A stretch of DNA of 64,000 nucleotides from an uncultured Methanoregulaceae archaeon. GTDB taxonomy: Archaea; Halobacteriota; Methanomicrobia; Methanomicrobiales; Methanospirillaceae. The stretch is from the NCBI GenBank assembly GCA_963701095.1, contig OY969564.1, positions 224,001 through 288,000 of the forward strand. The letters run 5' to 3'. The translations under genes and the position numbers were made by a program. This document shows, piece after piece, positions 1 through 64,000 of this stretch. Within the stretch, counting starts at the first letter, position 1. Each line of letters starts with the position of its first letter. The notes under the pieces are model-generated. The model searched no databases. It had not been told where the DNA came from and saw only the letters and a list, made by a program, of their open reading frames with translations.

Positions 1-1284
1 TCTACCGGCCTACAGAAAGGTGTCCTTATCCTCGATCCGGAAAAGGCCGGGGAAGTGGCAGTCCGTGTTGCCAGAGCTGTTATGCCGGCCCGGAGAAAAT
101 CTTTGGCTTCTGCTAATCCAGCACTTATCAGTGAAAAAGCAGCCGAATGCACGCAGTGCCAGTTATGCAGGAGAGCCTGTCCCAACGATCTTGCCATCCC
201 CCAGGCGATGAAGGCCGCCGGCGATGGGGATCTGTCATTCCTGTCTGCCATTTATGATATCTGTGTTGGCTGTGGCCGGTGTGAACATACCTGTGTAAAG
301 AAAATCCCGGTTCATTCGCTGATTGTATCAGCCGCTGCTGATAAGATAAAAAAAGAGCGGTATGTGATCCGTACCGGGAGAGGCGCGATTCAGGATGTCG
401 AGATCCGTAATGTCGGTGGCCCCATTGTGCTTGGAGAGATCCCCGGAGTAGTTGCGTTTGTCGGCTGCTCCAATTTTGCTAACGGGGGAAAGGAAATTGC
501 CGAGATGGCAGTCGAATTTGCGAAGCGCCGGTATATTGTGGTCACATCAGGCTGCGCTGCAATGTCCATCGGGATGTACCGGGATGAGGAAGGCAAAACC
601 CCCTACGAACGGTTCCCGGGCAGTTTTACTGCCGGCGGTATCGTTAATGTCGGTTCCTGTGTTGCTAACGCCCATATTGCCGGGGCAACTATAAAGATCG
701 CCAGTATCTTTGCACGGCGCAACCTGCGCGGGAACTATGCCGAGATTGCAGATTATGTGCACAACCGGGTTGGAGCCGTCGGTGTTGCGTGGGGTGCGAT
801 GTCCCAAAAAGCTGCGGCAATTGCAAGCGGGTTCTGGCGGCTTGGTATCCCAGTGGTAGTGGGTCCGCACGGTACCAAATACAGGCGTATGCTCCTTGGT
901 CGTGCAGATCACGATGAAGACTGGTATGTATGCGACCAGCGTACCGGGGAAGAGGTCTATGCCGGGCCTGCACCGGAACACCTTTTTGTCGCCGCAGAGA
1001 CAAAGGAAGAGGCGATGGTTTTAATCGCAAAACTGTGTATGCGGCCAAACGATACGAGCCGCGGTCGTGCGATGAAACTTTCGCATTATATCGATTTGTA
1101 CCAGCGTCACAACGGAGTGATGCCCGACGATATCCCGCGGTACATCCGTACCATGTCTGATATACCGGTGACCCTTAAAGGGGATGTTTCGCGTATTCTT
1201 TTAAAATCCGCCTGGAAGGAACGACCGATTCCGGATCCGACCCTTTTCCGGCACAGTAAACCCATCTCGCCGGAGGAGCGCTGA
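1..1284 (+). CDS. cdhA: Acetyl-CoA decarbonylase/synthase complex alpha subunit (CO dehydrogenase), 5'-truncated by window edge
   Basis: Frame 1 is open from base 1. Two 4Fe-4S motifs (CTQCQLCRRAC, CVGCGRCEHTC), VAFVGCSN, NVGSCVANAH, AWGAMSQKA; first gene of cdh cluster. Confidence 0.95.
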   Translation, partial: STGLQKGVLILDPEKAGEVAVRVARAVMPARRKSLASANPALISEKAAECTQCQLCRRACPNDLAIPQAMKAAGDGDLSFLSAIYDICVGCGRCEHTCVKKIPVHSLIVSAAADKIKKERYVIRTGRGAIQDVEIRNVGGPIVLGEIPGVVAFVGCSNFANGGKEIAEMAVEFAKRRYIVVTSGCAAMSIGMYRDEEGKTPYERFPGSFTAGGIVNVGSCVANAHIAGATIKIASIFARRNLRGNYAEIADYVHNRVGAVGVAWGAMSQKAAAIASGFWRLGIPVVVGPHGTKYRRMLLGRADHDEDWYVCDQRTGEEVYAGPAPEHLFVAAETKEEAMVLIAKLCMRPNDTSRGRAMKLSHYIDLYQRHNGVMPDDIPRYIRTMSDIPVTLKGDVSRILLKSAWKERPIPDPTLFRHSKPISPEER

Positions 1285-1290
1285 TTTATC

Positions 1291-1847
1291 ATGAGTTCCG
1301 CAGAACCCTGGCAGACTGCCGAAGTTTCCGGTCCGAAAAAGCTACCGTCATTACCAAGCCGGCCATGGTACGTGCGGTTATTAACCATGCCCGTCACCCG
1401 TTGCTTATTATCGGAAACCGTGCTGCTTCAATCGATATCGGGGAGAAAAAGTTCGTTGATTACCTTATCGATCTTGCCCGGGTGCACAAGATCCCGGTGA
1501 TTGCTACCGGCCATGTGAATAAATCTCTGAGGGACCGGGGGTACACAAACGCAATTATTATCCCGGCAGTCGAAGCCTGCCAGCGTGTTGCGGATCCGCT
1601 GTGGCATGGGATACATGGAAAAGGTCCTTGTGATCTTGCCCTGTTTGCCGGCCTACCGTATCCTATGGAATGGACACTTCTTTCCGGTCTCAAGCATGCA
1701 GCCCCCCATACAAAGAGCATCTCGCTCGATAACACGTACCAGCCAAACGCGACTTGGTCGTTTGCAAACCTCTCGGTTAAAGACTGGCAGGAAAATCTTG
1801 CAGCCATCACTGCAGAGATCGCTCTGGAGGGATCTGCAGATGTTTGA
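1291..1847 (+). CDS. cdhB: ACDS epsilon subunit; one-base frameshift in A-run at ~1336-1340
   Basis: MSSAEPWQTAEVSGPKK joins ATVITKPAMVRAVINHARHPLLIIG...DNTYQPNATWSFAN if one A is added; lies between cdhA and cdhC. Confidence 0.88.
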
Positions 1848-3225
1848 AGATATTCCGGCGGACATCGGGCTTGTCCACGTGGGTGAAAGGATCCGGAAAA
1901 ACGATATGTTTGTCGAACTGGGCGGCCCGTCTGTACAGGAAAAATTTGAGCTGGTCCGAGTACGAAAACCTGAAGAGATCCATGACGATAAAATCACCGT
2001 AACTGGTCCGGATCTTGCCGATATGCAGGAAGGCATGAAATATCCTCTTGGTATTCTGGTGGAAATTGCCGGGCCACAGCTCGAAGAGGATATTGAAGGG
2101 GTTATCGAGCGTCGTATCCATGAATATACAAATTATATCGAGGGATTCATGCACCTTAATCAGCGGTACGATATCTGGGTAAGGGTTTCCAAAAAAGCCT
2201 ATATGAAAGGTTTTACCACACTCTCCTTTGTAGGCAAGGTGCTCATTGCTCTCCTCAAAAACGAGTTACCCCTGATAGAAAAGATGCAGGTCACCTTTTT
2301 CACCGAAAAAGAGATGATTGCCGTACGGTACGCTGATGCACTGGCGGTATATGAGGCACGGGATTCGCGGGCACGGGGATTAACGGACAATGATGTCGAT
2401 GTTTTTTACGGCTGCGCATTATGCCAGTCGTTCGCGCCCAGTCATGTCTGTGTAATCACCCCGCAGCGGTACGCTAACTGTGGCGCTATCAGCTGGTTTG
2501 ACGGAAGGGCAGCTGCACGGATCGATCCCAAAGGGCCGATTTTTCCCATCAGTAAAGGTGAATGCCTTGACCCGGTGAAAGGTGAATATTCCGGGATCAA
2601 TGAAAGCGCAAAAAAACGATCGCTAGGAACCGTGCATCGGATCTTCCTGTACAGTGCATTTACCTGCCCCCATACTTCGTGCGGGTGTTTTGAAGGGATT
2701 GCTTTCTACATTCCTGAGGTTGAAGGTTTCGGGATCGTCATGAGAGGGTACAAGGACGTTACCGTAAACGGGCTGCCTTTTTCGACGATGGCAGATTCTA
2801 CCGCCGGGGGCCGCCAGGTCGACGGGTTCCATGGAATCTCGCTTGAATATATGCGATCTCCCCTATTCCTTGCAGCGGATGGAGGATATAACAGGGTCGC
2901 CTGGATGCCATCCGATCTCCGGGACCAGCTCCGGGAATTCATCCCGGCGGATCTCTTCGGAAAGATTGCAACAGAAAAAGATGTCAGAACCGTGAGCGAA
3001 CTCAGGGATTTCCTTTCTTTGCATATCCACCCGGTTATGGATCGCTGGAAAACCGAAGAAAACCAGATCATGGACACAGAAAATGGTGCCGTCCAGGTCT
3101 TTTCCGGTGGTGATTTTCCCGTTATGTCCGGGGGTTTTAAGATTATCTTTAAAAATGCCCGGATTACTGCTGAACGAGTGATCATTGAGCCCATCCCGAC
3201 AAAAAAACCGGGAGGGAGTTCGTAA
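1840..3225 (+). CDS. cdhC: ACDS beta subunit (acetyl-CoA synthase)
   Basis: GERIRKNDMFVELGGP, FYGCALCQSFAPSHVC, PHTSCGCFE A-cluster motifs; ATG at 1840 after GGAGG. Confidence 0.95.
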   Translation: MFEDIPADIGLVHVGERIRKNDMFVELGGPSVQEKFELVRVRKPEEIHDDKITVTGPDLADMQEGMKYPLGILVEIAGPQLEEDIEGVIERRIHEYTNYIEGFMHLNQRYDIWVRVSKKAYMKGFTTLSFVGKVLIALLKNELPLIEKMQVTFFTEKEMIAVRYADALAVYEARDSRARGLTDNDVDVFYGCALCQSFAPSHVCVITPQRYANCGAISWFDGRAAARIDPKGPIFPISKGECLDPVKGEYSGINESAKKRSLGTVHRIFLYSAFTCPHTSCGCFEGIAFYIPEVEGFGIVMRGYKDVTVNGLPFSTMADSTAGGRQVDGFHGISLEYMRSPLFLAADGGYNRVAWMPSDLRDQLREFIPADLFGKIATEKDVRTVSELRDFLSLHIHPVMDRWKTEENQIMDTENGAVQVFSGGDFPVMSGGFKIIFKNARITAERVIIEPIPTKKPGGSS

Positions 3226-4464
3226 ATGCAGGACAAAAACCCCGGTGAAGAAAAAACGATCCCTGATTCGATACGGATCCATGAAGCCCTTCCCCGCATC
3301 CTTGCCATGATCTCGGGAAAAGGACGGATCGAGCTTGAAAACTTTTCCATGGAGATCGGCGACCTCGAATTCTGGATCCCGACCGGTACTACTTCAGCAC
3401 CATCCGGATCAGCTATGACAGTTCACCAGAAACCTTCCGCTTTGATCCAAGAGACATTCTTTCCCCTGGAGGAAGACTTTGTCGGCAGGATCCATGAGGT
3501 CAGGCTCGGTGAGACTGCATCCGGGGGAGGTACCCGGGGAAAAGTCCTGACCATCGGCGGATCGGATTATCCCCCGTTTGTGAGCGCTGATCATCCGGCA
3601 CCCGATGCACCTATATTTGCACTTGATGTTTTTGATATGGAGGTGCCGCTGCCAAAAGTCCTTATGGAAAACGTAAAGGATGTAGTCAGCGATCCTGCCG
3701 AATGGGCGCGGATGAACGTGAAAAAATATGGCGCTGATATGATCACCGTCCACCTGATGTCAACGGATCCGCTTATCCGGGATGCTTCCCCGGAGGCAGC
3801 GGCCCGGACGGTAGAAGAAGTTCTCCAGGCAGTTGATGTCCCCCTGATTATAGGGGGGTGCGGTGATCCTCGGAAAGATGCCCAGGTCTTTTGTAAGGTT
3901 GCCGAAGTCGCTCATGGCGAACGGCTGCTGTTAAACTCCGTAACGCTCGGCATGACCGAAACGAAGACGCTTGATGTCGTTGCCCGGGCTGCTAAAGAGT
4001 ACAACCATGCAGTCCTTGGCTTTACCGGTCTTGAACTGAACAAGGCAAAGGAGCTTAACCGCCGTCTCTACGAGTACCTTCCGCCGGAAGACATTGTTAT
4101 GGATCTTACGACGGTGGCACTCGGCTACGGTCTCGAGTATTCGTTTACCATTCATGAGCGTGCACGCCATGCTGCCCTGATGGGCGACACTGAACTCCAG
4201 CAGCCAACCATTTCAGCATCCACAAATGCCTGGGCAGCCCGCGAAGCATGGATGAAGATGGACAAAAAATACGGTTCACGAGGCCTTCGCGGCCCTCTCT
4301 GGGAGACGATAAACGCTCTCACGCTCCTTCTTGCAGGTGTGGATATCTTCATGATGATGCATCCTGCCGCAATCCGGACCTGTAAGGATATGATACAGAC
4401 ATTTTCCGAGAAAGATGCGCCTGTTCCGGATGACATAGCCCGGTGGGCGACGATGAAGATCTGA
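3226..4464 (+). CDS. cdhD: ACDS delta subunit (corrinoid Fe-S protein small subunit)
   Basis: DPAEWARMNVKKYGADMITVHL, LGYGLEYSFT, NAWAAREAW, MMMHPAA. Confidence 0.95.
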   Translation: MQDKNPGEEKTIPDSIRIHEALPRILAMISGKGRIELENFSMEIGDLEFWIPTGTTSAPSGSAMTVHQKPSALIQETFFPLEEDFVGRIHEVRLGETASGGGTRGKVLTIGGSDYPPFVSADHPAPDAPIFALDVFDMEVPLPKVLMENVKDVVSDPAEWARMNVKKYGADMITVHLMSTDPLIRDASPEAAARTVEEVLQAVDVPLIIGGCGDPRKDAQVFCKVAEVAHGERLLLNSVTLGMTETKTLDVVARAAKEYNHAVLGFTGLELNKAKELNRRLYEYLPPEDIVMDLTTVALGYGLEYSFTIHERARHAALMGDTELQQPTISASTNAWAAREAWMKMDKKYGSRGLRGPLWETINALTLLLAGVDIFMMMHPAAIRTCKDMIQTFSEKDAPVPDDIARWATMKI

Positions 4465-4476
4465 GGGGGACAAAAG

Positions 4477-5910
4477 ATGTCGGAACGCGAACCAAAAAAA
4501 ACGATTAAAGAGATCAGTCCCATCGACGTTTACAAACTGCTCCCCAAGACCAATTGCAAAGAATGTGGGGAAGCAAATTGTATGGCTTTTGCCACAAAAG
4601 TGGTCAATGGAGAGCTTGTCATTGATAACTGCCCTCCAGTGACAAAGGAAGAATACCGGGTTAATTTTACAAAACTCGAAAATCTTATGGCGCCACCGGT
4701 AAGGACAGTTATTGTCGGGACCGGTGAACGGGCGATGAAACTGGGGGGAAAATATGTCCTTTACCGCCATGAGTTCACGTACCATAACGCGACGCCTATC
4801 GCCATTGATATCTCTGACGATTTATCGGATACTGAACGGGATGCACGGGTCAGGGCCATTGCAGATTTCTCGTACAATTATATCGGGCGCGAACTGCGAC
4901 TTGACGCTGTCGCTATCCGCTCCACCCAGCACGACCCCGCTGCATTTTCAGCTGCAGTAACTGCCGTCGCAGCCCAGACCGACCTGCCCCTTATTCTCTG
5001 TACATATGATGCCGCCATCATGGCTGCCGGCCTTGCCCATATCAAAGAACGCCGCCCTCTCCTGTATGCAGCAACAAAAGACAACTGGAAGGATATGGCG
5101 GAACTTGCCCTTCGTTATGCCTGTCCCCTTGTTGTCTCCGCTCCGCATGATATCGCTCTCTTGCGATCCCTTGTGAAGACGCTTGTTGCCTATGGTGTGA
5201 CAGATCTGGTGCTCGATCCAGGAACAGCTGTTGAACCCGGTCTTTCCGGGACGATTCATGCCTTCTCGCAAATCCGACGGGCAGTTTTTTCGGCAGGAGA
5301 CGAACTTTTGGGATATCCGCTGCTCGGAACACCAATCACGGCATGGCTTTCCCCGGAGATCTCGCATGAGCTGATACAATGGAAAGAAGCATGTGCGGCC
5401 TCTATGCTCTTGTCCCGGTATGCCGACCTGTTGATCTTACACAGCCTCGAAGGATGGGTTCTTCTTCCCCAGCTGATATGGCGTTTTAACCTCTATACCG
5501 ATCCCAGAAAACCGGTATCAGTTGATACGGGCGTCAGGGTATTTGGTAATCCCAAAAAGGACGCGCCGGTACTCATTACCACCAATTATGCGCTGACATA
5601 TTTCACCGTAGAGAGCGATATTAAATCAGCAGGGATTGACTGCTTTTTAATTGTCGTTGATACCGGGGGTAACAGTGTGGAAAGTGCTGTTGCCGGACGG
5701 TACCTGAACGCGGAATCAATTGCGGCGGCTCTGAAAGATACTGGCATAGCAGACCGGGTCAATTACCGGTACCTTATCATCCCCGGTCTTGCTGCGAGGT
5801 TGAGTGGCGAAACTGAAGAAGCCAGTGGCTGGCATGTACTTGTTGGCCCGAAGGACTCTTCCGGCATTCCGGCATTTCTTAAAGCTCACTGGCCACCGAA
5901 AAAATGGTAA
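4477..5910 (+). CDS. cdhE: ACDS gamma subunit (corrinoid Fe-S protein large subunit)
   Basis: LPKTNCKECGEANCMAFA Fe-S motif, YTDPRKPV, ITTNYALTYFTV. Confidence 0.95.
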   Translation: MSEREPKKTIKEISPIDVYKLLPKTNCKECGEANCMAFATKVVNGELVIDNCPPVTKEEYRVNFTKLENLMAPPVRTVIVGTGERAMKLGGKYVLYRHEFTYHNATPIAIDISDDLSDTERDARVRAIADFSYNYIGRELRLDAVAIRSTQHDPAAFSAAVTAVAAQTDLPLILCTYDAAIMAAGLAHIKERRPLLYAATKDNWKDMAELALRYACPLVVSAPHDIALLRSLVKTLVAYGVTDLVLDPGTAVEPGLSGTIHAFSQIRRAVFSAGDELLGYPLLGTPITAWLSPEISHELIQWKEACAASMLLSRYADLLILHSLEGWVLLPQLIWRFNLYTDPRKPVSVDTGVRVFGNPKKDAPVLITTNYALTYFTVESDIKSAGIDCFLIVVDTGGNSVESAVAGRYLNAESIAAALKDTGIADRVNYRYLIIPGLAARLSGETEEASGWHVLVGPKDSSGIPAFLKAHWPPKKW

Positions 5911-5980
5911 CCCGGGTCCTGGAGTCGACATTGATTTGATCGTGTGCCAGTATCCTGGTATAGAAGGAGAAAAGAACCCT

Positions 5981-7825
5981 ATGCAGCAACCGGAAATAAA
6001 AGAACTCAGGGTTTTCTTCCAGCCGATGAACCGGGTGGTCACTGTTCCGGCAGGAACCTCCCTTTTTTCGGCAATTGCTTTAGCTGGTATTGCCATTGAG
6101 GGAATCTGCGGTGGCAAAGGAACCTGTGGGAAATGCCGGGTGATTTTAACCCGGGGGAGTTGTCAGGAGGCTCCCGCATCCGATTCAGGCTGCCGGCTTA
6201 CAAAAAAGGAAGAGGAACAGGGGTATCATCTCGCCTGCCAGGTGAAGGTTACCGAAGATGCAGAATTCACCATCCCGGTAGAGAGCCGCATCGATTCCCC
6301 CCAGATCCTGATTACCAGGACCGGAATAACCGGCGGCATCGATCCGGCAGTCAAACGGTACCGTGTGGATATGTCGCCATCTGACGGGCTGCCATTTGCA
6401 TCCCGGTCAGTCAGGTTTGCAGGATATTCAGGTATGCGGCCCCGTATGTCGGATGAAAAGTACAATAAGCTCCTTGCCACAGATATACCGCGATCAGCCA
6501 CCCTTTCTGAGTCCCGGCCGACACCCGTCCTTCTCGGAATATCACCGGCTGATGAATCCATACCCCTCTATGGTATTGCCGTGGATCTTGGAACAACAAC
6601 TGTTGTCGGTTGCCTTGTCTGCCTCGATACCGGGGAGATCCTTGCCACCGGTTCTACGTTGAACCGGCAGATAACCTATGGCGAGGAACTGCTTACAAGG
6701 ATAGCGTACGCCAGTTCACCAGAAGGACTTATCACGCTCCAGAAATCTGCAGCCGAAAGCATCAATGATGTCATCGGGACATTGTCTCTTGTTTCCGGTA
6801 TCAAAAGTGCGGATATTGTTGATGTCTGTATTGCAGGGAACACAGTGATGAATCATCTTCTCTGTGGCCTCGATCCACGTTACCTCGAACTTACCGATGT
6901 CCCGGTTTCCCGGTTGCCAATCAAAAAAAGCGCACAGGACCTCGGACTTGACGTACATCCGGAGTCAGGGGTCTACTGTCTTCCTAATGTCAGTAGGTTT
7001 GTTGGGGGCGATGCCGTTGGTGACATGATTACTGCCGGCGTCCATTTTTCTGATGAACTTTCTCTTATTGTTGATCTTGGTACGAATGGGGAGATCGTCC
7101 TTGGCAACCGGAATTGGGCAGCTTCGGTCTCTTGTGCGTCAGGCCCTGCCTTTGAGGGTGCCGGTATCAGGTCCGGGATGCGGGCAATGAAAGGAGCGAT
7201 TGATCATGTGTGGGTTAACCCCGACACCGGTGCAATCTCATGGAGTACTATAGGCTCTGCTCAGGCCCGAGGTATCTGTGGGTCAGGGATCATCGATCTC
7301 GGTGTTGCCATGGTAGAGACCGGGGCTCTAGATTTTGCCGGGAAACTCAATTTCCGGCATCCCAAAGTCCTGTCAAGCCCTGAAGGTCCGGAATTTATCC
7401 TTGTCCCGGCGACCGAGACCGGGACAGGCTGGGATATTGTCATTACCCAGCAGGATATCGATTATCTCATGGATTCAAAAGCTGCTGCCTGCGGAGCAAT
7501 CGCTGTCCTTTTAAAAAGATACAAATGCACGGTCTGGGATGTTCGGCATCTTTACCTGGCCGGCGCATTTGGCGCATACACCGATATACAGAATGCTGTC
7601 CGTTTTGGCATTCTTCCCCGGTTCCCGGTGGCTACGGTTCATGCTCTGGGTAATGGTTCGTTGTCAGGAGCATACGCAACGCTTGTCTCTATGCAAAACC
7701 GGAAAGAAGCCGAAGCATTGGCGCGCCATATGGTATATATCGACCTGATGGTGGACACCTCATTTGCCGAAGAATATGCCGCAGCACTCTACATACCGGG
7801 AAAACAGGATCTTTTTCCGCCGTAA
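5981..7825 (+). CDS. ASKHA-domain reductive activator of corrinoid proteins (RACo/AcsV-like) with N-terminal 2Fe-2S domain
   Basis: CGGKGTCGKC..LACQ ferredoxin domain, AVDLGTTTV, DLGTNGEI, SCASGPAFEG, GICGSG; directly follows cdhE. Confidence 0.9.
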   Translation: MQQPEIKELRVFFQPMNRVVTVPAGTSLFSAIALAGIAIEGICGGKGTCGKCRVILTRGSCQEAPASDSGCRLTKKEEEQGYHLACQVKVTEDAEFTIPVESRIDSPQILITRTGITGGIDPAVKRYRVDMSPSDGLPFASRSVRFAGYSGMRPRMSDEKYNKLLATDIPRSATLSESRPTPVLLGISPADESIPLYGIAVDLGTTTVVGCLVCLDTGEILATGSTLNRQITYGEELLTRIAYASSPEGLITLQKSAAESINDVIGTLSLVSGIKSADIVDVCIAGNTVMNHLLCGLDPRYLELTDVPVSRLPIKKSAQDLGLDVHPESGVYCLPNVSRFVGGDAVGDMITAGVHFSDELSLIVDLGTNGEIVLGNRNWAASVSCASGPAFEGAGIRSGMRAMKGAIDHVWVNPDTGAISWSTIGSAQARGICGSGIIDLGVAMVETGALDFAGKLNFRHPKVLSSPEGPEFILVPATETGTGWDIVITQQDIDYLMDSKAAACGAIAVLLKRYKCTVWDVRHLYLAGAFGAYTDIQNAVRFGILPRFPVATVHALGNGSLSGAYATLVSMQNRKEAEALARHMVYIDLMVDTSFAEEYAAALYIPGKQDLFPP

Positions 7826-7888
7826 TCATGATGTGCATGGCTGGAACGCACCTAAGTACTTTAATGCCGGTAAACAATCTGATCAGGT

Positions 7889-8935
7889 ATGATCACTGTT
7901 GACAAGGAATACTATCCGTTCCTTGTTGTCCTGTTTTTTACAGTCGTTGCTCTTGTCATTTTCTGGCCTTTTCTTGCTATGGTCGTTCTCGGGGGGTCAC
8001 TCGCCGTAGTGATGACGCCGCTCCACCAACGGCTGATGCACTATATCCGTCCGGCCATTTCTGCTACCCTTATAACAGTAATCCTCTTTGCTCTTTTTGC
8101 CGGGGCAGTGTATGTTACTCTTCTGATTCTCCGGGGAAATGCAGGTCTCACAGACCAGATGTTTGCAACAATTGGATCGTGGCTGGGAAGTCCCACTACC
8201 CATCCGGGGGTTTTCGGGTTTACTATCAGTAAGGATACGTTGATGGTATGGCTTGCCCGGGGCAATGCACTCTTTGTCAATTACTGGACGACACTTGCAA
8301 ACAACCTCACTTTAATTATTTTTAGTGCTCTTGTTTTTTTCATCTCTTTTTTCCTGCTTCTCCTCAATGGCATTGCATTAAAGGAGAATATTTTCTGTCG
8401 CTTGCCAGAGCCGGTCAGAAAATATTGCGATCAGCTGACGCCGGTAACGATAGACACGCTGTATGTCATCTATATCGTCCAGATCGTGATTGCAGGTCTG
8501 ACCTTTTTCATTGCCCTTCCGGTATTTTACTTCCTCGGCTACGGACACATTCTGTTTTACTCGTTTCTTGCGGCATTATGTGAGGTTGTACCAATCCTTG
8601 GTTCGTCGGTGGCTTTTATTATTGTCGGGGGATACGCTCTCGCGCTTGGGGATCTCCATGGATTTCTCATTATGATTTTTCTTGGCTATGTCGTTGTTTC
8701 TGCGCTCCCGGAGATCTATATCCGCCCTGTGCTTGTGGGGCGACGGGTCAAGATTCACCCGGTAATTATGTTCATAGGCCTTATTGGCGGTCTTTTAACG
8801 CTAGGACTTGCAGGTTTTGTCCTGGGGCCTCTGATTATTGTGCTTCTCATGAAAAGCTATCGTATCTGGACGGATGAGCGTAAGTGTGCGAAACAACCTC
8901 CTGATGGAGGGACCGGAGAGCATCCTCTCCTTTGA
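7889..8935 (+). CDS. AI-2E family (PerM-like) transporter
   Basis: Multi-TM 348 aa; IRPVLVGRRVKIHPVIMFIGLIGG...GFVLGP C-terminal signature. Confidence 0.85.
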   Translation: MITVDKEYYPFLVVLFFTVVALVIFWPFLAMVVLGGSLAVVMTPLHQRLMHYIRPAISATLITVILFALFAGAVYVTLLILRGNAGLTDQMFATIGSWLGSPTTHPGVFGFTISKDTLMVWLARGNALFVNYWTTLANNLTLIIFSALVFFISFFLLLLNGIALKENIFCRLPEPVRKYCDQLTPVTIDTLYVIYIVQIVIAGLTFFIALPVFYFLGYGHILFYSFLAALCEVVPILGSSVAFIIVGGYALALGDLHGFLIMIFLGYVVVSALPEIYIRPVLVGRRVKIHPVIMFIGLIGGLLTLGLAGFVLGPLIIVLLMKSYRIWTDERKCAKQPPDGGTGEHPLL

Positions 8936-9009
8936 TCAACCTGGAATTCAATTGTGAATTAGGATCACACGATACGCTCTTAATTCTGGCTGACAAATAA
9001 TGACAGGAA

Positions 9010-9094
9010 GCGAGGGTAGTCAAGCCCGGTCAAAGGCGCCGGATTTAGGGTCCGGTCTCGCAGGAGTTCAAGGGTTCGAATCCCTTCCCTCGCA
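9010..9094 (+). tRNA. tRNA-Leu (anticodon TAG), long variable arm, CCA not encoded
   Basis: GCGAGGG/CCCTCGC acceptor stem, CCGGA-TTTAGGG-TCCGG anticodon arm, GGTTCGAATCC T arm. Confidence 0.95.
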
Positions 9095-9095
9095 T

Positions 9096-10535
9096 TCATT
9101 CTCGCTGTTTTTTAAACCGGTACTGACCTTTTGGGACCATGATCTCGAACTGGGCACATTCTCCCGGGACTCCACGCTCCTTTATGGTCATCCCGGTTAT
9201 CCCAAGGATCTCCCGGACCAGGAATAGTCCAAGCCCGGTATTTTTTCCAAATCCATGATGGAAAATCATTTCTTTTTTATCCTGAGGAATCCCTACACCG
9301 TTGTCTTCGAAGGATACAACAAGTCCGTTTTCATCTTCCCTGGATAAGATGCGTATAGAACTCATACGTTCATCACCATACCGGAGGGAATTGTCGAGCA
9401 GGTTGTAAAACACCTTCTCTAAAAGAGGATCTGCAAACAATTCGAGATCCCGACGACCGGTATCGACCTGGATCCGGTTAACATCGAGCGCTGATACTGC
9501 TTTCTCGAAAATTTCTGCAACGTTCTGCCACTCCGGTCTTTTGACGCCCATATTCTGGTAATCCCTGGTAAAGATGATCTGGCGTTCCAGTATTCTGATG
9601 ATCTCCTCCTCTTTCCTGTAAAGATCGGCATGAGCAGGTTCTTTAACGTATACTTTTGAAAACTGGAAATAGGATCTCAGTGCCATTATCTGATTAAGAA
9701 CGTCGTGACGGGTAATTTCGCCAAGAAGGTTAAGCTTTTTGTTCGCTTCAAAAAGGGCCGTTTCTGCTTTTTTACGTTCGGTAATATCGTGCACGATTAA
9801 ACAGACAAGTTTACTTTTTCCATCGTTTTTGATTAGACTTGAGGTACATTCCACGTCGAGGAACGAGCTATCTTTACAACGTAATTTCTGCTCACCAAGC
9901 CGGTACTGGAGCATACACCCGGGTTCTGTAAACCGGGATTCGGTAATCAAAGGAGCGGAGGGCAAAAGATCGGCCAATTTCATTGTTTTAAAATCTTCAT
10001 CAGTATAACCTGACAGGTTTTTTACCGCCGGATTAGTTTCTATAATAAAGTTTGTATTGAGGTTAAATAAGATAATTCCTTCTATTGCCTGAGTTATAAC
10101 AGTGTGATATCGTTCTTCACTTTCCCGGAGCGCTTTATCCATGAAATGTTTATACAAAGTCACTTCTATGGATGTCCGCAGTTCCTGATTCTGGACTGGT
10201 TTGATGAGATAGGCATAAGGTTCCGTACTGATCGCTTCGCGCAGACGTTCTTCATCGGAAAATGCGGTGAGATAGATAATGGGGATGTCGTGTGTTTGTC
10301 GTATTTTAGCTGCAGCTTCTATACCGGTCATTTTTCCTGCGAGTTGGATGTCCATTAGGATAAGATCCGGAAAAATAGTGCATGCCTGGAAAACAGCATC
10401 CTCCCCAGTAGCGATGGGCGGATCAGTCGCATAGCCAAAACTGTTGAGCGTCTCCATGAGGTTCATTGCGATAAGAGCATCATCCTCAACAATAAGAATT
10501 TTTTTTACTTCCCTCATGCTGCGGTTCCTTCTCAT
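9096..10535 (-). CDS. Hybrid signal transduction protein: receiver + PAS + histidine kinase
   Basis: ILIVEDD..DLILMDI receiver, PAS, TRHDVLNQ H-box, NLLDNS, EDNGVGI, GLGL. Confidence 0.9.
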   Translation of the reverse strand: MRRNRSMREVKKILIVEDDALIAMNLMETLNSFGYATDPPIATGEDAVFQACTIFPDLILMDIQLAGKMTGIEAAAKIRQTHDIPIIYLTAFSDEERLREAISTEPYAYLIKPVQNQELRTSIEVTLYKHFMDKALRESEERYHTVITQAIEGIILFNLNTNFIIETNPAVKNLSGYTDEDFKTMKLADLLPSAPLITESRFTEPGCMLQYRLGEQKLRCKDSSFLDVECTSSLIKNDGKSKLVCLIVHDITERKKAETALFEANKKLNLLGEITRHDVLNQIMALRSYFQFSKVYVKEPAHADLYRKEEEIIRILERQIIFTRDYQNMGVKRPEWQNVAEIFEKAVSALDVNRIQVDTGRRDLELFADPLLEKVFYNLLDNSLRYGDERMSSIRILSREDENGLVVSFEDNGVGIPQDKKEMIFHHGFGKNTGLGLFLVREILGITGMTIKERGVPGECAQFEIMVPKGQYRFKKQRE

Positions 10536-10759
10536 ACTAAAATAAGATTCAGATGAATACTCCCCTGTTTTATGTAAATATTAATTTTTGTATGGATCTC
10601 AAATTCAGCATTTCTATACCTTCAAATCAAAAATTGCGATGGATCAAAAAAGAAAATACAGCGGGATAGATTGAAAGTTGATCTCGTGGGGTAAGGTGAG
10701 AATTGTGTATGAGAAAAAGGTATCAGAAAATATGATCTCTAAAAAACAATATCCTTATT

Positions 10760-11203
10760 TCAAAGGGTTTTATCGAGGATAACCTGTTGAGATCCATCTG
10801 AGAATACAGCAATACCAAGCACACGATCTTTTCCATAATCCGGGGCTGAAAGAAGGGCATTAGCCCCTGGAGAAAGAACTCTACCATAAGACGGATGATC
10901 CTGTATCCCGGCAGTGGTCCTGGTCCCGCCGATCCACGTCGATGGAGCGAAACCGTTTACGGTCCAATTGATTCCGATAACTGAACCGGCCTGACTGCCT
11001 TCAAAAGTAACGCTTACAAACGATCCGTTTACCCGTTCAATAGTAGAGGTGGCAATCTTGCCTTTTTGCATGTTTGCGGTCATGCCCATGGCAAAAATTA
11101 TGACGACAACAGCAAGGAGTACGGTAATTCCCACTAACAGAATTGTACTCACTATTTCAGATATCGCGTTTTCCTTTTTTATGCCCCCAGCCACACTTAT
11201 CAC
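10760..11203 (-). CDS. Archaeal type IV pilin-like protein (DUF1628-type)
   Basis: Class III signal peptide KKENA/ISEIVSTILLVGITVLLAVVV. Confidence 0.8.
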   Translation of the reverse strand: MISVAGGIKKENAISEIVSTILLVGITVLLAVVVIIFAMGMTANMQKGKIATSTIERVNGSFVSVTFEGSQAGSVIGINWTVNGFAPSTWIGGTRTTAGIQDHPSYGRVLSPGANALLSAPDYGKDRVLGIAVFSDGSQQVILDKTL

Positions 11204-11540
11204 ACACCGAATTACACTTTCTCACACGCGCAGGTTATATGATATATTATTACCCGGAAGGGTTGATAAGCGTTTTTTCAGAACTAGCGGTCTTTTTTAA
11301 TTGATCGAGCCCTCTGCTTTGCTTGAAACTTTTTTCCGATATTCTCCTGTATTGTGGATCATTCATCTAACCTATCTCTTATGTAGTGGTGCGATTATCT
11401 GTATACTGAAGAACGATGTTTTGGAACAATCCCTTAATGGGATATCGGACATCTTATACCGTATGACTAAGATTGAATATTTTCAGTTTGAAGAATTGAT
11501 CACAACATCCCCGAAGATCACGTTCTAGAGGAAAACGACC

Positions 11541-13379
11541 ATGAGCGAAACAAAACAGATTACTGTCCTTGTCATAGTCACGCTTATTATTGGTATAATT
11601 AGCCTGATAGCGATACTCACAATACCTGCCCTGCTCCAGGGAGATCTCATTGCAAGTTCGTACAATGCAGTGCTTTATTCAAACGGAACACTCCACGAAA
11701 CATATACATATGTTGTTGGGACTTCCGGCGAATACCGGATGCTCTACCGGAGCTGGACGGCGCCCCTGACATTCACGGCTGCTAACCAATCGTCTATCGA
11801 GCTTGATAAAATCGAAGCGCCGGCCGGAACAATTGGGTATGCCAAAGATTATGCAGGCAATGTCTTCATCGCGACTCCCGGTCTTGGTTCTTCAGTATCC
11901 GATCAGGTAGGGTATCTCGCAGATAATGATGAAGTCGGGATCTATAACCCGGAATATTTTACGGCGGGAACATACACCGTCGGATATACCTATACGATCT
12001 ATCCCCCAATCGAATATGATTCAGTGAATGATCACTTAAACCTCCTTCTCGCAGGTAACAGCCATATTCCGTATCAGTCAGTCCAGATTTCAATCCCTGC
12101 TACGAATGTCACGCAGGTCTATGCATATCCCCCCAGTCTTGCTACGGAAAAGACACGGGACACGTATACGTTCACCGGTAGTGCTTCAGCTGATGAAAAT
12201 GTCGCTGTAGAGATTCTTACGACACCCGGGGGACTTTCGCAGATTCCTGGATACAGGAGTAACGTTCAGGGTCTTGCCGGCAGTACATCTTCCGGGAGCT
12301 TCTGGTACGACCTCCCCTACTATTTCGCATGGTTCTTTGAATACCTGGGAATGGCAGCAGTGATTCTTACACCGTTCATCCTTCTTGTCATCTACCTGCA
12401 GTACGGGCGGGAAAAGCCATTTATTGTCCCGGCTTACCTCAGCACTGTCCCGAACCCGTCAATGAAAGCCTGGCAGGTCAACCTTCTCTTCAAAGGAGAT
12501 GCAATGGAATTCGATAAGGACGGTTTTTATGCCACACTTCTCGATATGCACCGGAAAAAAATTATCGAAATTTCTGAAAAAGGAGAAGGAAAAAATATAG
12601 AGATCCGGAAACTTTCGGCTACAACGACTGATCCGTATGAACTGCGGGTACTCTCCTTTATCGATCAGGTATCCGAAAACGGTGTTCTTGACACCGCAAA
12701 GATTATCGAATTAACGGCACATGCGAGGCTCGGATACGATGCTGAAGCGAAGGCTTTACGATTCCAGCGGCTGATCTCTGATGTCACTTCCAGAGCGGAT
12801 GCTTCCCTTCCTTTCAAATATGTTGTGGATGGCAGGGATAATATCCTCCCGCTGCTTTTTACTGGCATTGTTTTTTTTGGCGTAACATTTATGTTCGCGC
12901 TGGTGTTACCCATGCAGTCTTCCATCCTGTATCCGGCAGTTGTTCTTTGGGGAATTGTCTCAATCCAGGCATTTCTTGCGTTTTCGACGCCACCTGCCCT
13001 TTTCGGTCACTGGACCGGTGATCATTACCAAGAGAAACTCGAATGGGATTCATTTACCCATTTCCTTTCAGATATGGCAATGATACAAAAATATTCGCCA
13101 TCGGATCTTTCTATGTGGGGAGAATGGCTGGTATACGGTACTGCTCTTGGCGTTGGTGAAAAGGTTGAAGCAGCAATGAAATCGCTCAATATCCGGATTG
13201 CAGACACTGGAATCCCTGTCGGTGCCATAGGCATAAGCTATGCATTTATTCCAATTCTCATGTTCACTCCAATGCCACGGGGCGGAGGAATTGGCGGCGG
13301 ATACGGCAGAGGTGGCTTTGGTGGGGGTGGCTTCGGCGGCGGCGGAGGTTTTGGTGGCGGGGGTGCTCACGGGCGATAA
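11541..13379 (+). CDS. DUF2207-family membrane protein with Gly-rich C-terminal tail
   Basis: N-terminal TM, extracellular domain, WGEWLVYGTALGVGEKV motif, GGFGGGG tail. Confidence 0.8.
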   Translation: MSETKQITVLVIVTLIIGIISLIAILTIPALLQGDLIASSYNAVLYSNGTLHETYTYVVGTSGEYRMLYRSWTAPLTFTAANQSSIELDKIEAPAGTIGYAKDYAGNVFIATPGLGSSVSDQVGYLADNDEVGIYNPEYFTAGTYTVGYTYTIYPPIEYDSVNDHLNLLLAGNSHIPYQSVQISIPATNVTQVYAYPPSLATEKTRDTYTFTGSASADENVAVEILTTPGGLSQIPGYRSNVQGLAGSTSSGSFWYDLPYYFAWFFEYLGMAAVILTPFILLVIYLQYGREKPFIVPAYLSTVPNPSMKAWQVNLLFKGDAMEFDKDGFYATLLDMHRKKIIEISEKGEGKNIEIRKLSATTTDPYELRVLSFIDQVSENGVLDTAKIIELTAHARLGYDAEAKALRFQRLISDVTSRADASLPFKYVVDGRDNILPLLFTGIVFFGVTFMFALVLPMQSSILYPAVVLWGIVSIQAFLAFSTPPALFGHWTGDHYQEKLEWDSFTHFLSDMAMIQKYSPSDLSMWGEWLVYGTALGVGEKVEAAMKSLNIRIADTGIPVGAIGISYAFIPILMFTPMPRGGGIGGGYGRGGFGGGGFGGGGGFGGGGAHGR

Positions 13380-13475
13380 TTTTCCGGATAAATGATACCG
13401 GGTGTCTGGGGAACACCACCCCTTTCTCTATTCATTCTCCTAAGATTTTTCTTTGCGTAGTTCTCAGGAGAGTCT

Positions 13476-14129
13476 ATGAAGGTTGCCATATTCCAGCATA
13501 CAAAATCAGAAACGGCCGGTTATTTTGAAACAATTTTAACGGAACGTAAAATACCGTACGAGTATGTAAGGCTCTATGAAACCGGAAACGTTCAGGTACA
13601 CAACGCGACTCACTTTTTGTTTATGGGCGGACCGATGAGTGTGAACGATGAAAAGGATCTGCCGTCCCTCAAGGAAGAGAAAGCACTGATCCGGGGTGCT
13701 GTGGGACATAACCGGCCGGTACTTGGTATCTGTCTGGGTGCCCAGCTGATAGCGTCGGCATTTGGTGCCCGGGTCTACCCGTTCCGGCAGGAGACCGGCT
13801 GGTGCAGGCTCAAATGCGAACCAGATATGACCGGTTTTATTGCCGGGTTTCCGGAAACGTTTATGGTATTCCAGCTTCATGGTGAAACATTTGATCTACC
13901 GTCCGGTGCAACCCTGCTCTGTATCGGGGATATCGTAAAGAACCAGGGATTCATCTACAAAACGGCGATTGGTCTCCAGTTCCATCTCGAACTGGACGAA
14001 ACGATGATAAAGGAATGGGCCGGTGAACTGGATCTGGAAACAAGAGAGAGGATCATCAAAGAAACTCCTGGCTTTCTTTATGAAAGTAACAGGCTCTGCC
14101 GCATGATAGCCGGGGCCTTTCTTGGATAG
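13476..14129 (+). CDS. Type 1 glutamine amidotransferase-like protein
   Basis: MGGPMSV, LGICLGAQL nucleophile elbow, QFHLE. Confidence 0.88.
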   Translation: MKVAIFQHTKSETAGYFETILTERKIPYEYVRLYETGNVQVHNATHFLFMGGPMSVNDEKDLPSLKEEKALIRGAVGHNRPVLGICLGAQLIASAFGARVYPFRQETGWCRLKCEPDMTGFIAGFPETFMVFQLHGETFDLPSGATLLCIGDIVKNQGFIYKTAIGLQFHLELDETMIKEWAGELDLETRERIIKETPGFLYESNRLCRMIAGAFLG

Positions 14130-14149
14130 ATGAAAAACAGGTCTTCCTA

Positions 14150-15259
14150 TTATGAGAAGAATTTTCGTGCCGGATCCAGCTGGATCTTATGGGGTAACCG
14201 CGCGAGAGCAACCGCGCCAAGGGCCCCGATGACACCATTTCCTCCGGACAGGATCGTTCCGCATTGTTGTGCGATCTTCTCTGCTGCATCCCGGTCAACC
14301 ACCTCTTCCCGAACCCTCCTGCCATACTCACGAAGACTTTGTGGAATTGTCATCCCGGTTAGAAATGCAAGGCCCCATTCCGGGGAGAGTGCCTCGTTTT
14401 CAACAAACTCGCGGCTTTTTGCTATCACCCGTTCGATTCGTGACGGGTGAACCGCTACTTCAATATAACTTGCAGAGTTACCGGCGGTCTTATTTGTTAT
14501 TTTGTCGTTGAGCATCACGATATGGTGGCTGATCGGGAGCACGGATCTTCCCGCCGAAATCTGTGTCAGGAGCGCAAGAGCAAGCGCAAATGTTGCTCCT
14601 CCATCTTTTGAATCCGTATCATCGACTCCAATCGTCAGGTGGGTGAGCGCCTGGGTCCAGACGTTACCCTCGACAATCCCACCGGTCCGACTGAGTTCAA
14701 CCCGGACCACACCTTCTGCCCGAGACATCATATCCGTAAGTGAATACGCCGGGCCGCCAATGCAACGGATCCGCTGCACGATATGATCTTCGGTGTATCT
14801 GATACCGGAAATACCTACTGCGGAATACGGAGGGAGCCCGATGGAAACCGGATTATCCCCAATTTTTGCACATTCCCGCAGGAGAGTACCATCTCTCTTG
14901 ACTGCCGTCACCACACCGCCGGCACGGGCATGGTGATACCCGCAGAAGGACGCACATGCCCCGCTCATACAGTCATGGAAGATCTCAACCTTTTCACTAT
15001 CCGTTGTTGTAAAAATCCTCCGGCAGGTACTTTGAGGGATTGCAGAGATGGCAGCATATCGGGCGGCTGCTCTTCCCGCTTTCTCTTTTTTTACGAGAAC
15101 GCATCCTTCCCGGACAAGTCGCATGACCCAGTCCTGGGCTGTACTTCTCGGAATACCGGCTGCTTTCTGTATGTCGGTCACCGTAAAAAACCCTGCGTCC
15201 AGAGTAAACTGGCGCATAAGGCGCAGGTATTCCCGCCGGTGTTCAAGCACGCTTGCCAT
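14150..15259 (-). CDS. HTH-domain protein fused to a methanogenesis marker 11-like / TiaS-FLD-like (DUF1743) region
   Basis: N-terminal HTH-like VTDIQKAAGIPRSTAQDWVMRL; Cys/His cluster; IGVDDTDSKDGGAT motif; GVIGALGA end. Confidence 0.65.
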   Translation of the reverse strand: MASVLEHRREYLRLMRQFTLDAGFFTVTDIQKAAGIPRSTAQDWVMRLVREGCVLVKKEKAGRAAARYAAISAIPQSTCRRIFTTTDSEKVEIFHDCMSGACASFCGYHHARAGGVVTAVKRDGTLLRECAKIGDNPVSIGLPPYSAVGISGIRYTEDHIVQRIRCIGGPAYSLTDMMSRAEGVVRVELSRTGGIVEGNVWTQALTHLTIGVDDTDSKDGGATFALALALLTQISAGRSVLPISHHIVMLNDKITNKTAGNSASYIEVAVHPSRIERVIAKSREFVENEALSPEWGLAFLTGMTIPQSLREYGRRVREEVVDRDAAEKIAQQCGTILSGGNGVIGALGAVALARLPHKIQLDPARKFFS

Positions 15260-16229
15260 AATGGTTACAGATATACAGGATATCCCCTAAAATTGCACTT
15301 GCAGTTTCGATGGATCCAGCACCTTTTCCAATAAGTGTTATCTCTTTTGCCATATCGGTTTCAAGAGTAAGAGCGTTTAACGTTCCTTCTAGGACCAGCG
15401 GGTGGCCTTTCTCGATGAGACGGGGGGAAACCCTCAGTATCTTTTTTCTGGGGATTGCCTCGGCAATTAACCTGATAGTACTGTCCCCTTCTTCAGCAAG
15501 GCGCAATGCATCCGGGGTAAGCAGATCGATCCCCGTCATATCGACATCGGATAGTTTGATCCCGTTTCCCCAGATGGTGTTTACCAGGATAACCAGTTTT
15601 ATAGCCGCATCTATGCCCTTGACATCGTAGGTAGGATCGGCTTCGGCATATCCCAGCTCCCGTGCTTCCATAAGTGCCTGTTCATACGTGAGCCCCTCGG
15701 CGGCCATACGGGTTATGATATAATTGCAGGTACCATTGAGGACACCGTAAATGGCAAGAATTTCGTTGCCGGAAAGCCCGTCTTCGATTGTGTGCATAAT
15801 GGGAATTGCCCCGCCGACGGTGGCTTCGTACCGGAATGCAACACCGTTCTTTTTTGCAAGGGCAGACAACTCGTGATACGCAAGGGCAATCGGGCCTTTG
15901 TTTGAGGTGACAACATGTTTTTTTCTTTCAAGGGCAGCCCGAATATAATCAAGAGCGGGTTCTCCGGTAAGTGCGTTGGTGGGAGTTACTTCAATAAGTA
16001 CATCATATTCAGCTTTTTTTATCACATCGGTCGCTGAAATCCCCACTTCACCGCAGATCCCATTGACACGTTTGTTTTCAAGTACAGCTGCAATATCGAT
16101 GCCGCCGTTGCTGATTAATCCGCTCTTTGAATCTGCGATGCCCGTAATGGTAATCCCGGGATTCTTCTTATGTATCATTTCTGCGACACCGCGTCCCACG
16201 GAGCCAAGACCTATCAGCGCCACCTTCAT
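15243..16229 (-). CDS. hom: Homoserine dehydrogenase
   Basis: IGLGSVG, HVVTSNKGP, YEATVGGAIP, LNGTCNYI, GYAEADPTYDVKGIDAAIK. Confidence 0.95.
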   Translation of the reverse strand: MKVALIGLGSVGRGVAEMIHKKNPGITITGIADSKSGLISNGGIDIAAVLENKRVNGICGEVGISATDVIKKAEYDVLIEVTPTNALTGEPALDYIRAALERKKHVVTSNKGPIALAYHELSALAKKNGVAFRYEATVGGAIPIMHTIEDGLSGNEILAIYGVLNGTCNYIITRMAAEGLTYEQALMEARELGYAEADPTYDVKGIDAAIKLVILVNTIWGNGIKLSDVDMTGIDLLTPDALRLAEEGDSTIRLIAEAIPRKKILRVSPRLIEKGHPLVLEGTLNALTLETDMAKEITLIGKGAGSIETASAILGDILYICNHYGKRA

Positions 16230-16729
16230 GCGATTTCCTCCAGTGGCTCGATTAAGAGAAGTGATTTCTGTTCTGCAACACAGCGCAGAATGGTAATAGC
16301 TGCATCCATATCTGCCCTGTTTGTCGCTTTGATCGTTACCCTGGATGTCGAGCGTTCATTAATTGCCGGCATACTCATGGAGATTTCGCAGACCTCGGCA
16401 AAACCAGTGGAATCGATCCGGTCAACGGTGTCGGACAGATCGGTGTGCATAAGGTGACCGATTAAAATGACCGTCCGCTTGTAAAGAAGACGTTCTTTCC
16501 CTATCCTCTGGATATGGACGCCCTGCTCTTTTAAGAGGGTAACGAGATTATCCAGCCGTCCTTCAGGAAGCGAAAGAACGATCTGGACATTTAAGGTATG
16601 GTGAACGGATTCAGGATCCCGCTGGTGGATAACGGCAATAATATTCCCTCCCACGTCCGAGATTGGTTTAAGGGCTGCAACCAGCTGTCCGGGTGAATCC
16701 TTCATCTCAAGCTTCATCGAAACCTGCAC
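16226..16729 (-). CDS. ACT-domain allosteric regulator associated with homoserine dehydrogenase
   Basis: KDSPGQLVAALKPISDVGGNIIAVIH ACT motif; GTG start after AGGTGG; 4-nt overlap with hom. Confidence 0.85.
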   Translation of the reverse strand: MQVSMKLEMKDSPGQLVAALKPISDVGGNIIAVIHQRDPESVHHTLNVQIVLSLPEGRLDNLVTLLKEQGVHIQRIGKERLLYKRTVILIGHLMHTDLSDTVDRIDSTGFAEVCEISMSMPAINERSTSRVTIKATNRADMDAAITILRCVAEQKSLLLIEPLEEIA

Positions 16730-16869
16730 ACATACCACCTTAGTAACAAGAATAGAGCCTCGTAGCAAGAAAAGCTTGTGGATTTCAATTCTTTTAAAAA
16801 ACAGGAAGATCTACATTCTAAACATTGCCGAGAAATTTTCCTTATTTGCAAAAAACAGGATCGGGGTGT

Positions 16870-17553
16870 TTATCCCCAGCCTACCAATTCACTCGTTGAC
16901 GAACTGCTCGATGAACTTGTCGCTATCTTCACCGGTACTGGAACTCCCGGAGCTGACCAATAGGTGACACTTGTTCCACTTACTGTATTGGTATACTTAC
17001 TGGCAATGGGGTATGTTCCTGCCGGCACGGTTACCGGCTCGATGCCCTCAAACGTAAGTGTTCCCGTGTGGAAATTAGTTGCCTGCGCTTGAGATAGATA
17101 TTCTGCGGGGATGCTTGTGGTCATTGTCTTACCATTGTAGGTCATGGTCATCGTGCCTCCCAGCAGATTATCCATAGCTGTGTCCCAATAATAATCAAAA
17201 ACGCCGTTGAATCCACTGTTTGAGGATGAAGTCACAGTCATCTTTACATGAACGGCCTGGGAACCCTGGTAATCTGCGGTCGATCGCTCATATTTCATAT
17301 CCAATGTCGATTGCTTTCCGTTAGAATTAGCCGAAGTCTGGTATTCCATCCAGTTGTAGCTCGTACTAAAGATCGACGAGGCGCTACTTGTTGACCCTAC
17401 TTGGGGAGTCGACGACGAAGCAGCACCGGCTGATGCTGCCCCACTCGTCGGGGCAGCATTTGATGATGACGGACTTGTGCTGGTACAGCCTGTTACGGCG
17501 ACGGCAATCACGACAAACATGATTACTATAACACTCAAATAATTAAACTTCAT
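16870..17553 (-). CDS. Secreted/lipoprotein-like Ser/Thr-rich hypothetical protein
   Basis: Signal peptide ending VTGC, low-complexity linker, EPVTVPAGTY motif. Confidence 0.7.
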   Translation of the reverse strand: MKFNYLSVIVIMFVVIAVAVTGCTSTSPSSSNAAPTSGAASAGAASSSTPQVGSTSSASSIFSTSYNWMEYQTSANSNGKQSTLDMKYERSTADYQGSQAVHVKMTVTSSSNSGFNGVFDYYWDTAMDNLLGGTMTMTYNGKTMTTSIPAEYLSQAQATNFHTGTLTFEGIEPVTVPAGTYPIASKYTNTVSGTSVTYWSAPGVPVPVKIATSSSSSSSTSELVGWG

Positions 17554-17815
17554 GTGTAACTCTCCATGGTAAGAAACATCCCCGCTATCCCTATAGTACG
17601 GAATCGGAGGGGGAGTTAGTGAATTAGTTTCTTTAGTGTTCTATTAAATTGTATCGAAATTTTCCTATAAAAGATGGGTTATAATGAAGTGAAACTTAAA
17701 GCTACACAATGTTTTGAAGTAAAAAATTGGTTCTTAAGATTAAAACGAGGATAATACTATTAATTCATTTTCTATAGTAAGTGAATACAGCGGACAAATG
17801 CCTGTTTAGGCTTGT

Positions 17816-18628
17816 CTAGAGCCTCCGGAGCTTGTTCGTCACTTTTTCAAAGAAATTGCGGTGTGCATCGACAAAGAGTGCCGGATGGATTGCTTTTTGT
17901 ACGACAAGAGATGCCGAGCTTCCCAGTTCTACGGTTTTCTGTCCATCGATAACCAGATTTGCCGGCTTCGAGCAATCCAACCGTATCTCAAGCTGACGGT
18001 CGCTGCTTATCAAATGAGGGCGGGAAGAGAGCAGGTAAGGAGCAAGCGGGACAAGGAGAAAACCCTGTATCCGGGGGTCTACAATCGGGCCGCCGGCACT
18101 CATCGCATATGCGGTTGATCCGGTTGGTGTACTGATAAGAAGACCGTCTGAGCGGAATTGTTCTGAGAGTACGCCATCAATCATGATTGAGAATCGTAGC
18201 ATTTTTGCAGGGCGGGTGGTGACAATAAGTGCTTCGTTTAACGCATCGCCTAGGGATGTGTCGTCCTGAAGCAGAGTTAGTCGCATGCGTTCTTCAACGG
18301 CAAATCCTGATGCAAGCGATTTTATAAAATTACTGACTTCTCCGGGCTCAAGATCTGCGAGGAAACCTACCTCTCCGTGGTTTATACCAATGACGGGTAT
18401 CTGATGAGGTAACTGTTGTACCGTTCGGAGGATTGTGCCATCCCCTCCTATAACAATCACGATGTCTCCTATTGCCTGGCTGCAGGGAAGCCCAGAGCTG
18501 CCAAGACAGGACGCAGTGTCTGCCTCAAGAAGGACAGTGTGCCCTTCATGTTCAAGTGCAGTTTTTATTTTCCGGGTGCACTCAAGTGATTCCGGGAGAT
18601 CAATACGAGAGACAAGGAAGCACTTCAT
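17816..18628 (-). CDS. nadK: NAD kinase
   Basis: [32 protein letters not shown]. Confidence 0.95.
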
Positions 18629-18634
18629 GGAATA

Positions 18635-19411
18635 TCACCTCAGGTACTCAATCACTTTGTGGTGGAGTACGCCGTTTGTGGCAATAATGCATCTTCCCAC
18701 CGTTACTTCTTCAGGAAAGATGAGGCTGTCTCCGTTTAAATCTGTCACCGATCCGCCGGCTTCTGTACAGATGAGCATGCCTGCTGCAGCATCAGTAACC
18801 CGGAGGGTTCCGCGGAGATCGACAAAACCGTCAATTCTCCCAGCCCCAACATAGCAGAGTTCAAGCGCGGAAGCGCCAAGAAGCCGCCATCTCCGGATTT
18901 TGTGACCGAGCTGCATCATTCGGGTCGGATCAAATTTCCGGCCATAGATACTCATTGCACATTTATCAAGGCGGACGGTTTGGGAAACGTGGATAGGTTT
19001 CTTGTTGCATCGGGCTGATTTTCCCAGGAGCGCCGTAAATGTTTCTCCAGATGCAAGGTCCCGGACAAATGCCTTCTGGACAACTCCGTTCATTGCCCAT
19101 GCTAACGACAGTGCATAAAAAGGAATGCCGTTGACAGCATTGTATGTCCCATCTACCGGATCGAGGAAAATGGTCCCTTTTCCACCGTCAATCGATACTC
19201 TGCCGGCTTCCTCGCTGACAAGCACTGAACACAGCTCATGTTCCCGGATATAGTTGATTACGTATTCTTCCGCAATCTGATCAATTTTCTCTGTCGGCGT
19301 ATGATCGGCGCCCATGCGTATGACCTCTCCGCCGGCTGGCGAACCTACGAAAGGCTTAATATTCTCTTGAACGAGGTCGGCCATCTCATTGCAGGCAGAA
19401 AGAAAATTCAT
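18635..19411 (-). CDS. suhB: Bifunctional fructose-1,6-bisphosphatase/inositol monophosphatase family protein
   Basis: SEEAG, DPVDGTYN, LGASALELCYV, RVTDAAAG. Confidence 0.9.
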   Translation of the reverse strand: MNFLSACNEMADLVQENIKPFVGSPAGGEVIRMGADHTPTEKIDQIAEEYVINYIREHELCSVLVSEEAGRVSIDGGKGTIFLDPVDGTYNAVNGIPFYALSLAWAMNGVVQKAFVRDLASGETFTALLGKSARCNKKPIHVSQTVRLDKCAMSIYGRKFDPTRMMQLGHKIRRWRLLGASALELCYVGAGRIDGFVDLRGTLRVTDAAAGMLICTEAGGSVTDLNGDSLIFPEEVTVGRCIIATNGVLHHKVIEYLR

Positions 19412-19515
19412 CAAATCAAAACCTCTAATGCGGTAACCGTTGTATTTATGTACGGCAATAAAGATAAATTACTTCTGCGTTTAAGATATGGATACGTTTT
19501 AGGTTGTGAAACATA

Positions 19516-19893
19516 ATGAAAGAACAAACAGAAATCGGAAAAATAAAAGAAGGACGGTATATAGTCGTGGATGATGAGCCATGCAAGGTAGTCGGTCTGG
19601 CCACATCAAAGCCCGGAAAACATGGGGCAGCCAAAGCGCGTATAGATGCGGTTGGCATATTCGATGGAGTCAAGCGGTCTATCGTTCAGCCGGTGTCCGC
19701 GAAGACCTATGTTCCCATTGTCGAGCGTAAAAGCGGGCAGGTTATTTCCATAGCTGGCGATATGGCGCAACTTATGGATATGAAGGACTATTCTAATTTT
19801 GAAATTGCCATTCCGGAAGATAAGAAAGGTCAGATCGAAGTCGGCAAAGAGATAATGTATATCGAGTCCATGGGGAAGCGGAAACTCGACTGA
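19516..19893 (+). CDS. eif5A: Translation factor aIF-5A
   Basis: SKPGKHGAAKAR hypusination motif. Confidence 0.97.
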   Translation: MKEQTEIGKIKEGRYIVVDDEPCKVVGLATSKPGKHGAAKARIDAVGIFDGVKRSIVQPVSAKTYVPIVERKSGQVISIAGDMAQLMDMKDYSNFEIAIPEDKKGQIEVGKEIMYIESMGKRKLD

Positions 19894-20024
19894 TTGTCCG
19901 AAAGCTGAATAATATTTTTTTTATCAACTGATAGTTTCAGGCTGATTTTCAGAAATGTTATCTATTCGTTAAAATCTAAGATTTTCAAATTGTATTTTAA
20001 TGCGATGTTATCCTATTGATCGCG

Positions 20025-20861
20025 TCAATATTGCCCGATATAGCGGGTCGGGATTAGGATCTTGATCGTATAGGATTTGATATATTGGGAATTGATGACA
20101 AAATAATACCCTCTTCCTCCTTCGTAGAATTTTTCAAGCCACGGGCGTGGATCTGTTGAGAATGTCGGCGTTGGCTCGATCGTTGCATATTTTGCGGGAA
20201 TTGTCGAGGTAGCCGCAGGTGTAGTTGGAGTTATTCCCTCCCAGAGATCAGGATCAATTCCACCGGGGGGTGTTATGGTCCTCACGATGCGGTTGGGATC
20301 AGTAGCATCCATGACCTGTATAGAAAATTGTGGATTTACAACACTATATGAACCTTGTATCCCGCTATAGGAAACGCCCTGCCCCATTGTTTGTGTTATT
20401 TGAGTAGATTGAACCACTGGGCCATCCATGGGTCCAATCATGGGATCAATAGTATACGATAATTCCCAGTAGGGAAACGGGATGTTTATAATCTGAGTGG
20501 TCCCGCTGTTTTTTCCTGATATGGTTGCATACACGGTGCGGTTGTTATCCTGCTGGGACATATTGATTTGGGTACTTTGCGGCAGGGACTGGTTTGTGGA
20601 GATTTGATATTTCGCCGGATTAACAAAACTGATATTCTGGGTCTTTCCATTCCATGTAGGCACCGGAGTTGGCCGTATGGTTGCGGTCACAGTGATATTT
20701 GAATATACCACTATCGGAGTAACATTCACCGAGGGGATTGGAGTTGTAAAAGAAAGACCGGTGTTGACCGGTTGTCCGGTTGCCAGCGGTTTAATAACAA
20801 ATGCAATAATGAGGATGAAACAGAACGCCGCGACAATATAGGTGATATCTTTTTTATCCAT
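20025..20861 (-). CDS. Membrane-anchored Pro/Thr-rich hypothetical protein
   Basis: 278-aa ORF, single N-terminal TM, several N-x-S/T sequons. Confidence 0.7.
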   Translation of the reverse strand: MDKKDITYIVAAFCFILIIAFVIKPLATGQPVNTGLSFTTPIPSVNVTPIVVYSNITVTATIRPTPVPTWNGKTQNISFVNPAKYQISTNQSLPQSTQINMSQQDNNRTVYATISGKNSGTTQIINIPFPYWELSYTIDPMIGPMDGPVVQSTQITQTMGQGVSYSGIQGSYSVVNPQFSIQVMDATDPNRIVRTITPPGGIDPDLWEGITPTTPAATSTIPAKYATIEPTPTFSTDPRPWLEKFYEGGRGYYFVINSQYIKSYTIKILIPTRYIGQY

Positions 20862-21048
20862 GTGAACTGTGTTTTCCTATTGTATTGTTTCATACATAAA
20901 AAGAAGTGAGGTTGTTGACATACATTAATGATAATGAAAAGAATCCCAACGGGAAATATTTATCAGGCAATTCTAACCCATTCAAGCCTAGGGGCATAAA
21001 ATTTTTAAAAAAAAATGCTCAAAAGGATTTTGATTTTTAGCAAAGATA

Positions 21049-21056
21049 TTTATACA
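21049..21056 (+). promoter_or_regulatory. Putative TATA box of archaellin operon
   Basis: TTTATACA preceded by purine-rich CAAAGA, ~70 nt upstream of flaB start. Confidence 0.45.
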
Positions 21057-21126
21057 ATTAATGCCTTTTAACTGATTAGAGACGCTGGTACCGTCTAGTG
21101 TCTACTAAATTCACGAAGGTGAATCA

Positions 21127-21699
21127 ATGAGTTCGTACAAACATAAAGATGAAGGGTTCACCGGCCTTGAGGCAGCGATTGTGCTTATCGCATTCGTTGT
21201 CGTAGCGGCGGTGTTCTCATACGTAGTGCTTGGCGCCGGGTTCTTCACGACGCAGAAGGCACAGCAGACTGTACACACAGGTGTTCAAGAGACCACTTCA
21301 GCAGTGGAACCTTCTGGACCGGTGAGTGTTAAAGCGACATCCGGCACAGCGATTGGCTCTATTACCTTTTATCTGCAGCTCGCAGCAGGAGGTACTGGTG
21401 TTGACATGTCCAAAGTGACGTATGCTGTATCCACTTCTACTGGTATAGAAACCTTTGATAATACTGGCGTCGCTTTAAGTTGGGTTGAAGACAAAAATGA
21501 GACTGATCATACCGCAACTACGGGAACGCTGGGCGCTGGCGAGATGGTTCTTGTGACCGTTACACCTACTGCTACAACTTCGATCGGACCTAACACTCAA
21601 TTCACCGTTGAAGTTAGACCCCCTGTGGGTGCAGCACTTCCGATATCACGAACTGTTCCGGGATCAATAGCCACAAACCAGTGGTATGAGGTATATTAA
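21127..21699 (+). CDS. flaB: Archaellin
   Basis: G/FTGLEAAIVLIAFVVVAAVFSYVVLGAGFF archaellin N-terminus. Confidence 0.95.
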   Translation: MSSYKHKDEGFTGLEAAIVLIAFVVVAAVFSYVVLGAGFFTTQKAQQTVHTGVQETTSAVEPSGPVSVKATSGTAIGSITFYLQLAAGGTGVDMSKVTYAVSTSTGIETFDNTGVALSWVEDKNETDHTATTGTLGAGEMVLVTVTPTATTSIGPNTQFTVEVRPPVGAALPISRTVPGSIATNQWYEVY

Positions 21700-21833
21700 G
21701 GAGGGTGAAAAACATGAAAAATCTTTACTCAAGTGATGCATTCACCGGCCTCGAGGCAGCGATCGTGCTTATTGCATTCGTTGTCGTAGCGGCAGTATTC
21801 TCATACGTGGTGCTAGGTGCCGGGTTCTTTACA
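21157..21833 (+). repeat. ~90-bp near-identical direct repeat (21157-21249 and 21741-21833) encoding the two archaellin N-termini
   Basis: Both copies read TTCACCGGCCTYGAGGCAGCGATYGTGCTTATYGCATTCGTTGTCGTAGCGGC...; differences are synonymous. Confidence 0.8.
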
Positions 21834-22331
21834 TCCCAGACCGCTCAGTCAACTGTCCATACTGGTGTAAGCCAGGCAAGCTCAAGCATGGAAGTTGTCG
21901 GAAATGTGTACGGTATAGGGCCATCTGCAGGTGCTGCTAATCTGCTGTATGCTAAAATAACTATAGCACTGACTGCAGGGGGAACTCCTATAGATCTGAG
22001 CAAGATGGTAGTATCCTATACTGATAACAATGGAGGCCACAATGCAAATATGACACCGGAGTCGAAAACAGATTATACCACATGCACTAACACAAAGTTG
22101 GGTACTTCGACTACCTGGTGTATAGACCAGATTATTAATGGCGGTGGAGCTACAGGCGCTAATCCAATGCTCAATCCCAACGCTCAGATTGTTCTAGATG
22201 TGGCATTGCCATCAGCAACAGCGACCCCCAATACTCAGTTCACAATTAATCTCCAGCCGGCAGCGGGCGCATCTCTCCCAGTCACGAGGACTATCCCCGG
22301 CACCATCAACGTAGTGCAGCCAGTCTACTAA
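21714..22331 (+). CDS. flaB: Archaellin (second copy)
   Basis: Same archaellin N-terminus; GGAGGGTGA SD upstream. Confidence 0.95.
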   Translation: MKNLYSSDAFTGLEAAIVLIAFVVVAAVFSYVVLGAGFFTSQTAQSTVHTGVSQASSSMEVVGNVYGIGPSAGAANLLYAKITIALTAGGTPIDLSKMVVSYTDNNGGHNANMTPESKTDYTTCTNTKLGTSTTWCIDQIINGGGATGANPMLNPNAQIVLDVALPSATATPNTQFTINLQPAAGASLPVTRTIPGTINVVQPVY

Positions 22332-22334
22332 ATC

Positions 22335-22342
22335 TTTTTTTT
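22335..22342 (+). terminator. Oligo-T archaeal terminator after archaellin genes
   Basis: T8 run 3 nt after the stop codon, followed by a ~340-nt gap. Confidence 0.5.
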
Positions 22343-22681
22343 ATTGAATTTTCCATCTATGGATTCCGATGGTTGGATCCTTTGAAATGGCAAACGATTT
22401 CTTCTGTTTAAATTACCAATATTGCCAAAAATTCAGTTCGTACAATGAGATTTGTTATTCGGGTCATCATTATGGAGTCTGGTCGCCAAATAAATCAGCT
22501 TTGTTGAAAACAGACATGCATTTTCATGTTTATTGGCTTATCTGACCGATAAGGTCTTCGTCTCATGTCCTCCAGTATTTAAAAAACAGTGGAAGAACCA
22601 CTAAAAACAAAAAAAACCCTGTAAAACCCTGTGCTTCGGAGGAAAGTATATTAATCAAAAACAGGATAATAACTAATTGCT

Positions 22682-23587
22682 ATGGCGGTAAATCAGGCAC
22701 AGGTCGACCATATCATAACAGCGGCTTCTGAGGATGATCCAGAAGTTAAGCTCCAAAACCTCGAACGAGAAGTCGATCTTATCAAGACCTCCATAAAACG
22801 CCTGTTAATGGATATCCGGGAACGGATGAATGAGATGGAGAATCCGTTTACTATTGCTTCAGGATCCGGAACAACTGGAGAATCCGAAGGTGCGGCAGAT
22901 TCCATGAATGCTGCGAAAAGGGCGGCACTGGATGCAAAAGAAGCAGCGCTGGAAGCACGGGAATCTACCCTTGATGCCGCAAAAGCCAGGCAGGATGCTG
23001 ACGTCAGGGAAATAATCGTAAAAAAACCCGAACCCGAAGTGAGACCAGTGACCGCTCCTTTGCCTGTCGTTGAGGAAAGGCGTCTACCGGATGAACAGAT
23101 GATTTCCCTCATGAAGACCCAGATCCTCAACAATGGAAATAAGGGCAGTCCAAATGCACTTGCCAATGAAAAACTCCGTCTTCAGAAAGTGTACAAACTT
23201 TTCAAATGGACAAATGCGGCTATTCGAAAGTTTGGTCACGATCGTCTGGATATTATCCTTGAATCATACCGTATTATGGGTTATATCTCAAGGGAATCCT
23301 GTGACGAGATCAAAGAGATCTCCCGCTTAATGCCAGCAAACCTCGGGGACGAACATGAAGTAGGGCCTGATGAGTTTGTGTCCGAACTCTACGCACTCAA
23401 CCGGATTCTATCACCCAATGATGCATCACTTGACCGGGATATGATAGAGGTCATGATGGAACAGCGCCAGCAGATAATTCCGGCAAAAGAAAGATCCGGA
23501 GTTCCTGATGTATCGGCCAAAGAAAGGGAAACTTCGCGTGATACCAGAAAAGACGAAGAGTGGATGAACCTGCCGGATAGGATCTAA
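22682..23587 (+). CDS. Archaellum accessory protein, FlaD/E (ArlCDE)-like
   Basis: N-terminal coiled coil; LFKWTNAAIRKFGHDRLDIILESYRIMGYIS resembles the FlaD/E domain; sits between flaB and flaG. Confidence 0.65.
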   Translation: MAVNQAQVDHIITAASEDDPEVKLQNLEREVDLIKTSIKRLLMDIRERMNEMENPFTIASGSGTTGESEGAADSMNAAKRAALDAKEAALEARESTLDAAKARQDADVREIIVKKPEPEVRPVTAPLPVVEERRLPDEQMISLMKTQILNNGNKGSPNALANEKLRLQKVYKLFKWTNAAIRKFGHDRLDIILESYRIMGYISRESCDEIKEISRLMPANLGDEHEVGPDEFVSELYALNRILSPNDASLDRDMIEVMMEQRQQIIPAKERSGVPDVSAKERETSRDTRKDEEWMNLPDRI

Positions 23588-23590
23588 TCG

Positions 23591-24100
23591 ATGTCCGCGG
23601 ATACATTCACAACTGCTATGTTCCTGATTACTGCGGTTATCGCTGCTGGTGTACTTATCAGTGCAATATTCCCGGTTGTTTACCAGATGGCTGGGACGTT
23701 TTCCTCAGCTGGTCATGCTTCTGATGTTCAGCTCCGAACCACTATTGAGATCATTAAGGATGTAGCTTTTCAAAATCAAAACGTTAAGGTCTGGCTGAAA
23801 AATACCGGGAGTGAACAGATACCTCTTAGTGATATCCAGCGATCCGATGTCATATGTGGTGATGCTGGAAATTTTGGTCGTTTGAGTTTAGTCACAGGAG
23901 GTTCCCCGGGTCCCTCAAATCCCGGATGGTCATACACGCTGTATGACTTAAACAACAATAATATCTGGGATCCTGGTGAAACGCTGGAAATCGATGCTTA
24001 TACTACAACGATAAATCCCGCAGATCCTGTATATTTCCAGTTCAGCCTGCCTAATGGTATCACGAGTTCCGACCAGTTTCCGGTGAGTACTACTCCCTGA
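23591..24100 (+). CDS. flaG: Archaellum stator protein FlaG
   Basis: MSADTFTTAMFLITAVIAA N-terminus, VWLKNTGS, WDPGETLEI. Confidence 0.8.
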   Translation: MSADTFTTAMFLITAVIAAGVLISAIFPVVYQMAGTFSSAGHASDVQLRTTIEIIKDVAFQNQNVKVWLKNTGSEQIPLSDIQRSDVICGDAGNFGRLSLVTGGSPGPSNPGWSYTLYDLNNNNIWDPGETLEIDAYTTTINPADPVYFQFSLPNGITSSDQFPVSTTP

Positions 24101-24113
24101 TAGGTGAACGCGG

Positions 24114-24608
24114 ATGGCTGTAGCAGATCTTATCGGGGCGGCAGTTGGAGTACTACTTCTGGTGATAGTCGCCTATCTCCTTGTAGGGAGTGTAATATCA
24201 ACCGCCCAGATTGTTAATGCTGCCCAGAAATCTGCTACGCTTCTTGAAGAAAAACAATTAAAAACCGATTTTGCCATAACCTCAGCGACTACGCAGTCCG
24301 ATAATCAGACTTCAAATGTTGATATCAATTGCACGATCACTAACACGGGAAACGAGGTAATTTCCGATTTCACCCATATGGATGTTATTGTTTATGACAG
24401 CGGTACCGAAACTTACAACCTTTACCCTTACAGCGCAGTTGCGAGTCCCGGAAAATGGACGATCGTTAGTCAGGGTAATGATGCAATCAATCAATTAGAA
24501 CTGAGTCCTGGGAATTTCTACATAATTGAGGTTATGACATCGGGTTCGTCTCCCTACTGGTTTCAGATCACTACAGGAAATGGTGTCTATGCATCCGCAT
24601 TTGTTTGA
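24114..24608 (+). CDS. flaF: Archaellum stator protein FlaF
   Basis: N-terminal TM, ITNTGNE, ITTGNGV; position between flaG and flaH. Confidence 0.75.
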   Translation: MAVADLIGAAVGVLLLVIVAYLLVGSVISTAQIVNAAQKSATLLEEKQLKTDFAITSATTQSDNQTSNVDINCTITNTGNEVISDFTHMDVIVYDSGTETYNLYPYSAVASPGKWTIVSQGNDAINQLELSPGNFYIIEVMTSGSSPYWFQITTGNGVYASAFV

Positions 24609-24622
24609 TGGAGGTGAAATAG

Positions 24623-25357
24623 ATGGCAATTGAACTTTCAGACCTTATGGGAGGAGAGGATCGCCAAATCATCTCTACCGGGAATAATGAACTGGACAAG
24701 AAGATAGCAGATGGTCTTCCGGTAGGGTCCTTGACCCTTATTGAAGGAGAAAACGATACCGGTAAAAGTGTTCTTACCCAACAGATTGTCTGGGGTGCCA
24801 TGAAACAGGGTATGTCTGTAGATTTATTCTCTACGGAAAATACCAGTAAGAGTTTTATCAAGCAGATGGAATCGATGAGCCTTGATATCTCCGACTATTT
24901 TGCATGGGGCTATCTCAAGGTTTTTCCTCTCCACGTCGTTGGATTTGAATGGAAAAAAGAGGAGATGGAGGGGATCCTGCAGCGATTGGTTACCTATATC
25001 AAAAACAGCCCGTCAGAAGTCGCTATCGTTGATTCACTCACGCTTTTCACCGAATATGCTGAAACGGACACTATCCTTACCTTCTTTACTAACTGCAAAT
25101 CTCTTGTGGATCACGGAAAGACCGTTCTTGTTACGCTCCATACCTACGCATTTGAGGAAGACACGCTGGTCAGGATACGGTCTATCTGCGATGCCCATTT
25201 GAATATGAAAAAAGCCCTTGTCGGGGATAAGTATGTCATGGTAATGGAAGTGGTCAAGGTACGGGGTGCACGAAAAACGACGGGGAATCTCGTCAGTTTT
25301 GAGGTACATCCGGGATATGGAATGAAAGTTATACCGATGAGTTTTGCGAGGATCTGA
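24623..25357 (+). CDS. flaH: Archaellum RecA/KaiC-like ATP-binding protein FlaH
   Basis: STGNNELDKK, GENDTGKS Walker A, IVDSLT. Confidence 0.92.
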   Translation: MAIELSDLMGGEDRQIISTGNNELDKKIADGLPVGSLTLIEGENDTGKSVLTQQIVWGAMKQGMSVDLFSTENTSKSFIKQMESMSLDISDYFAWGYLKVFPLHVVGFEWKKEEMEGILQRLVTYIKNSPSEVAIVDSLTLFTEYAETDTILTFFTNCKSLVDHGKTVLVTLHTYAFEEDTLVRIRSICDAHLNMKKALVGDKYVMVMEVVKVRGARKTTGNLVSFEVHPGYGMKVIPMSFARI

Positions 25358-25358
25358 T

Positions 25359-27227
25359 ATGAGTTCTTTATCTGTTGCAGTAAACCTTCCCTTCAAACCC
25401 GAACCGGTCGATAGCAATGTTGATCTTTATGCAGATCTCGAATCAGATGCATTATTCAAAATGCTGCCGGCAAATGCAAAAGAATATGTCCAGAACAGCC
25501 CGCATCTTCTCGAATACCTTCACACATTTCCGGTGAATACCTATGGGATCCCCCTTTTTTTATCAGAATTAAAAAAAGATGTCCGTTCAATGAAGAACCC
25601 CAATATTATCTATCCGGTGAACGATACAACATTTGTTCATATACTTCCGGATCCGGATGATGTCAGGAACTTCTACATACCAATAGAACCCTCCTTTCTG
25701 CATAGTGTGAATGACATACTACCCGCCATTGAAACCAAACTCATCGATCTTATTGATGCACTTGATACCGATCCGACCACGGACAAGGAAAGGACGGAAG
25801 TTATAAAAAAGATGCTTGCTTCGGTGGCAGTCGTCAAACCTCCCGGCATGGATATTGCAAATCTCATTGGAACATCCGAGAAACAGCAGGGAGCAGCATC
25901 CAAACTGACTAAATTCCTCAACACCGATTTCACAGCCCAGAGTAAGATGAAGGGTGATAAAAAAAGCAAGAATCTCCCTCTGACACCGGATGGCAAAGTT
26001 ATTCTTACCAATTATGAGTACCAGGCAATCGAATACCTCCTTGTCCGGGATAAAATCGATATGGGGGTTCTCAAACCGTTCCTTTCTGATCCCTATATTG
26101 AAGATATTTCCTGTGACGGTGTCGGACCGATCTTTATCGAACACAAGATATTCAAGGGATTGAAATCAGTTATTGAGTTCAAAGTATCCAGTGAACTGGA
26201 TGAGTTTGTAGTCAAGGTGGCCGAGAGGATAAAACGACCAATTACCTACAGGAGCCCTATTGTCGATGCAACGCTCCCGGACGGTTCCCGTATCAACATA
26301 GTCTACGGTACTCAGATCAGTAAACACGGCAGTAACTTTACCATACGAAAAGTCAACGAGGTGCCTCTTTCGATCCTCAACATTGTAGAGAGTAATGGTA
26401 TTGATTATATGTCGGCAGCCTATCTCTGGATATGTGTCGAATATGGTATGTCGTTGTTTGTCAGTGGTGAAACAGCTAGCGGGAAAACTACGCTCCTGAA
26501 TGCAATTACTACGTTCATTCCTCCGGAAAACAAGATTGTCACTATCGAAGACACTCCTGAGCTTAACGTCCCCCACCGGAACTGGATACGGGAGGTAGCT
26601 CTAGCAAAAGGTGGGGGTGAAGGTGGTGGGGCCGGAGGAGAAGTCACCATGTTTGATCTTCTCAAGGCTGCACTTCGTCAGCGGCCCAACCAGATCCTTG
26701 TCGGTGAGATCCGTGGTGTTGAGGGAAGCGTTGCTTTTGGGGCTATGCAGACCGGTCACCCGGTAATGAGCACTTTCCACGCGGCGTCCGTGGAAAAACT
26801 CATCCAGCGTCTTTGCGGTGATCCCATTAATATCCCTAAAACATACGTAGACAACCTCAATCTGGTCATTATCCAGAGTGCAGTCAAACGTCCCGACGGC
26901 CAGACCGTGCGGCGGATGATCAGCTGCAACGAACTCGTGGGATATAACGCAGAGACCGGGGGGTTCACCTTTGTCCAGATGTTTACATGGGAACCGGTGT
27001 CAGATACATTTGTCTGGACGGGAAAAGGCAGTTCGTTCCTTCTTGAAAACAAAATTGCTACCATGCTAGGTATACCGGACAGCAGGAAGGCCGAGATATA
27101 TCTGGAAGTTGAGAAACGTGCAAAGATTCTTGAACGCCTCCATAAGGCGGGTTATGTAAAATTCTGGGATCTCTTCCATATGATGACGAAGATTAAAAAA
27201 CAGGGTCTCCTTACCATCGGTTCATAA
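25359..27227 (+). CDS. flaI: Archaellum motor ATPase FlaI
   Basis: GETASGKTT, IEDTPEL, LRQRPNQILVGEIRG, TFHA. Confidence 0.95.
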   Translation: MSSLSVAVNLPFKPEPVDSNVDLYADLESDALFKMLPANAKEYVQNSPHLLEYLHTFPVNTYGIPLFLSELKKDVRSMKNPNIIYPVNDTTFVHILPDPDDVRNFYIPIEPSFLHSVNDILPAIETKLIDLIDALDTDPTTDKERTEVIKKMLASVAVVKPPGMDIANLIGTSEKQQGAASKLTKFLNTDFTAQSKMKGDKKSKNLPLTPDGKVILTNYEYQAIEYLLVRDKIDMGVLKPFLSDPYIEDISCDGVGPIFIEHKIFKGLKSVIEFKVSSELDEFVVKVAERIKRPITYRSPIVDATLPDGSRINIVYGTQISKHGSNFTIRKVNEVPLSILNIVESNGIDYMSAAYLWICVEYGMSLFVSGETASGKTTLLNAITTFIPPENKIVTIEDTPELNVPHRNWIREVALAKGGGEGGGAGGEVTMFDLLKAALRQRPNQILVGEIRGVEGSVAFGAMQTGHPVMSTFHAASVEKLIQRLCGDPINIPKTYVDNLNLVIIQSAVKRPDGQTVRRMISCNELVGYNAETGGFTFVQMFTWEPVSDTFVWTGKGSSFLLENKIATMLGIPDSRKAEIYLEVEKRAKILERLHKAGYVKFWDLFHMMTKIKKQGLLTIGS

Positions 27228-27228
27228 C

Positions 27229-28854
27229 ATGCCTGATGAGACTACCCCCTCGGATACTTCCAGGACTCCACCGGCCCGTCAACTTCCTTTTGCTTCCTTA
27301 CTCAAAGGAGTAAAAGATAAAATAGCCGGTATTCAGGAAAAAAAGAAGATGGGCGCAGATCTTCTGTTCATGACAACATATATGGCATCGCTTGCGATTG
27401 CCAACGCCACGCGTCCCGAGATTTTTTCCTTTGCTGCAAACCGACAAGAATACATTTCGGCGAAATACATTGAAAAAGTTGAAACCTATGTTAAAAAATG
27501 GAACTATAGTTATGCAGAGGGCTTGTCCATAGTTGCTGAACGGACGCAGAACGAAATCCTCAGAAGCATGCTGAACCGGTATTCAAACTCAATCGATTCC
27601 GGAGTTCCGGATGAAGATTTTCTGAGCAACGAACTCGCTACGGTCAGGAGTGTCTACCGGAACCAGATGGAACAGGGAATGTCCATGCTGCAGAAATGGG
27701 GAGATGCGTACGTTGCCATGCTTCTTTCGGGAACGGTCATTGCGGTCATCATAATGATGTCTGTTGTTATCTATTCCCCTACCTCTATCCAGACGACTTT
27801 TGATACGTCGTATTCTGTTATCCTTGCCATTTCCGTATTTGGCATTGTCCTGATGTATACATCGGTTCCAGATGATCCCAAAAGCCATGGCCTCATTGAA
27901 CGTACATCAAAAGAGCAGGCAACAATCCATGCCATGGAGAGGATTATTGTCCCAATCACCATTGCCATTGTTGTAATCCTTGCAATACTCGGGGTAGCTG
28001 CAAGCCTGATTTTTATTCTTATAGGTATCCTGATGGCTCCGCTCGGTATTATCGGTTTTATTGACGATCACAATATTACCCTGAGAGACAACGATTTTTC
28101 CGTATTTATACGGAGTTTTGGCGCAGTAATGGGAGGCCAGGGAACGACTGCCATATATGCGCTGGGAAGTATCGACCGGAAATCACTTACAGCACTTGAA
28201 CCGCTGGTAAATTCAGTATATTCAAAGCTTAATCTTGGACTCGATGAAAAACAGTGCTGGGACAAGTTTATCGGAGAAGCCGGAAGCAACCTCATCTATA
28301 AGTACCTCAACATATACCGGGATACCGTGTCGCTCGGAGGACCCCCGGAACCCATTGGAACGGTCGTAGGATCTTCGATGCTTGAACAGACCCTCCTGCG
28401 GGAAAAGAAAGATATGCTTGCTCGAGGCTTCATTGTCCTTCTCGTACCGATGCATATGGCTATGACCGGCCTTTTCGTCGCATTATACCAGATTCTCCTT
28501 ACGCTTACGCAATCTGTTTCATCCATGATGGCCCAGATGGCAAATGCATCCGCAGCATCCGGGGGTATGAATGGTGGCGGTGTTTCTGTAGGAAGTGTAT
28601 TCAGTGGCGGCCTGAATCTTTTCTCCAATTTTCCCGCAGCAGCGATGCAGACCTATGTTGTGATCACTCTTACTATTATTACTGCATCCAACATCATTGC
28701 AGCACGTATCGTAGGTGGAGGGGATCGATACATGTATTATTTCTACGCGGCAATATTCTGCACATTAACCGGACTTGTTCTTCTGGTCGCACCGATCGTG
28801 GTTGGCCTTTTCTTCAATCCCGCGGGGCTGACGAACATGGGTGCCGGGACTTGA
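27229..28854 (+). CDS. flaJ: Archaellum membrane platform protein FlaJ
   Basis: Multi-TM with two T2SSF-like cytoplasmic regions; directly after flaI. Confidence 0.92.
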   Translation: MPDETTPSDTSRTPPARQLPFASLLKGVKDKIAGIQEKKKMGADLLFMTTYMASLAIANATRPEIFSFAANRQEYISAKYIEKVETYVKKWNYSYAEGLSIVAERTQNEILRSMLNRYSNSIDSGVPDEDFLSNELATVRSVYRNQMEQGMSMLQKWGDAYVAMLLSGTVIAVIIMMSVVIYSPTSIQTTFDTSYSVILAISVFGIVLMYTSVPDDPKSHGLIERTSKEQATIHAMERIIVPITIAIVVILAILGVAASLIFILIGILMAPLGIIGFIDDHNITLRDNDFSVFIRSFGAVMGGQGTTAIYALGSIDRKSLTALEPLVNSVYSKLNLGLDEKQCWDKFIGEAGSNLIYKYLNIYRDTVSLGGPPEPIGTVVGSSMLEQTLLREKKDMLARGFIVLLVPMHMAMTGLFVALYQILLTLTQSVSSMMAQMANASAASGGMNGGGVSVGSVFSGGLNLFSNFPAAAMQTYVVITLTIITASNIIAARIVGGGDRYMYYFYAAIFCTLTGLVLLVAPIVVGLFFNPAGLTNMGAGT

Positions 28855-28861
28855 CCGGGGA

Positions 28862-30127
28862 ATGGTGGATAAAATGAAAGATAGTCTCCGCAGGCTGATT
28901 CTTTTTGTCACTATCGTGGGCGTCGGTTCTGCCATGATATTCGTAGATATTCCGGTTATCTACATGCTACTCCTGATTATAGTGATTGGCGTTCTCCTCC
29001 TGTTCCTGCTCGGTGCAGTTACTATATCAGATCTGAAAAATACCTTTTCGAATCTGAACATTTCCCGTCTACGAAAGCAACTGCCAATCGGAAAATCAGG
29101 GTCCAGGCAAATAACGGATAAGACTTCTCCGGCAAAAAAAGATGTTGAAAATAAAAAAGTCCAGAAGATTGCCCCGGATAAGTCCTTGGAAAAATCCGGG
29201 GGACTTCTCTCCCATCTTTCCTTACTTGCATCATCTGTAGAATCAATGGGAAAAATTCTTACCGATCGCAAAAAACCCCGTAAGAAAGTCGAGGACATCG
29301 ATAAACTTCTTGAACATACCATAACAGAAAAAGTCAGCAAAAGCTCTGCCCTTGAAAGTGCTGGCACTGTTCCTGCGGCAGCTGGATCAAGCCGGAAAAA
29401 TGCAGGAGGTGCCACTCCTGATGAGAGTGGGAAGGAGACTGACCCGTTCCTCTCACTTTCCGGGGAAGAACTTGAAATGGGTCTGCTTGATGGGCTTGAT
29501 GAGCATGAGGTATCTTTCCCATCACCGGAAACCCAGAGCGAAGCTCCCGGACCTGAATCCGGCATATCTTTGCCTGATCTGGAAATGCCGCCCCTTCCGG
29601 ACGGAATTGAAGATGACGCAAACGCGATTCTTGCAGCAAATGCAGAGGAAAACTCTGAAGAACTCCCCAACCTGGAAGGAGGAGAGAGTCTTAGCGGCAG
29701 TATCAGCGATCTCGATAACATAAACCTTGACGAGATCGATCTCGGTGATGACAGTGGTATGCTGGAAGAGGAATCTCCTCAACCCATTCCTCAGGCCTCC
29801 GGCCCTTCCCCCGGATCAGGCAGCCTCATACCGGCCACCCCCATAACCCCCGCCGGTATTCCTGATACCGATGATCAATCTGATATCTCTTCATTTGCTT
29901 CGGGGACCGCCACGGGCACTGATGAGGATATGCTCAGTTCACTTGCATCTGACGTTAAATCCGTTAAAAAAGAACAAAATGTAAGCCTGCTCCGGGAATT
30001 AAAAGATTTTAAGGCTCCTGCAACAGATATTGAAAAGGAACTTTCAGAGATTTCTGAACAGTTCAATAATGCGATAAGCAGCGGTGCAAAGAAGAGACCC
30101 CTCGTACCGGTTAAAGGAAAGAAGTAA
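28862..30127 (+). CDS. Hypothetical membrane-anchored protein with long acidic, low-complexity cytoplasmic region
   Basis: Two N-terminal TMs, D/E/S/P-rich middle, C-terminal LLRELKDFKAPATDIEKEL helix. Confidence 0.75.
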   Translation: MVDKMKDSLRRLILFVTIVGVGSAMIFVDIPVIYMLLLIIVIGVLLLFLLGAVTISDLKNTFSNLNISRLRKQLPIGKSGSRQITDKTSPAKKDVENKKVQKIAPDKSLEKSGGLLSHLSLLASSVESMGKILTDRKKPRKKVEDIDKLLEHTITEKVSKSSALESAGTVPAAAGSSRKNAGGATPDESGKETDPFLSLSGEELEMGLLDGLDEHEVSFPSPETQSEAPGPESGISLPDLEMPPLPDGIEDDANAILAANAEENSEELPNLEGGESLSGSISDLDNINLDEIDLGDDSGMLEEESPQPIPQASGPSPGSGSLIPATPITPAGIPDTDDQSDISSFASGTATGTDEDMLSSLASDVKSVKKEQNVSLLRELKDFKAPATDIEKELSEISEQFNNAISSGAKKRPLVPVKGKK

Positions 30128-30188
30128 AATCTAATGAATCAAAAATTCATGATCCCGGAACAACGATAGAACCTTATGTGTGTTTTCC

Positions 30189-31004
30189 ATGACCGATGCC
30201 CCTGTAAAGATTGAACATGAAGGAAAATGGGTTGTTGTCCAAGCTTCAATTGGCGAAGACAGGATTACGTTTCCCGCACCGGTTAACAAAGAAGTAATTT
30301 TTAAATCAGTCTTCGACCTTGAGGAAAAAAAGAGCATTCTCATTATCACAGTAAAGGGAACCCCGGACACCATCATACGGCTTGCAAGTGTCGAAAAAGT
30401 TCTCATCGTATTAAAACGCCTTATTCTTGTCGGTTGTAACGCTTATCGTCTCATGGCATATTTCATGTCTCCTGCTATACGGGGAGGCGTCCTCGCCAAA
30501 AATGCACAATGGGAGAAAGGCAGCATTGTTGTCGTAAAAACTGGCATCTGGTTTGTCAGTGCAACAAAACAGATCTGCGTTCCTCTCAAAGATGTAGCGG
30601 CGATTGAACTTACCAAACGGGATGTGCAGGGAAAACAGACCGATGTCGTCAGAATCGATCATGTAGAATCCGGGGAAGTAGTTTCCAGTCTTGTTCTTTG
30701 TCCTCTCTCTACCCTTCAGGTCCTTTCTAATTTTCTTACCGACGCCACAAAAGGCATAGACATGAAAGGTAACGAACTGGATGCCATCGGTCAGCAGGTT
30801 GCAATGCTGATATATTCCGGGATGGATTCACATGCTATTGAGAACATGCTTAATCTCCCCCATAAACAGCTCGATGAAATCTATGATCGTATAATAAAAC
30901 TCGGTATCGCTGAGGTCGTAATCATAAGGCGTGAAGTCCAGCTTACCACAAAAGGGGTCAGATATATCTCAGATGCGACAAAAACACAAACAAACTCAAA
31001 TTAA
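30189..31004 (+). CDS. cheF: Archaeal chemotaxis adaptor CheF (with C-terminal HTH-like region)
   Basis: SPAIRGGV..WEKG motif; VAMLIYSGMDSHAIENML; upstream of cheY. Confidence 0.8.
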   Translation: MTDAPVKIEHEGKWVVVQASIGEDRITFPAPVNKEVIFKSVFDLEEKKSILIITVKGTPDTIIRLASVEKVLIVLKRLILVGCNAYRLMAYFMSPAIRGGVLAKNAQWEKGSIVVVKTGIWFVSATKQICVPLKDVAAIELTKRDVQGKQTDVVRIDHVESGEVVSSLVLCPLSTLQVLSNFLTDATKGIDMKGNELDAIGQQVAMLIYSGMDSHAIENMLNLPHKQLDEIYDRIIKLGIAEVVIIRREVQLTTKGVRYISDATKTQTNSN

Positions 31005-31066
31005 AGCCATTTCCTCATCCACTATTGTTTTATAGGTACGCACTCAAATACTCTGTCTGATACTCA

Positions 31067-31429
31067 ATGGGAACTATTCTTATCGTGGATGACACACTTT
31101 TCATGAGAACCCTTCTCAAAAATATTCTCTTCTCTGGAGGCCATGCTATTGCAGGAGAGGCCGCAAACGGAGAAGAAGCGATAGCCAAATACAAGGAACT
31201 CAAACCGGATCTTGTCACCATGGACGTCGTTATGCCAAAGGTGAACGGGATCGAAGCGTTAAAAGCAATCAAAGCGATGGATCCTGCAGCCCGGGTCATC
31301 ATGTGCACCGCAGTCGGGCAGGAACAAATGGTCAAGCTGGCAATAAAAAGCGGCGCTAAAGGGTATATTGTCAAACCGTTCCAGGCACCCAAAGTTCTTG
31401 AAGAAGTTAAAAACGTGCTTGCAAGCTGA
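31067..31429 (+). CDS. cheY: Chemotaxis response regulator CheY
   Basis: ILIVDD, DLVTMDVVMP, YIVKPF. Confidence 0.95.
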   Translation: MGTILIVDDTLFMRTLLKNILFSGGHAIAGEAANGEEAIAKYKELKPDLVTMDVVMPKVNGIEALKAIKAMDPAARVIMCTAVGQEQMVKLAIKSGAKGYIVKPFQAPKVLEEVKNVLAS

Positions 31430-31434
31430 CGGCC

Positions 31435-32484
31435 ATGGCAAAGGTTCTCATCGTTGATGACTCCGTATTTATGCGGACCGTCATCCGGGATATGCTCCAG
31501 AAAGATCCTTCACTTGAGATAGTGGGAACAGCATCAAACGGCGTTGAAGCACTGGAAAAGATTCGTATTCTCAAGCCAGATCTTGTGACACTGGATATCG
31601 AGATGCCCCAGATGAACGGTCTAAATGTGCTGCGTAATCTCAAGAATGCATCATGGCATCCTAAAACGCTCATGTTGAGTTCGCTTACATCGGAAGGAGC
31701 AGAGATGACGAATGAGGCAATAAGGTTGGGCGCTGACGATTTTATGCTTAAACCAAAAGATGTTCCCCAGCTCAGGCTTATTGCGGATGAGCTCGTTGCA
31801 ACCATCCATCATCTCCTTAATGCCCTTCCATCACCTCGCAAAGTGACTGCTGTTGCCAGAAAAAAGGATGGCGATGTCGAACGTGTAGTGCTTATCGGGT
31901 CATCAGCAGGTGGCCCTCCTATGCTTGATGCTCTCCTCTCGCAACTACCGGCTGACCTGCAGGCAAGTGTAGTTATCACTCAGCATATGCCTGTTGGTTT
32001 CACTGCACCACTCGCAACACGGTTCAATCGAATCTCCCGTATGCCCGTAAAAGAGACAGAAAACGGGGATCTGCTCAGAACAGGGGAAGTCCTTCTGTCT
32101 AAGGCAGGTGTTCATACCATGATCGGGGCGGCAATGACGGGCGAAGGGAAAAGAACGGGGCGGATTATTCATTCCAGCTCCCCACCCCTCCATGGGGTCC
32201 GGCCCGCTGTGGATAAGACGTTTGAATCAGCCGCTCAGGTTTTTGGGAAAAATATTGTTGCCGTTATTTTGAGCGGTATGGGAAATGATGCCGGTGCCGG
32301 TGCCGCAGTGATCAAAGCGGCCGGAGGGACGAGTATCATCTGTGATGAGAAAGACTGCCTTGTATATGGGATGGCACGATCCGCCATCCAGAATAATGCA
32401 GTAGACAAGGTGGTTCCTCTTGCAAAGATTCCTGATGTCATTGAGAAGATAGTTGAAAAAATGGCGGAGGGATCCCATGTCTGA
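31435..32484 (+). CDS. cheB: Chemotaxis methylesterase CheB
   Basis: Receiver domain plus IGSSAGGP, QHMP, RPAVD, LSGMGNDA, VYGMAR. Confidence 0.95.
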   Translation: MAKVLIVDDSVFMRTVIRDMLQKDPSLEIVGTASNGVEALEKIRILKPDLVTLDIEMPQMNGLNVLRNLKNASWHPKTLMLSSLTSEGAEMTNEAIRLGADDFMLKPKDVPQLRLIADELVATIHHLLNALPSPRKVTAVARKKDGDVERVVLIGSSAGGPPMLDALLSQLPADLQASVVITQHMPVGFTAPLATRFNRISRMPVKETENGDLLRTGEVLLSKAGVHTMIGAAMTGEGKRTGRIIHSSSPPLHGVRPAVDKTFESAAQVFGKNIVAVILSGMGNDAGAGAAVIKAAGGTSIICDEKDCLVYGMARSAIQNNAVDKVVPLAKIPDVIEKIVEKMAEGSHV

Positions 32485-34439
32485 ATTTGAACAGTATCGC
32501 TCACTGTTTGTTGCCGAATCCCGTGAAAACCACGAAAATCTGGTAAACTATCTTTTGGCGCTGGAGAAAGGCATTGATCAGACCGCCATTGATGAAATCT
32601 TCCGGTCTATCCATACCCTCAAAGGGGCATCTGCATCTATGGGTTTTGCAGATATGGAACGTCTCTGTCATACGATGGAGGATGCACTGCAGCTTATCCG
32701 CAGCGGTAGTGCCGAGATGTCTGAGGACCTGGGGAATGTCCTGCTATCATGTACTGATTTGATTGAAGAAATGCTCGATGACATAGAGACCGGCGGAGAT
32801 TCTTCTTCCAAAAATCCCGATAAACAGGTCCATGCACTTCGGATCTGGCTCGAGGCGCAAGATACTACAGGTGGGCCGGATAAACCACGGGAAAGTCCTG
32901 AGCATAAGACGGAGAGTTGTGAACCTGAAGCTGTACAGGTAGAGGATGCTGAACAAGGGACTGGAGTGGAATATACTATGACTATCATAGTTTCCCCGGA
33001 TTGCATGATGAAGGATGTCCGTGCAATGATAGCGATCCAGAACCTGGAAGCACTCGGTACGATACGGTCATTGCAGCCCTCCAAAGAGGAGATAGATGAG
33101 GGCAAGTTCGATGGTACGGCAAAACTCACCATTTTTAGCGATGCCGGAGAGGTAGCACTCAGGACAGCAGCTCAGGGCAGTGAAATATCTACAGTCGAGA
33201 TTCAGGCTACGGAAGAAGCGTCAGCTGTGGCAGCGGTACCAACTCCTGGAAAGAAACCGGCCGAGCCTGATCGAAAGCAAACCGCTGCGGCAGACAAGAA
33301 TCGTGAAATAAAAAATCTCCGGGTGGATATCAGCCAGCTCGACCACATCATGAACCTTGTCGAAGATCTGGTCATTAACCGGGGCCGGCTCAAACAGATC
33401 GCGGAAGAGAGGAAAATAAAAGAGATGGACGAGGCGATCAGTATGGTGGAACGGTCAGTTTCTGAGCTCCAGAATCTGATGATGATCATCCGTATGATCC
33501 CGCTCTCTCATATTTTCAACCGTCTCCCCCGGGTCGTACGTGATGTTGCCCAGTACGATCACAAAGAAGTCGAATTCATCATGGAAGGTGGGGATACAGA
33601 ACTTGACCGGAGTGTTATGGACGGACTCAATGATCCGCTTCTCCACCTGATCAGAAATGCGGTAAATCACGGTATCGAGGACCCGGAGACACGGATAAAG
33701 GCGGGAAAACCCGGTAAAGGGCTTGTCCGGCTGAGTGCACGTCGGGACCGTGATAACGTCATCATCCAACTCACAGATGATGGCGCCGGTATCAACGTCG
33801 AGAAAGTCAAGAAAAAAGCTGTAGAAAAAGGTCTTATATCGCCCGAAGCTGCTGCGACGCTCAGGTACCTGAGGAGGCAATCGATCTACTGTTTCAGCCA
33901 GGCTTTTCCACGGCTGATACTATTACGGATATATCAGGAAGAGGTGTTGGCCTTGATGTCGTCAGACGGTCTATTGAATCTCTTAAAGGGACTATAAAAG
34001 TTGAGACAACACCGGGAAAGGGAAGCGTTTTTGACTTCTTCTTCCGCCAACCATGGCCATTGTAGACGTTATGATAGTCCGAATCAATAATAAACGTCTG
34101 GCAATACCTATCAGTAGCATTGTCGAAGTTGCAAATTTCAAAAAGGATAGCATGCACCGTATCGGCAAAGGAGATGTGACACTTATACGGGATGAAGTGC
34201 TTCAGATCCTCTGGCTGAATGAAATGATCGGGGGTTCAGATCATTGCGAGATCCTTATTGTCGTTCAGTACCAGAAACGGAAATGTTGCATTCCTGTCGA
34301 TGCAGTTGAGGGCAAACAGGAAGTCGTTGTAAAGCCGTTGAGCAGTTTTATAGGAACCACGAAAGGGATCAGCGGGGTCACTATTCTCGGTGATGGTGAT
34401 GTTGTGCCGGTTCTTGATGTAAATACGATGGAGGAATGA
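32477..34439 (+). CDS. cheA: Chemotaxis histidine kinase CheA; two frameshifts (~33865 and ~34033)
   Basis: IFRSIHTLKG HPt, HLIRNAVNHG, DDGAGI; shifted frame gives EEAIDLLFQPGFST...SGRGVGLDVV; third frame gives PPTMAIVDV and the CheW-like domain. Confidence 0.92.
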
Positions 34440-34446
34440 ACAACTT

Positions 34447-35058
34447 ATGAAGCTATCATCAACCCAGATTGACGCGATGCAGGAACTGGGAAATATTGGC
34501 GCAGCACATGCCGCCACAACTCTTTCCCAGATGTTGTCAAGCACGGTCGAGATGAGCGTACCGAAAATCAAGGTAGTCGATGTTGCAAAGCTCGCTGACC
34601 ATATTGGGGAAGAACCAGCAGCTCTTGTGATCTTTGAATTGCAGGGTGAATTTCCTCACGGGGGATACATAATAGTGTATATCTCCCGGAAATCGGCGGT
34701 CCGTCTGACTAATACCATGCTTGGCCTGACGGATCCGGATCGACCCCTTGACGAAATGGACGAAAGCGCCCTCATTGAGATCGGTAATATTATGGCTTCG
34801 GCGTTTCTTGATGCCACTGCCGAACTTCTTGGTTTTGTTATGCTTCCCTCTCCCCCGTCTCTCACCATTGACATGGCTCATGCAGCGATGCAATCTCTTA
34901 TTGCTCAAATGCAGGAAGAGATTGATGAAGTTATGCTGTTTTCCACTGAGCTGATCTGTGAGGAGCATAAGATAGACAGCGACATCATCATGATGCCGGA
35001 AGTATCCATGCTCAAAACATTTGTCGAACGCTTAGAAAACCTGATGAAATCCAACTGA
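34447..35058 (+). CDS. cheC: Chemotaxis phosphatase CheC
   Basis: Two ExGN motifs (QELGNIG, IEIGNIM). Confidence 0.92.
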   Translation: MKLSSTQIDAMQELGNIGAAHAATTLSQMLSSTVEMSVPKIKVVDVAKLADHIGEEPAALVIFELQGEFPHGGYIIVYISRKSAVRLTNTMLGLTDPDRPLDEMDESALIEIGNIMASAFLDATAELLGFVMLPSPPSLTIDMAHAAMQSLIAQMQEEIDEVMLFSTELICEEHKIDSDIIMMPEVSMLKTFVERLENLMKSN

Positions 35059-35074
35059 AACCCCCGGATCTGTG

Positions 35075-35566
35075 ATGTCTGAACCCGCTCCCCAGAACAA
35101 AGGACAGGTAATGATCGGTATCGGTGAGTACTACATAGGAACTTCACCAATGATGACGATCGGCTTGGGATCCTGTATTGGCCTGACAATCTATGACCGG
35201 GATCTTCACATCGGAGCAATGGTGCATATAATGCTGCCCGAGAGCTCCGGGCGCACTGATCGACCGGGAAAATACGCAGACAGCGCAGTCCCCCTTCTCA
35301 TTACCAAGTTAACTGAGAAAGGATCCAAGCGATCATCGCTGGTAGCAAAAATGGCCGGTGGTGCGTGCATGTTTGAATATTTTGGCAACAACCTCAATAT
35401 AGGCGAGAGAAACGCCGAGAAAGTCCGAATCGCTCTTGCGGAGGAGCATATCCGTTTAAGCGGGGAGGAAGTCGGGGGGAAAAACGGCAGGACGGTTTCT
35501 TTTTTTCCAGAAGAGGGCGGAAAAGTTACTGTCAGGAGTGCTGATGGAGCTGCACACGAAATATAA
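35075..35566 (+). CDS. cheD: Chemoreceptor glutamine deamidase CheD
   Basis: GLGSCIG, HIMLP, KYAD, KMAGGA, IGERN. Confidence 0.93.
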   Translation: MSEPAPQNKGQVMIGIGEYYIGTSPMMTIGLGSCIGLTIYDRDLHIGAMVHIMLPESSGRTDRPGKYADSAVPLLITKLTEKGSKRSSLVAKMAGGACMFEYFGNNLNIGERNAEKVRIALAEEHIRLSGEEVGGKNGRTVSFFPEEGGKVTVRSADGAAHEI

Positions 35567-36746
35567 ACTTTTTCTCTCTTTTCTGGTTGTTATTTGTTTT
35601 ATATCAGTTGTTGCCGGAGCCAATACGACACTGGATCAGCAACCGATGGTAACCCTCTTTTCGTCCCTCGTCGGATTCAATATCGTCTGCGCAGATTAAT
35701 GCAATAATTAACGGTCCTGGCGGTCAGGTCCTTATTGCACCCCGCTTGGGCTTTTAACATGTACCGACAGGCTGGAGTACTTTGAACCTCAATCGCAACA
35801 ATCTTTCGAACGGACTTCTGGACAACTTTGTGACAGCTCTTGCATATGACAATACCTGTAACCTCTGGATCGGTTATGCAGGAGGAGTCCAGATTTATGA
35901 CGGGAGTAATTTCCAGACTATTACCAGACAGGAACTGTTAAAAGTCTCCAGATCCGGGCTCTTCAGCGCTGGGATGATGGTATGTGGGTGGCAACCGGCA
36001 ATGAAGGACTGAGCCGGTTTACCTACAATACCTGGACCCGGTATGCACCTTTTTCTCCAAACGGACCGGGTTTTTTTGAGGCTGACAGTATGGCGCTCGA
36101 CAGTGCCACGGATACCCTCCTTGTGGCAACTGATCGAGAAGGGCTTTGGCAGATAAATCAGTCCACAGGTACGTATTTTTTTAACGAAATTGAATCGAAT
36201 AAGGATCCTTACGGGATGCTCGATCATGTGCGAAAGGATCCGTTCGGCGGTGTTTACTTCTTTAATATGACTCAAGTTGTGCATTACGATAATGCCACCG
36301 GGTTCACGCCGATCCTTTCCAGCGAGAATTTTTCCGGGGGGATGTCCAACATCAATGACGTAGCTAAAGGATCCGGGGGGAACCTGTATGTCGCTACAGA
36401 TCGTGGGATTTATGTCTGGAATAATAGGGTGATTACCCGGCATCTGGGAATATTCGAGGGCTTCGGAACCAACTCCCCCGGCATCAAGAAAGTCTTTGTC
36501 GACGCAAAGGGCCGTCTCTGGTTTTCCACGTTGAATAATATCGGGTACTATACCGGCGATGTATCTTCGGCCCCGCTCATTCCTGTTGAGATCATGACAC
36601 CGACCCCCATGTCAACGCCGGACCTGGTAAATATTTCACAAACCCTGATGTCCGAAGGCAATTCGCAACAGGGGAAATCTTCAGTCCTTGATAGTATATT
36701 TAATTTCTTTACCGGGATTATACCGTTTCTTCAGCCTTCTCATTGA
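35544..36746 (+). pseudogene. Secreted beta-propeller (two-component regulator propeller repeat) protein, broken by at least three frameshifts
   Basis: Signal peptide from ATG 35544; repeats LLDNFVTALAYD..NLWIG, MWVATGNEGL, GNLYVATDRGI, VDAKGRLWFST spread across different frames. Confidence 0.65.
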
Positions 36747-36786
36747 ACACAAGAGTACGTGATCTGATAAGGAACTCGCTTCAGAC

Positions 36787-38559
36787 TCATTCGTCATCTG
36801 CGGCATAGTAATAATATTCGCCGCGACCTTTTTGTTCCCGGTCCAGGAACGAATCAGGTTTGTTAATCCGGGGCCGGCCTGTCTGGTCCCTGCGGAACGT
36901 CACATCAAGTGCCTTTAAAAACCGGTTCATACCATCTCGCATAGCAAAGGGGCCGGCGGCTGTTCCTTTTATCCCTGGTTCGCCTTCAAAGACAAGGATC
37001 CTCTCGCTGATCATGTCAATGAGGTAGATGTCGTGATCGATAACAAGAATAGCAACCTTCTTTCCTTCTGCGTGGTGCTTGATAAGCCGGGTTACTTTCA
37101 CCCGTTGTTCGACATCGAGATGGGCACTGGGTTCATCGAGTATATAGAGATCTGCATCACGTGAGAGGCAGGCAGCGATTGCTACCCGCTGCAATTCGCC
37201 GCCGCTCAGAGAATCGACCGGAGACTGGAGGATAGCCTGAAGCGAGAGTGGTTCGAGAATTTCATGCTGGTAATAGGAGCTGTCAAATTTGCTTGTACAA
37301 TGACGCAGGAACATCTCAACGGAATCAGAGGTTTCTGCTTTGATGTACTGCGGTTTATACGATATCCGGAGCGTTGTGTCCATGGAGCCGGAATCAGGTT
37401 TTTCCACACCGGCAAGCAATTTGGCAAATGTACTTTTGCCCATGCCATTTGCACCTATAACTCCCAGTACTTCCCCGGCCTTAATAGTGCCTCCGGAGAT
37501 GGTGAGGTAGAACGTTTCGTAGTTTTTCGTGAGTGGGGGGACCTCAACCAAATCTTCCCGTTTTGATCCTTTCTCGTGTGCTCTTTTTTCAAAGATTACC
37601 TGGGTGTCCCGGAATCTGACATTCTCCTCCGCGAGATATCCTTCAAGATACTGGTTAATGCCGACCCGTACGCCCTTAGGCCGGGTGATAACACCAAAAA
37701 CCGCCGGCTTACCGTACCCGATATGCACCGTATCCGCGAGCATGTCGAGGATGGCAAGGTCATGTTCGACTATGACTACCGGATGTTCTGTTGCTAACTC
37801 CCGGATCAGTTTTGCAGCTGAAATTCGTTGGTAAATGTCAAGAAAAGGTGTTATCTCGTCGAGGAAATAGAGGTCAGCATTTCTTGCAAGGCATGCTGTA
37901 ATCGCCACTCTCTGGAGTTCTCCACCACTGAGCGTACCAATCTCATGATCGAGGATTGCATCGAGTTTCAGTGCCGGAACAAGCTCATCGAGTTTCCCCC
38001 GTTCATCAGTTTTTTTAAGGAGATCTCTGATCGTTCCGGAATACATTTTCGGGATAAAATCAATGTACTGGGGCTTGACAGCAATTTTTTTACTCTTTTT
38101 TGAAACCGTCTGGAGATAATCGAAAAGTTCGGTTCCAGCGTAACGTTTCAGGATCTCCTCCCAGGCTATTTCAATATCAAAATTCCCCAGGTTCGGGCGA
38201 AGTTGGCCGGAGAGAATTTTAACCGCAGTACTTTTCCCGATACCATTTGCACCAAGGATACCGGTGACTTTTCCCAGAACTGGTATTGGAAGGCCGTAGA
38301 GCGCAAACCCGTTTTGCCCATAACGGTGTGTAGGATGTTGGAGTTCTTCGGGAAGGCTGACAATATCAATGGCACCAAAGGGACATTTCTTAATGCAAAT
38401 GCCACAACCAACACAGAGCTCTTCGGAGACAAGAGCTTTACCGTCTTCACCGATCATTACTGTCTCGTCGCCGGTCCGAACCCGGGGACAGTAAATGATA
38501 CATTCGGTACCGCATTTTTTCGCATGGCAGCGATCCTTGTGGACTATGGCAATTCTCAT
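36787..38559 (-). CDS. rli: Ribosome recycling ATPase ABCE1 (RLI)
   Basis: N-terminal Fe-S domain (C..CP, CVGCGICIKKCP), two ABC domains with GANGxGKS and LSGGELQR. Confidence 0.96.
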   Translation of the reverse strand: MRIAIVHKDRCHAKKCGTECIIYCPRVRTGDETVMIGEDGKALVSEELCVGCGICIKKCPFGAIDIVSLPEELQHPTHRYGQNGFALYGLPIPVLGKVTGILGANGIGKSTAVKILSGQLRPNLGNFDIEIAWEEILKRYAGTELFDYLQTVSKKSKKIAVKPQYIDFIPKMYSGTIRDLLKKTDERGKLDELVPALKLDAILDHEIGTLSGGELQRVAITACLARNADLYFLDEITPFLDIYQRISAAKLIRELATEHPVVIVEHDLAILDMLADTVHIGYGKPAVFGVITRPKGVRVGINQYLEGYLAEENVRFRDTQVIFEKRAHEKGSKREDLVEVPPLTKNYETFYLTISGGTIKAGEVLGVIGANGMGKSTFAKLLAGVEKPDSGSMDTTLRISYKPQYIKAETSDSVEMFLRHCTSKFDSSYYQHEILEPLSLQAILQSPVDSLSGGELQRVAIAACLSRDADLYILDEPSAHLDVEQRVKVTRLIKHHAEGKKVAILVIDHDIYLIDMISERILVFEGEPGIKGTAAGPFAMRDGMNRFLKALDVTFRRDQTGRPRINKPDSFLDREQKGRGEYYYYAADDE

Positions 38560-38581
38560 GGGGATCAGAAAGAGTTGGGGA

Positions 38582-39187
38582 TTAGGATGTTACAACCGGA
38601 TAAACGGTGATGTAATCAGTCTTCGTTATTGTGTTATTTCCGTAAGCATTTGTTGCAGTTAAATTGACGGTGAAGTTTCCGGCAGATGCATAGGTTTTTA
38701 CCGGATCCTGCACCGTTGAAAAAGTACCGTCCCCCAGACTCCAATTCCAGGCAGTCGGCGTGTTTGAACTGGAGTCAGTAAAATTAACAGCAAGAGGAGC
38801 AGACCCCGAACTAACGTTGGAGGAGAAACCGGCAACCGGTACCATAGCGGAAAGCAGGATGGTCCATGTCATAACCCAGAACGCAAATGTCATGAATCCT
38901 TGGTATAACCAGTCCTTTGCACCCAGTTTTGAACTGTCAATGTGCATAAGGATGAAGATATGCCTCTGGAGCACAACCCCGGCAAGCATCAGCATGAACG
39001 CTAAAAGCCCGATATCGTTTTTTACGGTAATCTGCAGGTAATAGGACAGAACACCTACAAAGATACCCGCAATACAGGCCACCAGTGTCTTTTTTATACG
39101 GACTATATGATCAGCCTGTTTTTCCAGTTTGGTCTTGTTTTTTCTGGAAAGAACGGGTTGTTCTTCTTCGCGGGTATCTTCGGTCAT
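38582..39187 (-). CDS. EMC6-like 3-TM membrane protein fused to a C-terminal PKD domain
   Basis: Three TMs ending KDWLYQGFMTFAFWVMTWTILL, then PVAGFS..APLAVNFTDSS..WNWSLGDG..YITV PKD domain. Confidence 0.7.
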   Translation of the reverse strand: MTEDTREEEQPVLSRKNKTKLEKQADHIVRIKKTLVACIAGIFVGVLSYYLQITVKNDIGLLAFMLMLAGVVLQRHIFILMHIDSSKLGAKDWLYQGFMTFAFWVMTWTILLSAMVPVAGFSSNVSSGSAPLAVNFTDSSSNTPTAWNWSLGDGTFSTVQDPVKTYASAGNFTVNLTATNAYGNNTITKTDYITVYPVVTS

Positions 39188-39248
39188 CCTGAATCACCTA
39201 GTAGTCTTATTTTTTAGTGCGCAAGCCATATGTACCTTAGTATACCCC

Positions 39249-41154
39249 ATGGCGACTACACAGGGCATGAGTGGGATTGATGTACGGTCGGTAACGTACG
39301 AACTCTGCGGTAAGCTGCCACTCTGGATCGACAAAATCTATCAGTTCGAAACCCGGACACTTGGCATCCGCTTAAACGGAGAAGAGCATGCGAAATTCCT
39401 GTTGCTCATAGAGGCCGGGAGAAGGGTACACCTGGTGAAAAATTTCCCGACACCACCAAAGAACCCTCCACAGTTTGCCATGTTCCTGCGGAAATATCTC
39501 TCAGGCGGAAAAGTACTTGCTATCCGGCAGCACGGTCTTGAGCGTATTCTTATTTTCGATATAGGAAAGGGAACTCTTACGTATCGGCTCATTATCGAGC
39601 TTTTTGATGAAGGAAATGTTATCCTCACGGACGAATCGTACCGGATTATAAAACCCCTTCGACATCACCGGTTCAAAGACCGGGATATCGTCCCTGATGC
39701 CATATACGCATTAAGCGTGACTGATCCAACAGGGTCTCTCGAAAACCTCGCGATAACCCTTGCCGGGGACGACCGGGATCTCGTACGTGCTCTTGCTATC
39801 TCTTGTATGCTCGGGGGCACATATGCGGAATATGTGTGCCGAACAGCTGGTATCGATAAAGCAATGCCTGCACTAAAGGCAGATCCCGGATTACTGTTTA
39901 AAGCACTTACCTCTCTTTTTGATAAAGTCCAACATCACGTTCATCCGATCCTTTCAGGCACCAGCTGCGAACCGGTAATTCTTACTCCAGAACCAGGCAG
40001 TCCATCAAACGAAACAAACCGGTTCTCTGGTTTTTCAGAAGCGCTTGAAGCATTCTATCCTATGACAAAAGCAGAAAAAGTACGGGTTGCTTCAAAACCC
40101 AAATTTTCTGATGTGGAGAAGATTCGTAAGTACCAGGAATCAGCTATAAAAAAATTCGATGAAAAGATCAAAAAAACCGAAGAAATAGTTGCTGCCATCT
40201 ATGAGAACTACCAGTTTGTTGTGCATCTTATCTCCTCTCTTGATACCGCAAGTAAACGCCTTTCCTGGCAGGAAATCGAACACCATCTCCGTGATACCAG
40301 TTCTGCCGATGCTAAACGTATTGTGACTTTCTACCCCGATGAGGCGGCTGTAGAAGTTGATATCGGAAAAAAAGTCAAGATTTTTGTACACGAAAGCATC
40401 GAACAAAATGCCGGCCGGTATTATGATATCATTAAAAAATTCAAGAAGAAAAAAGAAGGTGCCCTACGGGCAATGAAAACGGTAAAAACCAAGAAGAAAA
40501 CGATTCATCGTACAGATCGTTCCTATGAAAAAACTCTGGTATCATCGGTTCCGGTGGTTTGTGACGAGTGATAATATCGTTGTCCTGGGTGGACGGGACG
40601 CCTCACAGAATGAGGAACTGGTGAAAAAGTATATGGCCGGCGGCGATCTCTTTGTCCACGCTGATGTTCATGGTGCGAGCGTTGTGATCGTCAAAGGCAA
40701 AACTGAGCGGATGGACGAAGTGGCCCAGTTTGCAGCGTCGTATTCGGGCGCATGGCGGAGCGGGCATTTTTCTGCCGACGTGTATAGTGCTCTGCCAACC
40801 CAGGTAAGTAAGACTCCTGAATCCGGTGAATTTGTTTCCCGTGGTTCTTTTATTGTCCGGGGCGAACGCACCTATTATCGCGATGTCCCGCTTGCGATCG
40901 GTATTGGATTAATCCTTGAACCTCAGGCTGCAGTCATCGGGGGGCCATCCTCTGTTATTCATTCGAGAACCAAGATTTTTGCAGAGTTAAAACCCGGCCA
41001 GTTTGAACCAAACGATGTGGCAAAGAAAGTGTTGCGTATTCTCCGGCAGAATGTATCCCCGGATGAAGAAAAACTCCTTAAGGGAATACTCAATACCGAC
41101 TCAGTTGCGGCTTTTGTTCCTCCCGGAGGTTCTGATATTTCGGGGATGAAATGA
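39249..41154 (+). CDS. rqcH: Ribosome quality control protein RqcH/Rqc2 (NFACT family); frameshift at ~40511
   Basis: FAMFLRKYL, IELFDEGNVIL; second frame WYHRFRWF, GGRDASQNE, HADVHGA, GSFIVRG. Confidence 0.9.
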
Positions 41155-42176
41155 AAGCAGATTTCGGTGAGCTCAGGGATAACACTGGCGAAATCAGGCT
41201 CCTGCCGGAGAGCATCGATGACCTCTGGCACCTTCAGCACCTGATTGCTCCCGGGGATATGGTATTTGCCACCACTTTCCGGAGTGTGGAGACTGCGACT
41301 GATAAAATCCGTCCTGAAAAGATTGAGAAACGACCCGTCAGGCTTGGCATAAGAGCCGAAAAAGTAGAGTTCTCCGAGCATGGGGTCCGGCTCAGAATAA
41401 CCGGGATCATTGAACATGGTATCGATGCTGGCGCTTACCACACGATCAATGTCGAGACCGGATATGAAATTTCCGTCATACGGCAATGGAGACCGGTAGA
41501 TTTTGAACGGATCGATCGTGCCGTGAAGGCATCAGTCTATGGTGTAATCCATATCCTGACCATCGAAGAAGGAGAGGCAGAACTTTTCCGGCTCCGTCAA
41601 TACGGCCCGGAGAGTGTGATCACTCTTACTGCGGGAAGTGGGAAAGGCAGTGAGTCTGAGACAAGAACTGGTTTTTTCGATACTGTTCTCAAAATTCTCG
41701 CTGATATATCGGGACCTCTTGTTATTGCAGGGCCCGGTTTTATAAAAGATGATTTTATCAGATACGCTAAAAACAAAAACAGTGCCTCTGCAGAACGGGC
41801 GATTGTTGTCGAAACCAGAAGAATTGGTCGCGGCGCGGTCCAGGATGTAATCGGGACGGGAACTCTTGAGAAAATTATTGGCGATCTCCAGCTTTCACGT
41901 GAAGTGAAATTGATGGATGATGTACTCCTGCGTATTTCTCAGGAAGGAGCAGTAGCTTATGGGAAAAAACAGGTCGGGAATGCGATCGAGTATGGTGCTG
42001 TTGATGAAATTCTGCTTGCTGATTCTTTGCTCCGTGACCAATCCATAGTGTGTCTGATTGAGAGTGCAGAAAAAATGAAGGCAAAAATTATCGTACTATC
42101 AACGGAATTTGAACCCGGTGAACGGCTGGAAGCGCTCGGTGGAATCGCCGCACTACTAAGGTATAAACTGGGCTAA
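41151..42176 (+). CDS. pelA: Pelota (Dom34) ribosome rescue factor
   Basis: PESIDDLWHL, GAYHTINV, AGPGFIK, LGGIAALLRY. Confidence 0.95.
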   Translation: MKADFGELRDNTGEIRLLPESIDDLWHLQHLIAPGDMVFATTFRSVETATDKIRPEKIEKRPVRLGIRAEKVEFSEHGVRLRITGIIEHGIDAGAYHTINVETGYEISVIRQWRPVDFERIDRAVKASVYGVIHILTIEEGEAELFRLRQYGPESVITLTAGSGKGSESETRTGFFDTVLKILADISGPLVIAGPGFIKDDFIRYAKNKNSASAERAIVVETRRIGRGAVQDVIGTGTLEKIIGDLQLSREVKLMDDVLLRISQEGAVAYGKKQVGNAIEYGAVDEILLADSLLRDQSIVCLIESAEKMKAKIIVLSTEFEPGERLEALGGIAALLRYKLG

Positions 42177-42269
42177 CAGCTTAAAAACAATGATTAGAAG
42201 TTGCATCCTCTGATTTTCAAGAGAATAGAACTTAATTCTTCCGAAGAAACTCTAATAAAAAAAAATTAA

Positions 42270-42948
42270 TTAGTCTTCTTTCTTTTCCGGTCTTTTGTAG
42301 GTTTCAACCAGCGTTATCTCTGCAATGTCAGCGATGGTCTCAAAGCCTTCATGCAGGATACGGCCATGCCATAGGAGCCAGCGCCGGTCATAGTTTATTC
42401 CGGGTGGGAGATTTATGGTAGCTTTTCCGTTGTCAAGGGAAACTTCCATGTCTTTACCGGCATAGAGCCTGATGATGCCCTTTAACTGTTCAAGGGAATC
42501 AGATACAATCTCTTCGATCTTGTAATGGTACGAAAGCGTCTGGCCTGCGAGCGGAGCATTAAAATCAACAATGACCCGGGACCCGATAACATCAACGACC
42601 ACACCCTCGCCCTGATCTTCTACATTAATATGCATGCCACGTACCGGCTTGTCTTTGAACTTGTTCTTCGGGTACGACTGGACTTTTTTGGTGTCCCGTT
42701 CGCCAAAAGCCTTCTCAGGTGGTACGGTTACATCAGACTTCCGTTCCGACTTTCTTTCCGACAAGTTCCTCATCCAGGCCGGTAATAACATGTTTCTGGC
42801 CTACACAGATAGTGACAGGACCGTAGATCGCAGAAGGACTGTGGATGCCAGCAGTCTTTGCTTCTTCTTCGTCCGTTGTATCAAAAACCAGACCATTGGC
42901 AGTTCCTGTATAACTGAGCTTAACAAAATCTCCATCTTTAATCGTCAT
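42270..42948 (-). CDS. Long FKBP-type peptidyl-prolyl isomerase; frameshift at ~42738
   Basis: GDFVKLSYTG..FDTTDEE, then shifted frame VPPEKAFGERD..VDFNAPLAGQTL. Confidence 0.88.
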
Positions 42949-43004
42949 AACTTCACCTGACTATATTAAATCGCAACAATGACAGATAAAAGTGTGGCAC
43001 GATT

Positions 43005-43532
43005 ATGCTCGAAATAGAACTTAAAGTAAAGGTAGATTCTCTCGATTTCGTCCGCCAGAACCTCATGAGCCGGCATGCTGAGTTTTTGGGAAAACAGCAT
43101 GAGCATGATATCTATTATAACGCTCCGCACCGCGATTTCGGAACTACTGATGAAGCCCTGCGTGTCCGGTACACAGATGGCCCTGCGCTCATCACCTATA
43201 AGGGAAAGAAAATTCAGGATCTCGGTCTTAAGGCCCGGGAGGAACTCAACACGGGTGTGGAATCCGGTGAGGTATTCGAACAGATTCTTGATAGACTCGG
43301 ATTTAAGAAAACTGCAGAAGTCAATAAGTGGCGGGAGAATTACCGGTTGGGAAATGCCTCTTTTGCACTGGATTGCGTAGATTTTCTCGGTACATTTGTC
43401 GAAATAGAAATAATGGTAGAAAACAGTGCAAAAGATGCAACCGGTAAGATTATGAGTTTAGCAAAAGAGATGGGAATTTCCGGCGAGCCTATTCTCGCCT
43501 CCTATCTTGAATTACTTCTCGCTACACGGTAA
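43005..43532 (+). CDS. cyaB: CYTH-domain protein (class IV adenylate cyclase-like)
   Basis: EIELK, DEALRVR, LITYKG, LGTFVEIE, SYLELL. Confidence 0.88.
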   Translation: MLEIELKVKVDSLDFVRQNLMSRHAEFLGKQHEHDIYYNAPHRDFGTTDEALRVRYTDGPALITYKGKKIQDLGLKAREELNTGVESGEVFEQILDRLGFKKTAEVNKWRENYRLGNASFALDCVDFLGTFVEIEIMVENSAKDATGKIMSLAKEMGISGEPILASYLELLLATR

Positions 43533-44163
43533 GTAATTCAACCTTGATGTCTTTTGCCTCGTTTCCAAAATGGAGCATGGCACAGTACCCGTCCATTGCA
43601 GGACCGGGGTTAATTATTTTGACACCATCAACATCCTTGACACCACGTTGCTCATGAATGTGGGCACAGCAGATAAGATCGAAGTCTTTTAGATGGCGTC
43701 GGATGCTTTGGCTTCCTACATGTTCACCATTGACAAGATCGAGTGTCTCAAAGGGTGGCGCATGAGAGATAAGAACATTGTGCAATGCCTTTTCCATTTT
43801 TACCATTCCCTGGTGAAGTACATCATCGATCTGCTTGTCAGTCAGCTCAAACGGTGTGTTAAAAGGGGTGGGGTTGGAACCGCCTACACCAACAAGTGTC
43901 ATGGTTCCCAGATTAATCTGGGCTCCGTGGAGGCAGACTGCATCCGAGTGTTCAAGCGTATCGAGGATCTCTCTAGGGTCACAGTTTCCCGGTACCGCAA
44001 AACAGGGTACATCAATGCGGGAGAGGACATCGTCAACTGCGTCCACAGGACCCATATTGGTGATATCGCCGGCGATAAATACAGCTTCTGGATTGAGTTC
44101 CAGAAAAGAATCAATTTTACCGAATTGACCGTGGAGATCTGCTATCAATAGCACATCTTTCAT
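43522..44163 (-). CDS. Metallophosphoesterase (calcineurin-like)
   Basis: DLHG, AGDIT, PGNCD, SHAPP, AHIHE. Confidence 0.9.
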   Translation of the reverse strand: MKDVLLIADLHGQFGKIDSFLELNPEAVFIAGDITNMGPVDAVDDVLSRIDVPCFAVPGNCDPREILDTLEHSDAVCLHGAQINLGTMTLVGVGGSNPTPFNTPFELTDKQIDDVLHQGMVKMEKALHNVLISHAPPFETLDLVNGEHVGSQSIRRHLKDFDLICCAHIHEQRGVKDVDGVKIINPGPAMDGYCAMLHFGNEAKDIKVELLTV

Positions 44164-44876
44164 GGTATATCATTTCAAATGCCGTCTAAAAAACCTTATC
44201 GCCCGGATAACAGGAATATAACAGACGTAAAATTTGTTTTAATCTTTCAAATTGTAGTGATAAATCGGATATAACGTCGTAATCTGCGGATTTGGCGGCT
44301 CTTTTATGTTAAAACAAGGGATGTAATCGCGCACACTTCGTAAAATCTCCGGGAATCATATGGCGATATATTCCCCTATACTCCGAAAATCGCTGCAGTT
44401 CCTTGCATGTTAAAATCAATTACACTCCCACCGTTTGTTTTGCATAAAAGGGTCAGGAGACACAGTACCGTAACTCTTTCGGACCTCGGTACAACCTTTT
44501 TAGAGGGGTTTTTCCAAAGCCCGATTTTTGTCTGTCCATATAGGGGCCTGCATGGATATATCCGTTCGATGAAAGAGATAGAAAAATACATCCATTGGGT
44601 GTTCAATTTTACCCAGGTGATTTTTGCCAGTATTTCAATTCGAGCAGCTTTCATTTCCATTTTGAGCATATATAACCTGGAAAAAAGCTGATGGTGAAAC
44701 GAAAAGATCTTTTCCGTTATGAAATGAACGTTTGGGAACTCTTTTAAGGTAAGGAAATACCGGCTCGGCGATCAAAATCAAGGTGAGCGCTCAAACCTTT
44801 CAAGATTCATGATCTCTTTTGCTGTTTTGATCGTGGTTGGGGAATTCTAAAGAGTATTGTCATTATTAATCTTGAT

Positions 44877-44908
44877 GGAAGGAATGTTCTTACTATCAAA
44901 TATAAATA
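44877..44908 (+). promoter_or_regulatory. Putative nif promoter: near-consensus NrpR-type box GGAA-GGAATG-TTCT (44877-44890) and TATA box TATAAATA (44901-44908)
   Basis: Best TATA-like element upstream of nifH; the box has one mismatch to GGAA-N6-TTCC. Confidence 0.45.
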
Positions 44909-44943
44909 TTTGTAATGCAATTATGATCTTGTAGAATGGAGGA

Positions 44944-45096
44944 ATGATGCCAGACACATTGCTTAATTCGAGAACTTCTCTCGGAAACAAGGTACTCGCG
45001 AAGCCCCAACAGAAATCGAGGGGCACAATAACACGATTATGCTCGGTTACTGCATCGGATATTTTGAAGCGGTTGATCTACTCTAGGGCGGAATGA
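44944..45096 (+). CDS. Putative 49-50 aa upstream ORF in nifH leader
   Basis: GGAGG at 44938-44942, then ATGATG and an open frame to TGA 45094-45096; no recognisable family. Confidence 0.3.
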   Translation: MMPDTLLNSRTSLGNKVLAKPQQKSRGTITRLCSVTASDILKRLIYSRAE

Positions 45097-45312
45097 CGAA
45101 TGCTCACACGTGTGAGGCGAGTTAAGAGCACGAACTCCTCCGCAATTACACGTGCTTTCGGCAGCTAGTCCCGAACCGGGAGTTGGATAAAACAGCTTGT
45201 GGCGAAAGGGGAAGCATGCACCCTTATTTTCCTGCAATATCCCTTGCACGAGCAAAACATGCAAAGATCGGTGATCATCTGCAGGAATCTAATGACGAAA
45301 TCCGGACTATAG

Positions 45313-46199
<887 letters not shown>

Positions 46200-46247
46200 A
46201 AGGCTGTAATTCGAGATTTTAAGAAAAAACCTGGCGGATGTGTGATT

Positions 46248-46574
46248 GTGTTATTAATACGTGCAATTGTTCGACCGGAGAAGAAAGATGAAGTTCTTGA
46301 GGAACTTTCTTCTGCGGGATTTAATGCGGCAACAATGGTAGATGTCGTCGGCCGTGGAAAGCAGAAAGGCATTAAAATCGGTGGCATGGTATACGACGAG
46401 ATCCCGAAGATCCTAATTCTTGTCGCGATCCAAGATGCGGACAAGGAAAAGGTCATCAAAACGATCTTAAAGACCGCAAAGACGGGGACCGAGGGGACAT
46501 TTGGTGACGGGAAGATCTTTGTTTCCCCAATCGAAGAGGTCTATACCATTTCAAAGGGTATTCAAGGACTCTAG
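46248..46574 (+). CDS. nifI1: Nitrogenase-regulatory PII protein NifI1
   Basis: GRGKQKG, YDEIPK, GDGKIF; between nifH and nifD. Confidence 0.92.
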   Translation: MLLIRAIVRPEKKDEVLEELSSAGFNAATMVDVVGRGKQKGIKIGGMVYDEIPKILILVAIQDADKEKVIKTILKTAKTGTEGTFGDGKIFVSPIEEVYTISKGIQGL

Positions 46575-46585
46575 GGAGGACTGCT

Positions 46586-47005
46586 ATGAAAGAGATTATG
46601 GCAGTCATCCGGATGAGGAGAACCAGCGCCACAAAAAAAGCACTTATCGCAGCAGGCGTGGCTGGTTTTACCGCGGTCAAGGTGTCCGGCCGGGGCAGGT
46701 TGGTAACCGATCTGACACAAATAGAAGAATGCAAAGAGAAGCTTCTGTCGATGGGCGTCAATGACTTTGGCGGGGTAGAAGATACCGAAAAACTGGTAAC
46801 GAGTTTCCTCAATGGTTCGAGGTTCTTCCCCAGAAGGCTCTTTAAGATCCTTGCTCACGATGAGGATGTGCCCCGTATTGTGGATGCAATAACCTGTGCT
46901 AACAAAACCGAATACGGCATTGGAGACGGTGTGATCTTTGTATTGCCGGTTCTCGACGCGGTTCGTGTTCGCACCGGTGAATCAGGAGAGGCAGCGATTT
47001 GGTGA
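46586..47005 (+). CDS. nifI2: Nitrogenase-regulatory PII protein NifI2
   Basis: MKEIMAVIR, TKKAL, GRG plus long T-loop, GDG, VRVRTGESG. Confidence 0.9.
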   Translation: MKEIMAVIRMRRTSATKKALIAAGVAGFTAVKVSGRGRLVTDLTQIEECKEKLLSMGVNDFGGVEDTEKLVTSFLNGSRFFPRRLFKILAHDEDVPRIVDAITCANKTEYGIGDGVIFVLPVLDAVRVRTGESGEAAIW

Positions 47006-47018
47006 GGTGACATAAGCT

Positions 47019-48644
47019 ATGGCAGACACTGAAAGTACAATCGACGAGATGATGACACCATACCCGGAGACGGTCAAGAAAAACCGGAAGAAGCACCTCA
47101 TCATCAAGGATGAGGAGGCTGCATGTTGTCCCCAGATCGAAGCGAACACAAGAACTATCCCCGGCATCATATCACAGCGAGGTTGTGCATACGCTGGATG
47201 CAAAAGTGTTGTTGTTGGTCCTATCAAGGACATGGTGACCATTACCCACGGTCCGGTAGGTTGTGGATATTATAGCTGGGGCACACGCCGGAACAAGGCA
47301 AGGGCAGATGATACGACACCCAATGACAAAATATACTCCCAGCTCTGCTTCACCACCGACATGCAGGAACCGGATATCGTCTTTGGCGGTGAGAAGAAAC
47401 TCGCACGTATGATAGATGAGGTTGTTGCCGCGTTCCACCCGCGTGCAATCAATATCTGCGCAACATGCCCGGTCGGGCTTATCGGAGACGATTTAGGTGC
47501 GGTTGCAAAAGCGGCAGAAGAGCGGCACGGGATCCAGGTGCTGGCCTATAACTGCGAGGGTTACAAGGGGGTCAGCCAATCGGCAGGCCACCACATTGCA
47601 AACAATAATGTGATGGAAAAAATTGTCGGTAAAGGAACCGAGCGAAAACCTGGTAGGTTTATCATTAATCTCCTTGGTGAATACAACATCGGTGGCGACG
47701 GTTGGGAGCTTGAGCGGATCCTTAAGGAGATCGGCTACATCGTTAATTGCGTCCTTACCGGGGATTCAAGTTACCTTGACATAAAGAACCTGCACCTTGC
47801 GGACTTAAATCTCGTCCAGTGCCACAGATCGATTAATTACATCGCTGAGATGATGGAAGCAAAGTACGGAACACCATGGCTGAAGGTCAATTTCATCGGT
47901 ATTGACGCAACAAACCAGTCTCTACGCCAGGTCGCGCGATGTTTCGGGGACGAGGAACTTGTCAGGAAAACCGAGGAAATTATTGAGCGGGAGACCGCCC
48001 GGGTTACTCCTACGCTCGACCAGTACCGGAAGGTACTGCTGGGCAAGACCGCATTTGCAATAGTCGGCGGCTCACGGAGTCACCACTATCAATATCTCCT
48101 TCGTGATCTTGGTATGGAAATGATCATTGCCGGTTATGAGTTTGCTCACCGGGACGATTACGAAGGCAGACAGGTGATCCCCACCATTAAGACCGATGCT
48201 GATAGCAAGAACATTCCAGAACTTCACCTCGTCCCTGATGAAAAAATGTACAAGGAAGCTCACGCTCACCTGAATATGTCAAAGGAAAAGTTCGACGAAA
48301 TGAACGCCGAAGTCCCTCTTAATTATTACGAAGGCATCTACCCAAACATGAAAAGCGGGCAGATTATCATCGATGACGCAAACCACCATGAGGTCGAAGT
48401 CCTGATACAGGCCGCAAAACCCGACCTCTTCCTCTCGGGAGTCAGGGACAAGTATATCGTCCACAAGATGGGCGTGGCTTCGAAACAGCTCCATGCCTAT
48501 GACTACAGCGGCCCCTATGCAGGATACAATGGTGCGATAAACTTCGCCCGTGATGTCGCAAAAGCCCTGACAACCCCTGCATGGAAATTGATCACCCCCC
48601 CATGGGAGAAAGAAAAAGAAACCCGGAGTGAGTCCGATGCTTGA
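47019..48644 (+). CDS. nifD: Nitrogenase MoFe protein alpha chain (group II type with insertion)
   Basis: RGCAYAGC, HGPVGC, QCHRS, GGSRSHH, ~50-aa group II insert, QLHAYDYSGPY. Confidence 0.95.
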   Translation: MADTESTIDEMMTPYPETVKKNRKKHLIIKDEEAACCPQIEANTRTIPGIISQRGCAYAGCKSVVVGPIKDMVTITHGPVGCGYYSWGTRRNKARADDTTPNDKIYSQLCFTTDMQEPDIVFGGEKKLARMIDEVVAAFHPRAINICATCPVGLIGDDLGAVAKAAEERHGIQVLAYNCEGYKGVSQSAGHHIANNNVMEKIVGKGTERKPGRFIINLLGEYNIGGDGWELERILKEIGYIVNCVLTGDSSYLDIKNLHLADLNLVQCHRSINYIAEMMEAKYGTPWLKVNFIGIDATNQSLRQVARCFGDEELVRKTEEIIERETARVTPTLDQYRKVLLGKTAFAIVGGSRSHHYQYLLRDLGMEMIIAGYEFAHRDDYEGRQVIPTIKTDADSKNIPELHLVPDEKMYKEAHAHLNMSKEKFDEMNAEVPLNYYEGIYPNMKSGQIIIDDANHHEVEVLIQAAKPDLFLSGVRDKYIVHKMGVASKQLHAYDYSGPYAGYNGAINFARDVAKALTTPAWKLITPPWEKEKETRSESDA

Positions 48645-50004
48645 ATGTGTACCGGAAGAAACAGTGAGCCACACGACAGGGAAGATCAACCCGGCAAAGA
48701 CCTGCCAGCCGATCGGCGCAATGTATGCGGCGCTTGGTATTTATGGATGCCTACCGCACAGTCATGGCTCGCAGGGTTGCTGTGCATATCACCGCATGCA
48801 TCTTACCCGGCATTTCCGTGACCCGGTGATTGCATCATCGAGCTCCTTTACTGAAGGAGCATCGGTCTTTGGCGGGGCAGCGAACTTAAAAACCTCTATA
48901 AAAAATGTCTTTACGATCTACAACCCCGAGGTCGTGGCTGTCCATACTACCTGTCTTTCGGAGACAATTGGCGATGATATCCCAAACATCCTCAAACAGG
49001 CCGAGATTCCCGAAGGAAAAGTGGTTATCCACGCTAACACGCCAAGTTACGCGGGTTCGCACATTACGGGTTTCTCAAACATGTGCAAAGCGATGGTCTC
49101 CTATCTTGCACAGTCCGATGGAGTGGTCAAAAAAGAGCAGGCAAACGTCCTGCCGGGTTTTGTCAATCCCGGGGATATGCGGGAGATCCGGCGCATCGTC
49201 TCGTCCCTCGGTATAAAACTTATCATGTTTCCGGACACATCCGGTGTCCTGGACTCGCCCCTTACAAGCAGGTACCAGATGTATCCTGAAGGTGGGGCAA
49301 CCGTTGCCGAAATTCGGGATTCGGGAAACTCGGAGGTCACGCTCGCACTTGGTGCATTTGCATCGCATGATGCTGCCGATATTCTTCAGGAAAAATGCGG
49401 TGTTACCGGTATTCCCTTAAAACTCCCCATTGGTCTTAAAGCCACCGATGATTTCATTATGGCGTTAAAAGACTGGTTTGGTGTTGAAGTTCCCGGTGCC
49501 TTGACTCTCGAACGTGGTCAGGTCATCGATACGCTGATCGACACCCATTTCCACTACCAGGGAAAAACGGTCGCTATCTTTGGGGATCCTGATCACGTCA
49601 TTGCCATGACTGAATTTGCGCTTACGATGGGTATGATCCCCAAATACCTGCTCACCGGTACACCCGGGAAGGAGTTCGAAGCGACCCTCAATAAAATGCT
49701 TGAAGAGGCAGGCATACAGGAAAGTCGGGTCAAGGCGGACGGGGATCTCTTCGATCTTCACCAATGGATCCGGGAAGAAAAAGTGGATCTCATGATCGGT
49801 ACAACTTATGGGAAATACATCTCCCGTGCAGAGGATATCCCGTTGGTCAGGTTCGGGTTTCCCATTCTTGACCGGGCCGTCCACCCGCTTATGCCCGTTG
49901 TTGGTTACCGAGGCTGCCTTCGCCTGATCGAGCAGATCAGTAACGCACTCCTCGAACGTCGTGATCGCGATGCTTTAGACGAGGATTTCGAACTGGTACT
50001 GTAA
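48637..50004 (+). CDS. nifK: Nitrogenase MoFe protein beta chain
   Basis: NPAKTCQPIGA, HGSQGCC, TTCLSETIGDD, GFPILDR. Confidence 0.95.
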   Translation: MLECVPEETVSHTTGKINPAKTCQPIGAMYAALGIYGCLPHSHGSQGCCAYHRMHLTRHFRDPVIASSSSFTEGASVFGGAANLKTSIKNVFTIYNPEVVAVHTTCLSETIGDDIPNILKQAEIPEGKVVIHANTPSYAGSHITGFSNMCKAMVSYLAQSDGVVKKEQANVLPGFVNPGDMREIRRIVSSLGIKLIMFPDTSGVLDSPLTSRYQMYPEGGATVAEIRDSGNSEVTLALGAFASHDAADILQEKCGVTGIPLKLPIGLKATDDFIMALKDWFGVEVPGALTLERGQVIDTLIDTHFHYQGKTVAIFGDPDHVIAMTEFALTMGMIPKYLLTGTPGKEFEATLNKMLEEAGIQESRVKADGDLFDLHQWIREEKVDLMIGTTYGKYISRAEDIPLVRFGFPILDRAVHPLMPVVGYRGCLRLIEQISNALLERRDRDALDEDFELVL

Positions 50005-50046
50005 GGACGAAAAAGAATTCCTTTTGGAAGAAAAGGAGGAGATATT

Positions 50047-51438
50047 ATGGAAGATTTATGTACGTTCCCGGCCAGTGCCGTCGCATGCATTGCTGAACGA
50101 CAGGATTCTATCCTGACGGCAGGCAAAAGCCGAGCACGCATCCACTGTGCTGATGACAGTCTTGCCGGTTCGGTCAGCCAGAGAGCCTGCGTGTTCTGCG
50201 GTGCCCGGGTCGTGTTAAACCCGGTCACCGATGCGGTCCACCTGGTTCACGGACCTATCGGCTGCGCCACCTATACCATGGACATCAGGGGGAGTCTGTC
50301 GAGCGGCTCCGAGTTATACCGCAACAGCTTCTCCACTGATATGAAAGAGAAAGATGTCATTTTCGGCGGCGAAAAAAAACTTACGGTCTGTATCGATGAG
50401 GTGGTAGGAAAATACCATCCACCGGCAGTATTTGTATACGCGACCTGTGTTTCGGGCATGATCGGCGATGATATCATTGCAGTCTGCAAGCAGGCCTCCA
50501 TCCGTCACGGTATTGATGTCATCCCGGTCGAATCCAGTGGGTTTATTTCCGGGAATAAGGTTGTCGGTTATCGGGCAGCAGCAGAAGCCCTTCTCCGGCT
50601 TATCCGCCCAAAAGAGGGAGAGACCATTGAAAAAACACAAAAGATCAATTTCCTCGGCGAATATAACCTCGGTGGGGAAAAATGGCTGGTCGAACGCTAC
50701 CTGAAGGAGATGGGCATTGAGATCAATGTTGCTTTCACGGGCGATTCAAATGTCGCTGCACTTAAACGTGCACCTTCAGCGTGCCTGAACCTCGTACAAT
50801 GTACCGGGTCGATGCACTGGGTTGCTGTAAGTCTCGAAAAATCCTTTGGAACGCCCTATATGGATGTGAATTTCTTCGGGCCGGAGAACACGGCGGAAAG
50901 TCTCCGAAAGATTGCAGCATTCTATGCTGATGAGGGTATCTCTCAGCGTGCAGAAACACTGATTGCTCGGGAGATGGGTCGGATCCGTCCCATGCTTGAG
51001 AAATACCGCAGTAAGCTTCGGGGGAAACGTGCTGCCATCTATGTGGGTGGTGCATACAAGGCGATTGCCATCATCCGCCAGCTCCGGGGCCTTGGTATGG
51101 AGATCGTGCTCTCCGGTACCCAGACCGGCAACCAGGACGAGTACGAAAGCATGAGCCGGCTGCTTTCCGAAGGCACAATCATTATTGATGACGCAAACCC
51201 GGCAGAACTGGAGAAATTCCTTCTCGAAAAGAAAGTGGATGTCATGGTCGGCGGTGTTAAAGAGCGTGTCCTTGCGTACAAACTTGGTATTGGTTTTGTT
51301 GACCACAACCATGACAGGAAAGACGGTCTTGCCGGATTTGATGGTGCCGTTCGTTTTGCCCGGGAGGTCTATGTTACAACGTGCTCACCGGTGTGGCAGC
51401 ATATTCGCACCCCGGCTTACGAGGATGTGTACTCATGA
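50047..51438 (+). CDS. nifE: FeMo-cofactor scaffold NifE
   Basis: SQRACVFCGA, HGPIGCA, ATCVSGMIGDD, LVQC. Confidence 0.92.
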   Translation: MEDLCTFPASAVACIAERQDSILTAGKSRARIHCADDSLAGSVSQRACVFCGARVVLNPVTDAVHLVHGPIGCATYTMDIRGSLSSGSELYRNSFSTDMKEKDVIFGGEKKLTVCIDEVVGKYHPPAVFVYATCVSGMIGDDIIAVCKQASIRHGIDVIPVESSGFISGNKVVGYRAAAEALLRLIRPKEGETIEKTQKINFLGEYNLGGEKWLVERYLKEMGIEINVAFTGDSNVAALKRAPSACLNLVQCTGSMHWVAVSLEKSFGTPYMDVNFFGPENTAESLRKIAAFYADEGISQRAETLIAREMGRIRPMLEKYRSKLRGKRAAIYVGGAYKAIAIIRQLRGLGMEIVLSGTQTGNQDEYESMSRLLSEGTIIIDDANPAELEKFLLEKKVDVMVGGVKERVLAYKLGIGFVDHNHDRKDGLAGFDGAVRFAREVYVTTCSPVWQHIRTPAYEDVYS

Positions 51439-52835
51439 CGGGTACACAGGTCGCACCAGTATCTGCAGATCTCCCCAGGTCTCGGCAGGTCAGCGAAAAC
51501 CAGTGCCATATGTGCATGTCGATTGGCGCTGTTGCCGTATTCAAAGGTATTGAAAATGCGATGGTCCTTGTCCACGGATCGCAGGGCTGCAGTACCTACA
51601 TGCGCCTCGCAAATGTCGAGCATTACAATGAGCCGGTCGATATTGCATCCTCATCATTGAACGAGAAGCAGGCCATCTATGGCGGTGAGGCTAATCTCAG
51701 GAAAGCGATGGACAATGTGATCCGGGTCTATCAACCGGTGGTGCTGGGGATCCTGACAACATGTCTTTCCGAAACAATGGGAGAGGATCTTGAACGGATT
51801 GTCTCTTCATATGTACAGGAAAAAGGGATTACTCGTGTCTCTATCATCCCGATAAACACTCCCAGTTATAGTGGGTCACAGAGTGAGGGGTTTTGGGCAG
51901 CGACACGAGGGGTGATCGCATATTGTGCCCGCCCTACTCTGCCGCATCAGCGCATTAACGTTATCGTCCCCCATATCAGCCCTGCCGACATCAGGGAGAT
52001 TAAACGCATTCTTGACTGTACGGGACTTTCGTATACGCTTATCCCGGATTATTCGATGACCCTTGACCGCCCGTATGAGGGACGGTACTTAAAAATAGCG
52101 CCCGGCGGGACTTCGGTTAAAGAGATAGCTGAAATGCCCGGATCTCCGGTTACTATCCAGTTTGGTTCTACCTGCCCAAATTCCCTGTCTCCGGGTTTAT
52201 TTCTTAAAGAGAAGTTCGGCGTTCCGCTCATCAACCTGCCCTTGCCCATTGGCCTTAAAAATACCGACCTCTTTGTCGAGACAATCACCAAAATCAGTGG
52301 ACAACCAGTACCTGACGCACTTACACTTGAACGCGGTTGGCTGCTCGATGGTATGGCCGATTCCCATAAGTTCAACGCAGAAGGAAGACCGGTTATCTAT
52401 GGGGAACCTGAGCTGGTTTATGCTTTTGCCACGCTCTGTGCGGAGAATGGTGCGGGCCCGGCGGTTATTGCAAGTGGCACAACAAACAGCCTGATTGCAA
52501 CATGTCTTGCTCCCCTTATTGAAACTGCTGATGAACCCCCGGTCATTCTTGAAGGAGCCGACATTGCGGCAATAGAAGAAGCGGCGTTGAAAACAGGATC
52601 AAACATTGCCATAGGTCATTCCGGGGGAAAATCCCTTACCGAACGACATAGCCTCCCCTTAGTGAGGGTTGGTTTTCCCATCCATGACCGGACTGGTGGC
52701 CAGAGGATCCTGTCTGCCGGATACCGGGGCACGCTAGCGTTTCTTGATCGCTTTACAAACACGCTTCTTGAAACCAAGTATGCAACGTACCGCCAGAAAA
52801 TAAAAGAAGAATATTGTAACACGGAGGGTATCTGA
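51435..52835 (+). CDS. nifN: FeMo-cofactor scaffold NifN (no fused NifB domain)
   Basis: CHMCMSIGA, HGSQGCSTY, TTCLSETMGED, GFPIHDRTGGQR; 4-nt overlap with nifE. Confidence 0.9.
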   Translation: MTGTQVAPVSADLPRSRQVSENQCHMCMSIGAVAVFKGIENAMVLVHGSQGCSTYMRLANVEHYNEPVDIASSSLNEKQAIYGGEANLRKAMDNVIRVYQPVVLGILTTCLSETMGEDLERIVSSYVQEKGITRVSIIPINTPSYSGSQSEGFWAATRGVIAYCARPTLPHQRINVIVPHISPADIREIKRILDCTGLSYTLIPDYSMTLDRPYEGRYLKIAPGGTSVKEIAEMPGSPVTIQFGSTCPNSLSPGLFLKEKFGVPLINLPLPIGLKNTDLFVETITKISGQPVPDALTLERGWLLDGMADSHKFNAEGRPVIYGEPELVYAFATLCAENGAGPAVIASGTTNSLIATCLAPLIETADEPPVILEGADIAAIEEAALKTGSNIAIGHSGGKSLTERHSLPLVRVGFPIHDRTGGQRILSAGYRGTLAFLDRFTNTLLETKYATYRQKIKEEYCNTEGI

Positions 52836-52837
52836 TT

Positions 52838-53146
52838 ATGCAAAAACCCAAACACCATATCTTTGTCTGCACAAGCTCCCGGGCAAACGGGCAACAAAAA
52901 GGATTCTGCCACGCAAAGGAAGGAGTCAGCATCATGGCAAAATTCATGGAGGAGATTGAAGAACGCGACTTAGGTGGAGAAGTATATCTGTCCAATACCG
53001 GCTGTTTCGGTATTTGCGAGAAAGGGCCTGTGGTGGTCGTATACCCGGACAATGTCTGGTATGGTTCGGTAATTCCTGATGATGTCCCCGTAATCCTTGA
53101 TGAACATATTGAGGGAGGAAAAGTGGTGGACCGCCTACTCATCTGA
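52838..53146 (+). CDS. Thioredoxin-like [2Fe-2S] ferredoxin (clostridial nif-associated type)
   Basis: HIFVCTSSR..GFC, TGCFGICEKGPVVVVYPDNVWY. Confidence 0.9.
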   Translation: MQKPKHHIFVCTSSRANGQQKGFCHAKEGVSIMAKFMEEIEERDLGGEVYLSNTGCFGICEKGPVVVVYPDNVWYGSVIPDDVPVILDEHIEGGKVVDRLLI

Positions 53147-53171
53147 GTGGATAGTCTTGTTTTTGGAGAAG

Positions 53172-53813
53172 ATGATGGCAGACGAAATTGCTGTGGTTCT
53201 TGGAGAAAATGGTTCGAGTTCCTCGCTGAACGAACCGGGAATGATAGTTGTCTTTGCCCGCACTAAAGGATCCTGGAAAAAGGATCGAGAGATGCCGCTT
53301 GTCCTTGACCCGGCTCAGGGAATGAAAGGGATGCGCGAAAAAATGGCAGGTATCATTGAATTTATGAGGAGCAGCCGGATCGTGGTTACCTCATCAGCCA
53401 GTGGAGCTCCATACTTTGAGCTCGAAAAAGCCCGCTGTGCTATTTGGGAAATCTCAGGGAAACCACAGGATTTTCTCAGTCAGGTCTGGGCAGATGAAGA
53501 AAAAGAGATGGCAAAGGAAAGAACCTCGTTACAAAAACGAGAAGGATCCGGGATACCCGTGCCTTTGGAAAAAACCCCGGGTACCTTTTACATTTCGATA
53601 AAAGAAGTCCAGGGCAAACGTCCTGATATCTCAAGCAAACAGGTACTCCAGCAATTTATTCAGAAAGGGGGGTTCCTGATCCTTGATATCATCTGCACCC
53701 ATGTGCCACCATGGATAGAAGTTGAAGCAGAGCGCCGTGGCTATACCCTAGAAACCGAAATGGTGGATAACGAAACCACCAGAGTCAGGTTAACGACATC
53801 CGCCAGTAAATAA
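53172..53813 (+). CDS. anfO: AnfO-family nitrogenase accessory protein
   Basis: IAVVLGENGSSSSLNEPG N-terminus, SSKQVLQQFI, IICTHVPPW C-terminal motif. Confidence 0.75.
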   Translation: MMADEIAVVLGENGSSSSLNEPGMIVVFARTKGSWKKDREMPLVLDPAQGMKGMREKMAGIIEFMRSSRIVVTSSASGAPYFELEKARCAIWEISGKPQDFLSQVWADEEKEMAKERTSLQKREGSGIPVPLEKTPGTFYISIKEVQGKRPDISSKQVLQQFIQKGGFLILDIICTHVPPWIEVEAERRGYTLETEMVDNETTRVRLTTSASK

Positions 53814-53886
53814 TATTATAACCAAACATCACTAGAGCGTTAGAACGAGAAAATACACCAGAAATTACATAAAAAGGAGGACATTC

Positions 53887-54216
53887 ATGAAGATGGTTCA
53901 AGCTATAATCCGGGCTGAGAAACTGGATATCATAAAAAAGGCACTCGAAGAGAAAGGTTTCATCGCCATGAGTATCATGGAAATTACCGGCAGGGGAGAA
54001 CAGAAAGGCATTACCCTTGAATACCGGGGTGCCATGGTAGAAGTGGATACCCTTCCTAAAATCATGATCCAGATGGCAGTTAACGATGAGGATGTCGATC
54101 CTATCATTGCCATCATCCGGGCTGCTGGTAGGACCGGGAATTTTGGTGACGGGAAGATCTTTGTCTGGCCTCTTGATCTGATGGCAAAGGTACGAACTGA
54201 TGAAGTCTGGAAATGA
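53887..54216 (+). CDS. glnK: PII nitrogen regulatory protein (GlnK type)
   Basis: GRGEQKGITLEYRG T-loop, LPK, TGNFGDGKIF; AGGAGG SD. Confidence 0.9.
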   Translation: MKMVQAIIRAEKLDIIKKALEEKGFIAMSIMEITGRGEQKGITLEYRGAMVEVDTLPKIMIQMAVNDEDVDPIIAIIRAAGRTGNFGDGKIFVWPLDLMAKVRTDEVWK

Positions 54217-54263
54217 GATTCAAACTATAAGGTAAATTCTGATATTGTATTTGGGAGTGTAGT

Positions 54264-55250
54264 GTGCCGGCGACATTAAAGGCAGGGGATATGGTCAGTG
54301 GTTACAATATTATAGGATTACTTGGTCAAGGCGGGTTTAGCCAGATCTATAAGGCACATTCCCCCGATGGCACACAGGTTATCCTTAAGTTTCCTGATGT
54401 ATCCATGCTTGGCGATCAGGCAACCTACGAACGGTTCCGCCGGGAGGTTGCTATCGGACAGAAGCTTGACCATCCGGCAATTCCTCATACAATCAGCTTT
54501 ATTGAGGGGCCAGACTCCGTCTTCCTCGTTATGGAATATATCGAAGGTCCGTCGCTTCGTGAATACATTACCGAAAAAGCACCCCTCCCTATCAAAGAAG
54601 GACTTTTACTCGCCGACCAGCTTGCTGAAGCCATTGATTACCTACATTCTCACGGCGTCTGTCACCGGGATCTCAAACCGGAGAATATCATTGTCGGGCC
54701 GGATAACAGTATCCATATCCTTGATTTTGGAAGTGCTTTGCTTGAAGGTTCCCGGCGTGTAACATGGCGGTGGGCGTCAAACGCTTTTGGAACGCCGGAT
54801 TATATGGCGCCCGAGCAGATCCAGGGAAAACGGGGGGATGTGCGTACCGACGTGTACGCACTCGGGATGATAGTGTATGAGATGCTTGCTGGGGCCCTGC
54901 CTTTTGAAGGAGATAATGTCCTTGCGGTGATGAACCAGCACCTGACGGGAGTCCCGGTTTCCCTTTGCAGTTTTCAACCCTCTATTCCAGCCGGGATCGA
55001 GGCTGTGATAATGAAATCCATACGCCGCGACCCCGATGAACGTTACCGGTCAGCGAGCGCTTTCAAGAAAGATCTTGATAATTATGCAGATCTGGATCTC
55101 TCTCAATTCCAGTCGAATCCTGAAGCTGCAGTAAGTGGTGGCGTACTTACTAACCACCAGATCTGGGTGCGGACTATCCTTGTTTTTGTCGGTTTCCTTG
55201 CATTGGTAGTATTAATTGTCCTTGCCGCATACCTGATGCACCATCATTAA
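54264..55250 (+). CDS. Hanks-type (bacterial PknB-like) Ser/Thr protein kinase with C-terminal TM anchor
   Basis: LGQGGFS, VILK, HRDLKPEN, DFG, GTPDYMAPE, DVYALG; terminal hydrophobic helix; no PASTA repeats. Confidence 0.93.
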   Translation: MPATLKAGDMVSGYNIIGLLGQGGFSQIYKAHSPDGTQVILKFPDVSMLGDQATYERFRREVAIGQKLDHPAIPHTISFIEGPDSVFLVMEYIEGPSLREYITEKAPLPIKEGLLLADQLAEAIDYLHSHGVCHRDLKPENIIVGPDNSIHILDFGSALLEGSRRVTWRWASNAFGTPDYMAPEQIQGKRGDVRTDVYALGMIVYEMLAGALPFEGDNVLAVMNQHLTGVPVSLCSFQPSIPAGIEAVIMKSIRRDPDERYRSASAFKKDLDNYADLDLSQFQSNPEAAVSGGVLTNHQIWVRTILVFVGFLALVVLIVLAAYLMHHH

Positions 55251-55279
55251 AAAAGTAAATTTATACAGGATCCGGGTTG

Positions 55280-55702
55280 TTATATCAGCGCCTTATCCCC
55301 CTGCTCTCCATTTCTGACCCGGATCGCACTGATCATCGGACAGACAAAGATTTTCCCGTCTCCGTGATGCCCGGTCTGGTTTGTGGTGATAAGTGTATCA
55401 ATTATGGGCCTTACGTCACTATCATTTGCGACTATGATAAGCATTCTTTTCGGAGAAAAACCGCGTTCCCGCTCATTTTCAGCCAGCCGGTTGTCCAGGT
55501 CTGTCAATGTATGAACCACATCCCGTCTCTGGAGTATACCTTTGACGGTGTAAGATGGATTTTTACCACGTAGAAACTGGGATTTGCTCGAGCCTCTCCC
55601 CGTAACATGCAAAAATGTTAAACCTGTGACGCCGAGATTCTTCAGGGCGTACTTGGTTTCTTCCACTTTCTCAGTTCTGATTATAGCGATGATCTTCTTC
55701 AT
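55280..55702 (-). CDS. PII-family protein, NifI2-like, with long Ser/Arg-rich T-loop
   Basis: MKKIIAIIR, TKYAL, VTGRG, PKRML, TGHHGDGKIF, IRVRNGEQG. Confidence 0.88.
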   Translation of the reverse strand: MKKIIAIIRTEKVEETKYALKNLGVTGLTFLHVTGRGSSKSQFLRGKNPSYTVKGILQRRDVVHTLTDLDNRLAENERERGFSPKRMLIIVANDSDVRPIIDTLITTNQTGHHGDGKIFVCPMISAIRVRNGEQGDKALI

Positions 55703-56070
55703 AGGCTAGTTTCGGTCTTTGCTGGAAGACTCGAATCATTCTTACGTGTTTCAGCGGTCCTGATCGTATACGCATCATCGACGTAGGTAACGAAGATCTT
55801 GCCGTCCCCGACAGCCCCATGCCCGGGATTCTCTTTCTGCCAGGTCTTTGCCATGGTGCTGATAATTTTTACCGCTCTCGCAACATCGATATCAGGAAGT
55901 ACGAGCATAAGCATCTCTTTAGGTATCTCCGAATAATTTGCCGTGACACCTATCTCAGCACCATGACCGGTGACATGCAAACGGGTCATTGCCGAAATGC
56001 CGATCTTCTCCAGTGCATCGATTACTTTTTGCGAATATTCCGGCCGGATAATAGCCCAAATCATTTTCAT
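55699..56070 (-). CDS. PII-family protein, NifI1-like, with degenerate T-loop
   Basis: MKMIWAIIRPE, GHGAEIG in place of GRGKQKG, YSEIPKEML, GDGKIF, YTIRT. Confidence 0.85.
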   Translation of the reverse strand: MKMIWAIIRPEYSQKVIDALEKIGISAMTRLHVTGHGAEIGVTANYSEIPKEMLMLVLPDIDVARAVKIISTMAKTWQKENPGHGAVGDGKIFVTYVDDAYTIRTAETRKNDSSLPAKTETSL

Positions 56071-56108
56071 CGATACACCGGTTCAAACATTCTTCCCACT
56101 TCACGCAG

Positions 56109-56968
56109 CTATCTTTTTCCAAGGAGCGTCCGCCATGAAAATGGATTAGCCGCTTGTTGTCCAAGGACCTCTATATGGAACATAATGCCCGTGATATTAT
56201 CCGGTGCCCCTCCGCTGAGCGCGAGCCTGACTAGTTTTTCACATCCCCTGCTCATATCAGTCTCCTCTAATGCGGAACGTATCTCTTCCTCAGTAAGTTC
56301 TGACCATAAACCATCGCTGCAGAGGAGGTATGTGTCGCCTTGCTTCACCGGCTGCCGGGTAATATCAGCATTCATGAACGGGTCCCCGCCAACAGAACGG
56401 GTAAGTTGGTGCCGGCCCGGTGATTTGATGCTTGACCCGAGGAGATCATGTGGAGCTGGAGCATGTCGCTTGCCATGGTATGATCCCGGGTCAGCTGATA
56501 GATATGGCCATCTCTCATCCGGTAGAGGCGGCAGTCACCAACATGGCCAAGAGTCAATAAATCATTTTCTAACACGGCAATAGTCAAAGTAGTCTGCATT
56601 TTCTGGAATAGTTCCGGATCGGTTTGAGCCACGCAGAAAATCTTCTGGTTTGCTTTCTGCATTGCCCGATTAACCATACTGTCTGCCTGTCCTCCATGCC
56701 AGGCATGGAACTCCTCTTTTATGGCTTTAAGTGCCATCCTGCTTGCGATGGCACCACCCCGGTGACCGCCCAGACCGTCGGCAACTGCAAAGATATATCG
56801 AGAAGACGATTCAGTGTCGGTTTTTCCATTGATAACGTGAGTAACCCAGTGGGCATCTTCGTTCTGCGAACGTGTCAGACCCTGATGAGTAATAGCCCGC
56901 CAGGTAACGATTACACCAATCAGGTGGGGCGTCTTGTCTGTCTGGGCAGTTATCGCATTTTCTTCCAT
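56109..56968 (-). CDS. PP2C/PPM-family Ser/Thr phosphatase; one-base deletion at ~56420
   Basis: RSQNEDA, VADGLGGHRGG, TTLT, HVGDCRLY, QLTRDH; shifted frame HQLTRSVG, LLCSDGL, GAPDNIT. Confidence 0.92.
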
Positions 56969-57100
56969 AGTGACCACAATGACTCGATCTATAATTAAAA
57001 GATATAGGTACCGGGTCTAGCAGATTACCTGCAAGATACCTCTACCTTTCTTCTTTTGACTCCGGTCAGATATTTTCTCATCTTTTGCAATGTGGTAAGG

Positions 57101-58681
57101 CTATGAATCATCCTGTTCAAGTCCGGTTGCCTGTGGCAAGTGCCCTGTCATAATGGGACCACCCTGTTTTTTCGTATTGGAGATAAACCAGACTGCACCG
57201 GCCACGAGCCAGACAATCACCATCGCAATCGCAATCAGTGCATCAGTTGCCGAGCTACCTCCGGAGCTGATACCTAGCCAGACGACTGCACCAAGCATAA
57301 CGATGTTTGCAAGAAAACCAAGCAGCGGAACTACCCGGTGTTTTAAGAAATTGGCATCAGGGCGGTGGAAGAAAGCCCAGAGTGCAATGAGGTTGGTCAG
57401 GCCATACAGGAGGAACGTGCCGGTATTAGATGCAAGCGTAATCTGTGTCAGGTTATCGATATTCAGGACACCGTATGCACCCAGCACGGCGGATATCCCG
57501 ACAAGGATCCAGATACCGTAGTGCGGTGTATCATATTTCCCGTGAAGAAGGCCAAGGAGTGTTGGCATCTCTTTGTCTTTTCCCATGGCATAAGTAATCC
57601 GTACCCCGGTGTTAAAGCAGGCAAGGGTTGTCCCGATCAGTGCGAGTACCACTGTTGCAGCCATAATTAAGACTAATACAAAACCCGTCCCGCCGAGCAT
57701 CTGGTCGCCGATTACCCGGATCATGTCACCGATTGGTGCCCCGGAAGCCGCCGTTGCCGCATACCCTGAGATCGCCGCTCCCGTCGCATCCGTTCCCGTT
57801 AGTTGGGGGCCGACAAAATAATTGGCGGCGAAGTATTCGAACAGATAGGCGAATGCACCCTGAATGATGAGGGAGAGCAGGATTGCTTTTTTAATATCCT
57901 GTTTTGGCCGGAGCGCTTCTGAGCCCAGTGATGTCACCGATTCGAACCCTACCAGCAATAGTATGGCAATGGTTGACTGGAACAACAGGTTTGTGAAGTT
58001 GTGCGGTATGAGAATTGTTGAAACCGAGGTGGCATACACCAAGTTGGGGTGGGTCTCCCGGTAGAGGATTGCCAGAATCGAAAACCCGATAAGGGCTACT
58101 AACTGGATTGTGTTGATGACAATCGCAGTCATTGTCGAACCGGTTATTCCACGGTATGCAATATATCCGTTGAGTAGGGCAAACAAAATTGCAACTAGGA
58201 TCTGTTCCGGCACTGAAAGGGCAATTCCAAAGAGGCCGAAGATATAAACAATCAGGATAGCTGAAAAAGCCACCATGATACCCGGATAGATCCAGTAGTA
58301 CAGATGCGATATCCAGCCGACAAGGAATTTAGCGACTCGTGCCCATTGCCGATGTCCCGCTTTTTCTTTCTCAAGAAATGAGGCTTCCGCATAATAATAG
58401 GAAGAGCCGGAACCGGCTTTGGGATAGATGTTTGCTAATTCTGCGTAAGATATAGCGGTTAAAAACGCAAGAACAAGCGCGGCCAGGAGGCCAGTCCACA
58501 TCTCTCCGGCAGTTGTTACACCCCCATTGGTCTGTGCTGCTTGTACCTGAAATGTGGTCCAGAGAAATGCCCCGGGCGCAATCAATGCCATCGCATTGAC
58601 CAGAAGCGAGGTCAAATTCAGTGTGCGTTTCATTGTTCCGGTTTTTGGGGCAGTTGTTGTTGGATTTCCTTCCTCTGTCAT
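57101..58681 (-). CDS. APC-family (amino acid/amine/cation) permease
   Basis: About 12 TMs; AISYAELANIYPKAGSG, VGFESVTSLGSE, RITYAMGKD..LH.KYDTP; GGAG SD. Confidence 0.9.
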   Translation of the reverse strand: MTEEGNPTTTAPKTGTMKRTLNLTSLLVNAMALIAPGAFLWTTFQVQAAQTNGGVTTAGEMWTGLLAALVLAFLTAISYAELANIYPKAGSGSSYYYAEASFLEKEKAGHRQWARVAKFLVGWISHLYYWIYPGIMVAFSAILIVYIFGLFGIALSVPEQILVAILFALLNGYIAYRGITGSTMTAIVINTIQLVALIGFSILAILYRETHPNLVYATSVSTILIPHNFTNLLFQSTIAILLLVGFESVTSLGSEALRPKQDIKKAILLSLIIQGAFAYLFEYFAANYFVGPQLTGTDATGAAISGYAATAASGAPIGDMIRVIGDQMLGGTGFVLVLIMAATVVLALIGTTLACFNTGVRITYAMGKDKEMPTLLGLLHGKYDTPHYGIWILVGISAVLGAYGVLNIDNLTQITLASNTGTFLLYGLTNLIALWAFFHRPDANFLKHRVVPLLGFLANIVMLGAVVWLGISSGGSSATDALIAIAMVIVWLVAGAVWFISNTKKQGGPIMTGHLPQATGLEQDDS

Positions 58682-58757
58682 CGTAATGCATCTCCTTGAA
58701 AGGACAAAGATTTTCAATCGAAACTGTAGACCTAATCATTAATCTGACTTAGGACAT

Positions 58758-58771
58758 GGAAAGTATATTCC
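58758..58771. promoter_or_regulatory. Perfect NrpR-type operator GGAA-AGTATA-TTCC between the divergent APC permease and BASS genes
   Basis: Exact GGAA-N6-TTCC; ~10 nt downstream of a minus-strand AT-rich TATA-like element (~58780-58792). Confidence 0.6.
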
Positions 58772-58895
58772 TTCTATTGCTTAAAAATATATCTATTAAT
58801 ACATTTGAAGATCAAAAGAAAGGTATGGCGAAAATCTCTTCATGTTTCAACTGCTTTTCAATATCTTGGGATACTATCCGGGAGAAAAGTCTGTG

Positions 58896-59844
58896 ATGAA
58901 GATATTTGCCTGGATCACCGATCACCTTATTTACTTTGTATTGGGTGTCGGCATAGTGTCTTTTCTTTTTCCGGGACCGGGTTCCTTATTCGGATGGATT
59001 GTCACACCGGTTTTGGCATTAATGGTACTTTCTATCAGTATGACAATTAACGTCGGTGATTTAATTCGCGTAAGCAAATATCCGTTAGTTATTGTCTGGA
59101 GTGTGATCTTGCAATTTGTCGTAATGGCGCTTTTTTCAATACTTCTTGGAAGAATTTTTCTCTCCCCTATGACAGCTATGAACACCGGCCAGGTTCTCTT
59201 AGGATCTCTTCCTGCTGATATCTCCGCTCCTCTCATGATTTCCATTGTTGAAGGTGATACTGCACTTGGAATAGCGATGCTCGTGACTGCAATGGTGCTT
59301 ACACCCTTTGTCCTGCCCAATATTCTTACGCTCTTTGGTGGAATAACCCTGTCAGTACCAACAAGATACTTGGAAGTTGAGTTGGTAGGGATAATTATAA
59401 TTCCCTTGATTCTTGGGATAGTCTTAAACTATTATTCAGCTGAACGTCCGGGAAAAACGAGATACATGGCCAGGTTTGGCTGCCCTTTGTTATCTTCTGC
59501 TCCTGTTCGTCGTTGTTTCATCCAACGTCGGGACAATCGTCTCTTTAAAAGAATTCGCTTTTGTCATTATTGGTGTGGAAATATTGCTTAATCTCTTTGG
59601 TTATGGTCTAGCCTATCTGTCAAAGAGAATCTTTAAACAATCCCGGGCCACATTTCTTTCACTTTTATTCATCACTAGTACCAAGGAATTCGGTATTGCT
59701 CCTGCCGCCGTCAGCACAATGGAACTAAAAAATACCGTTACTATACCTTCGGTGTTTTATGCGGTCATCCAGATGATCTCTGCACCCGTGGTTGTAAAAA
59801 TAGTAAAGTATTGGGACTCTCGTACGCATGAAGAGCCTATTTGA
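58896..59844 (+). CDS. Bile acid:sodium symporter (BASS)-family transporter; frameshift at ~59445
   Basis: Multi-TM; ILQFVVMAL, GSLPADISA, GDTALGIAMLV..LTPF; continues in the next frame to 59844. Confidence 0.75.
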
Positions 59845-60107
59845 TGAATCAGTTTGTATTTGGAGATTACATTTCGGGCCCTCACCGTTAGATCAAAGAT
59901 TTAGTGGCGCGTAGCTGAGCTGAATCTAAAAACCGGTTGAGAATACGTTTGGCATTCAACGTCGAGATTAGTAAACTATATAAAACAAAGATCGCACTTT
60001 CCTTCCACAATTTTTTTATAATAAAAGATGGAACGCAGCTAATGTGAATGCTTTACAAGCATCTCATGATGAAGGTGTATTCCATTGGGGCGTCGTCTCT
60101 TTGGTCG

Positions 60108-62501
60108 ATGATCAAAAAACAGATCAAACCAGCTGTAATCCTGTTTCTTTTACTCACGATTCTCGTGGGCATCGTTTACCCGTTGGTTGTAACCGGTATC
60201 GCTCAGGTGATCTTCCCCACACAGGCAAATGGGGATCTTATTGTTCATGATGGAAATGTTGTAGGATCTTCTCTCATAGGCCAACCGTTTTCCTCCCCGG
60301 AATATTTCTGGGGGCGTCTTTCTGCTACATCACCGATTCCCTACAATGCGGAAGCTTCCGGTGGTTCAAATTTAGGCCCGCAGAACCCTGCACTTATTTC
60401 AGAAGTTCATGCCCGGATAGATGATCTTCATGCAGTTGATCCGAATAATACGCAGCTTATTCCTGTTGATCTGGTAACGTCTTCGGGAAGTGGGCTTGAT
60501 CCGGATATCAGCCCGGCGGCAGCGTATTATCAGGTCCCACGGGTCGCCCGGGTGAGGAATCTTTCTGAAAACGACGTTTCTGCACTGGTGGCGGCCAACA
60601 CTGAAAACCCCTTACTTGGGCTATTTGGTGAGCCGGCAGTAAATGTCCTGAACCTGAATCTGGCACTCGATGATTTGAACGCCCATACAACTACGGCTCC
60701 AAAAGAGGCAGTTCCCCTAAATCAGCACACAAACACGATGTTCGGAATTACGATCAATGACTGGGTCTTCCTTGTCCTGATTGGTGTGATTCTTGCACTC
60801 CTCCTGGTTCCTATGGGGGAGTTTATGTTCCGGATTTATACCGGCAAACAGACATTCCTTTCACCGGTATTCATTCCCCTGGAAGGATGGCTCCTAAAGG
60901 TGTGCGGTGCCGGAAGTGATACCGAAATGGACTGGAAGGAGTTTACTGTCGCGATGATGGTATTTTCCGTTATCGGGATCGCGTTTGTTTTCATCCTTCA
61001 GGAAGTCCAGCAGTATCTCCCGCTCAACCCCCTCGCTGCCGGCCCCGTTTCCTGGGACCTCTCATTAAACACTGCCGTAAGTTTTGCCACAAACACCAAT
61101 TGGCAGTTCTACGTCCCGGAAACGACAATCAGTTACCTGACGCAGATGATGGGACTTGCTGTCCAGAACTTCATGTCTGCTGCCGTAGGTATGGCAGTCC
61201 TTGTTGCTTTCATTTACGGTTTCTCTCGGAGGTCAACCCTTACCATTGGCAACTTCTGGGTGCTCTTACTCCGGGGAATCTGGATTCTCTTACCGATTAG
61301 TTTCGTCATAGCCCTTGTTCTTGTCTCGCAAGGAACACCCCAGACATTTGGCGGGCCTGTGACAGTTCCAATCCTTAATCCCGTGAATGACTCAAATGGT
61401 AACCTTGTAACGACGCAATCCCTATCACTGGGACCTGCGGCATCTCAGATTGCCATAAAAATGCTTGGTACGAATGGTGGAGGATTCTTTAATGCCAACT
61501 CGGCCCATCCTTACGAAAATCCGACGTGGTTATCGAATCTTATTGAGATTATTGCCATTCTCCTGATACCCATATCCCTGTGTTTCATGTTCGGGAAGAT
61601 GATAGGATCAGTAAAGAAGGGGATGGCTGTCCTTATTGCGATGACCATTCTCTTCCTTCCCCTCCTGGGTCTTGGCATTTATTCGGAAATGGGCGGAAAC
61701 CCGGCATTCACTCCGCTCGGGATTGACCAGACTCCCTCGCATCTCCAACCCGGGGGCAACATGGAGGGGAAGGAAGTTCGGTTCGGGATTGTCCCTTCAG
61801 CGGCCTTCTCAGTTATCACGACGGTAACCAGTTGCGGTGCGGTAAATTCAATGCATGATTCCTTCATGCCGCTGGGGGGACTGGTCCAGATATTCGACAT
61901 CCAGTTGGGTGAAATTGTCTACGGCGGTGTCGGTTCCGGCCTGTACTGTATGCTGGTGTTCATCATCATTGCAATGTTTATCGCCGGATTAATGGTAGGT
62001 CGAACGCCGGAATTGTACGGCAAGAAGATTGAGCCGTACGAGATGAAACTGTCCACTATCCACATTCTTATCCCCATCTTTTTGATCCTGATTGGAACCG
62101 CTATCGCAGTGTCGATTACAGCAGGCACTTCCGCGGTCTTTAACCCGGGGCCGCATGGCTTCTCCGAGATCCTGTACGCGTTCAGTTCAGTATCCCAGAA
62201 CAATGGCAGTGCTTTTGCAGGGTTGTCTTCAAACCTGTTTTACAACATATCAACAGCAATCTGCATGTTCATCGGGCGCTATGCTATCGCCATCATCACG
62301 CTCGCTCTCGCCGGGGCGTTTGTTAAGAAGAAGATTGTGCCTGCATCCGAAGGGACATTGCAGGACCACCGGCCGCTCTTTATTATCTGGGTAATTGGTA
62401 CTATCCTCATCATTGGAGCGCTTAGTTTCCTGCCGGCCTTGTCCCTTGGTCCCATTGTAGAATTCCTGATCCAGTTGGGAAGGAGTGTTATCCATGTCTG
62501 A
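60108..62501 (+). CDS. kdpA: Fused KdpC-KdpA potassium-transporting ATPase subunit
   Basis: N-terminal KdpC (YPLVVTGIAQVIFPTQANG, SGGSNLGP, VTSSGSGLDPDIS, VNVLNLNLALD) in frame with KdpA (SFATNTNWQ, LGTNGGGFF, GGVGSG, NNGSAFAG); start uncertain (60048-60108). Confidence 0.93.
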   Translation: MIKKQIKPAVILFLLLTILVGIVYPLVVTGIAQVIFPTQANGDLIVHDGNVVGSSLIGQPFSSPEYFWGRLSATSPIPYNAEASGGSNLGPQNPALISEVHARIDDLHAVDPNNTQLIPVDLVTSSGSGLDPDISPAAAYYQVPRVARVRNLSENDVSALVAANTENPLLGLFGEPAVNVLNLNLALDDLNAHTTTAPKEAVPLNQHTNTMFGITINDWVFLVLIGVILALLLVPMGEFMFRIYTGKQTFLSPVFIPLEGWLLKVCGAGSDTEMDWKEFTVAMMVFSVIGIAFVFILQEVQQYLPLNPLAAGPVSWDLSLNTAVSFATNTNWQFYVPETTISYLTQMMGLAVQNFMSAAVGMAVLVAFIYGFSRRSTLTIGNFWVLLLRGIWILLPISFVIALVLVSQGTPQTFGGPVTVPILNPVNDSNGNLVTTQSLSLGPAASQIAIKMLGTNGGGFFNANSAHPYENPTWLSNLIEIIAILLIPISLCFMFGKMIGSVKKGMAVLIAMTILFLPLLGLGIYSEMGGNPAFTPLGIDQTPSHLQPGGNMEGKEVRFGIVPSAAFSVITTVTSCGAVNSMHDSFMPLGGLVQIFDIQLGEIVYGGVGSGLYCMLVFIIIAMFIAGLMVGRTPELYGKKIEPYEMKLSTIHILIPIFLILIGTAIAVSITAGTSAVFNPGPHGFSEILYAFSSVSQNNGSAFAGLSSNLFYNISTAICMFIGRYAIAIITLALAGAFVKKKIVPASEGTLQDHRPLFIIWVIGTILIIGALSFLPALSLGPIVEFLIQLGRSVIHV

Positions 62502-64000
62502 ACATTCAGGGTCCAAAGTCCCGCTCCGGATCAGTATGCGCTCTACCGGCGTGCTATCATCGATTCATTCATCAAACTCGACCCAAGGACGTTGTATCAC
62601 AATGTAGTGATGTTTACCGTTGAGATTGGTAGCGTACTCACCACCCTTCTCTGGATCCAGGCACTCCTTGGGCACGGTGAAGCACCGGCAGGATTTATCG
62701 GTGCTGTATCAATCTGGCTCTGGTTCACGGTTCTTTTTGCAAACTTTGCCGAAGCGCTCGCCGAAGGCAGGGGAAAAGCCCAGGCTGAAGCACTGCGTAA
62801 AATGCGACAGGATACTGCAGGAAAGAAACTGAATTCAGAGTATATTGTCGTAAAAGGAAAAGAGCCGGAACCTTCAGATTATACCGTTGTTTCTTCGGCG
62901 GTCCTGCGCAAAAATGATGTCTTCTATGTCAAAGCCGGCGACACAATCCCGGTAGATGGCGAGGTGATTGAAGGCATCGCATCCATCAACGAAAGCGCCA
63001 TTACCGGGGAAAGTGCGCCAGTGATTCGCGAATCCGGTGGCGATCGCAGTGCCGTCACGGGAGGAACAAGTATCCTTTCAGACTGGCTCGTTGTCCGAGT
63101 GAGTGCAGATCCGGGGGAAGGCTTCCTCGATCGTATGATCTCTCTCATTGAAGGAGCCAAACGGCAGAAAACACCCAACGAGGTAGCGCTTAATATCCTC
63201 CTTGTCGGCCTGACTTCCATCTTTGTCGTTGTGTCTGCGACCCTCTATGCATTCTCGGCATACAGCGTCCAGTCTGCCGGTGCCGGGACGACAGTTACAA
63301 TCACCGTCCTTGTGGCACTTTTTGTTTGTCTTGCACCAACTACAATTGGGGGTCTCCTCTCAGCCATCGGTATCGCAGGCATGGACCGGTTGATCCGGAA
63401 GAACGTGATTACAACTTCCGGGAGAGCCATTGAGGCTGCCGGGGATGTGGATGTCCTTCTCCTTGACAAGACCGGGACAATCACGCTCGGGAACCGTCAA
63501 GCCGTGGAATTTATCCCGGTTGACAATGTGGAAATTGCGGATCTTGCGGAAAATGCCCAGCTTGCATCTCTTGCAGATGAGACTCCCGAAGGCCGTAGCA
63601 TTGTCGTTCTGGCTAAGGAGAAGTATGATCTTCGGGGAAGGACTGTTGGAGACGGTAACGAAATGCAGTTCATCCCGTTCACCAGCCAGACCCGGATGAG
63701 CGGCGTGGATAATGATGGTATCCGTATTCGCAAAGGCGCGGCAGACGCAATATATGAATACATCGAGAACAGCGGTGAGATAGTATCCGAGAATCTCAAA
63801 ACGGTTGTTGAGATGATTTCACGGGCTGGAGGCACACCCCTTGTTGTCGCGAAAAACGGGAAAGCTCTCGGTGTTATTCATTTAAAAGATATTGTGAAAG
63901 GCGGTATAAAAGAACGGTTTGCCCAGCTGCGGAAGATGGGTATCAAAACGGTGATGATCACCGGTGATAACCGTCTTACCGCAGCAACGATAGCCGCAGA
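62494..64000 (+). CDS. kdpB: Potassium-transporting P-type ATPase KdpB (runs off window; frameshift near 5' end ~62510-62525)
   Basis: [59 protein letters not shown]. Confidence 0.95.

Follow-up and report, generated by a model that had tools for sequence, protein, structure and literature searches.

PII proteins act directly on transport in the GlnK-AmtB system, where the PII protein plugs the ammonium channel, and in cyanobacteria PII is phosphorylated at Ser49, with PphA as the PP2C phosphatase (PMC4285133). The available sections of the same 2015 review give the cyanobacterial PII kinase as unidentified and state that no PII modification had been reported in archaea. Nitrogenase is switched off by a NifI1/NifI2 complex (PDB 9p1x), in which the T-loops of NifI2 are described as determining target specificity (PMC12439982). 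GGAAN6TTCC is the NrpR operator consensus in Methanococcus maripaludis, where such operators precede nif, glnA, glnK-amtB and a nitrogen-source transporter (PMC2723118). In Actinobacteria, glutamate metabolism is coupled to the external amino-nitrogen status through the GlnH-GlnX-PknG-OdhI/GarA pathway. We describe here a gene cluster with features of each of these systems; literature searches found no published description of it or of the bacterial cassette to which it is related, in keeping with a first-pass annotation that knew of no such system in methanogens.

The window, i.e., the whole stretch of 64,000 nucleotides that was analysed, belongs to a single-contig genome with a completeness score of 86%. 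The host is a peat methanogen, and the module adjoins its nitrogen-fixation (nif) genes. The first-pass annotation had placed six genes here, encoding a GlnK-type PII protein, a kinase, NifI2-like and NifI1-like PII proteins, a PP2C phosphatase and an APC permease, and all six were recovered at those coordinates, with the four minus-strand genes facing the glnK-kinase pair (Table 1). The 47 nt between the glnK stop codon (54216) and the kinase GTG start (54264), and the membrane anchor of the kinase, which is a C-terminal helix, are also as first described. Neighbours of the GlnK-type gene are anfO and the kinase. Since glnK and the kinase gene run opposite to the permease operon, and a motif search of the window found no exact operator for the pair, the two genes may be under separate control.

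Table 1. Features of the module and their positions in the window.
Feature	Position	Strand	Basis
GlnK-type PII (109 aa)	53887-54216	+	Pfam P-II, 87.5 bits
Tail-anchored Hanks-type Ser/Thr kinase (328 aa)	54264-55250	+	Pkinase, 174 bits
NifI2-like PII (140 aa), very long T-loop	55280-55702	-	Pfam P-II, 85 bits
NifI1-like PII (123 aa)	55699-56070	-	4-nt overlap with the 140-aa PII gene
PP2C phosphatase, one gene	56109-56977	-	Stp1/IreP model match, in two frames in the window
APC-superfamily permease	57101-58717; likely ATG start 58681	-	AA_permease, 57 bits
Candidate NrpR operator GGAA-N6-TTCC	58758-58771	no strand	Consensus match and position
TATA-like box of the permease operon, GATATATTTTTAAG on the minus strand	58780-58792	-	8 nt upstream of the operator

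The phosphatase is read in the window as two open reading frames of 201 and 88 aa, broken at about 56418-56420 with no residues lost, and positions 2-150 and 166-231 of the Stp1/IreP model match in two different frames. In short-read contigs of runs X2, X3 and X4 (other samples of the study from which the window probably derives), an additional G follows 56418 and the sequence there is otherwise identical. Because this G restores the frame in 3/3 other DNA runs, the split is an assembly error and the gene is intact in nature. Its PP2C_2 score is 48.5 bits against a cut-off of 24, and the metal-binding Asp motifs are retained (NED, ADGLGG, VGD, SDG and DN), so that family match, motifs and restored frame together identify a PP2C/PPM phosphatase. 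The nifH and SBF genes are likewise frameshifted in the window. The kinase scores 174.3 bits against Pkinase (PF00069; cut-off 31.7) and has the catalytic Lys, HRD, DFG and APE motifs of Hanks-type kinases; K42, HRD 134-136, DFG 154-156, T167 and E184 do not vary among 60 orthologues. Judged by these motifs, a complete set of catalytic residues is shown for both enzymes. At the C-terminus of the kinase is a single hydrophobic helix, with 6 residues beyond it. All 64 cassette kinases compared with it are 319-335 aa long and have a hydrophobic 19-mer at the end with a tail of 1-13 aa; in none of the 64 was a sensor domain found. The window kinase, too, combines its kinase domain with a single C-terminal membrane helix and has no sensor domain. 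Its identity to these proteins is 38-57%, whereas no other kinase of the genus exceeds 37%.

The permease belongs to the APC superfamily (AA_permease 57.2 bits, cut-off 24.6) and reaches the cut-off of no NCBIfam model, the best being TIGR00909 with 85.9 against 556.8. A profile of its family matches solved APC transporters weakly (best E 7e-12), and its identity to bacterial copies is 50-72%. Its subfamily is highly conserved. ATG 58681 is a more likely start than TTG 58717 because AGGAGA lies 8 nt upstream of it.

The first-pass annotation had also reported a perfect GGAA-N6-TTCC site upstream of the minus-strand genes. It is present as the only exact copy in the window; because 2.02 copies are expected by chance, the copy number is by itself meaningless, and it is the position that is informative. 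The site lies 8 nt downstream of the TATA-like box, for which the consensus in relatives is AAATATTTATAA, and 9/9 Methanoregula loci examined retain it ahead of the permease, whatever their arrangement. In the whole genome, 14 exact sites lie outside crude gene calls, and the four with the layout of TATA box, 8-10 nt and operator precede glnA1, amtB2-glnK, glnA2 and the permease of the module. An NrpR gene is encoded in the same genome, and a GGAAN6TTCC motif in a nitrogen-gene promoter of an NrpR-encoding genome is, by its sequence, a putative NrpR binding site.

The three extra PII proteins score 87.5, 85.4 and 78.3 bits against the PII family (PF00543; cut-off 25). By sequence, the GlnK-type protein is nearest to solved archaeal GlnK-type PIIs, with Archaeoglobus GlnB-1 and GlnB-3 as its closest solved relatives (E 1e-33). 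Its gene is linked to the cassette instead of to amtB: orthologues adjoin the kinase or the permease in nine Methanoregula loci, and amtB1-amtB2-glnK forms a separate locus at about 2.49 Mb in the same genome. In 10/10 rows, cassette-linked GlnK has Thr at residue 55 (VDTLPK), where amtB-linked GlnK has Met, Leu or Val, and position 49 of the cassette-linked Methanoregula proteins is Ala, not Ser (YRGAMVE). In alignment, the Ser49 motif RGSEY is missing from the GlnK-type and the NifI-like proteins of the window. Among solved structures, the 123-aa protein has its best match in 9p1x_H (E 1.6e-15, next match 3.7e-11), which is NifI1 in the nitrogenase-NifI supercomplex of M. acetivorans, and the protein shares with NifI1 a short T-loop and an insert ahead of GDGKIF. 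The 140-aa protein matches 9p1x_G as well as it matches a canonical GlnB; its T-loop region has 38 residues, compared with 19 in this NifI2 chain and 11 in canonical PII. Aligned with the window's own NifI1 and NifI2, the NifI-like pair consists of one short and one long T-loop member, as tandem NifI proteins do; identity is 35-36% (35% for the 140-aa protein and NifI2). The pair is encoded after PP2C, at 55280-56070, outside the nifH-nifD interval to which, according to the first-pass annotation, such pairs are normally confined. That generalization fails in Methanoregula, in which GlnK, NifI1-like and NifI2-like genes are consecutive in 9/9 further loci (L111-L119; AmtB visible in 7/9), and in G227 such an operon lies between nif and the cassette.

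A neighbourhood survey of the orthologues, which the first-pass annotation had proposed, found conserved, nitrogen-linked co-location in bacteria and in every Methanoregula carrier examined. The 79 loci surveyed come from the best 80 of 600 stretches, out of an estimated 2900, with a bias towards close relatives of the query, and related genomes are non-independent observations. Among these loci, 62 are informative, with at least 3.5 kb downstream of the permease. The order permease-PP2C-kinase occurs, always co-directionally, in 55 of the 62, from Chloroflexota, Ignavibacteriota, Actinomycetota, Bacteroidota, Dormiibacterota, Acidobacteriota and Methanoregula, and PP2C, kinase or both are missing downstream of the permease in the other seven. 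The core cassette is not methanogen-specific. PII, AmtB, sigma-54/GAF activators or a porin occur near it in several loci. A tblastn match to PII lies within 7 kb in at least 20 of the 79 loci among the best 80 of 600, a lower bound, as at least one PII found by Pfam (L073) was missed; PII genes are thus accessory. The genes of the proposed switch, composed of a writer/eraser pair, PII proteins and a permease, form a conserved, nitrogen-linked module. The primary association of kinase and PP2C is with the permease, and in most cases with glutamine synthetase (GS), rather than with PII, because the gene order is so widely kept and PII accompanies it so much less often.

In the host's order, the permease was found in 11 of 301 genomes, all from one genus of 43, Methanoregula, in which orthologues of the module are co-located in at least four arrangements. 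The window departs from the full cassette in that its kinase is inverted and no GS gene follows it; its permease, PP2C and kinase are all orthologous to cassette proteins. The suspected bacterial origin fits the permease tree: seven Methanoregula rows group in a single clade (SH-aLRT 99) that is sister to two Chloroflexia MAGs (98) and nested among bacteria. The best matches of PP2C and kinase outside Methanoregula are in the same two MAGs.

With middling confidence, we read the cluster from its sequence as a nitrogen-regulated uptake and signalling module drawn from two sources and containing a membrane phospho-switch with presumptive kinase targets. One source would be a cassette of bacterial origin, comprising an APC permease for a nitrogen-related solute, PP2C and a sensor-less, membrane-tethered Hanks kinase; the other would be the three PII proteins, one of GlnK type and a NifI1/NifI2-like pair, as in other Methanoregula amtB-glnK-nifI1like-nifI2like operons. 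NrpR would repress the permease operon under nitrogen plenty. Once the operon is expressed, kinase and PP2C would reversibly phosphorylate a membrane-proximal target, most likely the permease itself or a PII protein bound to it, and phosphorylation could gate uptake quickly, comparable to GlnK plugging AmtB. The PII proteins could convey 2-oxoglutarate and ATP/ADP status to this switch. A permease with its own kinase and phosphatase and three PII proteins behind an NrpR site suggests an undescribed phosphorylation switch on archaeal nitrogen uptake.

The first-pass annotation had favoured a model in which kinase and PP2C write and erase phosphorylation on the GlnK-type protein, the NifI-like pair or both, and the modified PIIs control the permease or nitrogenase. 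This is a real possibility, albeit a doubtful one. The short distance between glnK and the kinase speaks for it, as does the same adjacency in G020, L025, L026 and L027, and PII genes have joined the cassette at differing positions in different lineages (between PP2C and kinase in L101 and L103, ahead of the porin in Bacteroidota, and in the order kinase, GS, PII, permease in L058). Possible acceptor residues are consistent with it too: YRGSEY in Bacteroidota cassette PIIs, the Ser- and Thr-rich long T-loop of the NifI2-like protein, and the cassette-specific Thr55, although the last may reflect one ancestral substitution. The GlnK type of Methanoregula has Ala at position 49, however, and up to 59 of the 79 loci (best 80 of 600 stretches) have no PII match within 7 kb, while most of them retain kinase and PP2C; the archaeal record in the available part of the 2015 review (PMC4285133) also argues against the model. 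GS is an unlikely true target of kinase and PP2C, in an analogue of GS adenylylation in which the permease supplies or senses a GS substrate and glnA2 was relocated in the window's lineage. In 40 of 49 loci among the best 80 of 600 stretches, a GS gene does start no more than 600 nt past the kinase, G002 has the order GlnK, permease, PP2C, kinase, GS, and the genome's glnA2 is 88% identical to the G002 GS and 60% to the GS beside the Chloroflexia cassettes and has the same operator layout as the permease. Yet GS does not follow the kinase in the window, in L028, or in G020, L025 and L027, which keep the permease-PP2C-kinase order; glnA2-type GS occurs in 22 of 61 genus genomes and the cassette in 8 of 61, so that they are not co-inherited; cassette GS genes are heterogeneous, with only some above the GlnA type I cut-off; and a membrane tether is unexpected in a kinase acting on a soluble enzyme.

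Adjacency to nif would be explained if the NifI-like pair were a second nitrogenase switch-off complex and the cluster served nitrogenase control. In 6 of the 8 carrier genomes of the genus sample, no more than 9 kb separates the cassette from nifD, in four arrangements, and the loop features of the pair resemble those of NifI1 and NifI2; the T-loops of NifI2 fix target specificity in the described complex (PMC12439982). This reading is nevertheless very unlikely: canonical nifI1 and nifI2 are already present in the window at 46242-47005, the G020 cluster is about 0.7 Mb from nifD, the pair usually travels with amtB-glnK, and G002, L028 and G165 have the cassette and no pair. Moreover, 8 of the 19 pair-bearing genus genomes have no NifD match, three of them being 96-99% complete. 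That the genes are chance neighbours in a nitrogen island built by rearrangement, with no joint function, would suit the varied orientation and content among relatives and the inverted glnK-kinase pair; it is extremely unlikely given an order kept across at least six bacterial phyla, a conserved operator and repeated recruitment of PII genes.

The module shares its operator consensus with the NrpR regulon of M. maripaludis, a member of another order; the candidate NrpR-regulated operon here encodes a permease, a phosphatase and PII proteins, unlike the regulon described there (PMC2723118). As in GlnK-AmtB, a GlnK-type PII gene lies beside a nitrogen-regulated transporter and the proposed logic is a fast post-translational gate on uptake, but the transporter is an APC permease instead of Amt, and a kinase and phosphatase are added. 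Amt trimers match the PII trimer; no counterpart is known for the module's permease. Like the NifI1/NifI2 switch-off complex, the NifI-like pair has overlapping tandem genes and short and long T-loop members; unlike that complex as described, it lies outside nifH-nifD and the T-loop of its 140-aa protein is far longer. The module encodes both PII and a PP2C-family phosphatase, as does the cyanobacterial PII/PphA system of nitrogen signalling, from which it differs in having Ala49, a kinase gene within the cluster and PP2C after the permease rather than PII. The actinobacterial GlnH-GlnX-PknG pathway likewise has a Hanks kinase, the operon of which also encodes membrane and solute-handling proteins. 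It uses a binding protein and transducer instead of a permease, with neither PP2C nor PII in the operon as described, and PknG, unlike the module's kinase, is soluble and has TPR repeats. Another close system is the bacterial permease-PP2C-kinase-GS cassette, which has the same permease subfamily, a PP2C and a C-terminal-helix kinase of the same kind, and whose gene order is matched by the three GS-less Methanoregula loci named above. In the window, by contrast, the cluster includes three PII genes and adjoins nif, its glnK-kinase pair is inverted, no GS follows the kinase, and the promoter is archaeal and bears an NrpR-type operator.

The nif cluster at 45373-53813 (nifH, nifI1, nifI2, nifD, nifK, nifE, nifN, a 2Fe-2S ferredoxin gene and an AnfO-like gene) is followed directly by the module tabulated here, and both its convergent layout after nif and the 47-nt gap between the GlnK-type PII gene and the kinase gene are as the first-pass annotation described them. 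The last two nif genes (52838-53813) encode a clostridial-type ferredoxin and an AnfO-like protein (PF09582, 208 bits), an ending also kept in the nif clusters of relatives L120-L122. An SBF transporter gene and kdp genes lie downstream of the module. An 817-aa ORF at 60048-62501 (+) is KdpC (27-208) fused to KdpA (245-807), with kdpB running from 62592 to the window end; both the C-A-B order and the fusion are unusual. A KdpC-KdpA fusion of 823 aa occurs in G020, another Methanoregula carrier of the permease, PP2C and kinase cassette, and KdpCA matches adjoin the cassette in three further carrier loci (L025-L027).

Genes of the PII, kinase, PP2C and permease module in the window
Feature	Position	Strand	Remark
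GlnK-type PII (109 aa)	53887-54216	+	
Hanks kinase	54264-55250	+	
PII, 140 aa	55280-55702	-	
PII, 123 aa	55699-56070	-	
PP2C	56109-56977	-	
APC permease	57101-58717	-	likely ATG at 58681

Reading of the window's PP2C gene switches frame at about 56420 without loss of a residue. Contigs from three of three DNA runs of other samples, from the same study as the window's probable source, have one extra G behind 56418 and are otherwise identical to the window there. The extra G restores the frame, so the gene is intact, a pseudogene is ruled out, and the frameshift in the window is an assembly error. Frameshifts also occur in nifH (45373-46196, frame change between 45981 and 46056) and in the SBF gene (58842-59796, between 59381 and 59443); given the origin of the PP2C break, these are probably assembly errors too, and together with a completeness score of only 86% for the single-contig genome they fit an indel-prone assembly.

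Outside the window, the permease, PP2C and kinase genes form a cassette that spans phyla. A permease profile run against a species-representative genome collection gave an estimated 2900 stretches, of which 600 were scanned and the best 79 loci used. Among these best 79, 62 have at least 3.5 kb downstream, and 55 of the 62 keep permease, PP2C and kinase co-directional in that order. The 55 loci belong to Chloroflexota (24), Ignavibacteriota (9), Actinomycetota (8), Bacteroidota (5), Dormiibacterota (3), Methanoregula (3) and Acidobacteriota (2), with one unplaced; the seven exceptions are L058, L029, L063, L031, L041, L047 and L069. Frequent further neighbours are a BBP2 porin, PII, AmtB and a sigma-54/GAF activator. 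Every catalytic motif is kept in the kinase, which has one C-terminal hydrophobic helix; all 64 of 64 cassette kinases are tail-anchored proteins of 319-335 aa, and the window kinase is 38-57% identical to cassette kinases versus at most 37% to other kinases of the genus. For the permease substrate, only distant APC matches came from NCBIfam and from profile searching against solved structures. A C-terminal TPR domain is fused to the permease of L031 (a Bathyarchaeota MAG) and to protein P0085; L031 has AmtB and PII nearby and no PP2C or kinase within its flank.

The permeases closest to that of the window are named in the sources as Methanoregula proteins. Within a sample of the order (301 genomes, 43 genera) the permease occurs in 11 genomes, every one in a single genus, and in a sample of that genus it occurs in 8 of 61. 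When the permease tree is rooted with paralogous APC permeases, the seven Methanoregula sequences group together (SH-aLRT 99), two Chloroflexia MAGs branch as their sister (98), and the Methanoregula group arises from within bacteria, which fits the bacterial origin raised in the first-pass annotation; the same two MAGs give the best non-Methanoregula matches of PP2C and kinase. The simplest reading is that the whole cassette moved once from a bacterium to Methanoregula, a direction that depends on the nesting and rooting of the permease tree.

Association with nif outlasts rearrangement in these archaea. NifD is present in seven of the eight cassette-bearing genus genomes, and in six of those seven the permease lies within 9 kb of nifD, although the carriers are related and hence are not independent cases. 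The arrangement is convergent and downstream of anfO in the window and G227, co-directional and immediately upstream of nifH with the PII trio included in G315, the same without the NifI-like pair in G165, and far from nif in G020. Such lasting linkage fits a common role or common regulation.

Of the three PII proteins, that of 109 aa has archaeal GlnK-type PIIs as its nearest solved relatives. For that of 123 aa the best solved relative is a chain of the M. acetivorans nitrogenase-NifI supercomplex, NifI1, with which it shares a short T-loop and an insert before GDGKIF. In the 140-aa protein the T-loop greatly exceeds that of NifI2 in length, and the two NifI-like proteins share only 35-36% identity with the NifI1 and NifI2 of the window itself. 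NifI1-like proteins 56-68% identical to the window's occur in other Methanoregula, with a match in 19 of 61 genus genomes. The first-pass statement that NifI-type pairs sit only between nifH and nifD is false for this genus, since the order GlnK, NifI1-like, NifI2-like, sometimes with two tandem pairs, is found in nine of nine loci examined (L111-L119); AmtB is visible upstream in seven of the nine, and several such loci adjoin a glnA2-type glutamine synthetase (GS). In G227 an operon of amtB remnant, glnK, NifI1-like and NifI2-like genes stands between anfO and the incoming cassette, and looks like an intermediate toward the window's arrangement. Cassette-linked GlnK carries VDTLPK (Thr55) in 10 of 10 rows, and at this position the genus's amtB-linked GlnK shows Met, Leu or Val; Thr55 is a candidate phospho-acceptor and may represent one ancestral substitution. 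PII genes also lie upstream of porin, permease, PP2C, kinase and GS in three Bacteroidota and Ignavibacteriota loci (L078, L096, L098), where the T-loop reads YRGSEY and includes Ser49, the cyanobacterial PII phosphorylation site.

The perfect GGAA-N6-TTCC reported upstream of the permease is present at 58758-58771. It is the sole exact copy in the window, where 2.02 are expected by chance, and one-mismatch copies number 49 versus 40 expected; site counts were therefore dropped as evidence, and the case for an operator rests on position and conservation. A spacer of 8 nt separates the candidate operator from a TATA-like box upstream of it, and the likely permease ATG follows about 77 nt further on. 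Box, spacer and operator are kept before the permease in nine of nine Methanoregula loci (window, G020, L025, L026, L027, L028, G002, G165 and G227), also where a GlnK gene stands in front, and despite diverged flanking DNA. Of 109 exact sites in the window's genome, 14 fall clear of crude gene calls, and four of these 14 share the box-operator layout: those before glnA1, amtB2-glnK, glnA2 and the permease. The genome also encodes an NrpR homologue (HTH_12 and NRD1_2 domains). According to a study of Methanococcus maripaludis (PMC2723118), GGAAN6TTCC is the NrpR operator consensus of that species and is found there in front of nif, glnA, glnK-amtB and the gene of a symporter for a nitrogen source. 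It is very probable that the nitrogen regulon includes the permease operon, and NrpR is predicted from sequence to bind at 58758-58771. The main nitrogen locus of the genome (L104, G000:C1:2482000-2495500) comprises PII, split GOGAT-like genes, glnA1, amtB1, amtB2 and glnK; at glnA1 and at amtB2 an exact operator follows the TATA box. The nifH leader (44877-45372) runs about 480 nt from a TATA-like element near 44900 to the nifH ATG; a one-mismatch site (44877-44890) lies 9 nt to the upstream side of that element, and relatives L120 and L121 have an exact site at this position. Rfam found no RNA family in the whole window, the leader included, except one tRNA. From RNA run X15 no contig covers the stretch, and the other RNA runs contain only small shares, which leaves no conclusion on transcription either way.

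The best reading of the module, which we hold at about an even chance, is that NrpR would set transcription of the permease operon, that kinase and PP2C together would switch a target at the membrane rapidly and reversibly, either the permease or PII docked on it, and that the PII proteins would contribute 2-oxoglutarate and adenylate sensing. The kinase is membrane-held and has no sensor domain, and its only constant gene partner besides PP2C is the permease. Co-folding of permease and kinase (alignments A3 and A4; score 0.02, mark 0.32) weighs neither for nor against binding. PII itself is unlikely to be the main substrate of the pair; tblastn found PII matches in at least 20 of the best 79 loci, a lower bound because the PII of L073 was missed. 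GS as the main substrate is a weaker proposition still. Among the best 79 loci, 49 extend far enough past the kinase, and in 40 of these a GS gene starts within 600 nt behind it, the GS proteins scoring partly above and partly below the cut-off for GlnA type I, but the glnA2-type GS is not cassette-specific: it occurs in 22 of 61 genus genomes versus 8 of 61 for the cassette, and co-inheritance of the two was rejected on these counts.

A second nitrogenase switch-off system would accord with the position beside nif, but we consider it improbable: of 19 genomes with the NifI-like pair, eight have no NifD match, three of these being 96-99% complete, which counts against a role limited to nitrogenase. 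That the genes are merely neighbours is the least credible explanation given the gene order kept across phyla. A bolder and unlikely proposal goes beyond the preferred membrane switch: the permease-coupled, membrane-tethered kinase and its PP2C would mark PII according to nitrogen supply, either at Thr55 of cassette GlnK or on the long T-loop of the NifI2-like protein, and uptake of a fixed-nitrogen solute would thereby be tied to shut-down of nitrogenase and GS.

Current accounts of nitrogen control in methanogens centre on NrpR, GlnK-AmtB and NifI and, to our knowledge, leave out protein phosphorylation. Taken singly, NifI, NrpR, transporters gated by PII, and Hanks kinases paired with a PP2C are all familiar. 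The literature searched, which covered few subscription journals and no bioRxiv supplements, contained nothing relevant on the cassette or the Methanoregula module, the combination of these familiar elements, a dedicated APC permease subfamily, amtB-linked NifI-like pairs or the whole module in an archaeon, in agreement with the first-pass view that no such system had been described in methanogens. What appears here is an active-looking kinase/phosphatase pair, three PIIs and a permease under a putative NrpR-type operator beside nif, in peat methanogens for which nitrogen is scarce. Among bacteria of wetlands the permease subfamily and the kinase-phosphatase pair occur widely, mostly accompanied by GS, and a common, unstudied layer of nitrogen regulation may therefore exist. 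NCBI assigns one orthologue of the NifI1-like PII to the cultured strain Methanoregula boonei 6A8, which makes ordinary experiments possible. Should phosphorylation of PII prove true, nitrogen control in archaea would gain its first circuit based on Ser/Thr phosphorylation, and PII modification would be placed in a domain for which the Merrick 2015 review (PMC4285133) gives no report of it; the same review describes the kinase of cyanobacterial PII as then unidentified. Among the known systems for comparison is the NrpR regulon of M. maripaludis, whose operator consensus is the same as the candidate site before the window permease.
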